Shown piece by piece: positions 1 through 64,000 of a stretch of 64,000 nucleotides of DNA. The notes beneath the pieces were generated by a model. The model ran no database searches. It saw nothing but the letters and a program-made list of their open reading frames with translations, and was not told where the DNA came from. Position numbers and translations under genes: made by a program. Origin of the DNA: Candidatus Poribacteria bacterium (GTDB lineage Bacteria; Poribacteria; WGA-4E; WGA-3G); assembly GCA_963665235.2 (NCBI GenBank), contig CAXXLX010000001.1, positions 3,136,001 through 3,200,000 of the forward strand. The letters run 5' to 3'. Numbering within the stretch: the stretch's first letter is position 1; each line of letters begins with the position of its first letter.

Positions 1-1626
1 CAGGAGACCCTTCGCGAAAATAATGCCCTCGATTTTGATGACCTACTCCTGTTTACTCTCGAACTGTTCGAAAAGTATCCAGAAACGTTGGAGTCCTATC
101 AAGACAAATTCGAGTATCTCCTTGTAGACGAGTATCAAGACACGAACCAGTGCCAATATCAATTGGTCCGTTTTTTGGCGGGTAAAAAACAGAATATCTG
201 TGTCGTCGGGGACGATGACCAGTCCATCTACTCCTTTCGCGGGGCAGACATCAAAAACATCCTCAACTTTGAGAAGGATTATCCGAATACCCATGTGCTC
301 CGTTTAGAACAGAACTACCGGTCTACCAAAAATATTTTGGATGCCGCGTGGAGCGTTGTCCATAACAACAAGGCGCGAAAAGCGAAACGGCTCTGGACCG
401 AAAAGGAGGACGGGGAGCTCATCTTGTGTTATGAAGCGGCCGATGAGAACGATGAGGCGGGTTATGTCGGCACACAAATTGAGGATTGGCATGCAGAAGG
501 TGTTGATTACTCAGATTTCGCTATCTTTTACCGAACCAACGCGCAATCTCGTGTTTTTGAGGAGGCGTTCCTCGCTGCCAATATACCGTATCAGATTATT
601 GGCGGTGTCGGCTTCTACGATAGGATGGAAGTAAAAGACCTGCTTGCTTACCTCCGCATCATGAGCAACCCGCATGACACAGTCAGTCTCCGGCGCATTA
701 TCAACGTGCCGACTCGCGGTATCGGTGCGACAACAATCCAGAGGCTTGTCGAGTTTGCCCACAGTGAAGACATATCGCTTTTTGATACCCTAGAACGTGT
801 TGCGGACGTTCCGAAAATCAGCAACAGTATACAGGCAAAGGTACGGAATTTCGCCAAAATCTTCACAAAGTTCGGCCCAGATGATCTCCCCTCTGACGCA
901 CTGCACTATGTTTTAGAGACCACGGGTTATCTGACAAACCTTGAAAACCAGAAAACGATAGAGGCGCAGAATCGCGTTGAAAACATTGAGGAATTGATGA
1001 ACGCTGTCGCTGAATATGAGCACAACGCGGAGGAGCCGTCCCTTGCGGATTATCTGGAAACCGTTGCCCTCACAACAGATATAGATAAGATGGAAACGGA
1101 TAAGACAGATAGGGTGCCGTTGATGACCTTGCACAGCGCGAAAGGGTTGGAATTTCCTTTCGTCTTTATAGTCGGCATGGAGGAGAAATTTCTACCGCAT
1201 CAACGTGCGATTGCGAGTTTAACAGGGGATGAGTTAGAGGAAGAACGCCGCCTCTGTTATGTCGGTATCACGCGTGCAATGGAACAACTTTTTCTTGTAC
1301 ATGCCGAGCAGCGGCGAATGTACCGCGACTCAGAATATAGGAGCCCCTCGCGTTTCATCGATGAAATACCGCCACACCTCATCAAACACGTCGACCGATA
1401 CCGCTCTGCGTTCCGTGAAACAGAGCACCCGTACTATGCCGCGAAGCAGACGCACAATTACGAATTCGGGCAGGTTGTGTCCCATTCAAAATACGGAAGC
1501 GGAAAGATAACAGAGCTCAGACGCATTGGCGAAACTACATTTGTGACAGTTCAGTTTGAACAAGGTGACATCAGGGAATTCGTTGCTGCGTTGGCACCGC
1601 TGGAAATCGTTGAATCGGAAAAATAA
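1..1626 (+). CDS. pcrA: ATP-dependent DNA helicase PcrA/UvrD (5' end outside window)
   Basis: Frame open from base 1 (NALDFDDLL); motifs LVDEYQDTN, VVGDDDQSIYSFRGA, LEQNYRST, MTLHSAKGLEF, EEERRLCYVGITRA; C-terminal Tudor-like segment (VSHSKYGSG). Confidence 0.96.
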   Translation, partial: QETLRENNALDFDDLLLFTLELFEKYPETLESYQDKFEYLLVDEYQDTNQCQYQLVRFLAGKKQNICVVGDDDQSIYSFRGADIKNILNFEKDYPNTHVLRLEQNYRSTKNILDAAWSVVHNNKARKAKRLWTEKEDGELILCYEAADENDEAGYVGTQIEDWHAEGVDYSDFAIFYRTNAQSRVFEEAFLAANIPYQIIGGVGFYDRMEVKDLLAYLRIMSNPHDTVSLRRIINVPTRGIGATTIQRLVEFAHSEDISLFDTLERVADVPKISNSIQAKVRNFAKIFTKFGPDDLPSDALHYVLETTGYLTNLENQKTIEAQNRVENIEELMNAVAEYEHNAEEPSLADYLETVALTTDIDKMETDKTDRVPLMTLHSAKGLEFPFVFIVGMEEKFLPHQRAIASLTGDELEEERRLCYVGITRAMEQLFLVHAEQRRMYRDSEYRSPSRFIDEIPPHLIKHVDRYRSAFRETEHPYYAAKQTHNYEFGQVVSHSKYGSGKITELRRIGETTFVTVQFEQGDIREFVAALAPLEIVESEK

Positions 1627-1659
1627 CCGAAATAGCTGTCAGCAGTTGGAGGATTTTAT

Positions 1660-1962
1660 ATGGCAACTATCACTACAGAAGGCGTGACCCATGTTGCAAA
1701 CTTGGCACGTCTCGAATTTAACGAGGAAGAGATACAACATTTTACGGAACAACTCGCCCGAATTTTGGACTACATCGGGAAATTGAATGAACTAGAGACA
1801 ACTGACATTGAACCGACATCGCACATTCATCCGCTCCAAAATGTGACCAAGCCGGATGTCGTCAAACCCTTCAATCCGGACAAGGATGTTAATCTTCTCA
1901 AGAATGCACCGGATGCGGAATCGGGATATTTCGGTGTTCCCAGAGTAGTTGACACGACGTAA
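1660..1962 (+). CDS. gatC: Asp/Glu-tRNA amidotransferase subunit C
   Basis: HVANLARL...ILDYIGKLNEL...NAP...GYFGVPRV; GGAGG RBS; directly upstream of gatA. Confidence 0.95.
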   Translation: MATITTEGVTHVANLARLEFNEEEIQHFTEQLARILDYIGKLNELETTDIEPTSHIHPLQNVTKPDVVKPFNPDKDVNLLKNAPDAESGYFGVPRVVDTT

Positions 1963-1974
1963 GGAGAAAATTGA

Positions 1975-3438
1975 ATGTCGCTTTATCAATTGACAGCGCA
2001 TACGCTACACAAGAAACTTAAGGAGCGTGAAATTACCGCTGTGGAGCTAACGGAGTCTGTCTATAACCGCATTGATGCTGTGGAACCTCACGTCAAGGGC
2101 TACTTGGAGTTGACGAAAGAGCTCGCCTTGGAACAAGCAGCAGCAGCCGATGCGGGGTTTCAAAACGGTGACGATATGCCGTCGCTTGCAGGTATTCCTA
2201 TCGCTATCAAGGATGTGATATGTACCAAGGGTGTAAGAACAACGTGTGGTTCTAAAATCCTCAGAAACTTCGTGCCACCTTACGATGCCACTGTCATGAC
2301 GAAACTGCATCAGCAGGGAATTGTGATGCTTGGCAAAACGAATATGGACGAGTTTGCGATGGGGTCGTCCACCGAAAATTCAGCGTATCAGATTACGCAC
2401 AACCCGTGGAATTTGGAAACTATTCCTGGCGGTTCCAGCGGTGGTTCCGCTGCGGTTGTCTCAGCAGATATGGCAATCTGTTCGCTCGGTTCGGATACAG
2501 GTGGCTCCATACGTCAACCTGCGGCACTTTGTGGGGTTGTCGGCATGAAACCGACTTACGGGCGCGTTTCGCGCTACGGTCTGGTTGCATTCGCCTCCTC
2601 GCTTGACCAGATCGGACCGTTTACCAAGGATGTCACCGATTGTGCCCTGCTTCTCAACGCCATCTGTGGACATGACCCGATGGACTCCACCGCTGTTGAT
2701 GAGCCCGTGCCAGATTTCACACAGAGCCTAATCAACGATGTTAAGGGGTTGAAAGTTGGGGTACCTAAGGAGTATTTCACCGAGGGGTTAATGCAGGAGG
2801 TTGCAGACAAGGTAAACGCTGCGATTGCTGTGCTGGAAGAACACGGTGCGATTATTAATAAGGATATATCCCTCAAACATACCGAATATGCTATCGCTAC
2901 GTACTACATTATTGCCCCCGCTGAGGCGAGTGCAAACCTAGCACGATATGATGGGGTCCGCTACGGATACCGCACCGAAAAGCCGGAAGACCTGCTCAAC
3001 ATGTATAAAAAGACTCGAAGCGAAGGGTTCGGCCCCGAAGTCAAACGGCGCATTATGCTCGGCACCTTCGCGCTGAGCGCAGGGTATCAAGATGCATATT
3101 ACCGCAAAGCACAGAAGGTCCGGACGTTAATCAGAAAAGACTTCGATGCGGCCTTCGAAAAGGTTGACGTTATTGCAACGCCAACATCACCGACATCGGC
3201 ATTCAAAATCGGCGAACGGACCGAAGACCCACTGCAAATGTACCTCTCCGATGTCATGACGACCCCGGCGAGTCATGCAGGGTTACCAGGGATTTCTATC
3301 CCGTGTGGACTTACGACGGATGGGCTTCCTATTGGGTTACAGCTGCTCGCTAAACCCTTTGCCGAGGAGATGCTTTTGCGCGTCGCCTATAGCTTTGAAC
3401 AGAATACCGAACATCATAAACAGAAACCGAATTTATAG
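1975..3438 (+). CDS. gatA: Asp/Glu-tRNA amidotransferase subunit A
   Basis: Amidase signature [43 protein letters not shown]. Confidence 0.97.
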
Positions 3439-3446
3439 GGAAATTT

Positions 3447-3932
3447 ATGAAAACATTGACAGCACCCCTTGGGGGTTTCATTGGTGCAATATTAGGCGGA
3501 ATCCTTTGGGCGAAATATATCCAATGGACCGGTACAACCGCGGGATTCATCGCCCTCGGTGTCGGTTTACTGACTGGGGTAGGTATGTTGTTTAGTAGTA
3601 CCCGCGCTATTGAACCTGATGCGAAAGGACAGTGGTTTATCGTCTCTATTACCGCTGCGATTTTCGCTATTATTGGTATCTTTATCGGGAAATATCTCGA
3701 TGTCCAATGGAATGCACTCACACATATTACGGAACAATTGATGCTGGAGCGGGAATTGACGTTTCAACAAGCGAAACCTTACGCCCAAACGATACTCGGC
3801 GGTAGTTCAAAATGGGAGCTTATGCAACAACGTATGGACCGGTTTGATTTCATCTACGGTGGTGCAGCGGCTCTTATTGCTTTTTACATTCCATCCATGC
3901 AACGGTTACGAAACTATTTTTACCGAAATTAA
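3447..3932 (+). CDS. Hypothetical membrane protein (about 4 hydrophobic helices)
   Basis: 161-aa ORF packed between gatA and the S41 protease; several hydrophobic Gly-rich stretches. Confidence 0.7.
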   Translation: MKTLTAPLGGFIGAILGGILWAKYIQWTGTTAGFIALGVGLLTGVGMLFSSTRAIEPDAKGQWFIVSITAAIFAIIGIFIGKYLDVQWNALTHITEQLMLERELTFQQAKPYAQTILGGSSKWELMQQRMDRFDFIYGGAAALIAFYIPSMQRLRNYFYRN

Positions 3933-3950
3933 ATAAAAGTGAGGTGAGAA

Positions 3951-5390
3951 ATGAAAAAAAACTATTTTCACATAATATTATTAACATTCTTAATTGTGGC
4001 TTTTCTGCCACTTCACGGGAATTTGGAAGAACATGAAGAACATATAGGGACAGAAGATACGGCAAAGACATCTACGGATACGCTGCTAGAGAATTTCGCG
4101 CTGCTTTCAGAAATTGTCGCATTTATTGAACAGGAGCATCTCGATAATCCAGATTCAAAGGAGCTCATGGAGGGCGCGATACGAGGGATGCTTCGCACCC
4201 TGGACCCCTATAGTCAATATATTCCGGACTATCTAGCATTCCGTATGCAGAATCGCGGCAACTATGGGGGGCTCGGTATGACTGTTGGAATTCGAGATGA
4301 TGTACTCACCGTCATAACGCCGTTCAAAGGAAATCCAGCTGCGCTGGCTGGCGTGCAAAACGGCGATATCATCAGTCATATTGAAGGTGAACCCACAGCT
4401 GTGATGAGCTTGAGCGAAGCGGTTGAACAGTTGCGTGGTGAACCCGGCACCGCTGTCTCTATTACGATTATCCGTCCGAAGGAAAGCCGCCCGATAGAAC
4501 TCACCATCACGCGGGAGGTCATTCATATCCCCAACGTCGAAAAAGCGATTATCGGCGATAACATCGGGTACATTAAAATCAATCAATTCCTTCAGACAAC
4601 CGCCAACGATGTAGATAGCGTGTTTACCGAATTTGAATCACACCCCCTCCGCGGCATTATCCTTGACCTGCGGTCCAACCCCGGTGGCCTTTTAACCGCG
4701 GCGGTTGATATCGCCAGCGATTTTCTGGAACCCGGCCAACTTGTTGTTTACAGCCAGGGGACCGAAGCCCGTGAGGACTACGCCGCTAAGGGACAGGCAA
4801 GAGATAAATTTCCTTTGATTGTTTTGGTCAATGGCGGAAGTGCTAGTGCATCCGAAATTGTCTCTGGGGCCATCAAAGACCACGGACGCGGCATCGTCAT
4901 GGGCAGTAAAACCTTCGGAAAAGCCTCTGTCCAACGCGTCTTCCCCCTCAGTGATTCCAAAGCCGCAGTGAAATTGACCGTGGCGCGTTACTACACACCG
5001 AAAGGTGTAAATATCGATAAAATCGGAGTCATGCCCGATGTCGAATCCGCAGGGTTTAGCAGCTCCGAATGGGGACTCATGCAGTCCAAACTGGAAAATC
5101 ATGAGGAACTCAAGGCATTCGTTGAGAAACATGGCGACGACGTTCTGGCAAAACTCTATGACGCAGAACACGCCCCACGGGACGACCGCCAAGCCATCAG
5201 GCTCCTGCGGAGTTATCAACGGCTCGTCGACGCACTCGCTGAAGAACAGATTATCCTCAGTGATATCGGAATTAAGTATGCCATCGCGGAGATTACCGAA
5301 AATATCAGCGATGAACTTGAGCATGACCCGCAAATCCTCGACGCAATGGCGCAATTGAAAGTGCTTGAACTGTTCGGCAATCAGAATTAA
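3951..5390 (+). CDS. ctpA: S41 family carboxyl-terminal processing protease (PDZ + tail-specific protease)
   Basis: Signal peptide; LDPYS, GGLGM PDZ entry, [31 protein letters not shown]. Confidence 0.92.
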
Positions 5391-5434
5391 TTTCCATAGC
5401 GCGAACGTCAGGGGACAGAATAAGGAGAAAAAAT

Positions 5435-6895
5435 TTGGTGAACCTACAAACGCCGCTTCCAAATTACATTAACAACACTTGGCAGGAATCTGTGGCAGCG
5501 GAACTGCTCGATGTTACGAATCCTGCCACCGGCGAAGTGCTAACCCAAGTCCCGCTCTCTCCTGCCGATGAGGTGCATCAGGCGGTGACCGCCGCCGAAA
5601 CTGCCTTTGACACCTGGCGACGCACACCGCCTGTTCAACGTGTTCAATACCTCTTTACGCTGAAAACCCTTTTAGAGGAAAACTTGGACGACATTGCCCA
5701 AACAATTACCTCGGAATGTGGAAAAACGATTGCCGAAGCAAAAGGTGAAATGCGGCGCGCCATCGAAAATGTTGAGGTCGCCTGCGGAATTCCTACGCTT
5801 ATGCAGGGCACAAACTTAGAGGATATCGCCACCGGTATTGACGAATTTATGATTCGTCAACCGGTCGGTGTTTGTGCTGCCATCGTACCCTTCAATTTCC
5901 CCGGCATGATTCCCTTCTGGTTTCTGCCTTACGCAATTGCTTGCGGCAACACCTATATCGTCAAACCCTCCGAAAAGGTGCCGCTGACTATGCAAAAGGT
6001 GTTTCAACTGCTTGAACAAACAGGACTTCCAGCGGGCGTTGTCAACCTCGTTAACGGCGGGCAGGAGACGGTGAACGCCATTTTGGAGCATCCCGACATC
6101 CGCGCCATCAGCTTCGTCGGTTCAACGGCTACTGCAAAAACTATCTATGCCAAGGCAGCGGCAAACGGGAAACGGGTTCAATGCCAAGGCGGCGCGAAAA
6201 ATCCACTCATTATCCTACCCGATGCTGACCCGCAGTTTACTGTCAAGGCTACGGCTGATAGTGCATTTGGTTGTGCTGGACAACGTTGCCTCGCTGCCTC
6301 GCTTGCCTTCACCGTTGGCGGGGCACAGAACTGGTTTCCGAAAGCCATCACGAATACTGCAACTGACCGAGTCGTCGGTAACGGGTTAGATGAAGTGGTA
6401 GAGATGGGACCTGTCATCTCCCCTGAAAGCAGAAACCGAATTGAGGGGCTCATTCAAGCAGGTATAGAGGAGGGTGCGCGTGTCCTCGTTGATGGCCGCT
6501 ATCCGAGCATACCCGATGGTGAAAACGGCAACTTCATCCGCCCAACAATTTTGAGTGAACTTAACCCTGAGGGCGACATCGCAAAAACCGAAATCTTTGG
6601 ACCGGTCTTAGGGCTCATCCACGTTCAAACGATTGACGACGCAATTGCACTTATCAATAGCGGAAGTTACGGCAACATGGCGTGTCTCTTTACAAGCAGC
6701 GGGGCAGCAGCGCGTAAGTTTCGTTACGAAGCGCACATCGGCAATATCGGAATTAACATCGGGGTTGCTGCCCCGATGGCGTTCTTTCCATTTAGCGGTT
6801 GGAAGGACAGCTTTTTTGGCGACCTGCACGGCCAGAGCTGGGATGCCGTCGATTTCTTCACACAGAAAAAGGTTGTCGTGGAGAGGTGGTACTAG
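5435..6895 (+). CDS. mmsA: CoA-acylating methylmalonate-semialdehyde dehydrogenase
   Basis: ALDH motifs [54 protein letters not shown]; start TTG 5435 or GTG 5438. Confidence 0.92.
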
Positions 6896-6973
6896 TTTGG
6901 TGCCCCCTCTCTCCCGCAGGCGTGAAGGGTTAGCGAGCTAAATACTTCTATTTACCAAAAAGGAAATAAACCA

Positions 6974-8599
6974 TTGCCAAAAAAGAAAACCGAAGCAGAC
7001 ACAACCCAACCCACACTCCCGTTCCCATCTGAGAATGAGGAGCATCTGGATATCTCTACGCTTGAAACATGGCTCCTAGATGCTGCAAATACTATCCGAG
7101 GCGCGAGCGACGCACCCAAATTCAAGGATTTCATTTTACCCCTCATCTTCTATAAACGTCTCTCCGATGTGTTTGATGACGAGTTCTAAAAACAGATAAC
7201 AGAATTCGGCGATGAAGAATCCGCAAGCGAAATTGTTGAAGCGGACCATGAGGACGCGCTCAAAGCCGAACGTAACCCAATTGTCCGTTTTTACATTCCG
7301 CAGAAGTATAGCTGGGAAACACTTCGCAACCACCCCGCAGCCGGTCACTTGGGGGAGTTTGTCACCGAAGCGATGCGTGAGGTAGCACGTCTTAACCCGC
7401 CATTGCAAGAGGTCCTGGATGTGAAGGACTTCAACGAAACCCAAAGCGGACAGCGAACGCTCGATGAGGAACGACTGGAGGCGTTAATTGAGGTGCTGAG
7501 CAGGCATCGCCTTGGATTGCAAGATACGGAGCCTGATATCCTCGGACGCGCGTATGAATATCTGTTACGCAAGTTCGCTGAAGGACAAGGACAGAGCGCA
7601 GGTGAGTTCTATACCCCGAAGGAGGTCGGGTGGTTAATGGCACGTCTCATTAACCCGGAACCCCGCACGACTATTTGCGATCCGGCCTGTGGTTCGGGTG
7701 GTCTACTTATCAAACCTCGGCTGCTGTTTGAGCAGACACACCCAGATAAAAAGAGCCAAGCCCCGAAAATCTACGGACAGGAACTGACTCCCACAACCTA
7801 CGCCATGGCGAAGATGAACGCCTTTCTGCACGACTTTATCGGCGCGAATATTCATATAGGCGATACCTTTCGCAACCCCCAGTTCGTTGATAGCAATTCA
7901 AAACTACAACGTTTCGATTATGTGCTCGCGAATCCGATGTGGAATCAGGAGGGGTATGACGATGCTTTTTATGCAAACGACCGTTGGGGACGGTTCACGT
8001 ATGGAATCTCCCCAAATTCATCGGCTGATTGGGGATGGGTCCAGCACATGCTTGCTTCTCTGGAAGATAACGGACGCGCGGCGATTGTACTTGATACCGG
8101 GGCTGTCTCTCGCGGTTCCGGTAGTAGGCAGGCTAATCGGGAGCGCGATATTCGTAAAAAATTTGTTGAAAACGATTTGATTGAAGCGGTGATTCTCCTG
8201 CCTGAAAATCTGTTTTACAACACAAGCGCGCCGGGCATCATTTTACTCCTAAATCGAAACAAACCCGCAGAACGCAAAGAACAGAGCTTGCTTATCAACC
8301 TTTCCAAATATTTCATAAAAGGGAAGCCTAAAAACATCTTAACCGACGAAGGAATTGAGGCAGCTATTGAGGTATATCAAGCGTGGGAGTCTCGGGAGAA
8401 GTTGAGTAACGTTATCACACTATCGGATGCGCAGAAAACTGATTACAACCTGAGCCCCTCCCAGTTTGTGGATGTAGGTGACAAGATAGAACACCGTCCA
8501 GTGAACGAAATTCTATCGGACTTAACAGAGGCACGTATCGCCCGCGAAAAAGCAGATGAGACATTGAATAAGGTGTTGGCACAGCTTGGTTTACAGTAA
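6974..8599 (+). pseudogene. hsdM: Type I R-M methyltransferase subunit HsdM with one in-frame nonsense codon (TAA 7187-7189)
   Basis: ORFs 6974-7189 and 7349-8599 share a frame and the sequence between reads through (KQITEFGDEE...VRFYIPQKYSW); motifs GEFYTP, DPACGSGG, ANPMW. Confidence 0.9.
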
Positions 8600-8636
8600 A
8601 AGGCAATTAGTAGTTTCGAACTTAATAAATTTTTAC

Positions 8637-8666
8637 TTGACAATTAAAGTGAATATACGATAGAAT
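8637..8666 (+). promoter_or_regulatory. Sigma70-type promoter
   Basis: TTGACA 8637-8642, 18-bp spacer, TAGAAT 8661-8666; ATG at 8673. Confidence 0.55.
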
Positions 8667-8672
8667 ATAGGT

Positions 8673-8876
8673 ATGAATATATAGATTGATTAAGATTGGC
8701 GATGCTGCTGAGCCCCTCCGGTGTGTATAGGTTGGACAAGTGTTGCCGATTCATTAGCTGTCAATGATACGCACTATCCAACGGTAGGATATGCCTGGGT
8801 TGATAACCGTAACCAAAAGACGGATTTGGAACGACAATCGGAAATGCTGTTCCTGTTCAACTATCAAAGATTATAG
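8673..8876 (+). pseudogene. Degenerate remnant of an IS607-family serine recombinase (TnpA) N-terminus
   Basis: Fragments RLIKIGDAAE (MerR-like HTH start) and PTVGYAWVDNRNQKTDLERQSEML (cf. YARVS..QK.DLERQ); broken frame. Confidence 0.6.
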
Positions 8877-8912
8877 GCGCGAGTATACAGAAACATGTAA
8901 AGGAGAACGCAA

Positions 8913-10960
8913 ATGGATGCTCCTAAATATCGTATGAATATCAGCAATACCGTCCTGTATCATCTCGGTATTAATCTTTATAGTAATGTCCCTGCTGCTT
9001 TGTCCGAAGTAGTAGCGAATTCTTGGGACGCTGATGCAACAAATGTTGATATTCAAATAGAAGGAGACACAATTACTATCACCGACGATGGACACGGCAT
9101 GACGTTCGATGATATCAATGGCAAGTACCTTGAGATTGGATATGAACGACGAAAGGCTGAAGAACAAGGGGCAGCTGTAACGGCTCATTACGGACGCGAG
9201 GTTATGGGCAGGAAAGGCATTGGCAAACTTTCACTTTTTTCAATTGCTAAAATTATTAAGGTTGAAACTTTTAAAGACGGTTCACGAAATGGGTTTGTGA
9301 TGTCAATAGATGAAATTGAGAAACATATTAAACAGAATAAATCCGCAACCTTATGAACCAACACCTCTGCCCGAATCTGAAATGGTACTTGATAGCAAAG
9401 GGACGCGAATTGTTCTTACGGAGCTAAAAAAGCGGGTTACCATAGCTACTCCTGATTATGTAAAGAAAAGGCTTGCGCGCCGGTTCAGCATCATTGGTTC
9501 TGAAAATGATTTCACGGTTTGTGTTAATGAATCTCCCATTAGTATTACAGACCGTGATTACTTTCATAAACTTCAGTATCTCTGGCACTATGGGGATGGA
9601 AGTGAGAAGTATGTAAATTTATGCAACAATTTGGAGAATCCTGAACATAACGAAAAAAGAGATGGGGCAATCCAGTATGAGCGTAAAAGATGAGGATAAT
9701 ATTGAAAATTTGATCCTGTTAAGAGGTTGGATTGGAACTGTTCCGGAAGCCGAAGGAACTGACAGACACAAATGTACACGATCAAAGAAGATATAAACGA
9801 AAATCTCAATAAGATTGTAGTCATGGTTCGCGGTAAACTTGCCCAGGAAAACATCCTTGACGATATTCAGAGCAATCGGGATTCTATACCATGAATACCT
9901 TATTGGCGAAATTCATGCGGATTTCTTGGATATGGATAATTTGGATGATATTGCAACGACCAATCGACAAGAAATTATTAAAGACAATCTGAGATATGAC
10001 ACACTTAAGGAATGGGTTAGAAAAGAATTGTATCATATTCGGGATAAATGGGATGAGTGGCGCAAACAGATAACAAAAGATGAAGTTATGCAAAGTCCTG
10101 CACTTAAGGAATGGCTTGAGGAATTAGAACCCGGAATACAGGAACAAGCAGAGTCACTTTTTGATAAAATAAAGCAATTTCGGATAGATGAATACGATGA
10201 TAGAATGCTGCTCTATAAACAGGCAGCTTTGGCGTTTGAGCAGCTTCGAAATAGGGGAGCTCTCGAACAGTTGAAAAAAATAACAGTAGAAAATATTCCA
10301 GTCTTCATGGAGATTTTAGGTAATTTTGATGATGTTGAAATATCATTATATTATCAAATGATTCAAGATAGACTAAAGATCATTACTAAATTGCAAGAGA
10401 TAACAGATGCTAACGCTGTGGAACGGGTTGTTCAGGAGTTCTTTACGATCACTTGTGGTTATTGGATCCCTCATGGGATAGAGCGACAGAAACACCTATA
10501 ATGGAGAAAAATGTCAAAACGGAGTTTGGTAAGCTTAATGCTAATACTTACGGATACGGAAAAAAGGGGGCGTTTTGACATCAAGTATAAAAAGACCTCT
10601 GGGAAGCACATTATCATAGAACTCAAACGCTCCGGTAGAACATTGGATGAATTTGAACTATTAGCACAAGTTGATAATTACAGAAACGCTTTAGAAAAAC
10701 TTGTGGCGGAAACAGGAAAAAACGAACCTGTTGAGGTGATCTGTATCGTTGGTAAACCTCTCAAACAGTGGACCACTCCGGAAAAAGCAGAGGAATCTAG
10801 AGAATCTATGGCGGCCAGAAATATACGCGTCATTTACTATCAAGAACTCATTGAAAATTCTTATCAAAGTTATAAGAGCTTTTTAGAAACATATCCAGAA
10901 GCAGGCAGGGTTTCTCGGCTTATCAAAAACATTAGAGATGAAGAACAGAAAGTTGATTAG
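8913..10960 (+). pseudogene. GHKL/HATPase - PD-(D/E)xK endonuclease (BbrUII/HgiDII-like restriction enzyme), multiply frameshifted
   Basis: N-terminal HLGINLYS...EVVANSWDADA, DDGHGM, GRKGIGK; middle GWIGT, VMVRGKLAQE, GEIHADFLD; C-terminal HLWLLDPSW, RFDI...IIIELKR; spread over at least 5 frame segments. Confidence 0.8.
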
Positions 10961-11002
10961 ACAGGTTTTTAACGCTGCTCGGAATAAATAGGAAAGGAAA
11001 AC

Positions 11003-12270
11003 ATGAACAAATTAAATTTACCAGCACATTGGAAAGTGGCAAGACTATCTAATCAGCAGCTATTCAGTTTTGAAAATGGTATTTGGAAAGGAAAAAAAGA
11101 ACCCTTTGAAGAGTGTGCTGTTGTAAGAAATACCAATTTTACCAGCGATGGATACCTTGATTTAACAGATGTAGCCATCTTATCTATAGAGCAGCGGCAT
11201 TTAACCAAGAAAAGTCTGAAATGGGGCGATATAATTATCGAGCGTTCTGGAGGCGGTCCTGAACAACCTGTTGGTAGAGTTGTGTTTTTTGACCTCAATG
11301 ATGGAACATACTGTTTTAGTAATTTCACAAGTCGTTTGAGGGTACTTGATAAAAGCATGATATGTCCTACCTACCTTTTTTTCTACCTTCTGTATTTTCA
11401 TGCTACAGCGCTTTTGAATCTGAAAGTCTACAAATAAGGACCACCGGTATAATCGACATCTATAGGTATTTGCGAGAGATTATTCAGAATCTAGTATGTC
11501 CCCTGCCCTCACTTCCCGAACAGCGCGCTATCGCCCACATCTTACAGACAATCCAAGAGGCAAAGTTTACCCGACAACGCGAAATTGCATTAGAGCGCGA
11601 ACGCAAAGCGGCATTGATGGCGCACCTCTTTTCACACGGCACGAAGGGTGAACCCCGCAAGCAGACAGAAATAGGCGAAATTCCTGAGAGTTGGGGGGTT
11701 GTTCAACTCAAAGAGATAGCCAATTTAAGGCGTGAGAATGTAAAACCTGAAGATAATCAGAACCTAAATTTTGTGGGACTTGAGCACATTGATTCGGGGG
11801 AGAGCATTCTAAAACGTTGGGGAGATGCTGCGGCGATGAAAAGTGCGAAAAATCGTTTTTATCCTGATGATGTCTTATATGGAAAGTTACGAGCTTATTT
11901 GGATAAAACAGTTATAGCTGAAATGGAGGGAATCTGCTCTACCGATATTCTTGTTTTTACTGCAAATTCAAAAATAGTCCCAAGATTTTTAGTTTATCTT
12001 TTGCATACTGAAGTGTTCGTGAATCATGCGGTATCAACATCAACAGGAATAAGCCATCCAAGGACCTCATGGAATTCTTTAGGAAAATTCACCTGCGCGC
12101 TTCCTCCGCTTTCCGAGCAATATGCCATTGCTGCCGTTTTTCAAGCGATTGATAAAAAAACAGCAGCCCTTGAACGAGAAGTTGAACTTATAGATGAACT
12201 CTTCCACGCCATGCTTGACGAACTAATGATGGGGCAGCGGCCTGCTGTGCCGCTGATTGATGCACCGTGA
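11003..12270 (+). pseudogene. hsdS: Type I R-M specificity subunit HsdS, frameshifted near 11400-11440
   Basis: Two TRDs with conserved spacers LPSLPEQRAIA, TEIGEIPESW, LPPLSEQ; ORFs 11003-11437 and 11362-12270 overlap out of frame. Confidence 0.85.
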
Positions 12271-12294
12271 CAGAACATTTTACGCGCTCGCTCG

Positions 12295-12323
12295 TTGCAA
12301 TTTTGCTTGTAAAGTGCTATAAT
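12295..12323 (+). promoter_or_regulatory. Sigma70 promoter with extended -10 upstream of the Septu-like pair
   Basis: TTGCAA 12295-12300, 17-bp spacer, TGcTATAAT (TATAAT 12318-12323). Confidence 0.65.
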
Positions 12324-12471
12324 TTGATAAATCACATTCATGGAGGCAAAAACATGTCATCAGCTGCAGCCGAGGCGAACATTACCCCTGAGGTGTCCCT
12401 CGACTCGGAACGCCGGTACAAGATATCTATGCACGCCTCACATTATCCGATTAAAATATTGGAGGTCCGAG

Positions 12472-13734
12472 ATGGTTTTAAAATCGATCCGTTTAAAAAA
12501 CGTCAAATGTTTTTCTGATATTGCTCTATCATTTGAAGACGAGGGTGGCGATATCCGCAAGTGGACACTACTTCTCGCTGAAAATGGTGCTGGCAAGAGT
12601 ACGTTGCTGAAAGCCATCGCCCTTGCAACTGCGGGAAGTGATGCCATAGCTGATCTGTTAGGGAAACCTTCCGATTGGATTCGGTATCGGACCAGAGGAT
12701 GTGAAATCTCAGCCGTTTTGGGTACAAAGGAAGGAGAAGAGCGGGAGGTTCGCTTACAGCTTGAGTCTAAAGATACTCGGGCGGATATCATCGTAAAAAA
12801 TAGAGAACATCTCGCGTGGCTTGATAATGCCCTAAACCGAAAAAACAGAGACTATTTTGTTGTAGGCTGTGGGGCATCGCGACGGTTCCATACGGTAAAC
12901 AGCAGGAGAACAAAGACATCGGGATTTACGAGCAAAAGAGCCCAACGCGTCGCGACCCTATTTGATCTCGACGCAACCCTTACGCCAATTGATGGATGGG
13001 TAATGGATATGGACTACCTTGAAAACTGGACTGGGCGGGAAACTGTTCTAGGGGTGCTCAGCAATTTGTTACCGGAAATAAAGTTTGACAGTATTGATAA
13101 GCGGAGTGGTCATCTGCTGTTTCAGACACCGGATGGAATTGTGCCGTTACACTCCCTCAGTGACGGGTATCTTGCAATGGCGGCTTGGATAGGGGACCTA
13201 TTATTCCAAGTTTTAGACACCTTCGAGGACTTACAGAAAGAACCACTTACTGCAAGGGGGCTGCTTCTCATTGATGAGGTTGACCTGCATCTCCATCCAA
13301 AGCGGCAACGCGAACTGCTCTCGTTTCTCAATAAATGGTTACCGAATTTTCAATTCATTGTAACAACGCACTCACCTATGACAGCTCAACAGGCAGGCGA
13401 AGGGGAACTCTACTGCCTGATGCGCGAAGCCGGGGACATTCAAATCTATCCGTTTGCTGGTCCCCCGAAAATGCTTCTTTTACACCAATTGGTGATGACC
13501 CCCGCGTTTGGATTGGATACTGATGAATCAAAAGAGATTGAGGATATGAAGAATCGATACCGCTACCTCCGGGACAAAGCGGAAAAATCGGTTGAGGAAC
13601 GTGAGGAACTGAAGCAGCTGACCGAGCTGCTCACTGAGCTCCCTATTGGCGATAGATCAAATATAGGTGTTTCTGAAAAACACGCGGAACTTTTGCGAAA
13701 AATTGAGAAGGAATTGCGGGAGGGGAAAGTGTGA
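12472..13734 (+). CDS. ptuA: ABC/AAA-type ATPase, Septu PtuA-like
   Basis: Start ATG 12472 after GGAGG; Walker A ENGAGKST, signature LSDGY, Walker B LLIDEVDLHLHP, TTHSP; coupled to an HNH gene. Confidence 0.8.
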   Translation: MVLKSIRLKNVKCFSDIALSFEDEGGDIRKWTLLLAENGAGKSTLLKAIALATAGSDAIADLLGKPSDWIRYRTRGCEISAVLGTKEGEEREVRLQLESKDTRADIIVKNREHLAWLDNALNRKNRDYFVVGCGASRRFHTVNSRRTKTSGFTSKRAQRVATLFDLDATLTPIDGWVMDMDYLENWTGRETVLGVLSNLLPEIKFDSIDKRSGHLLFQTPDGIVPLHSLSDGYLAMAAWIGDLLFQVLDTFEDLQKEPLTARGLLLIDEVDLHLHPKRQRELLSFLNKWLPNFQFIVTTHSPMTAQQAGEGELYCLMREAGDIQIYPFAGPPKMLLLHQLVMTPAFGLDTDESKEIEDMKNRYRYLRDKAEKSVEEREELKQLTELLTELPIGDRSNIGVSEKHAELLRKIEKELREGKV

Positions 13735-14609
13735 TACCCTTGAAGAGGAGCCGTTCCGAGAAGGACATCTACCCCAACTTTCACGGCAAGGCAAAGAGAA
13801 CTTTTGAAAAGGAATTGCTGCTCAACCAGAGGCGTATCATGCGCGGCGAAATTCGAAAACACACTTTCAATAGCGAGCGCTGGAAAAAAGCGAAAAAACA
13901 ATTGCTTGCCGAGACAGGCGGTAAATGTGCCTACTGCGAAGTATCAATTTCAGAGGCCGCGTTCGGGGATGTTGAACATTATCGCCCCAAGAGTAAGTAT
14001 TGGTGGCTCGCTTACTGCTATGACAATTATCTTGCCTCATGTCAACTGTGCAATCAGAAGTACAAGAAAGATGCTTTTCCTGTCCAAAATTGGCGGATGT
14101 GGCAACCTATAATTTGGAGCGACATATCAGACGAATTTATAGCGGCTATAACAGGGACAATCGCGCCCGACCCGTTGAATAAAACGCAGGTTAACGCCTT
14201 CATCCACCGCCATGAACAGGAACGTCCACTTCTGCTCAACCCTTATTTCGATGATCCTTCTGAATACTTTGCATGGAGAGCTGATGATGTACTGAGAGAA
14301 GTTGAAATCACTGCTAACCCTGACAGTCCGGAAGTTGAAACCATTGCTAACACAAGAAACCGTGAAGTTGAGTCTATTGCTGCAGCATCCATTGATCACT
14401 ATGGTTTGAATCGTAAGGAACTCAGAAATCGCAGATACAGGATTTACAAGCAGTATAGAAGATTCAAACAAATACTTGAAGATAATGGAATCAGTCCAGA
14501 AACTCGGAACCTGAGTATAAGTGCTATAGAAGAAATGAAGGCACCGGATGCCAGATTCGCAGGTATGATTCGGTACTTTGATGAACTTCCTTCTAAATCT
14601 GAACCTTGA
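13731..14609 (+). CDS. ptuB: HNH endonuclease, Septu PtuB-like
   Basis: CAYCE...VEHYRPK...YDNYLASCQLCN, LLLNPY; GTGA overlap with the ATPase stop. Confidence 0.8.
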   Translation: MIPLKRSRSEKDIYPNFHGKAKRTFEKELLLNQRRIMRGEIRKHTFNSERWKKAKKQLLAETGGKCAYCEVSISEAAFGDVEHYRPKSKYWWLAYCYDNYLASCQLCNQKYKKDAFPVQNWRMWQPIIWSDISDEFIAAITGTIAPDPLNKTQVNAFIHRHEQERPLLLNPYFDDPSEYFAWRADDVLREVEITANPDSPEVETIANTRNREVESIAAASIDHYGLNRKELRNRRYRIYKQYRRFKQILEDNGISPETRNLSISAIEEMKAPDARFAGMIRYFDELPSKSEP

Positions 14610-17098
14610 ATTGGAATATATTGCCCTATTCGTATAATTCGGAGACAACTATGTCTGAACGTTCCGCAGTCCAAGAGCCGATGCTCCAATACGCCGATGA
14701 AATAGGTTGGGAGTTTATCCCTCCATCAGAAGCGATGCAGATGCGTGGAGGTAATACCGCAGTGCTCTATTTTATCGATGTCTTGAGGACGCAACTCTTG
14801 AAACTCAACGCAGGTGTCATAGACGAAGTTAATTGCGATGAGATTATGCGGCAGCTGAGTATTCTCAAAGCGACCCTTGAGGGAAATTGGGAAGCCTTGT
14901 TGTGGATGCGCGGTGAAAAGTCAATTTTTGTTCCAAGCCAAAACCGCGAGCGCAATGTCACCCTAATTGATTTTGAAACCCCGACAATAATCGATTTCAC
15001 GTCACCGATGAATGGGAACAGCGAGGTGTTGTTCACACCAACCGCGCCGATGTTGTGTTTTTAATCAACGGCATCCCGGTGGCAGTCGTAGAGGCGAAAT
15101 CTGCTAAGAAGACAGATGGGGTAGCACTCGGTGTTGAACAGGTACGCCGTTACCACGACGAGACACCGGAGATGTTCACCACCGCGCAACTCTTCGGTGT
15201 CACACAACTGCTGGACCTCTTCTACGGCGTGACGTGGAACACCAGCCGCAAAAATCTGTTCAACTGGAAAATCGACGAACCCACCAACTACGAGCAGAAG
15301 GTTAAGACCTTCTTCGAGCGCGAACGTCTTTTGCAGGTGCTGCAGCAGTCCATTATCTTCCAGAGCAGAGACGACCAGCTCACCAAAATCGTGTTGCGTC
15401 AACACCAGACGCGTGCAGTGGAGAAAGTGATTGAGCGGGTTCACAATCCGGACAAACGGCGCGGGCTTGTCTGGCATACACAGGGCAGCGGTAAAACCCT
15501 CACGATGATAACCATTGCTGCTCGTCTCCTCCGCGGCGGAGAACAGACAGAAAAACCCACCGTGCTGATGGTCGTTGACCGCAATGAATTAGAGAGCCAA
15601 CTTTTTAAGAATATCACCGGTTATGGCATTACGACACCTGAGGTTGCAGAGAGTAAAGCGGCTTTAGAGAGAATCTTAGCCTCCGATTACAGAGGTTTGG
15701 TCGTATCAATGATTCATAAATTCGACAAGCGTCCGGCAAATCTTAACACCGGTGAGAACGTGATAGTATTGATAGACGAGGCGCACCGCACTACCGGCAG
15801 CAATTTTGGAAATTATCTGATGGCAGCTCTGCCTAACGCAACCTATATCGGTTTTACTGGAACACCTATCGATAGACTTTCTAAAGGTGAGGGAACGTTT
15901 AAGGTGTTCGGTGTAGATGATGAACAGGGGTATCTTGATAAATATGCAATCGCTGCATCTATTGAAGATGGCACAACTGTCTCGTTGAATTACGCGCTTG
16001 CCCCATCCGGTTTGCAGGTTGATTCTGACATATTAGACCGGGAATTTCTAAATCTTGCAGCATTGGAGGGCGTTAGTGACCTTGATGAACTGAACGCCAT
16101 TCTTGAACGTGCTGTCAATCTGAAAGCGATGATGAAAACCTCTGAGAGGGTAGATGGCATTGCAAAATACGTTGTCCAACATTTCCAAGACACTATAGAA
16201 CCGATGGGTTTCAAGGCGTTTCTGGTGGCTGTAGACCGTGAGGCGTGTGCTTCGTATAAAAAGGCATTGGATAAATATCTACCATCGGAATATTCGGAGG
16301 TTGTCTATTCCTCAAACAATAGAGATTCCGAGTTGATGAAAACGTATCACCACACATCGGCGCAGGAGAAGGAAATTCGTAAGCGATTCATTGACAAAAC
16401 ATCACAACCGAAGATTTTGATTGTAACTCAGAAATTGTTGACTGGCTTCGACGCGCCGATTCTTTACTGCATGTACCTCGATAAACCGATGCGCGACCAT
16501 GTGTTATTACAAGCAATTGCCCGTGTTAACCGACCCTACGAAGACGAAGATGGTTTGGTAAAACCCGCTGGTTTCGTCTTAGATTTTGTCGGCATCTTCG
16601 AAAACCTTAAAAAAGCACTCGCTTTCGATTCCGATGAAGTAGCGAGTGTGATTCAGAATATTGATGTGCTCGAAGCGGCTTTCGCCAAACGCATCCGCGA
16701 AGACGCAGCGGCATATTTACCCTTCACTAAAGGTTGGGATGATAAGGCGAAAGAACGAGCCATTGAACATTTTGAGGATAAGGACAAGCGAGAGGTTTTC
16801 TTCAAATTCTTCAGGGGGTTACAAAATCTCTATGACATTCTTTCACCGGATGCCTTCTTACGCGAATTCATAGCGGACTATCAGGCATTGGCAACCCTTT
16901 ATGGACTGATTCGTACCGCCTATTCCGATCGGATCTACGTTGATAAGGAGTTAACCGCCAAGACGCAAGAACTGTTGCAGGAGCATACGGAGAGCAATCC
17001 GTTTGAAGTGCCAGGGGCCGTTTATCAAGTCTTCCGCTACAAAACCCCCGTGCTTTAGCTGGGGGATGTAGTCGCGGCGCATGTACTAAAATTTTAAT

Positions 17099-17127
17099 TT
17101 GACATTCTACTAAAAATGAGGTATAAT
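17099..17127 (+). promoter_or_regulatory. Consensus sigma70 promoter of tnpA
   Basis: TTGACA 17099-17104, 17 bp, TATAAT 17122-17127. Confidence 0.8.
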
Positions 17128-17160
17128 ATATATATAATCTAACATAAAAAGGTTTTTAAA

Positions 17161-17574
17161 ATGAAGTTAGAAACACCCGAGTTAGTATATCAAAAGACAC
17201 GTTCCTCTACATACGCCTGTGAGTATCATATCATTTGGTGTACGAAATACAGGCGCACGGTTTTGTCTACTGAAATCCAAAATAGGTTTAAAGACCTTGT
17301 CTTAGAATCTCAAGATAAATACGGTTACGTTGTCCGTGCGGTGGAAACCATGACGGACCACGTGCATTTGTTGATTAGCATTCCTCCCACGGGAGCTGTT
17401 GGTATCATGATTGGCAAGATAAAAGCAATGACGGCAAAAGTGTTACGTGAGGAGTTTCCACACTTAAAATCAAGACTTCCGAATTTGTGGACACGCTCCT
17501 ATTTTGTTGCCTCTACAGGCGGTGTAACCCTCGATGTTTTAAAGCAGTATGTAGCAGATCAAAAAGGTGTATAG
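17161..17574 (+). CDS. tnpA: IS200/IS605 Y1 (HUH) transposase
   Basis: YHIIWCTKYRR, DHVHLL (HUH), LWTRSYF, catalytic Tyr in QYVADQ. Confidence 0.95.
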   Translation: MKLETPELVYQKTRSSTYACEYHIIWCTKYRRTVLSTEIQNRFKDLVLESQDKYGYVVRAVETMTDHVHLLISIPPTGAVGIMIGKIKAMTAKVLREEFPHLKSRLPNLWTRSYFVASTGGVTLDVLKQYVADQKGV

Positions 17575-18785
17575 TGCGAAACACAAAACACAAACTTTTT
17601 CACGATAAGACCTTAAAGCGTCTACATGACGACCTAAATATCTGTGGTGTTGTGCGAAATCACTTCATCGCCCTATCTATGCGATATTACCGTCGCTACG
17701 GTAAGGGTTTGTCGTATGGCAAAATGTCTGCGCACCTAACAAAACTAAAGAAACTGAAGAAGTATGCCCATTGGAATATTCCGTATTCCTGGGCGTTACA
17801 AAATGTGGTGAAACGCCTTGCTCAATCTTTTAGAGACATGCGGACGCACAAACGCGGGCACCCCCAATTCAAGAAATGCCACAAGCACAAAGGCATGACG
17901 TTTCGCGGTGAACAGGTGAAAATAGAAAAGTTGCTTGCCCCACAAAAGCACGAAAGAAATAATCCTACCTATAAAATTCGCCTAAACGGACACTGGTATC
18001 GTTTTGCTTTGCATCGCGAGATAAAAGGTGAAATTAAAGAAGTTCACGTCACCCGTGACGCACTCGGAGCCCTCTATATCACACTCACTGAAGACTATAG
18101 CGAAGTCCTACCCGAGCCCAAGACAGGTAAAGCTGAAGGGTTTGATATGGGTATCAAAGATTTCCTGACTGGCAGTGATGGTAAACGATATATGTCTCCT
18201 ATGTTCTACAAACAGAACGCGAAAGACTTAGCCAAGGCACAAAGGGCGTATTCACGCAAGGTTTCAGGTTCTAATAATCAAGCACGAAGTCGGCAGCAAG
18301 TTGCACTTATCCATAAGCGGACTGTGAATCAGAGAATAGACCACCATTGGAAACTTGCTATTGACCTCTGTCGGCAGTTTGATATTCTGTTCTTTGAAGA
18401 CCTAAATCTTAAGGGCATGAAACAGATTTTAGGGAAACAAGTATCGGACCTTGCTTTTGGTGAGTTCATGCAAAAACTGAAACACCAAGCGAAAAAGCGG
18501 ATACGTTTTGTGCTGAAGATTGACCGTTGGATACCCACAACAAAAACCTGTTCTGTTTGCGGAGATAAAAACGAAACACTCACGTTAGCAGATAGAGAAT
18601 GGACCTGTCCGAGTTGCTATACGCATCTTGACAGAGACCACAACGCTGCTATCAATATTCTTAAGGAGGGGGTAGCCTCCTTTGGGTTAGGTATTGTAAG
18701 ACCTATTGTTTTGTTCAACAAAATTGTAGGCATCACCGTTGAAGCCACCAGTCGGCTTCTGAATTCCACAAATGCTTTCGTCTAA
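17574..18785 (+). CDS. tnpB: RNA-guided endonuclease TnpB
   Basis: GTG start overlapping tnpA TAG; RuvC-I GFDMG, RuvC-II FEDL, Zn finger CSVC/CPSC, RuvC-III DRDHNAAINI. Confidence 0.93.
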   Translation: MRNTKHKLFHDKTLKRLHDDLNICGVVRNHFIALSMRYYRRYGKGLSYGKMSAHLTKLKKLKKYAHWNIPYSWALQNVVKRLAQSFRDMRTHKRGHPQFKKCHKHKGMTFRGEQVKIEKLLAPQKHERNNPTYKIRLNGHWYRFALHREIKGEIKEVHVTRDALGALYITLTEDYSEVLPEPKTGKAEGFDMGIKDFLTGSDGKRYMSPMFYKQNAKDLAKAQRAYSRKVSGSNNQARSRQQVALIHKRTVNQRIDHHWKLAIDLCRQFDILFFEDLNLKGMKQILGKQVSDLAFGEFMQKLKHQAKKRIRFVLKIDRWIPTTKTCSVCGDKNETLTLADREWTCPSCYTHLDRDHNAAINILKEGVASFGLGIVRPIVLFNKIVGITVEATSRLLNSTNAFV

Positions 18786-18847
18786 CATAGGACGGAAGCC
18801 CCCAGGCTTTAGCTGGGGGTCTATCACGAATTGAACGCGGACACCTT
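18650..18847 (+). ncRNA. Predicted TnpB omega/reRNA (scaffold to 18827, guide from right flank)
   Basis: Inferred from established TnpB biology; the 5' boundary is approximate and not visible in the sequence. Confidence 0.5.
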
Positions 18848-19321
18848 GCACAAAATGGATCAGAGCGATGCATCCGATACGGTCAAGGTGCAGAATTTAA
18901 GGAGGGTATTGCATCAGACGGTAGCAGACGAAGGCAAATCAAAACCTTTCCTCATCTCAATTGGTGAACGCGCAGAAGCGGTTGCAGAGGTTTATGAAAA
19001 TCGTCAGGTTGGAACGCAAGACATTTTAGCTGAATATAGGAGGTTAGCTGAAGAAGTTTCACGCGCTACAAGAGAACAGAATCAGATGGATATGGACCAG
19101 AATACCTATGCGGTCTATACGGTTCTCAGAAATGCTATAGAAGATGTTAACCCAGAGCAGGCGCGAGCCGTTAATCAGGTGTTTGCAGAATTTCCCGATT
19201 ATCGGTGGGATGACCATCAACAAAACCAGTTACGGAGGACACTCTACAAAACATTGAGACCCACTATCGGTAACGAAAACCTAATCGAAACGACGAACAA
19301 ATTGTTGAGGTTAGAACGCGT

Positions 19322-19636
19322 ATGAACACCGATAGAGCGGATTTGAAAGGAGCAGTGCGGCAGTGGGCAGTCCACATCGGTGTTGAGGTACGAGAGATTC
19401 ATCTACGGCACATGCAACGGAAGTGGGCATCTATATCCACGAACGGACGTTTAACCCTCAACACAGAGCTGCTCAGCATGCCCGAAACGTTGACAGAATT
19501 CGTGATTGTCCATGAGTTGGTACATCTGCTTGTCCCGAATCACGGCAAGTTGTTTAAGGGGTATATGTCCGCGTATCTGCCGGATTGGGAGGAACGGCAG
19601 TTCCGTTTAAAATCGTTATCTGTGGAGAACGTTTGA
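19322..19636 (+). CDS. Short M48/YgjP-like (DUF45) metallopeptidase commonly found after hsdR
   Basis: MQRKWAS, VIVHELVHL, NHG..F; ATGA overlap with the hsdR stop. Confidence 0.85.
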   Translation: MNTDRADLKGAVRQWAVHIGVEVREIHLRHMQRKWASISTNGRLTLNTELLSMPETLTEFVIVHELVHLLVPNHGKLFKGYMSAYLPDWEERQFRLKSLSVENV

Positions 19637-19735
19637 AAAAACTTTGATGCAGCGAATAAAATATGTTAAACTCTAAACGTAACGAAACATTTTACCTTTA
19701 CTGACCTCTTTTGCAGAAAAAATGTTGCAAGTATT

Positions 19736-20704
19736 ATGAAATCAAAATATAGCAAATCTCTACTCATTTCAATTGTACTACACCTCGGCATCGGCCTCAT
19801 AGGTTTCTTTTACTGGTTCGGCACCAACCCGATGGACGACACGCCAAGCATTGAAGCACTCTTTGTCCAGGCAGAAAAGCCGAAACCGAAACGGATACCG
19901 CCACCAAAACGTCCGCAAGTGCAACGCAAAACGACACGTCAGGTGAGCGAACCGAAACTGAAAATTCTCACGAGCAATCAACCGGCAACATACCGCGGAA
20001 TTGTTTCAGCTGCTGAGCCGACCGAGTTTCAACCGGTCGGTAAACTGAATCTGGCGGAAAGCGTCGAGCCCATGCCGACCCAAATTGAATTTCAAGAGAT
20101 ACCCCGCATACAGCGCGGCGTTGAACAGCCTATCAAGAAACAGCCAGAGACGGAAACCCGCTATAAGAGCCGTTTGGTTAAGTTCATTGAAGCGCAACCG
20201 GGCCCGCAAAGCATCGTCTACTGCGTCGACCTATCTAACAGCATGCAAGATTTGCCCGCCCATAAACTCAAAAAGATTATTGACCTCATGCGCAACTCGT
20301 TGACATTCCTTGAACCGCACGACCGCTTTAATATCATGGCGTTTAGTGCTGAATTAGTTATCTATCAGAAGCAGTTTGTCCCAGTGACAGCGGAGACGGT
20401 GACCGCCTCGGCAGTGTATTTAGCGAACATCACATCTCACATTCACACAGATGGTGCTGACCACGATATGCTAACAGCGTTGACAGAAACGGCAAAAACC
20501 GCGCCCACTATCGTTGTGCTCTTTAGCGATGGAATTCCGACCAGTATTGCTGTACCAAACCTCACGTTGATAAGCAGGCATGCTGAAGGGAATGGACAGA
20601 TTTTTGCTATGAGCATCGGGATGGCACCCGATTTTCCCGGTGCAGTGATGCTAAAGCAGCTTGCCACTGTGAGTAAAGGCGACTTTTGGCTTGTCGATAG
20701 GTAA
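19736..20704 (+). CDS. Membrane-anchored VWA-domain protein
   Basis: N-terminal TM (SIVLHLGIGLI), Pro/Lys-rich linker, MIDAS DLSNS, LFSDG. Confidence 0.8.
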   Translation: MKSKYSKSLLISIVLHLGIGLIGFFYWFGTNPMDDTPSIEALFVQAEKPKPKRIPPPKRPQVQRKTTRQVSEPKLKILTSNQPATYRGIVSAAEPTEFQPVGKLNLAESVEPMPTQIEFQEIPRIQRGVEQPIKKQPETETRYKSRLVKFIEAQPGPQSIVYCVDLSNSMQDLPAHKLKKIIDLMRNSLTFLEPHDRFNIMAFSAELVIYQKQFVPVTAETVTASAVYLANITSHIHTDGADHDMLTALTETAKTAPTIVVLFSDGIPTSIAVPNLTLISRHAEGNGQIFAMSIGMAPDFPGAVMLKQLATVSKGDFWLVDR

Positions 20705-20752
20705 AAAAGTCGTAGGCGGACACCGTTGCACCGTAACAAGAGAAATAACCGC

Positions 20753-22540
20753 ATGTCCCCATCATCAATTCACACGCGTGCAGAGAAAATTGCTGAAGGA
20801 TTGTATCCGCACCAAATAGAGGGTATCGCCTTTCTGCTTGGTCGTCGCCGCGCGCTTCTTGCTGACGATATGGGGCTCGGCAAAACCCGACAATCTATCA
20901 TCGCCATGGTTGAAGCGGAAGCGGAGGGCCCCTATCTCGTTATATGTCCGGCTTCTGTCAAACGGAATTGGGCACGCGAAATCCAAATCGTGCTTCCGAC
21001 AGCCAACCCCACTATTGTCGGCCCCGCACCGCTTCCATCAAATAATTACCGAGACTGGATTATCATCAACTACGCGCTGCTCGGTAAACATATAGAGGGT
21101 CTCCTCACATTTGACTGGAAAGGGGTTGTTTTTGACGAGGCGCATTACCTGAAAAATCATCAGAGCCAGCGCAGCCGGAACGCTACCAAACTACTCAAAG
21201 CGATTCCGCATGAGCCGATAGTCCACGCCTTAACCGGCACCCCGATGACGAATCGGCCCCGCGACCTTTTCCCACTCTTGCAATTAACAAATCACCCACT
21301 CGGCAAAAGTTTTCTCAGCTTCGCCAAGCGTTACTGTGATGCCTATCAGGGGGAATACGGTTTGGTAGCCGATGGCGCAAGCAATATTGAGGAATTAACT
21401 GTCCAGCTTCACGGAGTCATGCTGCGCCGCACTAAAAATGAGGTATTGGACCTACCCCCAAAGGTGCGAACGTGGTTGGATGTTGAACTGCACCCTTACG
21501 CCATTCAACACTTCAATAGTGCGGTCCGTGAGTTTCTGACCAAATTTGATGCAGCTGCACCTGTCGAGGCTTCTGAGGCGGAGCCGGAAAATTCGGGGCG
21601 GCGGCACGCTGTCGGTCGGTTAACCACTGCCCGCCGAAAGCTCGCCTTTGCCAAATGCAGGCAGACCACCAAGTTCGTCGAAAACGCCTTAGAACAGGGT
21701 GAAAAGGTTATCCTCTTCACTAATTTTCTCAATACAATGGAACGTTTCCACAAGCATTTCGGTGACCGAGCCGTTTTCGTCTCTGGTGAAGTGTCCGCCG
21801 AAGAACGACAAAATCGGGTTGACCAATTTCAAAACGACAAAAACGTCAGACTTTTCATCGCCAATATGCACACCGCCGGGGTAGGGATAAATCTAACGGC
21901 AGCACGCCAAATCGTCTTCAACGATTTAGATTGGGTTCCCGCAAATCACTGGCAGGCAGAAGACCGTGCTTACCGCATCGGGCAGACCGGAACTGTTAAC
22001 GTCACCTATATGATAGCGCGCGGCACGGTAGATGAATTTGTCAAAACTGTGCTGGAAACCAAAGCAGCACTTATGGCTGCTGTCGTTGAAGGCACACTGC
22101 TGATACCGAATAGCGAAGGTGAGGTGCAAACCGATGTCCTCAGCGAACTCAAGCGGATGATGAACATCCTCTCCGTACATGCCACCGATGTTGCGGAGAC
22201 AGAGCTGCACGGTGTACTCCAAAAAGCGAGCGACACCTATCTTGAAGAGAACGTCTCACATCTCAAGGAAGCTGCTCGGGTGCAGCTACGTCCCTATTCC
22301 GAAGAAGCCATCCGTACCTTAGTCCAAGTCCTCGCCGGTCCGAAGCGGCAGTGCTATCGTGTTGAGAGTTCATCACAAAACGGCAAGTTTTACACGTTGG
22401 AGGTTGTCGGGGTGGATGTGACCTGCGATTGTCCGGGCTTTACGCACCGCGGGAGCTGCCGACATGTCAGGCCTCTGAAAGCTGCGCTCGTTGCAGAAAA
22501 ACCACCCCCAGAAGAATATAGGAACGTTTCATCCGATTAG
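20753..22540 (+). CDS. SNF2-family helicase/ATPase with C-terminal SWIM zinc finger
   Basis: LADDMGLGKT, FDEAH, LTGTP, GVGINLT, QAEDRAYRIGQ; C-terminal CDCPGFTHRGSCRH. Confidence 0.9.
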   Translation: MSPSSIHTRAEKIAEGLYPHQIEGIAFLLGRRRALLADDMGLGKTRQSIIAMVEAEAEGPYLVICPASVKRNWAREIQIVLPTANPTIVGPAPLPSNNYRDWIIINYALLGKHIEGLLTFDWKGVVFDEAHYLKNHQSQRSRNATKLLKAIPHEPIVHALTGTPMTNRPRDLFPLLQLTNHPLGKSFLSFAKRYCDAYQGEYGLVADGASNIEELTVQLHGVMLRRTKNEVLDLPPKVRTWLDVELHPYAIQHFNSAVREFLTKFDAAAPVEASEAEPENSGRRHAVGRLTTARRKLAFAKCRQTTKFVENALEQGEKVILFTNFLNTMERFHKHFGDRAVFVSGEVSAEERQNRVDQFQNDKNVRLFIANMHTAGVGINLTAARQIVFNDLDWVPANHWQAEDRAYRIGQTGTVNVTYMIARGTVDEFVKTVLETKAALMAAVVEGTLLIPNSEGEVQTDVLSELKRMMNILSVHATDVAETELHGVLQKASDTYLEENVSHLKEAARVQLRPYSEEAIRTLVQVLAGPKRQCYRVESSSQNGKFYTLEVVGVDVTCDCPGFTHRGSCRHVRPLKAALVAEKPPPEEYRNVSSD

Positions 22541-22571
22541 GCGAAAGCATATCCAGCCGCTAAAAAACCCC

Positions 22572-23594
22572 CTAACGAATCCGATACCGCTCCACAGCGT
22601 CCATATCCAGACTGATACCCAGCCCCGGGGCATCTGATAGGTTTATAGCACCGTTTGAGAGGTCCATACTACCGCCAGATAGGTCATCAATGCGGATGTG
22701 TGGCAGTTCGTCAATCGGCATTGTGCAGTTCGGCACTGTACATACGAGATGCGCAGCGAAGGTCGACGCAACACATGAACCGAACGCGAAGAGCTGCACC
22801 CAAATCGGTATATCCGCAGCCTCGGCAACGGCTGCACTTTTGCGAAGGCCCGCGACATTCCCGAACGTATTCACCGCATCCACCGCATCGGCGCGGATGT
22901 TTTTCAAAACCTCTTGGGGTCCCCCGATATGCCGAGCGACTGGGACCTCTACCTTCTCCCGAAGCTGCCGATACCAGGACAAATCTTCAAACCGAATCGG
23001 GTCTTCATAAACCTCTATGTTATACGGCAGCAGCTCCTGTGCTAATCGGAGCCCCGTTTCCAAATCGCCAAACTCCGTATTCGGGTCAACGCGAATCTGA
23101 AAGTCTGGCCCGCATGCCTCCGTGATTAGGCGTGCCGTTTCAACGATATTCGCGCTGCGCGCCTTGAGTTTATGCACTCGAAACCCTAGGTCCGCTGCGC
23201 GTTCCGCCTCTGCTGCTGTTGCCTCTGGTGGCATCGGCGGCGACCAATAGGCAAGTTCAACACTATCCCTACATTTCGCGCCGATTAACTTATAAGCAGG
23301 TACACCGAGGGCCTGCCCTGCCAAATCATAAAAAGCGGACTGAAGCGCGAATCCCTCGGAAGCAAGGTCGATATCCCAAAGATTTCTGCCGACATACCTA
23401 TCCGCAATAGAATCCGCTTGGTCCGTAATATCGCCATGCGCCGCAGCACTTTCCCCTAAGCCTACTAGGCCTTCATCTGTGTGCACCCAAATTAAGGTTG
23501 TTGGATATTCCATGCCCGAGTGTTCCTGTATCGCAGGAATGAACGGGATAGAAACAGTACGGTATTCAATAGATGTAATTTTCATGGGTTGCAT
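22572..23594 (-). CDS. Mandelate racemase/muconate lactonizing enzyme family protein
   Basis: HTDEGLVGLGE, KLK, RVDPN, YEDP, PGLGI. Confidence 0.85.
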   Translation of the reverse strand: MQPMKITSIEYRTVSIPFIPAIQEHSGMEYPTTLIWVHTDEGLVGLGESAAAHGDITDQADSIADRYVGRNLWDIDLASEGFALQSAFYDLAGQALGVPAYKLIGAKCRDSVELAYWSPPMPPEATAAEAERAADLGFRVHKLKARSANIVETARLITEACGPDFQIRVDPNTEFGDLETGLRLAQELLPYNIEVYEDPIRFEDLSWYRQLREKVEVPVARHIGGPQEVLKNIRADAVDAVNTFGNVAGLRKSAAVAEAADIPIWVQLFAFGSCVASTFAAHLVCTVPNCTMPIDELPHIRIDDLSGGSMDLSNGAINLSDAPGLGISLDMDAVERYRIR

Positions 23595-23697
23595 CTCCTT
23601 GACATATTAGATATTGACAAGAGTCGTCTAACAATTTTCTACATTACAAATATTATAGCACAATGTCAACTTATTGCAATCGTTTTGCAATTTAAAC

Positions 23698-23727
23698 TTG
23701 ACGTACCCACAAAATTAATGCTATACT
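23698..23727 (+). promoter_or_regulatory. Promoter of the SIR2-APAZ/pAgo operon
   Basis: TTGACG 23698-23703, 18 bp, TGcTATACT (23722-23727). Confidence 0.6.
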
Positions 23728-23838
23728 CAATTTCAGTGGGACGAGCCTGTTAGTTGAAAACCCTTCGGGGCGGTATGTGTCCCGTAATATTCAGATTTGG
23801 CATTAGCATTTACCACAAAATCTTGAGAGGACAGCATT

Positions 23839-26601
23839 TTGGTATTTCAAACGGCAACTATTGGACGCTTACGTTCACTCTTTTCACAGGGCCCCGAGCC
23901 GATTTTCCTGCTGGGTGCTGGTGCTTCTGTTAAATCGGGTATTCCACTATCACATGATATGGTGGAAAAAATCGCTAGATGGGGGTACTGCCTTGATAAC
24001 GGCTTGGAGCCGAAAGACCCACGCCCACGGCGTAGCGACTGGTACCCGTGGTTGAGAAGGCAGAAGTGGTATCGAGAGGATTGGGAATTGGTGGCGCACT
24101 ACCCCGCAGCTGTAGAAAATACGCTTCGACCCCGTCAAACCCGAAAAGATTTCTTTCTGGACATCCTAAAGACACAGGTGGAACCGAGTAGCGGTTATAA
24201 GCATCTTGCGGAACTTATGGCGCGGGAACACGTTCGTACCGTGCTCACCACAAATTTTGATACAATTTTGCAAGATGTGTGCAAAGCAAACAAGCGGCCC
24301 CACCATATAGAGGTCATCCAGACAACGTCTGACTATACGAAATTATCAACGAGTCTGCCATACTCACAGCTCGTCTATCTGCACGGTTCCGTTGAACATT
24401 ACACCGACAAGAACACTGTTGCTGAAATAAACGAAGAACTGCACCCGGACCTTGTATCAAAGGTGCTGCCATTTTTAAGAGACCACCCGTTGATTGTCAT
24501 AGGTTATCGAGGGGCGGAACCTTCTATCATGAAGCATCTTCTTATTGATAATGCAGCGGCGGCAGAGGGATATCGACACGGCATCTATTGGTGCGCGCGA
24601 AATTATACAGAAGATTCTGACAGTCTCACTCCGTTCGTACATGAACTCGCCGGAGAGATTCAAGCAAACTTTCAGGTTGTCCCTATTGATGGATTTGATG
24701 AAGTAATGGAGGACTTATGGCATCACGTTCAACAGCACGTGCAGGATTATCATCAACCGCAAGTCCACACGGTTACAGAAGAATCGCCATCGCTTCCCCA
24801 TGATTTCAAGAAACTCACCGACGCTACGCTAGATGATTTTGATTGGCCCCCTATGAGAGTTCGACTATTGCAGTACTGCCAAACGACCGTATTACAAATA
24901 CCACCTGTAGGTGTTAGGAACGACGATTGGTTTACGCAACTATTGTGTAATCAACATCTCGCTTCACGGACAGAAGAGGGGAACATTTTCCCAACGGTGG
25001 GGGGGTACTTACTCTTTGCTGAAACCCCACAGCACCAAATCCAAACTGCTCAAGTCGTAGTACGTCTAAAGGGAGATGCAAAGTGGCTCAGAACTGTTTT
25101 CGATATCTCCGAGGGGGAGACAGAGCAGATAATCGTAGGGAACCTTTGGGCCCAACTTGAAGATATATATACCCTATTTTCCCGTGTCAACCGCGGGTTC
25201 GTCCTAAAAGGCGGGCGACACTCAAAAAATGTGTCCCCCTATCCGCCAGATGCTTTGAGAGAGATAGTTGTCAATGCACTTGTGCACCGTGACTACAAGA
25301 AAGATGCACCCATCCTGATTGAAATTGAGCAGACCTATATTCGTGTCCACAATCCAGGCGGATTGGTTCAAGATGTTGTAGACCAGATGAGAGGAACATC
25401 CCAAGAAGAGATAAAAAGCGTGTTTGAAACAAAAATCAAAGGTGGAAACAGCATCCAAGGTTACCGAAACCCGGTGGTAGCAGACCTGTTCTACGGGGCA
25501 GCGGAAATGGAGAAGGCAGGCTCTGGACTATCAAAGGTATGGCAGGCAAGCGAGGAGAACAACAATGAAGTGAGCTTTGGACCTGTGGATAACAACACCG
25601 CTTTTGAAATAACAATCTCCCGGCGCCCAGAAGTCGTTGACGATACTACGGGAACTGCCTATAGGGAGGATAATTTCGACCGCTACGCGAGCAATCTCCT
25701 TGAGGTCAGCAGCTTCCCTGAGGTCGTTTGGCACGCTGGCACCGACGCACGAAAAATAGGGGAGGTGTGGGACAAAACCGGTGCAGACTGGTTGCCACCG
25801 TTTATGCTCTATGCTGAAAGACTTTTCACTTTCGACATGCTTTCCACACCCGCCAATCCGCTCTATCCTATAATAGACGCTAACGATATAGCGAAGATGA
25901 CTGTTGACGAATTTATCGACGTTCACGGTGAACAACGTTTCGTCTGGCTCCTCAATACGTGTTTTTTCAGACATCTTGAGGCACAAGGACTATGGGTAGA
26001 CAAAACGCGAAAACGTGCATATTTTCCTAAAACCGATGAAAATGCTCGAGAGGTCACCTATCAGGCGCGTGTGCGCCGTGCCACCCGAAAAGTGGTGAAA
26101 AAGAGAAAAAATTATTGGGAGCATAAATCCTTTTGGTTTCGGTTTGAACGTTTCGGTGATTTTTGGGCACTTGTCCTACTTCCCAGTTATGTTTTCACTA
26201 CTGATGGAGAAGATGCACGTTTACCAAGGGATTTGGTTAACAAATTTTCCAATAGGCACCAAAGTCGCGACTATAACAATGTTGTCCACAATGACCTTGT
26301 GTTCTGGACACAAGTGCTTTCAGGTGGAAAACAGGGCACTTTTGCACTCAATACAGGGCAAGCTGACACGATTGCAGCAAACGAAATTCATCAACTCAGC
26401 AGACCCCAAATCCGGATTACAGCAAACCTGTCTGCAACCGAAGGGCTCGATTTCAAGGCTGATGCGCGGGGCATTGAACGCTCTGATAAGTTGGATACTA
26501 CCCAATTGGAGGCGGAATTCTCACAGGCTGTTTCACAATTGGCGGAGGAAGAAGATGTTAATTCAGATGGAACTTACCCATTTACCGCCTCCCGAAATTG
26601 A
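23839..26601 (+). CDS. SIR2 - RecG-C/HATPase_c_4-like (GHKL fold) - APAZ effector of a short pAgo system
   Basis: SIR2: LLGAGAS, TTNFD, YLHGS, VIGYRG. Middle: PTVGGYLLF, YPPDALREIVVNALVHRDY, NPGG, RNPVVADLF, EKAGSG. C-terminal APAZ-like: SNLL, RAYFP, YWEH, LPSYVFTTDG, YNN...FW. Overlaps the pAgo gene. Confidence 0.85.
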   Translation: MVFQTATIGRLRSLFSQGPEPIFLLGAGASVKSGIPLSHDMVEKIARWGYCLDNGLEPKDPRPRRSDWYPWLRRQKWYREDWELVAHYPAAVENTLRPRQTRKDFFLDILKTQVEPSSGYKHLAELMAREHVRTVLTTNFDTILQDVCKANKRPHHIEVIQTTSDYTKLSTSLPYSQLVYLHGSVEHYTDKNTVAEINEELHPDLVSKVLPFLRDHPLIVIGYRGAEPSIMKHLLIDNAAAAEGYRHGIYWCARNYTEDSDSLTPFVHELAGEIQANFQVVPIDGFDEVMEDLWHHVQQHVQDYHQPQVHTVTEESPSLPHDFKKLTDATLDDFDWPPMRVRLLQYCQTTVLQIPPVGVRNDDWFTQLLCNQHLASRTEEGNIFPTVGGYLLFAETPQHQIQTAQVVVRLKGDAKWLRTVFDISEGETEQIIVGNLWAQLEDIYTLFSRVNRGFVLKGGRHSKNVSPYPPDALREIVVNALVHRDYKKDAPILIEIEQTYIRVHNPGGLVQDVVDQMRGTSQEEIKSVFETKIKGGNSIQGYRNPVVADLFYGAAEMEKAGSGLSKVWQASEENNNEVSFGPVDNNTAFEITISRRPEVVDDTTGTAYREDNFDRYASNLLEVSSFPEVVWHAGTDARKIGEVWDKTGADWLPPFMLYAERLFTFDMLSTPANPLYPIIDANDIAKMTVDEFIDVHGEQRFVWLLNTCFFRHLEAQGLWVDKTRKRAYFPKTDENAREVTYQARVRRATRKVVKKRKNYWEHKSFWFRFERFGDFWALVLLPSYVFTTDGEDARLPRDLVNKFSNRHQSRDYNNVVHNDLVFWTQVLSGGKQGTFALNTGQADTIAANEIHQLSRPQIRITANLSATEGLDFKADARGIERSDKLDTTQLEAEFSQAVSQLAEEEDVNSDGTYPFTASRN

Positions 26602-28042
26602 ATTTGGTTCGCCGGTCATCTCTACCGATTTGAAAATCGGACTTACTGAAGCAGGCCCGTTCGACCTGCGTTTCGGGGCCGCTCACAAAAAAGAAATTCG
26701 CGTTGGGCTCGTCGGAAATGCCGAAATGCTAAAGCAGGCGCAGCAATGGCTTAAACGTTGTCAGGCGCACATCCCATCGGAATTGGACACTGAAGGCTCC
26801 ACACAACATAAGGCGTTTCCCGGATTTGAACCTATTTTCCGTGCCTCACTTGTAGTGAACGAGCAATGGACAGAACTAATTGGAGATAATGAGCTTGAGG
26901 CGGCACTCTCAAAAAATAATCCATCCCGTTTTGAGGCGGTGTTAGCACGTTATGCAAACGCAGCCGAGAAACTCGCTGATAACACCAATATCCCCCCCGA
27001 TGTTGTGATATGTTGTTTGCCTGACGAAGTCGTCCAAACCTGTTCGAGCATATCAAAATCCTTGACTCCACAGCAGCGGAAACTCATTAAGAGGCGACAA
27101 GCTGAACGTGAACAGGGACAACTCGTTTTATTTGACGACATAGAAGAGACAGAAACTGATCTGCTGAATCGGGATTTCAGACGTGCTTTAAAAGCCCGGA
27201 CCATGAAATTTGGTATGCCAATTCAGATTGGGACAAATCGTCTGTTTGAAGATCAGGACACTAATCAGGATGCTGCTACGCGAGCGTGGAACATGAGCGT
27301 GGCACTCTATTACAAAGCGGGCGGGATACCGTGGCGTTATAAAACAACAGGTCCAGAAACCTGCTTTGTCGGTATCAGTTTTCATCACCTGCGAACGCCA
27401 ACAAAACATATTGTCTACGCTAGCTTAGCACAAGCGTTTTCAAGTCGTGGCGAAGGGTTTGCACTTCGCGGAGAACCCATCCCTTGGAAGGAAAAACAGG
27501 GCAGAAATGTTCATCTAACTGCTGAACAAGCAACCAAACTTGCAGGTCAAGTCCTTCAAGAATACAGTGAACAGACAGGCGGAAATCCGAAGCGGGTTGT
27601 GCTTCATAAAACATCAAAATTTGATGACTCGGAACAGGAAGGCTTTAAACACGGTTTTCGCGATATTCCGATAGTTGAATTAATTAATATTATGCCGACA
27701 CACTTTCGGCTCTTGACATACGGCGCGTATCCACCGACAAGAGGAACTTTTTGTACGGTGAATAAGACAGCCACATATCTGTTCACCACAGGTTACATGC
27801 CTGAATGGCGAACATATCCCGGTCCCCACATCCCTGCCCCCGTCCGGCTTGTAAGCGATGATAATGTCGACATGCATCAGGTCGCTGCTGATATCCTAGG
27901 TCTTGCCCGGATGAATTGGAATACTGCAAGCATGAGCAGTGGTCATCCTGTGACGCTCTATTTTTCCCGTCGCGTTGGGGGTATTATGGCAGAAGTAGGA
28001 GAAAACGAACAGCCGCATCCCTCTTTCCGGTACTATATATAG
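26555..28042 (+). CDS. Short prokaryotic Argonaute (MID-PIWI, catalytically inactive)
   Basis: Start ATG 26555 after GGAGG; DFRRALKA, PIQI, AWN..VALYYKAGGIPW, CFVGISF, VVLHKTS, YPPTRGT, YPGPHIPAP, ILGLARMNWN, PVT, C-terminal FRYYI; no DEDX tetrad. Confidence 0.93.
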   Translation: MLIQMELTHLPPPEIEFGSPVISTDLKIGLTEAGPFDLRFGAAHKKEIRVGLVGNAEMLKQAQQWLKRCQAHIPSELDTEGSTQHKAFPGFEPIFRASLVVNEQWTELIGDNELEAALSKNNPSRFEAVLARYANAAEKLADNTNIPPDVVICCLPDEVVQTCSSISKSLTPQQRKLIKRRQAEREQGQLVLFDDIEETETDLLNRDFRRALKARTMKFGMPIQIGTNRLFEDQDTNQDAATRAWNMSVALYYKAGGIPWRYKTTGPETCFVGISFHHLRTPTKHIVYASLAQAFSSRGEGFALRGEPIPWKEKQGRNVHLTAEQATKLAGQVLQEYSEQTGGNPKRVVLHKTSKFDDSEQEGFKHGFRDIPIVELINIMPTHFRLLTYGAYPPTRGTFCTVNKTATYLFTTGYMPEWRTYPGPHIPAPVRLVSDDNVDMHQVAADILGLARMNWNTASMSSGHPVTLYFSRRVGGIMAEVGENEQPHPSFRYYI

Positions 28043-28130
28043 CGATTAGCAATTAGCACTTGGCGATTGGAAACCAGAGGTTGTGATTCTAAGAGGAACT
28101 CTGAAGCGCGTCAGAGGTTTCTCCTCGAGT
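28043..28130. repeat. Dispersed element with 7-bp repeats (GC(A/G)ATT(A/G)) and core GTTGTGATTCTAA-N7-TCTGAAGCGCGTCAGAG
   Basis: Related copies at about 46758-46860 (inverted), 54257-54505 (interrupted) and 57645-57766. Confidence 0.75.
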
Positions 28131-28134
28131 GTAC

Positions 28135-28245
28135 ACACCCTAAAATCCGTGTCCTCTGTGTTCTCCGCACTAATCCGCAATTCTGAACACGCGCCAAATC
28201 CACTCTTCCACTCTTCCATCCTTCCATTCTTCCATCCTTCCATCT
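28135..28245. repeat. Composite short-tandem-repeat element (9-bp CACGGA/CAGAGGA units plus 8-bp TCTTCCA units)
   Basis: Inverted related copies at 35884-36160. Confidence 0.7.
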
Positions 28246-28287
28246 ATCATTATGACAAAACTGTACACACCCCTGCACATTTTCTGC

Positions 28288-28316
28288 TTGACATATCTCT
28301 GAAAATTTTCTAAAAT
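28288..28316 (+). promoter_or_regulatory. Sigma70 promoter of the sulfatase operon
   Basis: TTGACA 28288-28293, 17 bp, TAAAAT 28311-28316. Confidence 0.65.
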
Positions 28317-28355
28317 AGATATAGTCAAACCGAAATAGAAAGGAAAAACAGAGAT

Positions 28356-29711
28356 ATGCCACAAAAACCTAATGTCATTGTCTTTTTCACGGACCAACAG
28401 CGATGGGACACTTCCGGCTTACACGGCAACCCACTTGATCTCACGCCTAACTTCGATCGGATGGCACAACGGGGCACCCACATACGTCGCTCCTTTACGT
28501 GTCAACCTGTCTGCGGGCCCGCACGTTCATGTCTCCAAACCGGATTATATGCCACAAGCACGGGCTGTTTTCGAAACGGTATCCCGTTATCACCTGAACT
28601 CAAAACGCTTGCACACCATTTCAGCGAGGCGAACTACGCCACCGGATACATCGGAAAGTGGCACCTCTATAGCGGAGGCACTGGCCCCGGTCCTGTGCCT
28701 GCTGAGCATCGCGGGGGATACGATTATTGGTTAGCCTCCAACGTACTGGAATTCACCTCCGATGCCTATCAGACAACACTCTACGATAACGATAATCAAC
28801 CTGTTGACCTGCCCGGCTATCGCGTGGATGCCTTAACCGATGCTGTGATTCGCTACGTCGATACGCATAAAAACGAACCCTTCTATCTATTCACGTCATA
28901 CATTGAACCGCATCACCAAAACCATTTGGACGATTATCCGCCGCCGGATGGGTATCGGGAGAGGTATACAGGGAAGTGGATACCCCCTGATCTTGCCGCC
29001 CTCGGCGGCTCGACACACCAGCACCTCGGTGGCTACTACGGTATGGTAAAAAGATTGGACGAAGCACTCGGTAGACTTTTAGACGCGCTGAAGAGCTTAC
29101 ATCTGCTTGATAACACTATCCTTCTTTTTACCTCCGACCACGGGTGTCATTTCAAAACGCGCAACAGTGAATACAAACGTTCATGTCATGAGAGCTCCAT
29201 CCGTGTTCCGACAGCGTTCCACGGACCTGGGTTTATCGGCGGGGGGCAGGTTCAGGAGCTTGTCAGCCTCGTCGATCTGCCGCCGACACTGCTTGATGCT
29301 GCAGGATTATCAGTACCCGCTGAAATGCAAGGACGTTCTATCCTGCCGCTGCTGCGTGATGAAACTGACGCGTGGCCGGAGGAGGTTTTCGTCCAAATTA
29401 GCGAGGCACAGGTAGGACGAGCTGTTCGCACCCAACGTTGGAAATACGGTGTAGATGCCCCGAAAAAAAGCGGGGGAAGAGACGCTGGCTCCGACCAGTA
29501 CGAGGAGCAATACCTTTACGACCTCCAAGCCGACCCCTACGAGTTACGGAATCTCATCGGGTTGCGTTCGCATGAAAATGTCGCTGCGGTCATGCGGGAA
29601 CGGCTCATTCAGCGGATGGTGGAAGCAGGCGAAGATGCACCGACAATCACGCCAGCCACACCACAAGGCAGTGGACAACGCAGCGTCTCCGATGCGGAAG
29701 CACGGAGCTAA
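28356..29711 (+). CDS. Sulfatase (Cys-type, formylglycine-dependent)
   Basis: PNVIVFFTDQQR, CGPAR (CxPxR), GKWHL, TSDHG. Confidence 0.93.
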   Translation: MPQKPNVIVFFTDQQRWDTSGLHGNPLDLTPNFDRMAQRGTHIRRSFTCQPVCGPARSCLQTGLYATSTGCFRNGIPLSPELKTLAHHFSEANYATGYIGKWHLYSGGTGPGPVPAEHRGGYDYWLASNVLEFTSDAYQTTLYDNDNQPVDLPGYRVDALTDAVIRYVDTHKNEPFYLFTSYIEPHHQNHLDDYPPPDGYRERYTGKWIPPDLAALGGSTHQHLGGYYGMVKRLDEALGRLLDALKSLHLLDNTILLFTSDHGCHFKTRNSEYKRSCHESSIRVPTAFHGPGFIGGGQVQELVSLVDLPPTLLDAAGLSVPAEMQGRSILPLLRDETDAWPEEVFVQISEAQVGRAVRTQRWKYGVDAPKKSGGRDAGSDQYEEQYLYDLQADPYELRNLIGLRSHENVAAVMRERLIQRMVEAGEDAPTITPATPQGSGQRSVSDAEARS

Positions 29712-29723
29712 TAAGGAGAAACA

Positions 29724-30869
29724 ATGAAAATTACAGACGTTAAAACCCTAGTGATGGGGACAAGTTGGCGCAACTTAACCTTCGTTAAAGTTGAAACCGA
29801 TGAAGGTTTGACAGGTATCAGCGAGGTGCGAATGAACAACCGGACGGATGCCCTCGTTGCGTATATTGATGGCGCGAAACGTCGACACATCATCGGCAGC
29901 GACCCGTTCAATACGGAAGACCTCTACCAACGCATGTTCCGAGATGACTACGGACGGGCCGGTGAAATCGTAGCGACCGGCATCAGCGTTGTGGAAATTG
30001 CATGTTGGGATATTATCGGTAAGGCATTGAACCAACCTGTCTATCGCTTGCTCGGTGGAAAGTGCCGAGATGAAATTAAGGCTTATGCAAACGGGTGGTA
30101 TCGTGTCGAACGAACCCCGGCGGAATTTCATGCCGCCGCCAAAAAGGTGCTCGAAAAAGGATATAAAGCACTCAAGTTCGACCCGTTCGGGGCAGGTTAT
30201 TATGAGCTCTCTTACGAGGAAAAGTTGAGATCTGTTTCACTTGTTGAAGCGGTGCGGGATTCTGTCGGGCCCGATGTGGAAATCCTCGTCGAAATGCACG
30301 GTAGGTTCAGTCCTTATACAGCGATAGAGATTGCCGCAGAATTGGAGAAATTTCAACCGAGCTGGGTGGAAGAGCCTGTACCCCCGGATAACATCGCAGC
30401 ACTTGCCAAGGCAGCCGATAAAATTAACCTGCCTGTCGCCACCGGCGAAAGACTTCACAACAAATATGAGTATCGCGAACTGATAAACCTACAGGCAGCC
30501 GATATTCTCCAACCCGATATTACACAAACAGGGGGTTTTTTGGAAACAAAGAAAATCGCCGCAATGGGGGATATGTGTTATATGACTGTGGCACCCCATA
30601 ACGTCGGCGGTACGGTTTCTACTGCAGCTGCTTTACATCTCGCTGCCTGCACAACCAACTTCAAAATCCAGGAGAATTTCAACGACTTTTCTGAAGCATG
30701 GGTTAAGGAGGCAGCGACAGGATGCCCCGAAGTCATCGATGGTTATTTCAGCTTGCCGAACGGGCCCGGGCTCGGCATGGAATTGAATGAAGACCTTATC
30801 GCTGAACATCCCTATCGTGAAGGGTCATTCAACCTTTGGGAAGACGATTGGCACAAACGGGAGTATTAG
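29724..30869 (+). CDS. Enolase-superfamily sugar-acid dehydratase (galactonate dehydratase-like)
   Basis: KVETDEG, WDIIGK, YANGW, KFDPF, EMHGR, WVEEP, TGERL, QPD, APHN. Confidence 0.88.
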   Translation: MKITDVKTLVMGTSWRNLTFVKVETDEGLTGISEVRMNNRTDALVAYIDGAKRRHIIGSDPFNTEDLYQRMFRDDYGRAGEIVATGISVVEIACWDIIGKALNQPVYRLLGGKCRDEIKAYANGWYRVERTPAEFHAAAKKVLEKGYKALKFDPFGAGYYELSYEEKLRSVSLVEAVRDSVGPDVEILVEMHGRFSPYTAIEIAAELEKFQPSWVEEPVPPDNIAALAKAADKINLPVATGERLHNKYEYRELINLQAADILQPDITQTGGFLETKKIAAMGDMCYMTVAPHNVGGTVSTAAALHLAACTTNFKIQENFNDFSEAWVKEAATGCPEVIDGYFSLPNGPGLGMELNEDLIAEHPYREGSFNLWEDDWHKREY

Positions 30870-30870
30870 A

Positions 30871-31284
30871 ATGAGACAGACAACGGAAATTGAACTTACA
30901 AATTTGGGAGACGTAGTTTTGGCAAACAGAGATATTATTACCCCCGAAGAGGTTCGCAGTGTGGTAGTTGAAGATGCCCTCGTTGATACGGGGGCAACAC
31001 GGTTATCTTTACCGAAACCGATCATTGAACAACTCGGTTTGACCCCCTTCGACACATTGAAAGCGAGAACCTCGAATGGCATCGTAGACCGGACCCTTTA
31101 TTCAGCAGTTCAATTCACTGTATTGGGTCGGACAGGTTCGCTGCCTGTAACGGACCTACCATCGGATGCCCCTGTACTTGTTGGACACATGGTTTTAGAA
31201 CAATTGGACCTCTGTTTAGATATCAGAAAAGGGCTCATCTATAACCCAGAGCACGACAACGAATGGATTGACGAGGCGTGGTAA
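30871..31284 (+). CDS. Clan AA (retropepsin-like) aspartic protease
   Basis: ALVDTGAT, VLVGHMVLEQLDL; likely start ATG 30871. Confidence 0.8.
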   Translation: MRQTTEIELTNLGDVVLANRDIITPEEVRSVVVEDALVDTGATRLSLPKPIIEQLGLTPFDTLKARTSNGIVDRTLYSAVQFTVLGRTGSLPVTDLPSDAPVLVGHMVLEQLDLCLDIRKGLIYNPEHDNEWIDEAW

Positions 31285-32529
<1,245 letters not shown>

Positions 32530-32593
32530 GTATGTGGGGGCATTGCACACGACAGGGTTGCCTGCTTCGCTAGAATCTGTAACACTCTACCTA

Positions 32594-32744
32594 ACGCGAG
32601 TTTGAAAAAAGTTTTGACCTAGAGCGTTCCCTGGTAGTTTTAGCAAAAAACAGCACAAACTAGGAAGTTTATGCTACAATTATTCCGCTTTTTTCGCGAT
32701 GAAAAAGGTTTAGAGCAAACGGATATTTATTATCAAGCTCACGT
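32594..32744. mobile_element. MITE, 151 bp, imperfect TIRs ACGCGAGTTTGA/TCAAGCTCACGT, flanked by TACCTA direct repeat
   Basis: Near-identical inverted copy at 59379-59530; carries a GTAG-REP hairpin at 32653-32677. Confidence 0.85.
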
Positions 32745-32755
32745 TACCTAAACTT

Positions 32756-33772
32756 TTACAACTGCTCTGCTAAAAATGCAATCCCAGGCTCTAAGTCAAT
32801 CTCATGTTCCCCCTGAAAATGATCGAGGATTAACCGCTCAGGTTTCCCGCATGCAGCATATATCTTTTTCAAGTGTTCAAACGCCGCCAGAGCGTCCGAT
32901 TCGATGAAACATCGGTCATCCGCTCCGATTTGCACCATACACGCCCGCGGGGCGATTAATCCCGCCACGTCGGCAATATCGCCCGCTGCACGTAATCCAA
33001 ACATGAATTGTGAACCGCAGGTATTTCCGCGTCCACGGTCACCTAACGCATCTGTCAACGTGCTGAGATAACAGACGATGACAGCCGCCTTAACCCGCGA
33101 ATCGAAGGCAGAAATATAGGTCGTCATTGTGCCACCGAATGAGCATCCCATACATCCCAAGCGACTGCCATCCACTTCAGGACGGGTCTGCAAATAGTCC
33201 AAGCAACGTTGTCCATCCGAAATATTGAGTTGGAGCAGTTGATAACCGAAATATCCGAGTGCAAAATAGGCGGCGTTACATCCATCTCTGCCTGGGCGAC
33301 GCACCCATTCATCCCTATCTTTTCGCTCCCCGAAGCAGCGCCAGTCCGGAGCAATCGTTACAAAACCGCGCTGCGCCAATTCCACCGCGTACTGTTTCTG
33401 ATAATCCGCCACAATGCCGACTGCTCCATCTTTTCCTACACCGTGTCCGTGCGCGCATAACACTGCTGGAGCAGGATTGTCTGCATTTGCATCATCAGGT
33501 ATTAAGACGTACGCTGGAATAGAGGAGAATGCATCCGGATTAAAGAGTATCTTTTCTCTTGTATATCCATCTTGTTGTATCTGTTCCACCGTTTCCGCTG
33601 CTAAGGGCACCGGTTCAGGTTTCGGACCTAAGGCTCGAGCGATATTGCGTCTAAATTTCCGCCGCCATTCTCGGAATTCTGTTTGCGTTGTGCCATTGAA
33701 GTAAAGCGGTGGGGTTGTTTTCAAAAGTTGTTCAACGCTCTGTTCTGCCGTTAAAAATCTCTCTACTGCCAT
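32756..33772 (-). CDS. Alpha/beta hydrolase (dienelactone hydrolase/acetylxylan esterase-like)
   Basis: CAHGHG, nucleophile elbow GCSFGG, IAPR, C-terminal GEH. Confidence 0.85.
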   Translation of the reverse strand: MAVERFLTAEQSVEQLLKTTPPLYFNGTTQTEFREWRRKFRRNIARALGPKPEPVPLAAETVEQIQQDGYTREKILFNPDAFSSIPAYVLIPDDANADNPAPAVLCAHGHGVGKDGAVGIVADYQKQYAVELAQRGFVTIAPDWRCFGERKDRDEWVRRPGRDGCNAAYFALGYFGYQLLQLNISDGQRCLDYLQTRPEVDGSRLGCMGCSFGGTMTTYISAFDSRVKAAVIVCYLSTLTDALGDRGRGNTCGSQFMFGLRAAGDIADVAGLIAPRACMVQIGADDRCFIESDALAAFEHLKKIYAACGKPERLILDHFQGEHEIDLEPGIAFLAEQL

Positions 33773-33810
33773 AATCTGTGCCTCCTATTATATGAAAGGT
33801 GGATTAATAG

Positions 33811-33846
33811 AGACACCGGGGAAATAACGTGAATTTCCCCGTGTCT
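33811..33846. terminator. Stem-loop between two co-oriented minus-strand genes
   Basis: AGACAC(C)GGGGAAAT / ATTTCCCCGTGTCT inverted repeat; weak U-tract, so it may be a stabiliser rather than a terminator. Confidence 0.45.
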
Positions 33847-33858
33847 AATTGGGATTAC

Positions 33859-35751
33859 CTACCACGGCTGCTTGTATGATGGCGCATTGACAAAACGTTC
33901 TGTTCCCACCTCCAACGCAATATGTGTGTTAGGCGGCAGATGAACTTGAAGATATGTGCCGTTAACCGCAACGTTGTTTTCACCGTTACCATTTTTGGTG
34001 CGCGCAGTTGTGAAATTATGCTCACCCATCGAGCCCGCTTGAACGATGACATCCCGTGCCTCAGTAGTACTGAGGTTTACGAGTTCTAGTTCGGTCGTAT
34101 CGTTTGTCAATTTAGAGACCAACGCTGCCACATCTGCTGGGAGCCCCGGTCGCTGCTGCTGTGGGTCAAAGTGTCGCACCCGTGTTACGAGCAAACCGCC
34201 GTTGTAATGCGGTAACGGACCACCACACGTGAGCTCAACTAGACCTTCGCAGGTAACGGGGTTACGTCTTTGAAAATAGGCATCTCCATATCCCGCCGGA
34301 TCTTCCTCATCGTTTTCCATATAGTTGAGTCGCTGCTGAACTTGCGATAGGTTATGATTGAGAATTGATTCGGGATATTCGGGAAAATCGCCTCGCATAT
34401 ATGCTAACCATCCGCCATCTCGTCCGCCTTGGTCTTTAGTGTGATGCCACGCGTTGATGTCAAATTTAGAGCCTGTCCGTTTGGCGATTTGGACTGCACG
34501 CTCCTGATCTGCGGCATCCATCGACATTGCCCATAGATGTGCTACATCAGAGGGATGCATCGGCATAAATTCGAACCAACCATCAATCTGTAGCGTTGTG
34601 TCATCCTCGTTTTTTATTGGATACTGCATCCACGGCCCAGGCGTATAGTTTGCAATTCCCGGATCGCCGTATTTCTGCGGTACATAAAGCTGATCGTTAT
34701 GGTCAATACCGTGCTGAATTAGGACATCAATTTGGGAACGCGGGAAGTCCATATATGTCAAATCGCTGTGAAGGAGTGCCGCGTTCTGTCCAGCTACGCT
34801 GACTGCCTGACCAACACTATGCCACCCATGAGGCCAACTCCAGCCATAACGAGAACCGTACCACTTGCCGTCCATGTGTTCCCCGATTATGCCCGAAATC
34901 CCGACGTTATCAGGTACGATGCCGTTGTTTTCCGCTGTGCGGCTAATCCATGCATCAACATATTCCTGCACCCACGCCTTATATTTTTCTTCGCCAGTGA
35001 ACATATAGGCGTTGGTAGCCAGGGTCGTCGCAGCGAGATTGCCGACTGCGTCTCCTTTTCCTTGCCGTTCAAAGATTACACGTCCCATCAGATCGCGTAA
35101 TTCTTGGTTTTCCAGCATCACATCCCGACTTGTGCAGCCTGGAACATCGATAAACGGCAAATTATAACCATTTGCGGGATAAAAAGATTCTCTTTCAAGG
35201 ATCCAAAATGCTGCTCCCTTACTGCCGTTCATCACACATTTGATGATTTTGTGTTGCGGGTCGTAATTCTGTGCCTCAGGGTCTTCGTTCATAAAGAATC
35301 CTGCGAATCGTTTGGCGCGTTCAGCATTCTTTGTATGTGTCGGCTCTGCCATGCAAAGCATATAAAACAGATAATTACCTTCGCTTTGGTGAAACCAGTC
35401 GTATCCCGGTTGATACTCCTTAACGACCATCGGATAGTCATGTCCTGAGCCGTATCTGGTCATGTCCTCCGTGATAACCTCAAATTCGGTTTGTGCATCT
35501 ACCAAGAACTGTGCATCTCCACCAAGCATATAGAAAAGCGGCCAGTTATGGAAACTCTCATAAGCATCGTCCAATCCATCAAAGCTTTGAAAATCTGGAT
35601 GCGTTGGCCAAAACAACGTTCCATCTGGACGTGTGTATTTTTTCAAAACTTGTGGTGCTGCGACGTTGATTTTGTCAATCAGTTCACGTTCGAGGGTTGC
35701 CCAGGTCGGCGGGGTTTGAACGCGGGTTTGCGCTTCAATTGTTGGAAACAT
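33859..35751 (-). CDS. Hypothetical 630-aa protein (possibly an alpha/alpha-barrel carbohydrate-active enzyme)
   Basis: Long ORF with GGAGG RBS; acidic/aromatic motifs DGLDDAYE, DWFH.SEG; function not recognised. Confidence 0.7.
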   Translation of the reverse strand: MFPTIEAQTRVQTPPTWATLERELIDKINVAAPQVLKKYTRPDGTLFWPTHPDFQSFDGLDDAYESFHNWPLFYMLGGDAQFLVDAQTEFEVITEDMTRYGSGHDYPMVVKEYQPGYDWFHQSEGNYLFYMLCMAEPTHTKNAERAKRFAGFFMNEDPEAQNYDPQHKIIKCVMNGSKGAAFWILERESFYPANGYNLPFIDVPGCTSRDVMLENQELRDLMGRVIFERQGKGDAVGNLAATTLATNAYMFTGEEKYKAWVQEYVDAWISRTAENNGIVPDNVGISGIIGEHMDGKWYGSRYGWSWPHGWHSVGQAVSVAGQNAALLHSDLTYMDFPRSQIDVLIQHGIDHNDQLYVPQKYGDPGIANYTPGPWMQYPIKNEDDTTLQIDGWFEFMPMHPSDVAHLWAMSMDAADQERAVQIAKRTGSKFDINAWHHTKDQGGRDGGWLAYMRGDFPEYPESILNHNLSQVQQRLNYMENDEEDPAGYGDAYFQRRNPVTCEGLVELTCGGPLPHYNGGLLVTRVRHFDPQQQRPGLPADVAALVSKLTNDTTELELVNLSTTEARDVIVQAGSMGEHNFTTARTKNGNGENNVAVNGTYLQVHLPPNTHIALEVGTERFVNAPSYKQPW

Positions 35752-35883
35752 TACTTCTACCTCCCACTATACAGTGTGAAATATTTAGATTTCATCTAGT
35801 TGCAGTATATCACATTTTGTATATTTGCGAAACCACTCTTTTTTTGCATGGGATGCGTAAAGTTTTTGTCCAAAGGATAGCGG

Positions 35884-36312
35884 GAAGGATGGAAGGATGG
35901 AAGAATGGAAGAATGGAAGAATGGATTTCGCGGGTGTTGTCTGAATCACGGAAAGCGCGGAGAACGCGGAGAACACGGAAAAAGAGGTTTGTTGCTAACG
36001 TCTAACCATTTTGTGCAGAATTGCGGCTTACACAGAGGACACAGAGGACGCGGATTGTCTGATGCGTATGCGTCAAGGTTTTGTGATTAAGGGTGGCGCG
36101 TCTTTTTTGTCTGAATCGCGGATTATCGCGGATTTATCGGATTACGCGGATTTTAAGAGGTGTCCGCATCACGGTTTTGCGATTAAGGGTGTCGCCTCTT
36201 TAAACTAGCCCCAGCGGGGCGTTATGTTTATAGAAACCGCACCCACCCCACAAACTAGCCCTAGCGGGGCGGTATGTTTATAGAAACAATCGTGTCAGAA
36301 ACTTTACACACC
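35884..36312. repeat. Cluster of 8-bp (GGAAG(A/G)AT) and 9-bp repeats plus two copies of AAACTAGCCC(C/T)AGCGGGGCG.TATGTTTATAGAAAC
   Basis: Visible directly in the sequence. Confidence 0.8.
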
Positions 36313-36327
36313 CCATATCATTTTCCC

Positions 36328-36356
36328 TTGAATGTTCTCATGAAGTATGCTATAAT
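36328..36356 (+). promoter_or_regulatory. Sigma70 promoter, separated from the downstream ORFs by a MITE
   Basis: TTGAAT 36328-36333, 17 bp, TGcTATAAT (36351-36356). Confidence 0.6.
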
Positions 36357-36366
36357 TTTTTTAAGA

Positions 36367-36685
36367 ACGTGAGTTTGGAAAAAGTTTTCCCTTAGTATTC
36401 GGGCAACCAGCTCCCTCCGTAGGGACGATATGTTTATAGAAAAAGACGTTTCCATCCTAATTCTTAGTCCCATAGGGACGACATATTTATAGAAGCAGCC
36501 GTTAACGCCAAAACTCTTAGTCCCAGTATTCGGGCAAGCAGCCCGCTCTTTAAGGACGATATATTTATAGAAAAAGACGTTTCCATCCTAATTCTTAGTC
36601 CCAGTATTCGGGCAAGCAGCCCGCTCTTTAAGGACGATATGTTTATAGGGGTTAGGCAAACCGACATTTATTATCAAACTCACGT
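36367..36685. mobile_element. MITE, 319 bp, TIR ACGTGAGTTTG/CAAACTCACGT, 7-bp TSD TTTAAGA, with internal repeat cargo
   Basis: TSD at 36360-36366 and 36686-36692; ends match the 32594/59379 family; four GGACGA(T/C)AT(G/A)TTTATAG units inside. Confidence 0.85.
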
Positions 36686-36702
36686 TTTAAGAAGTAAAGG
36701 CA

Positions 36703-36888
36703 ATGATGTCCTTGAATACCCAGACCAAACGCCGAACGATTATGAAGCGTGCAGGCTATAAATGTCGGAAGCGTGGGAGACGCGCGACACAAGTGCATCA
36801 CGAAACTTATAAACGCATCGGCAGAGAACGCCTCAGCGACCTGACTGCGGTGTGTGGTGGATGTCATAAACGGATTCATGGGAAATAG
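36703..36888 (+). pseudogene. Small or truncated HNH endonuclease
   Basis: YKC....RATQVHHETY...L.AVCGGCHKRIH; first CxxC incomplete and N-terminus appears missing. Confidence 0.6.
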
Positions 36889-36929
36889 CAGCTTTTCATA
36901 ACAAGGAAATTATTCATATTGAGGAAATT

Positions 36930-37778
36930 ATGTCAAATAATTCACTCGTAAATTTGGGCGATCTATCAAAACCTGTGACTGTCCTTATCGAAAAAATATC
37001 GGAAGCAGTAGGTGGCATCGCCGCCCCTGGCCAAATCAAGCGAGTTGCTAAAGCGGAAGCTGAAGCTGCAATAATCAAGGCTCAATCTGAAATTGAGATA
37101 ACTGACCAGCACTTACGAGCTGTGCAGCGCAGAATTGAAGAGGATGCTCGACAGCAAAAGAACATAGAGGATATTACATCTAAGGCGATCCCTCATTTAA
37201 ACGAAGATGCCAATCCCGAAAATATGGATGACGATTGGATCGCTAACTTGTTTGATAAATGCCGGATAGTCTCTGACGAGGAGATGCAGAGTTTGTGGGC
37301 ACGCGTTTTAGCGACAGAGGCAAACACCCCTGGGACTTTGTCAAAAAGGACGGTCAACCTTCTTTCAGATTTCGACAAAAGCGATGCAGAACTATTTACT
37401 AAACTTTGCGGATTTGGTTGGATGATTGGGAATATTGTACCATTGGTGTTCGATGTTCAGGCAAACATCTATAACAGACATGGGATTAACTTTAATAAGC
37501 TGAGTCACCTTGAGGTTATTGGACTTATCCAACTTGGAGCCCCTACGGGTTTCAAACGGCTCGGTTTTCCTAAAAGAGGCATTGTGCATTATTATGGTAA
37601 GTCACTCTTGTTAGAAATGCCTAAGGATGCTAACAATGAACTTGATATTGGAAATACACTTCTCACAAAAATCGGACAGGAGCTCGCGCCAATATGCGGA
37701 AGCAACCCGGTGGAGGGCTTCTATGAATATGTGAAGGAGCAATGGAAGGAGTATTTGCCTGCAGCCGGGAAAGATTAA
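36930..37778 (+). CDS. DUF2806-like protein
   Basis: LIEKISEAVG..QIKR.AKAEA, RQQKNIE.I, DDDW...F...VSDEEMQ.LWA.VLA.E...PG..S.RT. Confidence 0.75.
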   Translation: MSNNSLVNLGDLSKPVTVLIEKISEAVGGIAAPGQIKRVAKAEAEAAIIKAQSEIEITDQHLRAVQRRIEEDARQQKNIEDITSKAIPHLNEDANPENMDDDWIANLFDKCRIVSDEEMQSLWARVLATEANTPGTLSKRTVNLLSDFDKSDAELFTKLCGFGWMIGNIVPLVFDVQANIYNRHGINFNKLSHLEVIGLIQLGAPTGFKRLGFPKRGIVHYYGKSLLLEMPKDANNELDIGNTLLTKIGQELAPICGSNPVEGFYEYVKEQWKEYLPAAGKD

Positions 37779-37897
37779 TGCGGGCAGACAATCTTGTGCA
37801 CATGCTGCACCGCTGAGGTTGAAGTAGTTATCAGTCGTCAGTTGTTGGAACCGTAGCCTCCTCTAGTATTCGGGCAAACGGTTTCCCGCTCCTATAA

Positions 37898-37920
37898 TCG
37901 CGAGCGAAGCTCGCTCCTAC
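37898..37920 (-). repeat. GTAG-type REP hairpin (GTAGGAGCGAGC-N-GCTCGCGA)
   Basis: Second copy at 61327-61349, degenerate copy at 43108-43132; its TAG is the stop codon of the R-M gene. Confidence 0.75.
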
Positions 37921-40900
37921 AGAGGAAGGGAAGGCAATCCCTTAACAATCTCCACCGTCTTTAAGCTGACGGTGATAACGCGGGCGATGAGGTCTACGAT
38001 GTACTGCGGTTCTGCCTCACGGTTCGGGTCATTGACAATGCCGCTCCGTTTGTCTACCTTGACACAATACTGATTAATTACCCACTCCAACGCGGAACGG
38101 GTGCCGAGTCGATACTCGTAAACCTCCGTGGGGATGCCATCCAACGTCAAGAAGTCGTTATATTTCAGCAGCGTCCTGTCTTTGTTGTATTTCGGCTGCG
38201 TTGTATCTTTAGAGAGTTTCATCTGCTCTACGCGCCAATCTACCCGCATTTCCGGTGTCTCAATATATTTCAGTTTATCGTATTTCGGAGCGGATTCGTA
38301 ATTGACGTGGAGGTCTGCTAATGCCGCACCAGCAGTAGCAAATCCCCAGAAATCCTCGGCGAAGGGGATATGCGGTAAATCGCGTTTGAGGTTCATCTCG
38401 TATTTTTCGCGATAGTCGGGATGGTGCAAAAGCCCGTAGGTATAATGGAAGATGTCCCATTTAGAGATGGTGTCATCCCCGTAGTGGATTCGGAATTCCG
38501 CCAATGCCCAATCGGTGATATTCTCTCGTCGGTTCGTGCCATCCTTATCGTAGGTGTAGAAGGGGAAACATTGGGAGCCACCTTGTGGCAACAAATCTAG
38601 AATTTTGTCTGTCATTAGGGCAAACATCGGCCACTCTCTCCCGACCTTAAGCCATATTACCCGATTTTCCATTTCTGTCTCAGGCGTTGGAAAGAAGTAT
38701 GGAAACAGATGAACGCAATTGTTCAGAACGCGGTCTAAGAACAGGTTGGATTTTGTAAAAGGGCGGTAGAGTGATGTCCGAACCTTGTTTTCTGTATATT
38801 CGGCATGTCTGCCGCGTTGTAAGTGCTGCCGTAATTCGCGATCCCACTTGATTTTCGTGTCATCATAAATCACAAAATCGCTAACATTTGTTTGCTGATT
38901 TTCTCGACGCTTCCACCTATCCATCTCTGCATTGTAAGTCTGAGTCATTCTCCGAACGTTCTCAGTCAGAGCATTTTGATTGAAGTTGTAAACCCACGCA
39001 TCGCGATTGGTTTTAATCCCATTACTATATGTTTTGAAAATCACATCTGTTGTTTCACCTTTAGCGGCTTTCGCTTGCTTAGTGCCAATTGGGGTAAAGG
39101 TGTTGAATTCGGCGTGAAGTCCCTGAGTGAGCCATGTATGTCTGCTATCTGGTTGAATGGATTGCCACTCAATACAGCCTATGTGTTGACGTGCATTCAG
39201 GAAATCAAATTTCTGTTTCTTTTTCCACGTCTCATCAGTGTGATAGTAAAAGACTTGGGTATTCCCTGGCGACTTCGCTCTCTTTTTCACAAATAAATTG
39301 ATACTCACCCCAACCCGAATGCCGAACACGTTTGCATCAGAGACCTTTAATCCTTTCCGGGCATTTCCGCCTAAATCTAGAAGATAGATTGCGGTGCAGT
39401 TTTCTGTGAGGTGTTTCCGCATGCCATCAAACGCCAATCCGTCGATAAAGCTGTTATTTGTAATAAAGGCAACCACGCCTTCCTCTCCAATTCTGTCCAA
39501 TGCCCATCGGATAGCTTTTATGTATGGGTCATAGAGGGCATTTTTGAGTGTTGCTTTGGAATCTACTGCGTAGGTTTCTGCAATCCGCTTGTCCATCGCC
39601 TCATATTTTCTATTTCTATTATTGTCGCTATCATTAACCTGCCCTGCATTATAAGGTGGATTGCCGATAACGACAAACATATCCGCAGCCTTCTGTCTTT
39701 TGACACGTTCCGTGTTTTCGCGTGTGAAGAGTTCCCCTTGCTGCTGTTCAAGCAGCTCAAACGTGTCGGCAAGGGCAATGCCTTCAAACGGCAGGTATGT
39801 CCCTGTGCGTTGGAAAAACTCCTGCTCGATGTTGAGGCTGGCGATGTAGTAGGGCAGGAGCATTACCTCGTTGCAGTGGAGCTCGTGACGATATTTCTCC
39901 TCTAACGCTGTGCCTTGAATGTCCTGCATGAGATGGACAATAAAATTGCCTGTCCCAACAAACGGGTCGATGATATGCACACCGGTATCCGACAACGCTC
40001 TATCGAAATAGGTTTCGAGGATATGCTCGACACTGTTTACCATGAAATCAACAATCGGTTGCGGTGTGTAGACGATGCCGTGTGTGTCTGCGACATCTTT
40101 GGAGAACCCCTGAAAAAATTTCTCATAAAATGTATTGAGGAAATGCTGTTTCTGGGAAAAGTCTTTGCAGAATGTCGATGCCTGCTCGATAGCAACATAA
40201 AACTGATCTAAAGGTTCAAGAAACACATCACGGCTTACTTCATGCTGCATGAGGGTGTAGCTGACATCTTCAATCTCGCGGGCGATAATGTTTCGACGGG
40301 TGAAGTCTGACCTATTGAAAACGGTACGGAAAATGCGCTCCGTGAGAATGTGTTGGATGAGCATCTCTTCGATGGCATCGCGTGAGAGGTCCGGGTTGAT
40401 TGCGGTGCGGCAGGTTTCGTAAAAATCGGTGAACGCTTTTTTGAACGCGGCATCTGTCTCATGGCGTTGGGCTATAAGTGTTTTCAACGCGTTTGCGAGG
40501 GCCGGCACATATTCTCTGAAATCGGTGACCGCAGCCTGCCAGTTGCCCAATGCGGGTGGGACATAAGAGAATAGGGCTTGAAGGGTATTAATCAAAAGCT
40601 TTGGGTCGGTAATGTCTACGTCAAAAACCTGCTCACCGTTCTGATAGAGGATACCGCGTTGTGGGTTTTGGAAAAGCGTATTATCGAACGGATAACCTGC
40701 CTCGCGTTTGTCCTGCACAGCCTTTTGGAGATTATCGTCTATATCCTTTGCTTCCCAATAAGCGAATGGCAGTCCGTATTCGTCAAGGATGACACCATCT
40801 ATGACGATACGTTTTCCCTGTGGCGTTTGCATCGCATATTGCGGGACGAGGGTGCCGTTGATCTGTTTGGCGCATCTATCCAGTAGGAAGGCAAACGGAT

Positions 40901-41006
40901 TGCTAACGGCACCTTCATGTATGATGTTGTGTTGGTCGTATTGCGCCAGGGATGCGTAGTAATCGCGGACGACTTTATGTGTAGGTTTGAGGTTGAGCTG
41001 TTCCAT
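37917..41006 (-). CDS. Single-chain restriction-modification enzyme (PD-(D/E)xK - N6-adenine MTase - type ISP-like specificity domain; no helicase)
   Basis: Start MEQLNLK at 41006; IDG...WEAKD, GIVYTP, DPFVGTG, GNPPY, YRPF, LADLHVNYE, RSALEW. Confidence 0.88.
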   Translation of the reverse strand: MEQLNLKPTHKVVRDYYASLAQYDQHNIIHEGAVSNPFAFLLDRCAKQINGTLVPQYAMQTPQGKRIVIDGVILDEYGLPFAYWEAKDIDDNLQKAVQDKREAGYPFDNTLFQNPQRGILYQNGEQVFDVDITDPKLLINTLQALFSYVPPALGNWQAAVTDFREYVPALANALKTLIAQRHETDAAFKKAFTDFYETCRTAINPDLSRDAIEEMLIQHILTERIFRTVFNRSDFTRRNIIAREIEDVSYTLMQHEVSRDVFLEPLDQFYVAIEQASTFCKDFSQKQHFLNTFYEKFFQGFSKDVADTHGIVYTPQPIVDFMVNSVEHILETYFDRALSDTGVHIIDPFVGTGNFIVHLMQDIQGTALEEKYRHELHCNEVMLLPYYIASLNIEQEFFQRTGTYLPFEGIALADTFELLEQQQGELFTRENTERVKRQKAADMFVVIGNPPYNAGQVNDSDNNRNRKYEAMDKRIAETYAVDSKATLKNALYDPYIKAIRWALDRIGEEGVVAFITNNSFIDGLAFDGMRKHLTENCTAIYLLDLGGNARKGLKVSDANVFGIRVGVSINLFVKKRAKSPGNTQVFYYHTDETWKKKQKFDFLNARQHIGCIEWQSIQPDSRHTWLTQGLHAEFNTFTPIGTKQAKAAKGETTDVIFKTYSNGIKTNRDAWVYNFNQNALTENVRRMTQTYNAEMDRWKRRENQQTNVSDFVIYDDTKIKWDRELRQHLQRGRHAEYTENKVRTSLYRPFTKSNLFLDRVLNNCVHLFPYFFPTPETEMENRVIWLKVGREWPMFALMTDKILDLLPQGGSQCFPFYTYDKDGTNRRENITDWALAEFRIHYGDDTISKWDIFHYTYGLLHHPDYREKYEMNLKRDLPHIPFAEDFWGFATAGAALADLHVNYESAPKYDKLKYIETPEMRVDWRVEQMKLSKDTTQPKYNKDRTLLKYNDFLTLDGIPTEVYEYRLGTRSALEWVINQYCVKVDKRSGIVNDPNREAEPQYIVDLIARVITVSLKTVEIVKGLPSLPL

Positions 41007-41079
41007 GAGAGTATAATAGCAGATGGAATAGTATAATGGGATCTCTAAGGAAACCTGACGGGCGAGGGGACCTCGCCCT

Positions 41080-41952
41080 TTAACCCCGCCATTGCACATC
41101 GATGCTGGTGTATCCGTGGGTATATTGGTGCAAATGTGATGGTAGATCTGATAGGAACTGCTGCCCCTCATTCGGAATTTCCCAGGGAATATCGATGGCG
41201 TGGGCACGGTCCCGAAAACCGATGGCGCACGACAACCGGATGTCGTCAATCTGGTTGGGGAATGCTGCGTGATATGTCCGGTGCGCGAACACAATCATAT
41301 CCCCCGGGTTTGTGAAGAGCGGTACGACTCCCGGTACATCGAAATCTGTATATGCCTTTTCCGCTTCCCCTACCTTATAAAAGGAACGTCTATCCGCTGT
41401 CATGTTGAACCCTTCTGGCCCTTCCCAATTCTCTACATGAGAGTCCGCGATTACGCATAAGCCGCCGTGTTCCGGGCGCGAGCCTGTGAGATAAAACCAT
41501 TTTCCGGAGGGCCACAATCCGCGGTTCAGCACGTCGCCGGAATTTTTCGGGGGCGCGTTTGAAAAACCGCACCAATCGGTGTGCCATGCAACAGGATGTG
41601 AGCCGGGCATCCGGATGATAGCGGCGGAGCGGTGTACAGTCAATTCGTCTGTACCGATGAGATGACGATGGATTTTCATGAAGGGTTCGTATTCAAGGAG
41701 CGTCCACGCGCCTGCCCCAGATTCAATCCAAGCGTGACGGGTACGACTCTGTCCATGCGTCAATTCTCTGTTCGGATCGGTTCCATCGAAAACTGCCTGT
41801 TTTGCGGTGTCGACCCACTCGGGGGGCAACACATCTTTGATGATTGCAAACCCATGTGCTTCTAGACAGTCGGACATGAGAGAGAGCTGAGCGGTTTCAA
41901 ATTCATAATCGTATTCAAGTTCCGGTTTCTGAATTTTCAAGTAGTGTTCCAT
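41080..41952 (-). CDS. Phytanoyl-CoA dioxygenase family (Fe/2OG) protein
   Basis: WHTD (HxD), GGLCVI..SH, PGDMIVF.HRTYHA, R. Confidence 0.85.
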   Translation of the reverse strand: MEHYLKIQKPELEYDYEFETAQLSLMSDCLEAHGFAIIKDVLPPEWVDTAKQAVFDGTDPNRELTHGQSRTRHAWIESGAGAWTLLEYEPFMKIHRHLIGTDELTVHRSAAIIRMPGSHPVAWHTDWCGFSNAPPKNSGDVLNRGLWPSGKWFYLTGSRPEHGGLCVIADSHVENWEGPEGFNMTADRRSFYKVGEAEKAYTDFDVPGVVPLFTNPGDMIVFAHRTYHAAFPNQIDDIRLSCAIGFRDRAHAIDIPWEIPNEGQQFLSDLPSHLHQYTHGYTSIDVQWRG

Positions 41953-42087
41953 GAGTGAAATTCTCCCAGGTATTTTGTTACGGAAACCTACTATGTATCA
42001 TTATGGCATACGGAGGATGCCTACTACCTTGCAGTAACGGTGTTATTTTATCAGATATACCCTATTGTGTCAACAATTTTTTTTGAA

Positions 42088-42187
42088 TTGCTTTTTCCAG
42101 ATGTTTCTGCTATACTTTGCAAGAGGTAGAAAGGGGATAGGTAAATTTATCAATTTCTTTGCACATTTTTAAATAATATGGTAAAAT
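42088..42187 (+). promoter_or_regulatory. Two tandem extended -10 sigma70 promoters for the PspA-like/AAA operon
   Basis: TTGCTT(42088)-17-TATACT(42111) and TTGCAC(42159)-17-TAAAAT(42182), each with TGn. Confidence 0.5.
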
Positions 42188-42311
42188 TAAAAAGAAGTCT
42201 TGTCCAATTGACTGCAAAGTTTTTGTTGAACTTGGATAGGTATTTGTTTCGAATGTTGGGCGGACTTGTCGGTGTAGTGGTTTGTAAGGCGGCGGTAGTG
42301 CGTAAAATTGG

Positions 42312-43154
42312 GTGAACACCTTGATCGATCGGAAATTGTTTCGGAAGAAATTCTTCCTCCATCTTATTAGCGATTCTTCTGTCATCTTCCCATTCGCTGC
42401 GGGTGCCCTCGGTATTTTTATATCTTGGGTGTTTAATCTGGAACCGAGAATTCTGTATCTATTCGGGAGCATGGTCGTTGGGCTCGGGTTGCCAATCGGT
42501 GCGCTGATAACGAAGTGGGCATCCGGTACAGATGATGTCGCCAAACGGGTTCACGATGAAATGTTGCAAGCAGTAAATCAGCAGCAGGAAGCGGAGCTGA
42601 ACACGCTCCGTGAGCAGTTAGAGGCGGATGGCGACGCTCGAACGGAACAGATGCTGGAGGAGCTTCGCGACTTGCATCAATCGTTTCAGGAGGAGGCGAA
42701 AGAAAGCGGATGGTTGGGAAACCTGCCGATTAGCGTCAATGCTGAAATTACGGACAAGGTGTCAGAACTTTTTGCTCAAGCTGTTCAGTGTTTGAAAGAC
42801 ACGTTGAAGATGCAGGAGAAATCGAGAAACACGCAATCGCAAACTATCAGAAAAGTGCTTAGGCAGCATAGGGAGAAACTGCTCTCGGATGTGCAACAAA
42901 CGATTGTCCAGCTGGCACATCTCTATACCCGTGTGCTTACGCTCGAGCCGGATAGCAATGAGACGGAGCTCTCGCGACTTCGGACGGAACTTGACGAAAG
43001 TTTGGATTTTGCCAAGAAGGTTGACGCGCAGATACGTGAATTCACGCCTGATACTACTGACACGCTGAGTCAATCGGATGACTCAGTGGCGGATTCTCAC
43101 ACGATAGTCGCGGGCCGGGAAGCTGCCCCTACAGAGGAGGGCAAGCTGCAATAA
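42312..43154 (+). CDS. Two-TM membrane protein with cytoplasmic coiled-coil domain
   Basis: Hydrophobic segments at about aa 24-43 and 47-67, then helical heptad-rich region. Confidence 0.75.
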   Translation: MNTLIDRKLFRKKFFLHLISDSSVIFPFAAGALGIFISWVFNLEPRILYLFGSMVVGLGLPIGALITKWASGTDDVAKRVHDEMLQAVNQQQEAELNTLREQLEADGDARTEQMLEELRDLHQSFQEEAKESGWLGNLPISVNAEITDKVSELFAQAVQCLKDTLKMQEKSRNTQSQTIRKVLRQHREKLLSDVQQTIVQLAHLYTRVLTLEPDSNETELSRLRTELDESLDFAKKVDAQIREFTPDTTDTLSQSDDSVADSHTIVAGREAAPTEEGKLQ

Positions 43155-43208
43155 TAGTGGATGTGTATAGCACACACTTAATCTTACATTGAGTTAGGAG
43201 AAACTGCG

Positions 43209-43751
43209 ATGGCAAAGAGCATTACCCGTTTTTTCAAAGTTGCTTGGTATACGATTACCGCTTGTAGGAACAAGCAGGTCGAGAGACTGATGGAAAATCC
43301 TGAAGCGGTGCGCGGATTGTATGAAGACGTTATCCGCTACAAACTGAGTCGTATCCAACGTTATAAGCTGGGGATTGGGCGCCTCATCCCGTTTGTTGAA
43401 CAGAAGAAAAATTTGCTTAATGAGCTCACAAACGAGATTGCGCTGTTAGAAAAGCAGAAGGCGGATGCAATCGCTAAATCGGAAAGCACGGCTGCTGAGC
43501 TCCAAAAAGCGGGCATGTCAGAAGAGGAGATTGAACAGCATCCGGATTCCATCGACCTTGCCTTGGCGGAAAAAAAGGTTCGCGTTGCTAAAGTTGAGCA
43601 CGAGCTTGAACGTTTGCAAAACGATATTGAAGACCATAAACTTCAGCTAGCCAGTCTTCATCGGGATTTGGAAAGGTTTAAGAAGGAGCAGGCTGAGGCG
43701 GTTGCTGAGCTGATTCAGGAAGAGAACGACAGGAAGTCGCGAAGACGTTAG
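43209..43751 (+). CDS. Shortened PspA/IM30-like coiled-coil paralogue
   Basis: Aligns by eye to 43992-44840 (ITRFFK, MENPEAVRG.YED, IQRYK); internal deletion and missing C-terminus. Confidence 0.65.
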   Translation: MAKSITRFFKVAWYTITACRNKQVERLMENPEAVRGLYEDVIRYKLSRIQRYKLGIGRLIPFVEQKKNLLNELTNEIALLEKQKADAIAKSESTAAELQKAGMSEEEIEQHPDSIDLALAEKKVRVAKVEHELERLQNDIEDHKLQLASLHRDLERFKKEQAEAVAELIQEENDRKSRRR

Positions 43752-43819
43752 CAGGTGATTTGTAAAGAAAGTTGATGTGCGGCTAGCTACATGAATTCGC
43801 CACAATTTGTTTCAAGTAT

Positions 43820-43912
43820 CAGGACGGACGCAAATAGCACAGATTTTTCGGGTTTTCAGAGAGGTTTACCCCCCCCTAACCCCCCGCGGGCGGGGGGAAT
43901 GCGTAAGTCCTG
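43820..43912. mobile_element. MITE, TIR CAGGAC..ACGCA/TGCGTAAGTCCTG, TSD AAGTAT
   Basis: TSD at 43814-43819 and 43913-43918; internal C7/G6 hairpin; related copy 48756-48848. Confidence 0.8.
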
Positions 43913-43991
43913 AAGTATGTAATTTTTGTTAGGCTCCAGAGATGGATGCTTCTAAGTCACTTAATTTCACATTTAGTCAGGAGGAATTGAC

Positions 43992-44840
43992 ATGGCAAAC
44001 GGCATTACCCGTTTTTTCAAAGCTATCTGGTATACACTTACTGGTCGTGCACACGAGCAGGCTGATAGGATGATGGAGAATCCTGAGGCGGTGCGCGGGG
44101 CTTATGAAGATATTATCCGCGATAAGCAGGGAAATATCCAACGTTATAAGAACGCGATTGGGCAACTTATCGCGCTTGTTGAACAGAAGAAAGGCTCCCT
44201 TAATCGTCTCACCAATGACATTGATTTGTTAGAGAAGAAGAAAGCAGGGGCAATCGCTAAGGCGAAACGGGTCGCTGCTGATCTGCAAAAGTCCGGGGCA
44301 GCAGACCTAGAAATTAAGCAAGATCCGGAATACACCCGCTGTGTAGCTGCCTATAACGACTTTCACTCTACTTTGGAGGAGAAACATTCTCACGTTGCTG
44401 ATTTAGAGGAGGAGATTGAACGTGCACAAAACGACATTGAATCTCACAAAGTTCAGATAACTGGGCTCCATCGTGATTTGGGGAAGATTAAGACAGAACA
44501 GTCTGAAGCGGTGGCTGACCTGATTACTGCCCGTGAGCAGGAGGAAATCTCTGATATGTTATCCGGTATCAGCATGGATGGCACTTCAGCGGAGTTGTCT
44601 CGTATGCGCGAAATTCGGGAAAAAGCGAAGGGTCGCTCAAGGGTTGCCCAGGAACTTGCTGGCACAGATTCACGCGCTGAAGAGGAAGAGTTTCTCGCTG
44701 AAGCACGCAGCTCAGCGGCCTCTGAAGAATTTGACTCGCTTATTTTCGGAGCACAACAGACCGATACGACTGAGATAATCGAAGACGTGCAGCCAACACC
44801 TGAAACCGAATCCGAGACCGAATCGGAATTGCCGCTGTAA
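43992..44840 (+). CDS. PspA/IM30 (ESCRT-III-like) family coiled-coil protein
   Basis: Amphipathic N-terminal helix (ITRFFKAIW), ENP hinge, long helical hairpin, EL.RMREIREKAKGR.RVAQEL, acidic tail. Confidence 0.7.
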   Translation: MANGITRFFKAIWYTLTGRAHEQADRMMENPEAVRGAYEDIIRDKQGNIQRYKNAIGQLIALVEQKKGSLNRLTNDIDLLEKKKAGAIAKAKRVAADLQKSGAADLEIKQDPEYTRCVAAYNDFHSTLEEKHSHVADLEEEIERAQNDIESHKVQITGLHRDLGKIKTEQSEAVADLITAREQEEISDMLSGISMDGTSAELSRMREIREKAKGRSRVAQELAGTDSRAEEEEFLAEARSSAASEEFDSLIFGAQQTDTTEIIEDVQPTPETESETESELPL

Positions 44841-44958
44841 GTTGATTTGTCGGGTTTCTCTGTGTTCACAATCCGAAACTCTTTTGAAACTTAGACAGAC
44901 ACGCCCAAGTTTCAAAAGAGTTTCCTATAAACTGGATAAAGGGAGGGAGGAAAGCACT

Positions 44959-46755
44959 GTGAATGTTTACACAGAGCATCAAGATAAAACACCGGACAAC
45001 TGGGAAGTTGTCTTGGAACGTTTGAGGGAGCTTGAAACCCGTGTGCAGCGAATTAATGAATCCAAAAAGCGCGCCCCGGTTCCACCCGAAACCCTTGCAG
45101 CGTTCCAAGAACTTCATAATACGTTGGTTGACGAGACTTGCAAGGCGTGGCAAACATCACAGCAAGATGAAGCATTGGATACCTTAAACAGTGTTCTAGA
45201 TAATGCCTTTGTTGAGGCGATGTGGCTATCCCTTGAGCAGTACCCTGCAATTGTTCATCACCCGGAAATTGAAAATTTAGATACAGCAGGCTCTAAAATT
45301 TTCACATGTTTTATACCGGATGCTCCAACAGATATTACCGCACGCGAGAATCTAAAATCAAAACTTCAACAAATATTCAATATAGATGCTAAAAGATTAG
45401 AGAAATTGAACCGAGGGCTCGCTAAGCGGACCGCTCCGCTCCAGCATCGACATCAAATTATGCGGTGTTTAGAGACCCGTTTCAATTTGGTATCTAACAA
45501 CCCCGATTTGGATGCGGATGTCCTTCGGCTCTTTCAGTACATATATCCCGGGTCACCTTTTGAAGTCGGTGAGGTGAAGTTGGTGAAAACTGCCTCTGCC
45601 CTCCTTTTCTGCGTCCCTTCAGCGGTAAAGGCGGCACCTGCTGATATGCACAACGACTCCAAAAATGCTACACCGAAGGACACGAAACAAACCAAAACCC
45701 AACTTAAGAAGGACAGATACGAACGATTTCTCCAGGAAATTTGGAAGGTAGAACCGTTTGCACACTTTCCTGTATTCGGGACCTTCAACGCGGAACGTCT
45801 TGAACTCACATTCCGTGAACAGATTGCTAAAGGGACGGAGCTGTCTGTAGAATTGATTACGGCAACCCTAACGCGGATGATAGGACTGCTGCCATTAGAA
45901 GAACTTGACAAATATCTCATCCATGATACATGGGGGCACCAGTGGCAGGAAACTTTACTCGATTTTGAGGAGCCTTATACAGAATTATCCGGTTTTAAAC
46001 GGCCGTTATCCCTTACCGAAACCGCTTCTGTTTTCGGGGAAGAGACCTCGTTCGTTGAAGCTTTTGTCAAAACATCGACAGGAGACGTTCAACTTGATGC
46101 AGAAAAGCTGCAGCGGTTCATTGATGCGGAGCTTTATGAACGTTTCATCATTGCATTTACGCCTATTCTCGCTGAAATGTTGGCGGATGTTGTGGAATAT
46201 AAGTTTTTAGAACTATATCCTGAGCAGGCACATCTCCTGCCGAGTTCCTCGCTGCTTAAGGATTTTCCGAGCAAATTAGATTTGACGCTCACTGACCTCC
46301 GCGGATGCTTCGTAGAGGCATCCGAAGCGTTCCAGACTTGGGTGAGCTCCGAGGCGGCTAAACACCGATTAAGTATGGAAATTTGTGAAAAACTTGATAT
46401 TCCGAGCAGTGATGCGCTGGAACAGGTGCTTGAAGAGGCGGTGCAACTCTGTAAGAGGCAGCTCGATGGGTTTTATCAACCGGAGTGGTTTTGGGAGAAA
46501 ACAGCGGACAATTGCTTGAAACTGAACGCGTTTAGCTTCACCGCCCTTAACTTTCTCCGAATTCATATTGCCTTACTCCAAACTTACGAGGCTTTATCTC
46601 AAATCGGGACGCGGCACGGTTTCAAGGACGCACTTGTGTTGGCGATGGGCACCTTTTTTGAACTAGAACCGCAACGGCATATATGGCACCTTGACCAATT
46701 TTTAACCGAGGGGTTTCTGCCGCGATGGAAAAAATTGGCTGAAGCCGGCGTATGA
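44959..46755 (+). CDS. Hypothetical 598-aa helical protein with an HDxxGH motif
   Basis: GTG start 44959 after GGAGG; IHDTWGHQW and AEMLAD motifs. Confidence 0.75.
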   Translation: MNVYTEHQDKTPDNWEVVLERLRELETRVQRINESKKRAPVPPETLAAFQELHNTLVDETCKAWQTSQQDEALDTLNSVLDNAFVEAMWLSLEQYPAIVHHPEIENLDTAGSKIFTCFIPDAPTDITARENLKSKLQQIFNIDAKRLEKLNRGLAKRTAPLQHRHQIMRCLETRFNLVSNNPDLDADVLRLFQYIYPGSPFEVGEVKLVKTASALLFCVPSAVKAAPADMHNDSKNATPKDTKQTKTQLKKDRYERFLQEIWKVEPFAHFPVFGTFNAERLELTFREQIAKGTELSVELITATLTRMIGLLPLEELDKYLIHDTWGHQWQETLLDFEEPYTELSGFKRPLSLTETASVFGEETSFVEAFVKTSTGDVQLDAEKLQRFIDAELYERFIIAFTPILAEMLADVVEYKFLELYPEQAHLLPSSSLLKDFPSKLDLTLTDLRGCFVEASEAFQTWVSSEAAKHRLSMEICEKLDIPSSDALEQVLEEAVQLCKRQLDGFYQPEWFWEKTADNCLKLNAFSFTALNFLRIHIALLQTYEALSQIGTRHGFKDALVLAMGTFFELEPQRHIWHLDQFLTEGFLPRWKKLAEAGV

Positions 46756-46895
46756 AGTTGGCTATTGGCTATTGGCAAGAGGTCTCTGACATCGGTCAAA
46801 AACCTGCTTAGAATCACAATGTCTTGCTATTTGCTAATCGCTAATCGCCATTTGCTAATTTGTGGCAATATCTCTCTTTGGAGGAGGAAAGAACA

Positions 46896-48738
46896 ATCGC
46901 TGTTAAAGATCCGACCTACAAATTCCGTACTGAAGCGGGAATGCTTATTAATTCCGGTACTTCGCGCAGCATCGTCCTTCATGGAAATATCCATGACCTC
47001 TTTTTTATTCAGGAGGAAGCCGCGGAGGATTATATACCGCTCGTTCCATTCCTTACACGGAGTTGGAACATTCCCGGCTTTATCCTAATAGTCTATGAGC
47101 TCAACGGGCCGCTCCGCTTTCTGGACAGTAGTAGCAGGGAGAAGCTGAGGCAGGCTTTCAACACCTGGCGAAGGGTTGCTGAATCAACTCCAAGTAAAAC
47201 GACTAGTCTTTTCTCGCTGTCCGACAAGTTGGAAAGTTCACATCCAAAATCGGATACCTCTGATGACCTATTTGAGCAATATCTCAACGATGCTATTGGG
47301 AGCCCGACGCTGGCACTTGAGCTTCTCCGTCAATTCTGTCTGATTTCCCGGATGACAAACACCCGTGGGGAAAAATTGCTACAGGAAAAATTGCTCATCA
47401 TTATTGAGGCGACCGATATGCTTCTCCCCGAAGGTGAAATCCGCAGCTTGAGTTTGCCAGATAGACACCGAATCAGCATCGTCCAAGATTGGATTTCGGA
47501 TTCCGATTTCATGAAGGGGACAGATACGGTTGTCTTTGTTAGCGAGTCCAAAAGTCTTGTGAACTCGCGCGTCATGCGACTTCCACAGGTGGTTAGCGTT
47601 GAAGTTCCTGCACCACCCCTAGAGGCACGGAAACATTTTATTTCATGGTTTAACAGAACCCAAAAACCTGCGAAAAAAGAACTAAACCTCTGGGGTAGCC
47701 AAACACAACTTGCGATGCTAACGGCAGGATTATCGCTTCAGGCGTTGCGGCAGCTGCTCGTTTCGGCATGCTATTCCGGTGAAAAGCTGCGTCCGGAGAC
47801 CGTCATTGAAAAAGTCTCTGAGTTTATACAAGCGCAGCTGGGTGAAGATGTCGTTGAATTCAAGAAACCGGCGCACAGCCTTAAAGATATTGTCGGCAAT
47901 TGCAACCTGATTGAATTCCTGAAGACGCAACTCATTCCGCGTATCACCTCTACTGGGCAGGATGCTATCCCCGGCTTGAGCGTTTGTGGTCCCATCGGCA
48001 GTGGAAAAACCTTTATCTTTGAAGGCCTTGCAGGGGAGCTTGATATCCCTGTACTTGTGCTTAAGAACATTCGCAGTATGTGGTTCGGGCAGACAGATGT
48101 CATCTTTGAACGTCTCAGACGATTGTTAATGGCACTCGTCAAGGTGTTAATTTTTGTCGATGAGGCGGATACACAGTTCGGTGGTGTCGGTCAGGATGCA
48201 CATAGCACAGAGCGTAGGCTCACCGGAAAGATACAGGCGATGATGTCTGACCCGCAGCTACGTGGTAATATCACCTGGCTGCTGATGACAGCGCGTATCT
48301 ATAATCTCTCGCCGGACCTTCGCAGAGAGGGACGAGTTGGCGACATCGTGATACCTGTCCTTGGATCCGATGGGTGAAGACCGTGAGACATTTCTCCGAT
48401 GGACGCTCAGCAACGTTTTCGGTGGCGATATTCCGGATGAGACGTTTGAATGTCTGCTTGCCCAAACCGAAGGTTATTCCGCAGCAAGTTTCGCGTCGCT
48501 TCGTGCTGACCTTGAGGCTGCCAGAAACCGCAAAGGTGACTTGTCTGTAGATGAAATTGTTGAGGTTATCTCCGATAGAATTTTGCCGAATATCGGTCCA
48601 ATTCGGCGTTATCAAACCTTGCAAGCGTTCCTGAATTGCACCCGGAAATCGCTTCTTCCGAGCGACTATACCCCCGAAATTCGCAAATCGTGGCTGGAGC
48701 AGATTGCCCAACTTGAAGCGATGGGGGTTAGGGGGTAA
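46896..48738 (+). CDS. Classical-clade AAA+ ATPase with degenerate N-terminal AAA-like domain; +1 frameshift at about 48361 (sequence error or pseudogene)
   Basis: Walker A GPIGSGKT, pore loop RSMWFGQT, Walker B FVDEAD, SRH DLRREGR; IPVL|DPMGEDR joins across frames; in-frame ATC 8 nt after GGAGG. Confidence 0.8.
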
Positions 48739-48755
48739 TACCATTTTTATTAATT

Positions 48756-48848
48756 CTGGACTTACGCAAATAGAACGGGTTTTTTCGGTCCTTGCAGAGG
48801 TTACCCCCCCTAACCCCCCCGCAAGCAGGGGGGAATGCGTAAGTCCTA
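48756..48848. mobile_element. MITE of the GGACTTACGCA/TGCGTAAGTCC family
   Basis: TIRs and TAATT direct repeat on both sides; similar to 43820-43912. Confidence 0.7.
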
Positions 48849-49091
48849 TAATTATTCTATCATTACCGGTTGTTAGAAAGGAAACGGAGAACGACACAAA
48901 CTGGAAGTTTATGCTACAAGAAAGAGACATTTTCAATTAGAAGCAGAGGTTACCCCCCCTAACCCCCCCGCAAGCAGGGGGGAATGCGTAAGTCCTATAA
49001 TTATTCTATCATTACCGGTTGTTAGAAAGGAAACGGAGAACGACACAAACTGGAAGTTTATGCTACAAGAAAGAGACATTTTCAATTAGAA
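48794..49091. repeat. Perfect 149-bp tandem duplication
   Basis: 48794-48942 identical to 48943-49091. Confidence 0.9.
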
Positions 49092-49250
49092 ATGGTATAA
49101 GTTAGGAATATTTGCTTTCGGGTTTTGAGACCCCCCATATCCCCCGCCTGCGGGGGGATAAGAAAGTTTTGCTCGGGAGAGCAAGACTTCAGCGTCGATT
49201 TGCACTTACAAAGCGCGCCACAAACGGTGGGGGTAGATAGATTTCGATGG

Positions 49251-50246
49251 TTAATAATAGCTTATGTCGAGCTTAAAGAAATCTTTTGGGAAGTCTACAT
49301 TAAGCTCTGCTGTGATAATTTCAGTCGTGACACGTCTTCTCTCCGAACCGTCCCGAAAATAGACGGTGTCTACCAAAATTTGAGGGAACCAGATATCTCC
49401 GAACTTCTTAAACTTTTTAAAATCTATCCGTACAACAAGCCTTTTGGGTTCTGGTACTGGATAATATTCAATTCTCCGGACAGAGAAATCTTTGGCAGGC
49501 TCCACCCATATACGGACTTTCCGCGGAACTTTCCATTCCCTGCGTGCGATAAATGTAAGGACGTAACATTCCACGTCGTCAATTGTCTCTTTTCCAATAA
49601 GTTCAGCATCCGATGGTACATGGGCAGATGACCTGCCCCACGACGTAAAATGGCGGTAGCCGTAGTGCTGGTTATCGGGATGAAAAAACGTTGAGTGTTG
49701 AAGGGGGGTTATGATGTCTCCTATGAGCTCTTTGACCTGGGTTTTCATATCATAAACGAGGAGCCAAAGTTCATCTGATGCCCTAAAGCGATTAGATATA
49801 TTATCGAGGGGTCGCCCTGGCGATTCCACCATTGTTAGCTTATATGGATACGTTTTTGGGCGAGTTGCTGCATCCGGTTCCAGCATTTGGAAGAGTGTGG
49901 TTGTCCGCTCGCGCTTTGTGTGTGCCCGAAAGCGGCGTTTTGCCTCGAAGTTAAGGTACGGGACGAGATACTCTTTTTCATACTGTTCTACATTCGAAAA
50001 GGATGAATTGGGGGTGAAGTTTTTCAATTTCAGTTCCTTTTCCGCCTGTATCCACTCAGCAATTTCTTCTTCAGTTTCTCGGGCGGAAGCTTCGACTATC
50101 GTTTTGGTATAGATTTCTCCGCTCCGAATCGTCAGCAGCGCTTTATTGACCCCACGGATGAGCGTCTCTATAGGAATTTCCGCTGCGTGACACAGGGGTG
50201 TGAGCCAAAATAGCGTTAAGACAATGGATAAAAAAGTTCGGGACAT
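49251..50246 (-). CDS. Secreted hypothetical protein (C-terminal LolA-like beta-rich region)
   Basis: Signal peptide; GKETIDDVECYVL, RIWVEP, GDIWFP, LNVDFP.DFF. Confidence 0.65.
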   Translation of the reverse strand: MSRTFLSIVLTLFWLTPLCHAAEIPIETLIRGVNKALLTIRSGEIYTKTIVEASARETEEEIAEWIQAEKELKLKNFTPNSSFSNVEQYEKEYLVPYLNFEAKRRFRAHTKRERTTTLFQMLEPDAATRPKTYPYKLTMVESPGRPLDNISNRFRASDELWLLVYDMKTQVKELIGDIITPLQHSTFFHPDNQHYGYRHFTSWGRSSAHVPSDAELIGKETIDDVECYVLTFIARREWKVPRKVRIWVEPAKDFSVRRIEYYPVPEPKRLVVRIDFKKFKKFGDIWFPQILVDTVYFRDGSERRRVTTEIITAELNVDFPKDFFKLDISYY

Positions 50247-50291
50247 TTTTGAACCTCCTTGTAAAAGGGATGTGTTGTGGACATTTTTGCA

Positions 50292-51089
50292 CTATTCCTT
50301 TTCGTTCACGGATTTCGCACATCGGAATCCGAGGTTATAGTATCTATATGTGGGGAGGTGTACTTCGCGGTGGGTGCATCGGAGTTGTAACCGAATTGCA
50401 TTCCATCCGCCGCCGCGAACGATTTTCTTCTCTTTGTCGTTGTCAGCACACCATTCTGCAACGCTGCCAGCCATATCGAGTACGCCGTAGGGACTCGCGC
50501 CTTGAGGAAAACTGCCGACAGTCATCAATTTTTCGTGATGTGGGAAGTAATGAAGTTTGTTAAAATCAAATGTGTTTCCCCACGGATAGATGCGTGCGTC
50601 TGTCCCTCTGGCAGCCTTTTCCCATTCTGCTTCCGTAGGCAAACGTTTTCCTGCCCATTTCGCGTAGGCGGCGGCTTCATACCAACTCACCCCGATAACA
50701 GGATGGTCAGGTTCCGTGGAGGTGCTGTTTCCCTTAATGCCAAGCGGTTTGTCAATTCTATACACTACTTTCTCATTGCTGTACAGGTAATGAACGCGTT
50801 TTTTCTGAATGAAATCCCACCCCGCTTTTGTCCAATATTCACGGGTGTTATATCCATCTGCCCAGATGAATTCCTTGAATTGCGCGTTTGTAACTTCGTG
50901 TTTATCAATATAGAAGGCATCTACATTGACTGTACGTGCTGGGGTTTGAACGGCAGGGGCGTGAGGGACATCTGTACCCATTGTGAACTCACCTGCTGGT
51001 ACTAGCATCATCCCCTCGGGAGGTTCGCTTGCTGCAAGCCCTGGTGCCAGCATTATCAATAGGAAAGGGATAAGTCGTTTCATCGTCAA
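50292..51089 (-). CDS. Formylglycine-generating enzyme (SUMF1/FGE-sulfatase) domain protein, secreted
   Basis: PAGEFTMG, EVTNAQF, HPVIGVSW, RLPTEAEWEKAARG, DMAGSVAEW, GFRC; lacks the FGE catalytic Cys pair. Confidence 0.88.
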   Translation of the reverse strand: MTMKRLIPFLLIMLAPGLAASEPPEGMMLVPAGEFTMGTDVPHAPAVQTPARTVNVDAFYIDKHEVTNAQFKEFIWADGYNTREYWTKAGWDFIQKKRVHYLYSNEKVVYRIDKPLGIKGNSTSTEPDHPVIGVSWYEAAAYAKWAGKRLPTEAEWEKAARGTDARIYPWGNTFDFNKLHYFPHHEKLMTVGSFPQGASPYGVLDMAGSVAEWCADNDKEKKIVRGGGWNAIRLQLRCTHREVHLPTYRYYNLGFRCAKSVNEKE

Positions 51090-51110
51090 TCTCCTTTTGT
51101 GATATAGGCT

Positions 51111-54100
51111 CTATTTTTCAAAGTTGAAATGAAGCATACCTTGGTTTTCTGTGCCTACATATAACGTGTTCCGCTCAGCGGCGAGGGAGGTCACGCTATC
51201 CGGTATCTCTGAGACAACCTGTTGCCACGTGCCATTTTCCAAGCGATAGACACCTGTCTTTTCGGTAACACCATAAAGGGTTGTGCCATCAACAGCCAAG
51301 TGCTCCATGATAAGGTTCGTCCCCGTTGCATCTGTGACAGGATGCCAACCTCTTCCGTTAATGGATGTGGCGACCCCCGCGTCAGTTGCTACATACACCG
51401 TGGGCCCGGCAACCCCAATTTCTTTGAAAGTTTTAGCGGGAAATGGCAGAGCCGGTGTGAAATCGATCCAATTATTTCCTTCGTTCAACGATACGAAGAG
51501 GTGTCCATCGCGTTTACCGGCGTAAACGGTGTTGCCTGAAACCGCAAGTTTGAGCGTTTTTCTCGCTATGTCCGGAGAAAGTTCAACGGTTTCCTCCAAG
51601 CCGGTGTCGCTCCATTCTGTATCCCCCCGCTTCCACCGGAAGAGTTTAAAGTTGTATTCCATATAAAACGTATCGTCACTAACAGCAAATGGGCCCCCGG
51701 TGAATCCTAATTCGACATGAAGCATCGCCTCCGGGCTATAAGGATTCTGTTGCATATCCCCTTGTGCTAACTGTTTGAAGAATTGGGCTGCGCCTGGAAA
51801 CCGATTTGGCAAATGTTCAATACGCTTCTTCTGATATGGGCTAGGCGGTCCTCCCCTTATTTGAAATAATTTTTCCATTAATGGTCTTGCGTTAAAGCTA
51901 GGCATTCCTTGGATAGGGGCAATTGTCCTTCCATCTGTAGTGATACGATATAGAAGTGTTTTTTCACCCACGCGGAAATCTCCCCCTTTTGCATAGAGAA
52001 TCCCACCGGATTTGATTATGTGAGTAATAACGGGTGGTTCGTCCCTATTAGGTGTTGTCATCGGTATTTCCATTTGAACCCTCTTCCAAGATTTACCCGC
52101 ATCTGTAGTTTTTACTAGTGCATCTTCAAATGTTGCGTAGAGAATCGGATGCCTATTTTGTGCAGTATCGCTTCCCTTATATACAATAAGATTATCTATA
52201 AGCATCTCATCCTGAACGATATTCACTCTGTTCCAGGATTTGCCGCCATCAGCAGTTCGATGGAGTCCATCATTGCTATTGAGATAAAAAACATGTTCAC
52301 TCAACGCCACAGCAGTGGAATTTCCGGAGCAAAGGGGTATTGTTAAAGGAGAAGTACTCGGGGATTCTGGCGGCAGCCATGTATCTCCGCTATCGGTAGA
52401 GCGGACCAGCCCCCGTTCCATCATCAGAAACGTTCCCCCTGCAGCGACAAGGGTGAGTCTGGGCGGCCATCCCTTTACGGACCATGCATCTGTTGGGGTT
52501 ATATCTGTCCATGAATTTCCATAGTCCATCGAACGGAATAGCCACCAGGTCCGCCGCCGTCCCTCCGATGCTTCCCACGGCTCGATTTCTACTGTTGCCA
52601 TTACATAGAGCCGCTCTTTAGTAGCTGTAACCGAATAAGGCACAATTGCCTTAGCTATTGGAAATTCTAAGCGTTGCCAGCTATTGGCGTTCCAGCGATA
52701 AAGTCCTGTCTCGGTTGCAGCAAACAGTGTGTTTGGCATCGCTGTGAAAGAGGGATAGGGGTACCCCCCAGGCAATTCATCCATTTTCATTTTCTTCCAG
52801 GTCTTACCGATGTCCGTGGAACGGAATACACCTCTATCTCCTCTAAAAACGATGTAAAATGCTTCTTCCGTTAGTGTCAGTTCATACGGGGCCCAATCTT
52901 CTGCCAATCCCTCCTGCCATTGGTAAACTGAACGCCACGTTTTGCCCCCATTTTTTGAAGTGTAAAGTTCATTGGCTAGAACGATGTAAAAGGTATCCTT
53001 CCACGCTCCCAGCAGCGGTAGAGGCGTTTTGTCACTCCAGGAAACATTGATAGCTGAATGCAGGTCGCAGACATGCTCCCATGCGTTATCATCAGCTTCA
53101 TTTCGTTTGTAGATGTTTCTACCAATAAGGACGTAAAGTTTGCCCTCAGTTGTCGTAATTAAAGCGTGTGCCTGACTCCCTCTGATAGGTTCAGACGGTA
53201 TCCACTGCTGTTTGGGAGTAGAAACATCTTCTCCTTCCGCCTGTGCGGCCGCCAATAACATTGTCTCCGGTTTTTGTCCGTTATTATCGCTTTTACCGGG
53301 TGCGTTTGCGTTTCCAAGCCGGTTTCGGACATCCGGTTTCATTTCAAGATTGCGGACAAGCGGTGCATCAATAATGTCTACCGTCGTCTCAGCTTGTGCG
53401 TTCAAACTGTAAGGTTGTTGAAAACGTGCTAAGTATTGACTGCCTATACCGAGCATCAGCAAGAGCAGGATGGCACTTGTAGCACTTATCATCCATGGCA
53501 CCAGGGGTTTACCCCCGGAAGGTACAGCGGGTTTCAGGTGTGCGACCTCGCGCATGATATTGTCGGTCAGATGCGGTGAGAGCTGGAAATGGTCAAGGGC
53601 TTCTCGTATCATTGTCTCCTCCCTTTGCAAGCGTTGCTGTGCCCTGCGGAGCCGGCTTCTAATCGTATTTGCGGATACGCCTAAGAACGCCCCGATTTCG
53701 GTACTAGACATCTCGCTGAAGTAATGCAACGTAATGACGGTGCGTTCACTCTCCGGTAGTTTTGCGAGCAACTTTTTGACAACTTCGCGTTGTGCTTCCC
53801 CTGCGATTTTTGCGCGTTCTTGGACGACATATTCGGAATAAACATCTGTTTGTATCAAGTTTGTCTCCGTGTCCTCGTCTTCGAGCGGTTGTGTTTGTAT
53901 CCGTTTTTTGCGGAGCCAGGTAGAACAGAGGTTGCTTGTAATGACATAGAGCCAGCCCGCAAACTGTTTCGGATTTTTCAGGGTATGAAGTCTTTTATAC
54001 ACCTTGAGAAATGCATCCTGTGTGATTTCTTCTGCAATGTGGAAGTCGCCTATTCTTCGCCAGGCGAGTGTGTGAACCTGCTTTTGGTATTTTTTCACAA

Positions 54101-54167
54101 GCGTAGCGAACGCATTCTCATCCCCCGCAAGGACGCGCTTTATCAGTTCAACATCTTCGTTTTTCAT
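51111..54167 (-). CDS. ECF sigma factor fused to a TM helix and an extracytoplasmic BNR/Asp-box beta-propeller
   Basis: Sigma2 (AF..LVKKYQ, AEEITQD.F, FAGWLY), sigma4 (LPESER, EIGAFLGVS.NT..SRL.RA), TM at about aa 222-242, repeated S.D.G.TW. Confidence 0.9.
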   Translation of the reverse strand: MKNEDVELIKRVLAGDENAFATLVKKYQKQVHTLAWRRIGDFHIAEEITQDAFLKVYKRLHTLKNPKQFAGWLYVITSNLCSTWLRKKRIQTQPLEDEDTETNLIQTDVYSEYVVQERAKIAGEAQREVVKKLLAKLPESERTVITLHYFSEMSSTEIGAFLGVSANTIRSRLRRAQQRLQREETMIREALDHFQLSPHLTDNIMREVAHLKPAVPSGGKPLVPWMISATSAILLLLMLGIGSQYLARFQQPYSLNAQAETTVDIIDAPLVRNLEMKPDVRNRLGNANAPGKSDNNGQKPETMLLAAAQAEGEDVSTPKQQWIPSEPIRGSQAHALITTTEGKLYVLIGRNIYKRNEADDNAWEHVCDLHSAINVSWSDKTPLPLLGAWKDTFYIVLANELYTSKNGGKTWRSVYQWQEGLAEDWAPYELTLTEEAFYIVFRGDRGVFRSTDIGKTWKKMKMDELPGGYPYPSFTAMPNTLFAATETGLYRWNANSWQRLEFPIAKAIVPYSVTATKERLYVMATVEIEPWEASEGRRRTWWLFRSMDYGNSWTDITPTDAWSVKGWPPRLTLVAAGGTFLMMERGLVRSTDSGDTWLPPESPSTSPLTIPLCSGNSTAVALSEHVFYLNSNDGLHRTADGGKSWNRVNIVQDEMLIDNLIVYKGSDTAQNRHPILYATFEDALVKTTDAGKSWKRVQMEIPMTTPNRDEPPVITHIIKSGGILYAKGGDFRVGEKTLLYRITTDGRTIAPIQGMPSFNARPLMEKLFQIRGGPPSPYQKKRIEHLPNRFPGAAQFFKQLAQGDMQQNPYSPEAMLHVELGFTGGPFAVSDDTFYMEYNFKLFRWKRGDTEWSDTGLEETVELSPDIARKTLKLAVSGNTVYAGKRDGHLFVSLNEGNNWIDFTPALPFPAKTFKEIGVAGPTVYVATDAGVATSINGRGWHPVTDATGTNLIMEHLAVDGTTLYGVTEKTGVYRLENGTWQQVVSEIPDSVTSLAAERNTLYVGTENQGMLHFNFEK

Positions 54168-54217
54168 CAGAGGCCTCCGGAAAACAATTGTTTGGTAGAT
54201 AACGTATCTGATTATAG

Positions 54218-54246
54218 TGACGCTAGTTCGGGATGAAAGTGGTGCA
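54218..54246 (-). promoter_or_regulatory. ECF-type promoter (TGCACC-N17-GCGTCA)
   Basis: Conserved upstream of both sigma paralogues. Confidence 0.6.
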
Positions 54247-54322
54247 TAATTCTTTGATTGGCGAATGGCTATTGGCGATTAGCAATTGGCGATTAGCAAG
54301 ATGTTGTGATTCTAATAACATA

Positions 54323-54464
54323 ACGCAAGTTGCCACATAGTAGCATAAACTTCCTAGTTTGTGCCATAAGGGCGCGAACTAGGAAGTTCACGCTACAATT
54401 ATCAGCAGTTTTTGACTAAAAGCGGCGTTCCCAAGTCTAAAAATTTATAGGTGGCAACTTAGGT
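54323..54464. mobile_element. MITE, 142 bp, TIR ACGCAAGTTGCCAC/GTGGCAACTTAGGT, 7-bp TSD TAACATA, carrying an inverted REP doublet
   Basis: TSD 54316-54322 and 54465-54471; REPs at 54340-54364 and 54372-54396; nested in the GTTGTGATTCTAA repeat. Confidence 0.85.
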
Positions 54465-54576
54465 TAACATATCTGAAGCGCGTCAGAGCCGTCCTCCTCT
54501 TGCTATAGGTTTCCATAGGTTTCCAATAGTTTCCAACATTCTAGAAACATTCCGCCCATACTGGGCTAAGACCAAT

Positions 54577-57573
54577 TTATTTTTCAAGTGTGTAGTGAAG
54601 CATACCGTCGTTTTCCGTGCCGATGTATAACGTATCCCCGCCAACAGCGAGGGAAATCACGTTATACGGTATTGCTGAGACAACTTGTTGCCACGTGCCG
54701 TTTTCCAAGCGATAGATACCCCCTACTTTTTCGGTAATGCCGTAAAGGGTTGTGCCATCAACAGTTAAGTGCTTCATGATAAGATTTGTCCCTGCTGCGT
54801 CGGTGACGGGATGCCAACTTTTCCCATTGTCTGATGCGGTGACACCTGCGTCCGTTGCCACATATCCCGTGGTACCACCAAACACAATATCTTTGAAGGT
54901 TTTAACGGGAAACGGTAGAGCCGACGTGAGGTCGAGCCAACTATTTCCCTTATCAAACGATGCGACGAGGTGTCCATCCCGTTTGCCGGCATAGACAGTG
55001 TTGCCTGAAGCGGCAAGTTTGAGCTCTTTCTGTACTATATGCCACGCGAATTCAGTGGTTTTTTCCACACCTGTATCGTACCATTCTGTATCCCCTTTTT
55101 TCCATCGTAAGAGTTTAAAGTTATGTTCCACAAAGAACGTGTCGTCACTTACAGCTAAAGCCCCCCCTAATCCCTCTCGACGAAATGTATCTGCTTTTCG
55201 GGGTTCCATTAGAGCTAACTGTTTAAAGAACTGTGTTGCTCCATGAGAGCTTTCTTGTAACTGTTCAACAAATGCTTGGAAATTTTGAGCGAACGACTTA
55301 TCTGAGCTTATAGAAAGCCCTTGATCTATCAAGTGAAATAATCTTGACGAGTCAAAGATTGGCATACCCGGAATTGTTACTAAGGTATTGCTATCTGTAG
55401 ATACACGATACAGGCGCGACTTGGAGCTGCCAGCATCATAACCTTTTCCATTTACATAGATATTTCCATCAGATTTAACTATTTGTGTAATGCTTAGTGG
55501 TTTTTCATTATCGGTTGATGTCATGAGTATCTCTGGATGAACAGTTTTCCAAGACGTGCCGTTGTCGGTAGTTTTTAAGATATGTCCGTTACTTCCATAA
55601 ATAGTCGGCAGCCTGTTTTGCCCGTTATCACCTCCATTGGACACAATTAGATTATCTATTCCCCCGCCATATTTATTCGGCGTGACGTTTACAACGTTCC
55701 AAGATTTTCCTTTATCGGTGGAACGATGAAGACCGTGTAAGCTATTGACGTAAAAAACATGCTCATTTAATGCCACAGCAGTCATACCAAGGACTCCCCT
55801 CATAGGGACGTTGCCTGATAATTGTGGTGGCATCCATGTATCTCCGCCATCGGTAGAGCGAACTATACCTCTTTCCATCACTATAAGTGTATCCCCAGCG
55901 GCAACAAGGCTGATTCTAGATTGCCATCCTTTAGTGGGCCATGCATTTGTAGGCGTTATATCTGTCCATGAGTTTCCAAGGTCCGTTGAGCGAAATATCC
56001 ACCATGTCTGTTGTCGTCCTTCCGATGCTGCTACGGGCTCCCATGCCTGACCTATGTACCCCACTGCATACAGATAATCGTTAGTGGCCGTCAACGACAT
56101 CCTAGGTGCTGGAAATTCTAACCGTTGCCAGCTATCACTATTCCAACGATAGAGCTCGGTACCAGTTGAAGCAATTACCGTGTTTTGTATCTCTACGAAA
56201 GCGTAAAGTTCTTGCGATAATTCATCCCAAGTCTCGCCTTTATCTTCAGAGCGAAAAGTACCTTCCCAAAAAGTCAGATAAAACGCTTGTTCTGTTAGCA
56301 CTAATTCATACGGAGAGGTACATTTTTCTGGAAATGTGTGAACCGTATCCCATGTCTTGCCACCATCCTCTGAAGCCAAGAGTTTATTGGATGGGAGAAT
56401 ATAAAGGGTATCGTCCCATTCTGCCATAGGAAAATCAACGAGTCTATCGTCAATTAGCGCGCTAATGTCGCTTAGGTGTTTCCACTTTGTTTCACTGTTT
56501 TGTAGTTTGTATACGTGTCCATCAGCAACAGTATAAATCTCTCCCTTAGAGGTTGCAAGTAAACTTTCCACATGAGTTCCTCTGGTAGATTCAGACGGTA
56601 TCCACTGCTGTTGCTGTCTCCGGTTTCTTGCCTGTATTATCGCTTTGGGGACAGAGAAGTCCTCTCCTTCCGCCTGTGTGGCAGCTAACAGAACCGTTTT
56701 ACCGGGTGCATTTGCGTTTCCGAGTCGGTTTCGGACATCCGGTTTCACATCAAGGTTTAGCACAATAGGTGCATCAATAATGTCTACCGTCGTCTCGGTT
56801 TCTGCCTTCAAACTATAAGGCTGCTGAAAACGTGATAGGTATTGACTGCCTATTCCAAGCATCAGCAAAATCAATGCCACGCTTGAAGCAGTAATCGCCC
56901 ATGGCATTAGGGGTTTGCTGCCGGTAGGTGCGGCGGGTTTCAGGCGTGCGACCTCACGCATGATGCTGTCGGTCAGATGCGGTGAAATCTGGAAATGGTC
57001 AAGGGCTTCTCGTATCATAGTCTCCTCCGTTTGTAAGCGTTGCCGTGCGCGGTGTAATCGGCTCTTAATCGTTCCGACAGATACGCCTAAGAATTTGCCA
57101 ATCTCTTCACAGGTCATTTCAGCGAAGTAGTGTAGCATTATGACAGTGCGTTCACTCTCTTTCAGCTTCGCAAGCAGCTTCTTGACAACTTCACGTTGTG
57201 CTTCAGTTGCTACTTTTGCCTGTTCTTGAACGACATATTCAGAGTAAGCATCTCTCTGTATCATAGTTGTCTCTGTGCCCTCATCTTCTAAGGGTTGTGT
57301 CTGTATCCGTTTTTTACGGAGCCACGTAGCGCACAAGTTGCTTGTAATGACATAGAGCCACCCTGCAAACTGTTTCGGATTTTTCAAGGTATGAAGCCGT
57401 TGATGGACCTTGAGAAAGGTGTCCTGTGTAATCTCTTCAGCGATGTGGAAGTCGCCTATTTTCCGCCAGGCGAGTGTGTGCACCGGTTTCTGATATTTTT
57501 TCACTAATTCGGTGAAAGCAGGTTCATCGCCCGCGAGAATACGTTGGATAAGTTGAACATCGTCGTTTGTCAT
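54577..57573 (-). CDS. ECF sigma factor fused to a TM helix and BNR beta-propeller (paralogue)
   Basis: Highly similar sigma domain and same architecture as 51111-54167. Confidence 0.9.
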   Translation of the reverse strand: MTNDDVQLIQRILAGDEPAFTELVKKYQKPVHTLAWRKIGDFHIAEEITQDTFLKVHQRLHTLKNPKQFAGWLYVITSNLCATWLRKKRIQTQPLEDEGTETTMIQRDAYSEYVVQEQAKVATEAQREVVKKLLAKLKESERTVIMLHYFAEMTCEEIGKFLGVSVGTIKSRLHRARQRLQTEETMIREALDHFQISPHLTDSIMREVARLKPAAPTGSKPLMPWAITASSVALILLMLGIGSQYLSRFQQPYSLKAETETTVDIIDAPIVLNLDVKPDVRNRLGNANAPGKTVLLAATQAEGEDFSVPKAIIQARNRRQQQQWIPSESTRGTHVESLLATSKGEIYTVADGHVYKLQNSETKWKHLSDISALIDDRLVDFPMAEWDDTLYILPSNKLLASEDGGKTWDTVHTFPEKCTSPYELVLTEQAFYLTFWEGTFRSEDKGETWDELSQELYAFVEIQNTVIASTGTELYRWNSDSWQRLEFPAPRMSLTATNDYLYAVGYIGQAWEPVAASEGRQQTWWIFRSTDLGNSWTDITPTNAWPTKGWQSRISLVAAGDTLIVMERGIVRSTDGGDTWMPPQLSGNVPMRGVLGMTAVALNEHVFYVNSLHGLHRSTDKGKSWNVVNVTPNKYGGGIDNLIVSNGGDNGQNRLPTIYGSNGHILKTTDNGTSWKTVHPEILMTSTDNEKPLSITQIVKSDGNIYVNGKGYDAGSSKSRLYRVSTDSNTLVTIPGMPIFDSSRLFHLIDQGLSISSDKSFAQNFQAFVEQLQESSHGATQFFKQLALMEPRKADTFRREGLGGALAVSDDTFFVEHNFKLLRWKKGDTEWYDTGVEKTTEFAWHIVQKELKLAASGNTVYAGKRDGHLVASFDKGNSWLDLTSALPFPVKTFKDIVFGGTTGYVATDAGVTASDNGKSWHPVTDAAGTNLIMKHLTVDGTTLYGITEKVGGIYRLENGTWQQVVSAIPYNVISLAVGGDTLYIGTENDGMLHYTLEK

Positions 57574-57607
57574 CGGGTGTCTCCAGAAAACATTTGTTTG
57601 ACCATAG

Positions 57608-57636
57608 TGACGCTAGTTAGGGGGAAAACGGTTGCA
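57608..57636 (-). promoter_or_regulatory. ECF-type promoter (TGCAAC-N17-GCGTCA)
   Basis: Same motif and spacing as 54218-54246. Confidence 0.6.
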
Positions 57637-57767
57637 TAATTAGTTGTTGGCGATTGGCAATTAGCAATTGGCAATTGGCAAGAGGTTTGTGATTCTAAAT
57701 ACGCGGTCTGACGCGCGTCAGAGGGCTTAGATTCATCTCTTGCTAACAGCCAACGGCCAACAGCCAT

Positions 57768-58916
57768 TTAACCGAGTCTGATAACCTCGCCGCTTGCTGC
57801 GGAACGGTAACCAGCGGAGATAATTTCGACGGATTGTGCTGCGAATTCGGCGTTCATTTCGCTTTCCACGTCGTTTTCGATACAGTCTATGAACGCGCTG
57901 AACTCCCGTTGTCCATCATTTCCGCTGCTGATATCTATCCAATGCTGTTTCGGCTGCATTTTAATTTCGGCTTGTGTGCTGCTCCACATGCCCATTGGGT
58001 CGAGGGGGTGTGGGGGAGGCGGCTCAAAGGCGGGTTCATCGGAGAATACGACGAGACGTGCAGAAGCAGCGTCAAACGTCAAGCTGCCACGCGTACCGAC
58101 AAGGTGTACCTTCTGTACACCGCCGCGCGGGTGACTTTTCCATCCGTAACGCCCGCCAGCGATTGTTGCTGTGATGTCGCCCTCTAGCGTCAATACCAAT
58201 GCCCCAAAATCCTCTACATCACACCCGTGATGCTCTTTGAAAAAATAGTTTGCAGTTGCACCGAAAACCGTTTGGACAGGTCTCGGCACTAACCAATTAA
58301 TCATTGACACGGCATAGACCCCGATATCAAACATTTCGCGTTTCGCCTCAACGAAGCTGTACCGTTCCACTGTGGGTTTCTCCACCCGTTTTTTACCGAC
58401 AGGTGCGCTGCCCGGATGTCCTTTTGCAAATAGGACATCACAGTGAATCGCTCGAAGCTCACCGATGTGTTCGCTATCCAACGCTTGTTTGACGGTCCGC
58501 GCCCAGGTGCTGTGAATATTGCTGTACATCTGTGTACGCACCCCGGTTTTTGCAACGGCATCAACAATCTGATGTGTGTGTTCGGGGTTGAGTGCCATCG
58601 GTTTATCCAGATAGACGTGCTTACCGGCTGCTGCACACTTTGCACCGACCTGTCCACGCCGTTCTACTTCGGTACAGAGACTTACAATATGCACATCATC
58701 ACGTGCCAATGCCGCGTTGAGGTCCGGAATAAAGGGTAGCTCTAACGCTGCTGCGAGGGAACGTGCCAATTCCACACGTTCTGTTGGCGCGTCCGGTTCA
58801 TCGGCGAACGCTACTAATTGACAGCGTGCATCTTGGTTGAAAAGTTCCGCGTAGTTTTCTTGGTGTGTGCGATACCCGCCAAGCAGGAGCACACCGTATT
58901 TTCCAGCTGTTTGCAT
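57768..58916 (-). CDS. Gfo/Idh/MocA family oxidoreductase
   Basis: AGKHVYLDKPMA, FDIGVY, EDFG, C-terminal AGYRSA.SG. Confidence 0.88.
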   Translation of the reverse strand: MQTAGKYGVLLLGGYRTHQENYAELFNQDARCQLVAFADEPDAPTERVELARSLAAALELPFIPDLNAALARDDVHIVSLCTEVERRGQVGAKCAAAGKHVYLDKPMALNPEHTHQIVDAVAKTGVRTQMYSNIHSTWARTVKQALDSEHIGELRAIHCDVLFAKGHPGSAPVGKKRVEKPTVERYSFVEAKREMFDIGVYAVSMINWLVPRPVQTVFGATANYFFKEHHGCDVEDFGALVLTLEGDITATIAGGRYGWKSHPRGGVQKVHLVGTRGSLTFDAASARLVVFSDEPAFEPPPPHPLDPMGMWSSTQAEIKMQPKQHWIDISSGNDGQREFSAFIDCIENDVESEMNAEFAAQSVEIISAGYRSAASGEVIRLG

Positions 58917-58918
58917 GT

Positions 58919-59362
58919 CTACTCCTCCACTGCTATAGGCTGGCCGCTTTCAAGTGCCCGCGCGATAGCCTCTGTCAGTTCACCCGTGTCGCCGAGTTGT
59001 AGTGGGGCAGCACTGAGAGAATGCCTCCCGACCGGCGTTTCATGGTAAATAACCCCCTTATTGCCAACCAACATTATATCAATGGCTGTTTCCGCGCTAA
59101 CCCGATTGACGCTCAACACTGCCATTTGTCCTGCTGCATATTGAAGCATGACTGTAACCTGCGTAGCGTTTGCATCGCCCTGGGCGTAGACACTCGTTGG
59201 CTGTGAAGGCATCCATCCGTTCGCAAGGGCAGCAATTTCAGCGGCTGGTGCCAGCAGACTCACTGTCTCATTCGCAACGTGAAGCACACACCTCAGAAAC
59301 ACGGGGCTCCCAATTCGGTCCTTTTCAATTACAGATTGGACCGATTTTTTTAGTAATTCCAT
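58919..59362 (-). CDS. Small protein resembling the C-terminal domain of Gfo/Idh/MocA oxidoreductases
   Basis: Start ATG 59362 after AGGAGG; IGSPVFLR, P.SVYAQG, LVGNKG, ALESGQP. Confidence 0.65.
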   Translation of the reverse strand: MELLKKSVQSVIEKDRIGSPVFLRCVLHVANETVSLLAPAAEIAALANGWMPSQPTSVYAQGDANATQVTVMLQYAAGQMAVLSVNRVSAETAIDIMLVGNKGVIYHETPVGRHSLSAAPLQLGDTGELTEAIARALESGQPIAVEE

Positions 59363-59378
59363 TTTTCCTCCTAAATGA

Positions 59379-59530
59379 ACGTGAGCTTGATAATAAATAT
59401 CCGTTTGCTCTAAACCTTTTGCATCGCGAAAAAAGCGGTATAATTGTAGCATAAACTTCCTAGTTTGTGCTGTTTTTTGCTAAAACTACCACAGAACGCT
59501 CTAGGTCAAAACTTTTTTTCAAACTCGCGT
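59379..59530. mobile_element. MITE, 152 bp, inverted copy of 32594-32744, 7-bp TSD TAAATGA
   Basis: TSD at 59372-59378 and 59531-59537. Confidence 0.85.
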
Positions 59531-59663
59531 TAAATGAGATAATCATAAAAATGTTGACGCATCTATTCACACTGTGCTAATATTTTAAAAAAGATATGTT
59601 TTTGGCTGGTAAACCACGCCAAACTCTCCGCAAATCTAATACATAACCTTTTGGAGGACACCT

Positions 59664-60029
59664 ATGCGAGGTAAAACCCTTAAACAATTACTTGCTGAAG
59701 CGAAAGCAAATGTTGGCGACATCTCCGCTGATGAGCTTACCGAGGCAGGTGAATCCGTTGTCATTATAGATGTAAGAGACGAGCCGGACTACGATGAAGC
59801 TCATTTGCCGAATGCGGTTTCTTTGCCGCGCGGTTATATAGAATTGGATATTGACGAGGTTGTACCCGAGCAGGATGCACATATTGTCACCTATTGCGGC
59901 GGCGGTACCCGCGCTACACTCTCCGCCCACACCTTAAAAATTATGGGATATGAGAACGTTTCCGTTCTGACCGGCGGTTTCCGTGGGTGGGAAGCTGCAG
60001 GGCTGCCGACCGAAAGTTCTGACGACTAA
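59664..60029 (+). CDS. Rhodanese-like sulfurtransferase
   Basis: IIDVRD, HLPNA, YCGGGTRA, L.GGF.GW. Confidence 0.9.
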   Translation: MRGKTLKQLLAEAKANVGDISADELTEAGESVVIIDVRDEPDYDEAHLPNAVSLPRGYIELDIDEVVPEQDAHIVTYCGGGTRATLSAHTLKIMGYENVSVLTGGFRGWEAAGLPTESSDD

Positions 60030-60160
60030 GCACGTTGACGTAAGCAGATTAGCACGGATGGCAGAGCTTGTCAATATTTATTTTCAGCAACGGGATTGAA
60101 TGATTCTGTTTTCCGTAATGGGATGGCATGCTCTGCGTTTCTACTACTATGAGGAATGAT

Positions 60161-61189
60161 ATGCGAAAAGGATATATTTTCTTGGGATTGATGCTCCTGG
60201 CGTTTTGCATCGCTGGGTGTGGTGATCAGAAGAAACAACTCAACATCTTTACTTGGGCGGGTTATGTCAGCGATGATATCCGCTCGGGATTTGAAACGGA
60301 ATTCGGCGTGAAGGTCATTGTTGACACTTATGCTAGCAATGAAGACCTCCTCGCGAAGCTACAAGCCGGTGCAACAGGCTACGACATCATTATGCCATCC
60401 GACTATATGGTTTCTATCCTGATAAAGGCGAACCTATTGGCGGAATTGAATCGCGACAACATTCCCAATTTTCAGAACATCAGCCCGCTGTTTCTCGGCA
60501 AATATTTCGATACCGACAATCGATATTCTGTTCCCTATACCTTTGGCACTTCAGGTATCGCCTACGATTCAGCCGTGATGTCGACCCCACCCAATAGTTG
60601 GGCAGTGCTTTGGGATGAGAAATATGCCAATAAGTTTAGCATGCTTGATGACCAACGCGAAACGATTGGGGCCGCGCTGAAATTGCTCGGATACAGTTTG
60701 AATACGACTAACCCTGATGAACTTAAAGCGGCAAAGGAAAAATTAATTGCACAGAGACCGCTTGTCAAGCAGTATAAAAGCGAGGCGGAAGAGCTGCTCA
60801 TTGCGGGGGATGTGGTCATGGCGCACTGCTGGAGTGGTGATGCGTTTCGTGCAGTTGATACGCGCCCATCTATCCGATATGTTATTCCAAAAGAGGGGTC
60901 AAGTCAATTTATTGACACTGTTTGCATTCCGAATTCCGCCCCAAATAAAGCACTCGCGGAGGAATTTATCAACTATCTCCTCCGTCCGGAGGTTAATGCC
61001 AAAATTACCGTTTTTACCAAATACGGCACCTGTATACCTGCTGCGAAAGCACATCTTCCCGAACACTTGCAGGAACACAAATTTATCTATCCGCCGAAGT
61101 CGGTGTTGGAATCCCTGGAATGGTTGAAAGACCCAGGCGATTTTGCACCGGAATATAACCGGGCATGGGAAGAAATTAAGGCGAGATAG
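60161..61189 (+). CDS. Spermidine/putrescine ABC transporter substrate-binding lipoprotein (PotD/PotF family)
   Basis: Lipobox IAGC; LNIFTWAGY, SNEDL, YDIIMPSDY, WSGD, PKEG. Confidence 0.88.
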   Translation: MRKGYIFLGLMLLAFCIAGCGDQKKQLNIFTWAGYVSDDIRSGFETEFGVKVIVDTYASNEDLLAKLQAGATGYDIIMPSDYMVSILIKANLLAELNRDNIPNFQNISPLFLGKYFDTDNRYSVPYTFGTSGIAYDSAVMSTPPNSWAVLWDEKYANKFSMLDDQRETIGAALKLLGYSLNTTNPDELKAAKEKLIAQRPLVKQYKSEAEELLIAGDVVMAHCWSGDAFRAVDTRPSIRYVIPKEGSSQFIDTVCIPNSAPNKALAEEFINYLLRPEVNAKITVFTKYGTCIPAAKAHLPEHLQEHKFIYPPKSVLESLEWLKDPGDFAPEYNRAWEEIKAR

Positions 61190-61357
61190 GTAATGCCGAT
61201 TTGCTTTGCTGTGAACCATATTTAGTTTGAGGAGTAGGCGGATTGCCCAGTATTTGGGAAACCAAAATATCGCGTGCGAATCACGCTCTTGAGGAGCGGG
61301 CTGCTTGCCCGAATGCTATAAGAGTATCGCGAGCACAGCTCGCTCCTACATAAGAGA

Positions 61358-61386
61358 TTGACTTTTTAGAAAGATAGAGGTATACT
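61358..61386 (+). promoter_or_regulatory. Sigma70 promoter giving a probably leaderless rpn mRNA
   Basis: TTGACT 61358-61363, 17 bp, TATACT 61381-61386, ATG 6 nt later. Confidence 0.65.
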
Positions 61387-61392
61387 ATTTAT

Positions 61393-62268
61393 ATGCGACA
61401 ATTTGACCCTGTTGTTACACACATTATGGACCGCTTCGCGTCGGAGTTTGCGAATCTATTTTTCAATGAATCTGACCTTGAAGACATTGAGCGGTTGGAT
61501 ACGAAGCAAGCTACTATTAAGGTCCATCAAAACGATTTGACTTTCAAAGCACGGCGTTCCAACGGCGAGACAGTGATTTTCCATATAGAGGTGCAAACAT
61601 ACGATAGCACTGACCAACCGATGCCGTTGCGTGTTTTAAACTATGCAAGCGCGCTTATTCTTAGCTATGGGTTGCCGGTATATTCTATAGTGCTGTATCT
61701 GCATCCGAACGCGGGTCACGGGGATCCGGGCACCTATAGCTATGGAGATGATACGATGGGTTTGCGTTTGAACTATAAGGTCATCCGTCTATCTGATTTA
61801 GAGGGTGAACCATTTTTAGAGTCCCCTGCGATAGGTTTGTTGCCGTTTACGCCGTTGATGAAACCGCCTGCTGGTATGACAGCCGAGGCGTGGATTGAGG
61901 CGTGTGTTGCGAAGACACAAGCGGCCCCTGTTGACTCTCAGACGCGGGGTACGCTTTTATTTGCGCTATCTCTTCTTGGCAGTTTAGCGCACGACCCGGA
62001 ACTTTTTCGGAAGTCTATATTGGAGGGAATTATGCAAGAGTCTCCGTTTTATGATATGGTTCTACAGGACGGGATTAAACAAGGGACGCACGAGACATCT
62101 ATTAGATATATCCTTACTGTGCTTACAGCGCGTTTCCCGGATGCCGATATATCTCGTGCTGCCTCTGCGCTTGAGTCTGTTGGTGATATTGAGCGTCTCA
62201 CCGAGCTGCATACACTTGCGCTCTCGGTGCCTAATTTCACCGCTTTCTTGCAAGCATGTGATAGATAG
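61393..62268 (+). CDS. Rpn/YhgA-like PD-(D/E)xK nuclease (recombination-promoting nuclease/putative transposase)
   Basis: NDL, FHIEVQT, MPLRVLNY, PVYSIVLYL, GLLPFTPLM, MQESPFY, VLTARF. Confidence 0.85.
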   Translation: MRQFDPVVTHIMDRFASEFANLFFNESDLEDIERLDTKQATIKVHQNDLTFKARRSNGETVIFHIEVQTYDSTDQPMPLRVLNYASALILSYGLPVYSIVLYLHPNAGHGDPGTYSYGDDTMGLRLNYKVIRLSDLEGEPFLESPAIGLLPFTPLMKPPAGMTAEAWIEACVAKTQAAPVDSQTRGTLLFALSLLGSLAHDPELFRKSILEGIMQESPFYDMVLQDGIKQGTHETSIRYILTVLTARFPDADISRAASALESVGDIERLTELHTLALSVPNFTAFLQACDR

Positions 62269-62406
62269 GTCGCTTTCAACCGCTTTGATGAAACTGCCTG
62301 TTAGTATATCAATGTTGTATCTGAAATCCGAAGGAGTATGTTGCAGTGTCCTCGTTGTGGAGGACACCACGATTAGTTCCCGATACAAAACCGTAAGGAG
62401 GCGCAA

Positions 62407-63804
62407 TTGAGCAGACCTAATATTCTATTCATTATGTCCGATGACCACGCATCTCACGCGATGAGTTGCTACGGCAGTCGGATTAACCAAACACCGCATC
62501 TCGACCGAATCGCAGCGGACGGTATGATTCTTCAAAACTGCTTCTGCGTTAATTCTATTTGCACCCCGAGTCGTGCAAACATTTTGACAGGAAAACATAG
62601 TCACCTCAACGGTGTTAAGACATTAGGCGATAACCTTGATGGTAGAAAACCGAACGTTGCCAAGATGTTGCAGGCGAGCGGCTATCAGACTGCTATGGTC
62701 GGCAAATGGCATCTCGGACACGGCGGCGATGCTGACCCTACAGGGTTTGACTACTGGAATGTCCTACCCGGACAGGGAAGGTATTATGACCCTGTGATGA
62801 TAGAGCCGGATGGCAGAAAAACGCACGAGGGTTATGCTACTGATGTCATCACAGATTTTTCGTTGGAATGGCTGCAAAATCGAGATAGAGATAAACCGTT
62901 TTTCCTAATGTGTCATCACAAAGCCCCCCACCGGCCATGGGATTCAGACGAAAAACATGCACACATGTTCGAAGATGGGGATGTTCCGATGCCAGATAAC
63001 TTCTTCGATGACTATGCTAACCGCTCTAATGCCGCGAAGGAAGCGAAGATGCGAGTCTTCGGGCACATGAACGATAGAGACCTGAAAATCGAAAAACTGG
63101 GACCGCCCCCCGAAGGTTTGTCTGATGAGGAGCTGGCAAACTGGCAGTATCAACGGTATATCAAGGAATATCTACGCTGTGTCGCTTCAATTGATGACAA
63201 CGTCGGACGACTGCTTGATTATCTCGATGCGGATGACGTTGCTGACGACACTATGGTGATTTACACCTCCGATCAGGGATTTTTCTTGGGTGACCACGGT
63301 TGGTACGATAAACGGTTTATGTACGAAGAATCGCTACGCATGCCGTTTATTGTCCGCTATCCCAGAGCAATTGAGGCGGGAAGCTCTACGGACGCAATGG
63401 CGTTGAATATCGATTTCGCTGAAACCTGGCTCGATTACGCAGGTGTACCAATTCCTGACGATATGCAAGGCAGCAGCTTGCGCCCAATACTTGAGGGTGA
63501 AACACCAGACGATTGGCGGGAGTCTATGTACTATCGCTACTGGATGCATCTCTCGCACCACTACGTTCCCGCACACTACGGAATTCGGACACATCGATAT
63601 AAACTCATCTATTACTACGGCGAGGCACTCGGCACAAGCGGTTCAGTCAACGAACCGAAAGAGCCGGAATGGGAACTCTTCGATTTGGAGAAAGACCCGA
63701 ATGAAATGTGCAGTGTCTACGACGACCCCGCCTACGCTAATGTTGTCAAAGAATTAACAGCCGAACTGTCCAGACTCAAAGAAGAAGCTATGGACGACGA
63801 ATAA
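62407..63804 (+). CDS. Sulfatase (Cys-type)
   Basis: PNILFIMSDDH, CTPSR, GKWHL, HHKAPHR, YTSDQG, DKRFMYEES. Confidence 0.93.
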   Translation: MSRPNILFIMSDDHASHAMSCYGSRINQTPHLDRIAADGMILQNCFCVNSICTPSRANILTGKHSHLNGVKTLGDNLDGRKPNVAKMLQASGYQTAMVGKWHLGHGGDADPTGFDYWNVLPGQGRYYDPVMIEPDGRKTHEGYATDVITDFSLEWLQNRDRDKPFFLMCHHKAPHRPWDSDEKHAHMFEDGDVPMPDNFFDDYANRSNAAKEAKMRVFGHMNDRDLKIEKLGPPPEGLSDEELANWQYQRYIKEYLRCVASIDDNVGRLLDYLDADDVADDTMVIYTSDQGFFLGDHGWYDKRFMYEESLRMPFIVRYPRAIEAGSSTDAMALNIDFAETWLDYAGVPIPDDMQGSSLRPILEGETPDDWRESMYYRYWMHLSHHYVPAHYGIRTHRYKLIYYYGEALGTSGSVNEPKEPEWELFDLEKDPNEMCSVYDDPAYANVVKELTAELSRLKEEAMDDE

Positions 63805-63822
63805 AGTAGCAGGAGGCACAAA

Positions 63823-64000
63823 ATGGCAAAGAATAATCCGTTGGATAATATCGAACCCGGTATGAAAGTTACGGCACAGATGTCCCCTGAACCGAGCGAA
63901 GCTGACTTACAGTTCGCGAAGCAGATGGATGTCGATTATGTTGTGCTCTGGACGAACGGCGCAAACGCAAATTACGACTATTTCATGAGCCGCCGTGAGA
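63823..64000 (+). CDS. N-terminus of a probable mannonate dehydratase (UxuA-like), runs off the window
   Basis: AGGAGG RBS; MAKNN...GMKV...DLQFAKQMDVDYVV. Confidence 0.5.
   Translation, partial: MAKNNPLDNIEPGMKVTAQMSPEPSEADLQFAKQMDVDYVVLWTNGANANYDYFMSRRE

Follow-up and report, generated by a model that had tools for sequence, protein, structure and literature searches.

Several described systems share parts with the two-gene operon analysed here. In SPARSA (GsSir2/Ago, clades S1A/S1B), a SIR2 domain lies N-terminal to APAZ in a protein of 584-587 amino acids that pairs with an inactive MID-PIWI prokaryotic Argonaute (pAgo), and NAD+ is reported to be depleted upon RNA-guided DNA recognition. 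Tetramerisation of its SIR2 has been described as required for the alignment of H186. The clade S2 systems SPARHA, SPARDA and SPARTA have HNH-, DREN- and TIR-APAZ proteins, respectively. An acidic C-terminal tail has been reported to be conserved in S2A/S2B APAZ proteins, with a role in autoinhibition in SPARTA. The SLFN-pAgo RzAgo, a long-B pAgo with PAZ, is one polypeptide whose effector is an AlbA_2 tRNA nuclease. Its PF13749 domain is reported to bind ATP and to drive tetramerisation, with E314 and N318 coordinating Mg-ATP, and the guide-bound filament is described as the inhibited state (10.64898/2026.05.29.728809). Stand-alone Schlafen-ATPase ('Schlatpase', COG2865-type) proteins such as DIP2311 (3LMM) carry AlbA_2 ahead of the GHKL module and a winged helix or HTH behind it.

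Our analysis shows that gene 1 of this operon encodes a SIR2-GHKL-APAZ protein and gene 2 an inactive short pAgo, an anatomy that the original prediction had proposed and that both profile and structure matches bear out. The effector is a SIR2 domain homologous to that of SPARSA, with the identical catalytic Asn and His, but GsSir2-APAZ has no GHKL module. In contrast to SPARHA, SPARDA and SPARTA, whose effectors are nucleases or TIR, this protein places SIR2 at its N-terminus and about 300 GHKL residues between effector and APAZ. Compared with RzAgo, it has SIR2 as effector, no AlbA_2, a short Argonaute and two genes. The architecture itself is not new. Residues 8-906 of gene 1 match profile positions 2-869 (of 876) of PADLOC PDLC02402 with 1028 bits, and the protein matches PDLC02418, 'Aga_SIR2-Kinase-PNTD1-PNTD2', with 738.5 bits (2e-222); both models appear to represent the same family. 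We believe that it was already catalogued in surveys, as og_40 by Ryazansky 2018 and as 'DHS-like-APAZ' (S2B) by Koopal 2022, or 'RecG/DHS-like', where the correspondence to og_40 and DHS-like is drawn from the descriptions given. The original prediction was correct in pointing to 'RecG/DHS-like' APAZ listings; because these listings and a full-length PADLOC model exist, its novelty rating was too high. Our literature searches found no experimental study of a SIR2-GHKL-APAZ protein with a short pAgo.

Within the 64,000-nucleotide window (the whole stretch of DNA that was analysed), gene 1 occupies positions 23839-26601 (+) and encodes 920 amino acids (model pLDDT 87.9). Its TTG start lines up with the Met of homologues in a consensus alignment, and a Shine-Dalgarno-like GAGAGGA (23825-23831, +) can be read 7 nt upstream of it. 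Gene 2 lies in an ORF spanning 26144-28042; the ATG at 26555, which matches the homologues' MLI.ME start, yields a MID-PIWI pAgo of 495 amino acids (26555-28042, +). The genes overlap by 47 nt (26555-26601), and the GGAGGA Shine-Dalgarno sequence of gene 2 (26544-26549, +) is located within the 3' end of gene 1. This layout suggests translational coupling. Neither reading frame is interrupted and no conserved residue is missing; sizes and overlap are as originally predicted, and every motif quoted in that prediction, including GISF and HKTS in gene 2, was found in the translations. A weak promoter-like candidate (TTGACG, 18 nt, TATACT, with a TG; 10/12 matches; 23698-23727, +) precedes gene 1 by about 110 nt; promoter-like sites in the region numbered 10 versus 6.7 +/- 3.1 in shuffles, which is not above chance.

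The N-terminal 305 residues of gene 1 (23839-24753, +) form a SIR2 domain of the NADase type according to profile, alignment and structure matches. Pfam identified SIR2_2 at 8.1e-10, a PDB profile search aligned residues 15-305 with GsSir2 (1.5e-20), and structure comparison matched the gene 1 model to SPARSA chain 8y80_E (2.7e-18). The motifs GAGAS, TTNFD and HGS occupy residues 26-30, 137-141 and 182-184, and in the alignment N139 corresponds to N142 and H182 to H186 of GsSir2. SIR2_2 was matched in all 52 family members scanned; across 52 cluster representatives with 28-64% identity, N139 is invariant and H182 is kept in at least 90%.

The middle of the protein (residues 306-603; 24754-25647, +) matches PF13749 and 3lmm_A and was assigned to the GHKL family by its predicted fold. 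The original prediction had called this region GHKL-like, and a GHKL fold was indeed found: the module is predicted with a pLDDT of 91.3, and 3lmm is the top VIA-align match at Z 21.6. The 49 further VIA-align matches listed are, by title, all histidine-kinase-type ATP-binding domains (Z 6.4-8.6), with histidine-kinase catalytic domains reaching Z 8.6 over residues 97-304 of the module model. Foldseek returned 16 matches at E <= 0.001, and the best 13 of these 16 comprised four 3lmm chains and nine histidine-kinase or PDK chains. HATPase_c_4 (PF13749) was recognized in gene 1 at 28.6 bits (cut-off 26) and in 51/52 family members. Within the module, a linker (301-320) leads into a small N-terminal subdomain (about 320-395), which is followed by the Bergerat ATP-binding core (about 396-603); REIVVNALVHRDY is found at 474-486, NPGG at 505-508, RNP at 543-545 and EKAGSG at 558-563. 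The model confirms a GHKL/Bergerat fold for the middle module, and the sequence has the N-box Glu and Asn that would hold Mg-ATP. In the G1 box (DxGxG), G507 is invariant and G508 is kept in at least 90%; in place of the Asp, at position 505, this protein has N, and distant members have S or T. This Asp is likewise not kept across the whole PF13749 family, including RzAgo, which binds ATP.

What is new here is that the Schlafen/AlbA_2 nuclease domain is missing and that SIR2 stands in its position. AlbA_2 (PF04326) gave no match to the gene 1 protein at E <= 1 and none in the 52 family members at E <= 0.001. When residues 300-470 were compared by hhalign, the probability was 0.7% against AlbA_2 and 99.3% (E 2.3e-20) against the segment that follows AlbA_2. 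Residues 306-603 are homologous to 3LMM (DIP2311) residues 148-425, with a profile match to 3lmm_A residues 151-400 (5.1e-29); the end of SIR2, at about residue 300, abuts the start of this homology (3LMM residue 148-151) and leaves no space for AlbA_2. All ten stand-alone relatives scanned have AlbA_2, followed 160-180 residues on by PF13749, in line with the original statement that RecG-C domains follow AlbA domains. Gene 1 retains both the PF13749 GHKL part and its preceding segment, and has SIR2 and APAZ where the stand-alone proteins have AlbA_2 and a winged helix or HTH. As judged from these alignments, SIR2 occupies the place of the AlbA_2 nuclease in a Schlatpase module. Residues 306-603 are also homologous to 49 stand-alone relatives, and a branch with an SH-aLRT of 99 in a quick tree keeps the GHKL modules of all 13 SIR2-GHKL-APAZ proteins together on one side.

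With AlbA_2 absent and SIR2 in its position, the system can be regarded, in its topology, as a counterpart of the SLFN-pAgos that is split and armed with an NADase. Both have the order effector, PF13749 GHKL ATPase, Argonaute N-side and MID-PIWI, and both have an E-x3-N motif. RzAgo E314/N318 would correspond to E475/N479 of gene 1, a pairing drawn from residue arithmetic and the shared Pfam family, not from an alignment. The same arithmetic (offset 161) carries the ends of the RzAgo SLFN (1-142) and Schlatpase (1-442) parts to gene 1 positions 303 and 603, both in low-confidence linkers of the model, and by this reckoning the domain boundaries coincide. The 'SLFN-APAZ' set in the RzAgo paper was selected by PF04326 hits, which the family described here does not have, and the main text of that paper contains no mention of SIR2 (10.64898/2026.05.29.728809).

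The remainder of gene 1 and the pAgo resemble the S2-clade type (SPARHA, SPARDA, SPARTA) rather than SPARSA. The APAZ domain (residues about 610-860; 25666-26418, +) was recognized by profile and structure matches: residues 623-841 match HNH-APAZ 9om4_A at 3.7e-23, DREN-APAZ 9jsb_D is matched at 5.5e-9, and the model superimposes on 9om4_A with TMt 0.75 and on 9qbp_A with TMt 0.69 (rmsd 3.3). By sequence, this APAZ finds HNH-, DREN- and DUF4365-APAZ chains, and the match to the GsSir2 chain is confined to SIR2. As in the S2 systems, an acidic C-terminal tail follows (residues about 875-920; 26461-26598, +), modelled at low confidence with a helix at 887-908; its last 45 residues contain 10 D+E, and the ten homologues examined all contain 10-19. 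Gene 2 matches PADLOC pAgo_I over its full profile (1-455 of 455; 1.7e-153) and aligns over its whole length with solved short pAgos (471-507 amino acids), with MID and PIWI and without PAZ. The nearest solved pAgos are 9om4_B from SPARHA (5.4e-71), 9jsb_A (3.6e-49) and 8qlo_B (3.3e-48). By bit score, which gives a ranking and not a tree with reference clades, the SPARHA pAgo (242.8) and the SPARDA and SPARTA pAgos listed above GsAgo (157-171) are closer to gene 2 than GsAgo (76.5; 1.4e-20). Its PIWI has S275 (VGISF) and H351-K352 (HKT), invariant in 13/13 sequences, in columns that we take to be the catalytic Asp positions of active Agos. The DEDX tetrad is missing, and by its residues gene 2 is a slicer-dead pAgo. 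The MID pocket, R209-K213-Q224-K254, is of the RK type found in the S2 systems ('RK motif' is the name used in the literature for the SPARDA pAgo), and position 209 is R, H or Y among the 13 sequences. Entry titles of the closest solved relatives (SPARHA, SPARDA) refer to filaments, and the present system may use tetramers, filaments or both. The S2-type pAgo and APAZ, like the exchange of SIR2 for AlbA_2, were points absent from the original prediction.

Based on these observations, we consider it fairly probable that the operon encodes a two-gene S2B short-pAgo abortive-infection system, an RNA-guided and DNA-triggered NADase in which SIR2 assembly is gated by ATP-dependent GHKL oligomerisation. 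The slicer-less pAgo and the APAZ of gene 1 would form the sensor, binding a guide as a heterodimer like those of solved relatives; a small RNA with a 5' phosphate, directed at invader DNA, is the probable guide. The N-terminal SIR2 would be the effector and hydrolyse NAD+. The GHKL module would have come from a Schlatpase protein whose AlbA_2 nuclease was swapped for SIR2 and, when loaded with ATP, would provide a dimer or tetramer interface uniting the SIR2 domains. NAD+ hydrolysis would then require the ATP-loaded GHKL module as well as recognition of the target by pAgo/APAZ, accompanied by release of the acidic tail. By analogy with RzAgo and SPARSA, we infer that the NADase is gated or oligomerised by the module, and this part of the original functional proposal stands on the same analogy.

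It is also possible, though unlikely, that the operon is an NADase abortive-infection system activated in the manner of SPARSA or SPARTA, with GHKL as a nucleotide-independent spacer or constitutive dimerisation domain. SPARSA and SPARTA are reported to function without such a module, the G1-box Asp is not conserved, and RzAgo E314A is described as still oligomerising, with lower efficiency (10.64898/2026.05.29.728809). However, E475, N479, H483, G507, N544, G561 and G563 are invariant across the 52 representatives, down to 28% identity, and the E, N, H, R, N and G positions do not vary among 62 modules, 49 of them stand-alone Schlatpases. Such conservation of the Glu, the Asn and the glycine motifs would be unexpected for a spacer.

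We think it improbable that SIR2 ADP-ribosylates a target or makes a signalling nucleotide, with GHKL involved in substrate handling. Several chemistries are possible on SIR2 folds and ThsA-type SIR2 proteins occur among the weaker matches, but the best matches are to the NADase of SPARSA, which shares the Asn and His, and there is no conserved third gene to read a signal. Slightly less credible still is a silent or decaying relic without present function; copies in relatives have decayed and the neighbouring hsdR is disrupted by a TnpB insertion, yet here the frames are intact, the conserved residues are kept, ribosome-binding sites are in place, and proteins 93% and 84% identical occur on other contigs.

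GHKL enzymes are generally known to turn over slowly, which counts against GHKL as a second effector. That it depletes ATP when triggered, the other function originally suggested, found no support and seems very improbable: RzAgo is reported to hydrolyse ATP to ADP, and PNP_UDP_1/Metallophos additions indicate that nucleotide-directed effectors exist in the wider family, but ATP binding is described as an assembly switch in RzAgo (10.64898/2026.05.29.728809), the fold neighbours are histidine-kinase-type domains, and a dedicated NADase with intact catalytic residues is already present.

The matches and the recurrence of the operon exceed chance by a wide margin. More than 120 full-length homologues with 55-93% identity were found, and the gene 1-gene 2 pair is present in all 12 full-length loci fetched, which represent at least six phyla; these two are the only genes common to all 13 loci. 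Distribution is patchy, with gene 1 in 5/40 relatives. The operon lies on the margin of a defence island, with type I RM, Septu PtuAB and SNF2 helicase genes upstream, and a Mesorhizobium plasmid copy adjoins AbiEi and type I RM genes. Longer relatives carry the extra PNP_UDP_1 or Metallophos domain ahead of SIR2. Among the decayed copies, one relative has an internal deletion and L012 has gene 1 as two ORFs.

Gene 1 (23839-26601, + strand) is an ORF of 920 aa with a TTG start, which lines up with the start Met of homologous proteins and is preceded by GAGAGGA at 23825-23831. It overlaps gene 2 by 47 nt. Gene 2 (+ strand) encodes 495 aa from an ATG at 26555, with GGAGGA (26544-26549) five bases 5′ of it, and its first residues, MLIQME, resemble the starts of its homologues. 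Every motif quoted in the original prediction was found in the translations of the two genes. Promoter and terminator scans of the operon region gave neither above shuffled expectation.

Three parts were recognized in gene 1. Pfam places SIR2_2 at residues 134-257 (8.1e-10) and HATPase_c_4 (PF13749) at residues 490-577 (28.6 bits, cut-off 26). A profile built from 36 homologues matched solved structures over three separate stretches: residues 15-305 resembled GsSir2 of SPARSA (1.5e-20), residues 440-515 resembled 3LMM (DIP2311), and residues 623-841 resembled the HNH-APAZ chain of SPARHA (9om4_A, 3.7e-23) and also the DREN-APAZ chain of SPARDA. When the middle region was searched alone with a deeper profile (62 sequences), it matched residues 151-400 of 3LMM at 5.1e-29. 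AlphaFold2 modelled residues 300-620 with a mean pLDDT of 91.3 and a pTM of 0.88. With this model Foldseek returned 16 matches at E <= 0.001, including 3LMM at 6.7e-12; among the 13 listed, four were 3LMM chains and nine were histidine-kinase catalytic cores or pyruvate dehydrogenase kinase. VIA-align, run over about 48,000 representative chains, gave 3LMM a Z of 21.6 with 254 residues aligned. The 49 further rows among the matches listed were all histidine-kinase-type ATP-binding domains by title (Z 6.4-8.6), the types being histidine-kinase catalytic domains, CheA P4, PDK2, BCKDK and SpoIIAB- or RsbW-type anti-sigma factors. Because these matches cover model residues about 97-304, the Bergerat core corresponds to gene 1 residues about 396-603; a small subdomain N-terminal to it is shared with 3LMM only, among the VIA-align matches listed. 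The middle region had been proposed to be GHKL-like, and this assignment holds, since the confident model and the Foldseek and VIA-align searches all give GHKL-type matches. In the full-length model of gene 1 (pLDDT 87.9), confidence is low in the linkers at 301-320 and about 611-620, and the acidic tail is disordered; the model matches 3LMM and the partner chains of SPARSA, SPARHA, SPARDA and SPARTA. A complex prediction for two middle modules with two ATP and two Mg gave no answer (score 0.00, mark 0.42).

PF13749 is usually found behind a Schlafen AlbA_2 domain. All ten stand-alone relatives scanned carry AlbA_2 at about residues 10-130, and their PF13749 starts 160-180 residues later. In gene 1, SIR2 ends at about residue 300 and PF13749 begins at 490; residues 306-490 are therefore the inter-domain stretch, and SIR2 stands in the position of AlbA_2. 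The profile of residues 300-470 matched the stretch that follows AlbA_2 in the stand-alone proteins with an hhalign probability of 99.3% (E 2.3e-20, 142 columns). In the ESM Atlas the same residues gave a best score of 0.86, to an entry without a family. That residues 300-470 might be a degenerate AlbA_2 was rejected: hhalign against the AlbA_2 profile gave a probability of 0.7%, and AlbA_2 was found at E <= 0.001 in none of the 52 cluster representatives of the SIR2-GHKL-APAZ family (28-64% identity), 52 of which carry SIR2_2 and 51 HATPase_c_4. Because AlbA_2 is absent from this family, the 2018 description (Ryazansky), in the portion of it available, suits a Schlafen-ATPase protein in its ATPase half alone. 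SIR2-less GHKL-APAZ proteins were also considered; four of the six short matches (P0126, P0134, P0212 and P0221) are truncated gene calls, since each begins within the tail of the SIR2 domain.

The residues of the effector and of the nucleotide site are strongly conserved. N139, E475, N479, H483, G507, N544, G561 and G563 are invariant in the 52 cluster representatives, and H182 is conserved in at least 90% of them. The classical G1-box Asp is not conserved, position 505 being N, S or T. Members from Rhodothermales, Sphingomonadales, Rhodobacterales, Bacteroidota, Verrucomicrobiota and Acidobacteriota keep the motifs. In the alignment with GsSir2, N139 and H182 stand opposite N142 and H186, and SPARSA tetramerization positions H186, according to the available text of Cui et al. 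2024 (PMC11452484). At the C-terminus, D and E make up 10-19 of the last 45 residues in all ten proteins examined. This tail matches the acidic tail that is conserved in S2A/S2B partners and restrains SPARTA, as described in the accessible part of 10.1101/2023.09.23.559129.

Gene 2 matched the PADLOC pAgo_I model at 1.7e-153. Among solved chains, its closest match is the SPARHA pAgo (5.4e-71), followed by SPARDA (3.6e-49) and SPARTA (about 1e-45 to 1e-48), and the SPARSA pAgo is distant (1.4e-20). In 13 aligned pAgos the MID pocket reads R/H/Y209-K213-Q224-K254, and VGISF and HKT stand at the positions of the would-be slicer residues. Based on the pAgo and APAZ matches, the sensor half (pAgo plus APAZ) belongs to clade S2 and most likely to S2B, as ranked by match scores. 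The SIR2 half of gene 1, judged from its sequence, resembles SPARSA. The combination of an S2 sensor with a SIR2 effector fits the literature, as clade S2B "includes a subgroup of SIR2 effectors" in the available text of 10.1101/2023.06.08.544223. The closest solved S2B systems are filaments, going by the titles of their PDB entries.

A parallel comes from SLFN-pAgo. The available part of a 2026 preprint (10.64898/2026.05.29.728809) names the AlbA_2 and PF13749 pair "Schlatpase" and describes RzAgo, a long-B Argonaute whose Schlatpase ATPase domain both binds ATP and hydrolyses it; E314 and N318 coordinate the gamma-phosphate and Mg. According to the same text, ATP binding leads to a tetramer, and it is as this tetramer that the Schlafen tRNA nuclease becomes assembled for activity; the off state is a filament. 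E314 and N318 of RzAgo and E475 and N479 of gene 1 belong to the same motif at an offset of 161, and the RzAgo SLFN end (142) and Schlatpase end (442) correspond to gene 1 residues 303 and 603, that is, to the two linkers of the model, by residue arithmetic rather than alignment. As far as the preprint's available text goes, both systems share one order of parts: effector, GHKL, Argonaute N-side and MID-PIWI. In contrast to SLFN-pAgo, the system studied here has SIR2 instead of SLFN, APAZ and a short pAgo instead of a long core, and two genes. The "SLFN-APAZ" proteins of the preprint were, in that text, selected by PF04326 matches and are thus a different family from gene 1; SIR2 is absent from its main text.

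The sensor, effector and switch parts are evident in both sequence and fold, and from them we infer the activities, the heterodimer, the type of guide and the role of ATP. By analogy with SPARSA and SPARTA, a guide RNA and an invader DNA target would trigger NAD+ depletion, and the SIR2 domains would be assembled by the GHKL module acting as an ATP-dependent switch. A joint reading, which we put forward as a serious possibility rather than as the probable answer, is that SIR2-GHKL-APAZ/pAgo is a NADase-armed, two-gene counterpart of SLFN-pAgo built on a shared ATP-driven GHKL switch. A single ancestral exchange at a precise domain boundary would have replaced the Schlafen tRNA nuclease with a SIR2 NADase while keeping the same switch. 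The system would then work as an AND gate that fires only on two conditions together, sensing of a guide-matched invader DNA and ATP loading of the GHKL module. Longer relatives, in which a PNP, metallophosphatase, trypsin-like or nuclease-like domain is added N-terminally, would be variants of the switch with several effectors.

The SIR2-GHKL-APAZ architecture is already catalogued: PADLOC has a full-length model, and og_40 and DHS-like-APAZ are equated by their descriptions. "DHS-like-APAZ" is listed in Koopal et al. 2022 (PMC9097488) and "RecG/DHS-like" is named in 10.1101/2023.09.23.559129, in the portions of both that are available. No experimental work on SIR2-GHKL-APAZ/pAgo was found in the literature searched, subscription-only papers and supplements being outside its reach; the copy in the window is another member of a catalogued, experimentally uncharacterized type. 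What is new here, on the sequence comparisons, is the precise replacement of AlbA_2 by SIR2 and the resulting parallel with SLFN-pAgo, which recasts an "unknown insert" as a testable ATP-gating hypothesis. To our knowledge, all short-pAgo systems characterized to date couple target sensing directly to effector assembly. In the SIR2-GHKL-APAZ family a conserved switch, putatively nucleotide-binding, separates sensor and effector. Should ATP binding prove necessary, a short Argonaute system would here respond to a second input, a metabolic one, and the Schlatpase GHKL would be a portable assembly device for unrelated effectors (tRNA nuclease and NADase). The hypothesis is directly testable because the family is large and occurs in cultured strains. 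Standard annotation pipelines overlook the system. A model for gene 1 is missing from NCBIfam, whose match to the pAgo of a Mesorhizobium plasmid copy (L091) reaches only 1.4e-4 (20.3 bits against a cut-off of 700), and RefSeq labels that pair "SIR2 family protein" and "hypothetical protein" (the pAgo).

A word-indexed search found at least 120 full-length-like proteins at 55-93% identity, and an exhaustive search with gene 1 residues 300-920 gave 1647 representatives at E <= 0.001; at the stricter E <= 1e-30 there were 92 cluster representatives. Cultured carriers include Sphingobium mellinum DSM 7458, Pontibacter litorisediminis KCTC 52252, Shimia biformata JCM 18818, Sphingopyxis indica DS15 and a Mesorhizobium plasmid. 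The phage collection matched in the SIR2 domain alone, over 29-31% of the query. Among relatives the distribution is patchy: 5 of the 40 searched have gene 1, which occurs in 4 of 13 genera if the window's own is counted. At all 12 full-length loci from genome collections, a pAgo ORF of 493-507 aa lies immediately 3′ of gene 1; no conserved third gene was found in 13 loci, genes 1 and 2 alone being common to all. A single branch separates the GHKL modules of 13 proteins from 49 stand-alone modules (quick tree only, SH-aLRT 99), which is compatible with one fusion event.

Several longer relatives (P0125, P0129, P0151, P0123, P0173 and P0147) carry an extra domain N-terminal to SIR2-GHKL-APAZ. 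These domains include a PNP_UDP_1 phosphorylase (1221 aa), a calcineurin-like Metallophos (1267 aa) and a trypsin-like peptidase (1096 aa); others have 220-400 extra N-terminal residues without a Pfam match, and the N-terminus of P0123 looked like a candidate restriction-endonuclease-type domain. In Pontibacter litorisediminis, a divergent 522-aa ORF (L007:4029-5597, - strand) lies upstream of the homologous operon and looks like a stand-alone Schlatpase-like gene, since its matches (1.6e-11 to 8.2e-9) are to the GHKL part of the gene 1 homologues at six other loci. The window's genome (5.3 Mb) has six more PF13749 open frames of 397-591 aa (L081-L086), the size of a stand-alone Schlatpase, and tblastn found no second pAgo in it. 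Two decayed copies were also seen. At a Terriglobia locus (L012:192-2736), gene 1 is in two ORFs of 323 and 609 aa; in one relative's genome (L090, G014:C63:5500-9400), residues 1-587 of gene 1 are followed by about 140 nt and then by pAgo residues 335-495, an internal deletion of APAZ and MID.

A compositionally foreign origin of the operon was rejected, as its GC of 0.476 is at the genome mean (0.477; 47th percentile of 2651 windows), and the local dip is due to GC-richer neighbours. A 26-nt direct repeat of 77% identity brackets the operon (23627-23652 and 28298-28323, 4671 nt apart); it is too weak for an insertion scar and could have arisen by chance. Directly 3′ of the pAgo gene, an 8-nt unit (TCCACTCT-like) occurs in about five copies at 28199-28238, possibly also by chance.

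A defence island lies 5′ of the operon at 7349-22540. Its type I RM genes include hsdM (N6_Mtase, 7349-8599) and hsdS (11362-12270), and a Septu PtuA/PtuB pair (12340-13734 and 13731-14609) sits between hsdS and hsdR. The hsdR gene is in three pieces, an HSDR_N piece (14606-15064), a SWI2/SNF2 core (15055-17058) and a T1RH-like C-terminal piece (18831-19325), and is probably disrupted; a TnpB/IS605-type gene (17487-18785, OrfB_IS605 and Cas12f1-like TNB) stands between the last two. A VWA protein (19736-20704) and a SNF2 helicase that scores as ZorD/DpdE-like (20726-22540) follow. On the plasmid of Mesorhizobium sp. B2-1-8 (L091, NZ_CP083953.1), the gene pair at 5950-9979 is flanked by AbiEi, PD-(D/E)XK nuclease and type I RM genes. 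On the 3′ side in the window, a 165-aa ORF (30787-31284) with matches to retropepsin-like aspartyl proteases (gag-asp_proteas, 1.1e-6) overlaps the end of an enolase-superfamily gene (29724-30869).

Follow-up and report, generated by a model that had tools for sequence, protein, structure and literature searches.

A Reduced PspA and Tandem-AAA ATPase Operon in a Sponge-Associated Member of the Poribacteria

Reviews state, in the portions available, that no Vps4-like ATPase serves the ESCRT-III relatives of bacteria and that the disassembly of PspA/Vipp1 polymers is unexplained (PMC7619361; PMC11746142). A locus within a 64,000-nucleotide stretch of DNA (the window) from a member of the Poribacteria, a sponge symbiont, encodes PspA-like proteins beside an AAA ATPase and raises the question of whether such a pair could perform this role. 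Here we examine the composition of the locus, its conservation, and the readings of its function. The PspA–ATPase pairing is, on comparison of sequences and gene order, real and widely conserved, and the functions discussed for it are proposals drawn from the genes. We regard the PspA and tandem-AAA pair as a ready-made candidate for the missing disassembly ATPase.

Composition of the Operon

The sequence-only reading had described five co-oriented genes, and the list of open reading frames agrees with it, placing all five on the + strand. Their products are a two-TM protein (TM2cc), two PspA-like paralogues (PspA_short and PspA_full), a 598-aa protein (unk598), and an AAA ATPase whose frame is split in the assembly. 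Pfam searches of these five proteins and of the two flanking genes found none of pspBC, pspF, or liaRS, and two canonical PspA genes lie elsewhere in the same genome.

PspA_full (43992..44840, + strand) is a 282-aa protein whose assignment to the PspA family, originally made by eye, is borne out along its whole length by Pfam, a PDB profile search, and hhalign. It matches the Pfam model PF04012 with an E-value of 2e-7 over profile positions 3-208 of 220, its 31.3 bits falling below the gathering cut-off of 33.9. The same model is the most frequent family among 21 diverse members of the PspA_full family, 10 of which match it (E <= 0.01), and a precomputed PF04012 match exists for 119/120 closest relatives in the collection. 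The family alignment (A9) was aligned by hhalign to 22 canonical PspAs of the phylum with a probability of 96.2% (E 2.4e-9, 215 columns), while a reversed-sequence control reached 0.8%, and the family profile retrieved Vipp1/PspA structures as its top four PDB matches (E 6.9e-6 to 1.5e-5). Against just one of the canonical PspAs encoded in this genome, PspA_full gave no hhalign match. By these comparisons PspA_full is a divergent PspA/IM30 protein of the ESCRT-III superfamily, with the ESCRT-III fold predicted from homology. The hydrophobic moment of residues 3-20 is 1.38, compared with 0.65 for shuffles, and 1.8% of 1000 shuffles attain 1.38; R7, F8, F9, and W13 are invariant in Poribacteria. 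The protein thus begins, as predicted from its residues, with an N-terminal amphipathic helix (α0) that is likely to bind membranes.

The strongly acidic tail that had been attributed to this paralogue is present, with 11 acidic and 0 basic residues between positions 246 and 282, and forms an acidic linker that leads into a conserved C-terminal SELPL end. A terminal [LI]P[ELVI] peptide occurs in 18/21 diverse operon PspAs and in 0/22 canonical PspAs. To our knowledge this peptide equals no MIT-interacting motif, and the ATPase of the locus offers no MIT domain as its receptor. The description of two PspA-like paralogues holds in part: the proteins of 180 and 282 aa are 58% identical, but the shorter is incomplete. 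PspA_short (43209..43751, + strand) lacks nine internal residues and everything beyond approximately residue 180, which removes the whole C-terminal third and with it the tail, and on its own it gives no Pfam match. Extra PspA paralogues in relatives are likewise tail-less, and several contain in-frame stops. PspA_short is probably a decaying duplicate.

Between the two PspA genes lies a 148-bp intergenic insertion (43765..43912, without strand) that contains a REP-like palindromic repeat with its core at 43860-43911. Contigs from 4/4 public sequencing runs have 23 other letters in place of 43765-43912. Summed contig depth is elevated over the same interval, a sum that includes contigs of other organisms and hence gives no copy number. 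A near-copy lies at 48800-48847, and the opening bases of the element appear again at 48950, where the stretch that was read ends.

Upstream of the PspA genes, TM2cc (42312..43154, + strand; 280 aa) carries the two N-terminal TM segments that had been noted from the sequence. Hydropathy peaks mark them at residues ~22-43 and 47-68, and the helices beyond are predicted to form a cytoplasmic bundle. Its AF2 model is all helical (mean pLDDT 66.6), and fold searches with a model of this confidence returned generic helical bundles only. Neither a Snf7 nor a PspA Pfam match was found in 24 members of the TM2cc family, PDB searches gave no match, and hhalign comparisons with PspA profiles yielded probabilities of 0.7% and 0.1%. 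TM2cc homologues adjoin a PspA-like gene in 21/80 Poribacteria loci and in many metagenome loci, and by this gene order TM2cc is a conserved partner whose gene immediately precedes that of the PspA-like protein.

Downstream of PspA_full, unk598 (44959..46755, + strand; start inferred from orthologue alignments) is the 598-aa protein that had been listed as an unknown. Read from the GTG at 44959, this all-helical orphan matches nothing in Pfam, NCBIfam, PADLOC, PHROGs, Atlas, or the PDB, and a Foldseek search with its AF2 model (mean pLDDT 58.5) gave no match. The protein contains an invariant LIHDxWGHQWQE motif, is encoded in 79/176 genomes of the phylum, and was found here in Poribacteria only. 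In one genus (g6) it adjoins TM2cc at a second locus, and in the operon it occupies the position where relatives have an ABC importer.

The ATPase displays the aromatic pore loop and SRH arginines ascribed to it earlier. Its Walker A (GPIGSGKT), pore loop (RSMWFGQTD), Walker B (IFVDEADT), and SRH (PDLRREGRVG) motifs align to Cdc48/p97, and its active domain, D2 (47853..48738, + strand), which includes the lid and a conserved C-terminal extension, matches PF00004 (E 1.4e-13). The best PDB matches are Cdc48/p97 (E 3.4e-19), AFG2, NSF, katanin, and Vps4, and by sequence the enzyme is a member of the classical AAA clade. Residues 1-325 of the ATPase family align to residues 326-619 by hhalign (probability 95.9%, E 5.8e-9, 184 columns); because the N-terminal half thus aligns to the protein's own AAA domain, the ATPase has two AAA domains. 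The first, D1 (46878..47852, + strand; start from orthologue P0002), has VLHGNIHDLF where a P-loop is expected and a Walker-B-like IIIEATDMLLP, and is a degenerate, presumably inactive AAA domain. The suggestion of a Vps4-like ATPase stands with respect to the classical clade but not with respect to build. The enzyme is a tandem of a presumably inactive and an active AAA domain and has no MIT domain, its N-terminal 325 residues being an additional AAA domain, and Vps4 does not score closer than other relatives (AAA domain against the PDB: katanin MEI-1 41.8 bits, Cdc48 D1 39.2, Vps4 35.7). The NCBIfam models for CdvC and CDC48 gave 22.5 and 26.9 bits, against cut-offs of 650 and 802.

Conservation of the PspA–ATPase Linkage

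The sequence-only reading had asked whether the ATPase is syntenic with the PspA-like gene in other genomes, and synteny was found within and beyond the phylum. Neither of the two checks it had set, on this synteny and on the ESCRT-III relationship of the coiled-coil protein, went against its idea. In 77/80 Poribacteria loci the ATPase gene is preceded on its strand by a PspA-like gene, with a gap below 400 bp in 52 of them, and in each of the three loci without PspA the sequence upstream is shorter than 3.2 kb. Of the phylum's 176 genomes, 129 encode the ATPase and 121 the PspA-like protein, and the two show the same pattern over genera, except for four genera that have only a 32-36% identical ATPase. 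One Poribacteria family encodes the ATPase in 111/111 genomes, which makes it a core rather than a variable gene.

By their labels, the sequences that carry the gene pair come from at least eight bacterial phyla, classes, or candidate divisions, between which the ATPases are 58-76% identical. Among divergent metagenome loci, 29 were informative (at least 5.3 kb of upstream sequence; ATPases 29-48% identical to the query P0306), and of these 19 have a PspA-like gene, usually within a longer operon that encodes an ABC importer and a PBP-OmpA protein. ABC genes are the more frequent neighbours, a permease and an ABC ATPase immediately preceding the AAA gene in 26/29. Nine of the 29, which reduce to about five lineages when near-identical loci are grouped, carry the ABC genes and no PspA within 5-7 kb. 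These ABC-only loci are scattered among loci with both ABC genes and PspA in a quick ATPase tree (5 changes for 5 rows), and so look like secondary rearrangements. The long form with ABC genes and PBP-OmpA also occurs in three Poribacteria loci (L074, L078, and L079) and is absent from the window. The Poribacteria lost the ABC genes but retained the PspA–ATPase adjacency. By its gene content, the window operon is a reduced Poribacterial version of a widespread bacterial PspA and tandem-AAA operon.

A Proposed Role for the ATPase and Its Alternatives

We hypothesize that the ATPase recycles a PspA polymer much as Vps4 recycles ESCRT-III. PspA_full would bind the inner membrane via its amphipathic N-terminal helix and polymerise there, with TM2cc possibly nucleating or anchoring the polymer. 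A hexameric ATPase could then grip a PspA subunit by the flexible acidic tail with its conserved [LI]P[ELVI] terminus and thread it through the aromatic pore loop of D2, extracting subunits so that the polymer is recycled or remodelled, as Vps4 does for ESCRT-III. Tail-less paralogues may be subunits beyond the grip of the ATPase, or may just be duplicates in decay, and unk598 may be a lineage-specific accessory that replaced the ancestral ABC importer. Tail-mediated disassembly of the polymer is likewise a proposal. We give this account as a whole, comprising a reduced operon, a Vps4-like recycling ATPase, and a split frame that is an artefact, a probability of roughly 55%. More tentatively, and with doubt outweighing confidence, the ATPase might be the functional bacterial counterpart of Vps4. 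It would read [LI]P[ELVI]-COOH and pull tail-bearing subunits from membrane-bound PspA polymers in which tail-less paralogues are ATPase-resistant. The cycle would have evolved out of a Cdc48-like motor, either earlier than archaeal Vps4 or separately from it, and in Poribacteria would have become uncoupled from the ABC importer. If true, this version would give many bacterial phyla an ATP-driven ESCRT-III cycle. For the gene pair in general, the terminal peptide and the tail-less paralogues yield simple predictions.

Two alternatives concern the state and context of the locus. The ATPase had been described as one protein of ~610 aa, but as assembled it is not a single open frame: one extra base at ~48359-48364 divides it into 46860-48377 (505 aa) and 48361-48738 (125 aa). 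Were this a real frameshift, the module would be broken in this strain, with an ATPase devoid of its lid and C-terminal part and a PspA_short pseudogene. The assembly's own reading of 505 and 125 aa, the truncation and internal deletion of PspA_short, and the in-frame stops in extra paralogues of related genomes are on the side of such decay. We nevertheless consider it improbable. The extra base is absent from 5/5 relatives and from the contigs of 4/4 public runs, with contigs at least 99% alike from X1, X2, and X3 and one contig from the RNA library X6. X1-X3 possibly include the window's source sample and contigs also drop rare variants, which leaves a real frameshift in this strain some probability. 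Both frames are free of further stops and conserved up to the junction. Because the contigs of all four runs lack the base, the split frame is probably an assembly artefact. The base dropped is a C at 48359 in X1 and a G at 48363 in X2, X3, and X6, both giving IPVLDP, which suggests that the assembly merged two alleles that differ in synonymous Leu codons. The option of a defence function, raised by the sequence-only reading, found no support, and an anti-phage or abortive-infection module in a defence island now seems very improbable. A Type IIG restriction-modification gene does lie directly upstream on the opposite strand (PADLOC E 2e-240), but it accompanies the operon in only 1/80 other loci (L080), and the ATPase is a core gene of its family. 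The best PADLOC match of any operon protein is to IetA, over a generic AAA region (E 1.5e-4), with all others at E 4.8e-4 or weaker and on coiled coils. PHROGs gave nothing for three parts, and for the ATPase (P0002) gave three families of unknown function (best E 8.4e-16).

Other alternatives accept an intact ATPase and assign it a different partner. Its client could be the co-encoded envelope or transport machinery (ABC importer, PBP-OmpA, and vWA proteins), which it would assemble, extract, or subject to quality control, while PspA only stabilises the nearby membrane and is not a substrate. This is in keeping with the frequency of the ABC genes upstream of the ATPase, with the ABC-only loci, and with the genome's retention, at another locus, of a PBP-OmpA homologue (81% identical) and a vWA protein, the PBP-OmpA gene lying ~1.9 Mb from the operon; the available portion of Ravi et al. 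(2024) likewise links the system to solute transport (PMC11237479). It is, however, an unlikely reading, as Poribacteria lost the ABC genes and kept PspA beside the ATPase, the ABC-only loci look secondary, and only PspAs of the operon type carry the conserved terminal peptide. PspA could instead be a regulator or adaptor of the ATPase, with membrane stress releasing or activating the enzyme toward other proteins. A precedent exists in what reviews give as an established regulatory pair, the AAA+ protein PspF and the E. coli PspA that binds to it and inhibits it, and tight adjacency and matching distribution would fit a regulator as well as a substrate. Yet PspF is an AAA+ protein that binds enhancers and carries a DNA-binding domain, and the window ATPase has neither feature; it is a classical-clade enzyme of the unfoldase type and possesses an aromatic pore loop. 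Unfoldase substrates typically offer a disordered acidic tail that ends in a conserved peptide, which counts against PspA as regulator and leaves that role rather improbable. We favor PspA as the substrate of a recycling ATPase.

Comparison with Known Systems

As in the E. coli Psp system, a PspA-family protein is paired with an AAA+ protein, but PspF is an NtrC-type activator with a DNA-binding domain, whereas the window ATPase is an unfoldase-type classical AAA protein; Pfam detected neither PspB nor PspC in the locus, and the genome's canonical PspAs are encoded elsewhere. With Cdc48/p97/VAT the ATPase shares a tandem D1-D2 layout, and its pore loop SMWFGQ resembles the SMWFGE of Cdc48 D2. 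Unlike those enzymes it has no P-loop in D1 and no N-terminal substrate-recognition domain before D1, and it is ~610 aa long rather than ~750-840.

The resemblance to CdvB/CdvC and Snf7/Vps4 lies in an ESCRT-III superfamily gene beside a classical-clade AAA protein with an aromatic pore loop, and, as with ESCRT-III, the PspA tail is flexible and ends in a short conserved peptide, and paralogous subunits are present. However, the ATPase differs from Vps4 and CdvC in having two AAA domains rather than one and no MIT domain, Vps4 is not its closest solved relative, and the polymer protein belongs to the PspA rather than the Snf7 branch.

The closest parallel has been described in silico. The PspA–AAA pairing pointed out by the sequence-only reading is not new, and the available portion of Ravi et al. 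(2024; mSystems, PMC11237479) reports both the pairing, as PspA with a dyad of 'inactive AAA + classical AAA', and the same ESCRT-III/Vps4 analogy, proposing ATP-dependent membrane remodelling comparable to Snf7/Vps4 and a tie to solute transport as well. The long operon outlined there encodes a TM 'Snf7' protein, an ABC ATPase, a permease, and a PBPB-OmpA protein, and the examples cited for the type include AEY64321.1 and OGG56892.1. Against that account, the window lacks the ABC importer and PBP-OmpA genes and has instead the 598-aa orphan and an extra tail-less PspA paralogue, and the searches gave TM2cc no match to Snf7, the family named for the TM protein of the published operon. Like the published dyad, the window PspA gene adjoins a two-AAA-domain ATPase with a degenerate N-terminal copy; a TM coiled-coil protein is again encoded upstream, and the ABC permease, ATPase, and PBP-OmpA protein occur, just as published, in relatives, deep lineages of the Poribacteria among them. 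The operon type was thus already described in 2024, and the value of the present locus is as a further well-documented example with added details, of which the C-terminal [LI]P[ELVI] peptide, the tail-less extra paralogues, and the Poribacteria-specific unk598 are new.

The operon and its predicted proteins

Five open reading frames on the + strand span 42312-48738 in the window, whose genome is placed in Candidatus Poribacteria by named homologues. They encode, in order, TM2cc (42312-43154; 280 aa), PspA_short (43209-43751; 180 aa), PspA_full (43992-44840; 282 aa), unk598 (ORF 44842-46755; 598 aa counted from the GTG at 44959, where orthologue alignments begin) and an AAA ATPase, whose coding sequence this assembly breaks into two frames that overlap (46860-48377 for 505 aa, 48361-48738 for 125 aa). 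The operon is thus as the sequence-only reading described it, except that the ATPase given there as a single frame is split into 505 and 125 aa.

The assignment of PspA_full to the PspA family, previously made by eye, holds under profile comparison. PspA_full matches Pfam PF04012 (PspA_IM30) over profile positions 3-208 of 220 (E 2e-7; at 31.3 bits it falls narrowly short of the 33.9 cut-off), and PF04012 is the commonest family among 21 diverse members of the operon-type PspA-like family, 10 of which match it at E <= 0.01. A profile of these 21 members (A9) places Vipp1/PspA structures at the top of a PDB search (E 6.9e-6), with the ELAGxD stretch lying within the match. Aligned with hhalign to 22 canonical PspAs from genomes of the same phylum, A9 gives a probability of 96.2% (E 2.4e-9), the two profiles being collinear over 215 columns that start at the N-terminal helix, against 0.8% for a reversed-profile control; the 22-sequence target was required, as hhalign of A9 with one canonical PspA from the window's own genome returned nothing. 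The N-terminal helix of PspA_full is amphipathic, and its tail (residues 246-282) contains 11 acidic and 0 basic residues. From this homology we infer that PspA_full adopts the ESCRT-III fold.

The C-terminus of operon-type PspAs consists of a conserved EFDxLxxG segment and a variable linker, followed by a terminal peptide, [LI]P[ELVI] (once with an added A), which ends 18 of the 21 diverse operon-type sequences and 0 of the 22 canonical ones. Extra PspA paralogues occur in 19/80 Poribacteria loci, and all 15 that were aligned end shortly past the 'LSGIS' region and so lack the tail; several of those in related genomes carry in-frame stops. PspA_short, for which Pfam gave no match, is the shortest of these tail-less paralogues. 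Elsewhere, the window's genome has two ordinary PspA genes (80.4 and 57.7 bits); an RDD domain is fused to one of them, and the other neighbours an ABC ATPase. The fusion (locus L001, G000:C1:1389562-1393179; 363 aa) combines PF06271 and PF04012 with the RDD membrane domain N-terminal, and related genomes contain tandem arrays of two to four PspA open frames of 350-420 aa, akin to this gene by size.

The ATPase matches PF00004 (E 1.4e-13), and its AAA domain retrieves Cdc48/p97 from the PDB with E 3.4e-19 over two domains (39.2 bits to D1 alone), as well as AFG2, NSF, katanin MEI-1 (41.8 bits) and Vps4 (35.7 bits). By these matches the protein belongs to the classical AAA clade and is not especially close to Vps4; none of the NCBIfam models for CDC48, CdvC and FtsH came near its cut-off. 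In a profile-profile comparison, residues 1 to ~325 align to the family's own C-terminal half (probability 95.9%, E 5.8e-9, 184 columns), with 'IIIEgAD' falling onto Walker B and the P-loop absent. By this alignment the first ~325 residues are no MIT or other adaptor domain, and the protein is a predicted tandem ATPase in which D1 is inactive and D2 active. Full-length orthologues measure 543-646 aa.

For TM2cc, Pfam gave no match, and sequence and fold searches did not support a relationship to ESCRT-III or Snf7; its best VIA hit (Z 12.1), to designed helical proteins, is within helical-bundle noise. The protein unk598 is restricted to 79/176 genomes of the phylum and contains an invariant LIHDxWGHQWQE motif. 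It had no Pfam match, no usable match in the Atlas and, as a profile, nothing below E 0.07 in the PDB; its AF2 model, built on an alignment of 13 rows, reached a mean pLDDT of 58.5, too low for interpretation, and found nothing in the PDB with Foldseek at E <= 0.001. The ~370-aa SBP-like protein that takes the same position in relatives is unrelated to it (hhalign probability 0.1%). A PHROGs search gave no match for TM2cc, PspA or unk598.

The genes on either side have no relation to the cluster; their products are a PhyH dioxygenase, a Type IIG restriction-modification enzyme, a LolA-like protein and an FGE-sulfatase protein. The Type IIG gene (37917-41294, - strand), which PADLOC identifies as REase_MTase_IIG at E 2e-240, directly precedes the cluster on the opposite strand, and a relative occurs with the operon at one other locus only (L080, in two tandem copies). 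Beside it are a gene for a DUF2806 protein (36930-37778, + strand; E 3e-37) and one for a 630-aa protein without a Pfam match (33859-35751, - strand). The gene at 51111-54167 (- strand) encodes an unusual sigma factor fusion of 1018 aa, in which Sortilin/BNR-type beta-propeller repeats are joined to an N-terminus of the ECF sigma-70 type (regions 2 and 4).

A scan for promoters and terminators gave counts not above chance (12 against 8.9 +/- 2.7 in shuffles, and 9 against 8.6 +/- 2.6). The RNA library X6 contains contigs over parts of TM2cc, PspA_full, unk598 and the ATPase, the presence of a contig not being equivalent to transcription. A REP-like palindromic repeat (GGTTACCCCCCC-TAA-CCCCCC...GGGGGG-AATGCGTAAGTCCT) occupies 43860-43911, in the intergenic gap before PspA_full; a near-copy follows the ATPase at 48800-48847, and the repeat's opening bases recur from 48950, at the end of the region covered by the analysis. 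Summed contig depth climbs from ~20 to as much as 2300 over the repeat, a figure that includes other organisms' contigs and is no copy number, and in view of this depth the repeat is probably high-copy. Contigs of 4/4 public runs have 23 other letters in place of 43765-43912, which holds the repeat copy. The gap separating unk598 from the ATPase (46757-46860) contains a distinct short tandem motif, likewise of raised depth.

Conservation and history of the PspA-ATPase pairing

The synteny of the PspA-like gene and the ATPase, on which the module proposed from sequence depended, is conserved. Among 80 Poribacteria loci (one genome per species), the ATPase is preceded by a PspA-like gene on its own strand in 77, with a gap below 400 bp in 52, unk598 in between in 18 and other spacings in 7; the three loci without one have less than 3.2 kb of upstream sequence and start inside unk598. 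The ATPase is encoded by 129/176 genomes of the phylum (E <= 1e-40) and by 111/111 of the window's family, the window's own genome not counted, and the PspA-like protein by 121/176 (E <= 1e-25) and 109/111, respectively. Across the 176 genomes the genus patterns of the two proteins are identical with two exceptions, namely four genera with only a 32-36% identical ATPase and two fragmented genomes of genus g5 without a PspA-like match. Both genes are absent from at least 15 genera of the phylum.

As the best 80 records are nearly all from Poribacteria (78 so labelled and 2 'uncultured bacterium'), synteny across phyla rests on metagenome contigs and on the names attached to ATPase homologues. 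Outside the phylum, the clusters (50% identity) that match the ATPase at E <= 1e-30 number 206; many do so over its full length, and one cluster member is labelled as a Nanoarchaeota MAG. A metagenome scan recovered 58 loci with ATPases 29-69% identical to the query P0306, 23 of which encode a protein matching the Poribacterial PspA-like profile (E 2e-84 to 3e-9), in every case on the same strand as the ATPase. Of the 29 informative loci, those with at least 5.3 kb upstream, 19 contain a PspA-like gene and 26 an ABC permease and ABC ATPase (both, 17; PspA only, 2; ABC only, 9; neither, 1). The usual order, by Pfam, is PBP(NMT1)-OmpA (~526 aa), TM2cc, PspA-like, SBP-like lipoprotein (~370 aa), permease, ABC ATPase and tandem AAA. 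Variants of this long operon include L108, with an added vWA-domain protein and a HAD-like fragment upstream of the ATPase, and L111, where a gene for a polynucleotide kinase/HAD phosphatase-like protein immediately precedes the ATPase. Homologues 58-76% identical to one long-operon ATPase are labelled Pseudomonadota, Deltaproteobacteria, Sumerlaeia, Planctomycetota, Acidobacteriota, Hydrogenedentes, Verrucomicrobiota and CSSED10-310.

Within Poribacteria, the full ABC form persists at three loci (L074, L078 and L079), and L082 encodes PBP-OmpA, TM2cc, PspA, a relative with 39% identity to unk598, and the ATPase. Genus g6 has two loci, one with PspA-AAA and the other with PBP-OmpA, vWA, PBP-OmpA, TM2cc and unk598. 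The window's genome has TM2cc through the ATPase in one cluster, and a PBP-OmpA (81% identical to that of g6) and a vWA protein, both operon members in other lineages, ~1.9 Mb off (L146, G000:C1:1280361-1281968). In a quick maximum-likelihood tree of 56 ATPases (midpoint root, SH-aLRT support only) the 14 Poribacteria rows form one clade (SH-aLRT 100), and ABC-only loci are scattered among ABC+PspA loci (5 changes for 5 rows), which suggests that PspA-less neighbourhoods are secondary.

A proposed mechanism and its alternatives

We propose that PspA_full would bind the inner membrane and polymerise, that TM2cc may anchor or nucleate the polymer, and that an ATPase hexamer would grip the PspA tail and terminal peptide, drawing subunits out through the D2 pore. 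The parts and their linkage are found in the genomes and the remaining steps we infer, and we give the mechanism as a whole a probability of about 0.55. The ATPase could instead act on envelope or transporter machinery, as the ABC genes adjoining it at 26/29 informative metagenome loci would favor; set beside the PspA-like gene at 77/80 Poribacteria loci, we consider such a client unlikely. That PspA regulates the ATPase, in the manner of PspA and PspF, we regard as rather improbable. A defence role is scarcely credible, and PADLOC returned no defence match for the operon proteins.

The split ATPase frame raises the further alternative that the module is truly broken in this strain. P0002, a 619-aa ATPase orthologue 94% identical to that of the window, runs uninterrupted (...IPVLDPTGEDRETFLRW...) over the junction, where the window has one extra base relative to 5/5 close relatives (CCTTGGATCC vs CCTT-GATCC). 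Public contigs have one base fewer in 4/4 runs, with a single contig per run covering the site: the X1 contig is missing the C at 48359, and those of X2, X3 and the RNA library X6 the G at 48363. Such run contigs hide rare variants, and X1-X3 may include the source sample. Both versions encode IPVLDP with synonymous leucine codons (TTG or CTT), so the extra base looks like an assembly artefact in which two alleles were collapsed. A real frameshift is accordingly very unlikely, and a module broken in this strain is a similarly long shot.

Relation to known systems

Searches of the literature found no prior work on PspA in Poribacteria, and for a bacterial pair of PspA and AAA unfoldase no experimental study, only an in-silico paper and reviews. 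In the passages concerned, a 2025 review (PMC7619361) states that a Vps4-like ATPase appears absent in bacteria, and Makarova et al. 2024 (PMC10936438) assign only to archaea and eukaryotes those ESCRT systems that include both vps4 and ESCRT-III, and trace Vps4 back to a Cdc48 that lost one domain. The text of Ravi et al. 2024 (PMC11237479) on the operon describes longer operons in which this ATPase accompanies PspA and TM-bearing Snf7 homologues, along with an ABC ATPase, a permease and a PBPB-OmpA protein, and it suggests ATP-dependent membrane remodelling comparable to Snf7/Vps4. By that description, the window's operon appears to be of this system. The candidate bacterial ESCRT-III/Vps4-like module of the sequence-only reading was right in kind, and it overstated both the likeness to Vps4, to which the ATPase has no special tie, and the novelty, given the account of Ravi et al. 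The terminal peptide, the tail-less paralogues and the features of unk598 are absent from that paper's text on the operon. This kind of operon is already known computationally, and the present one adds some lineage-specific features to it.
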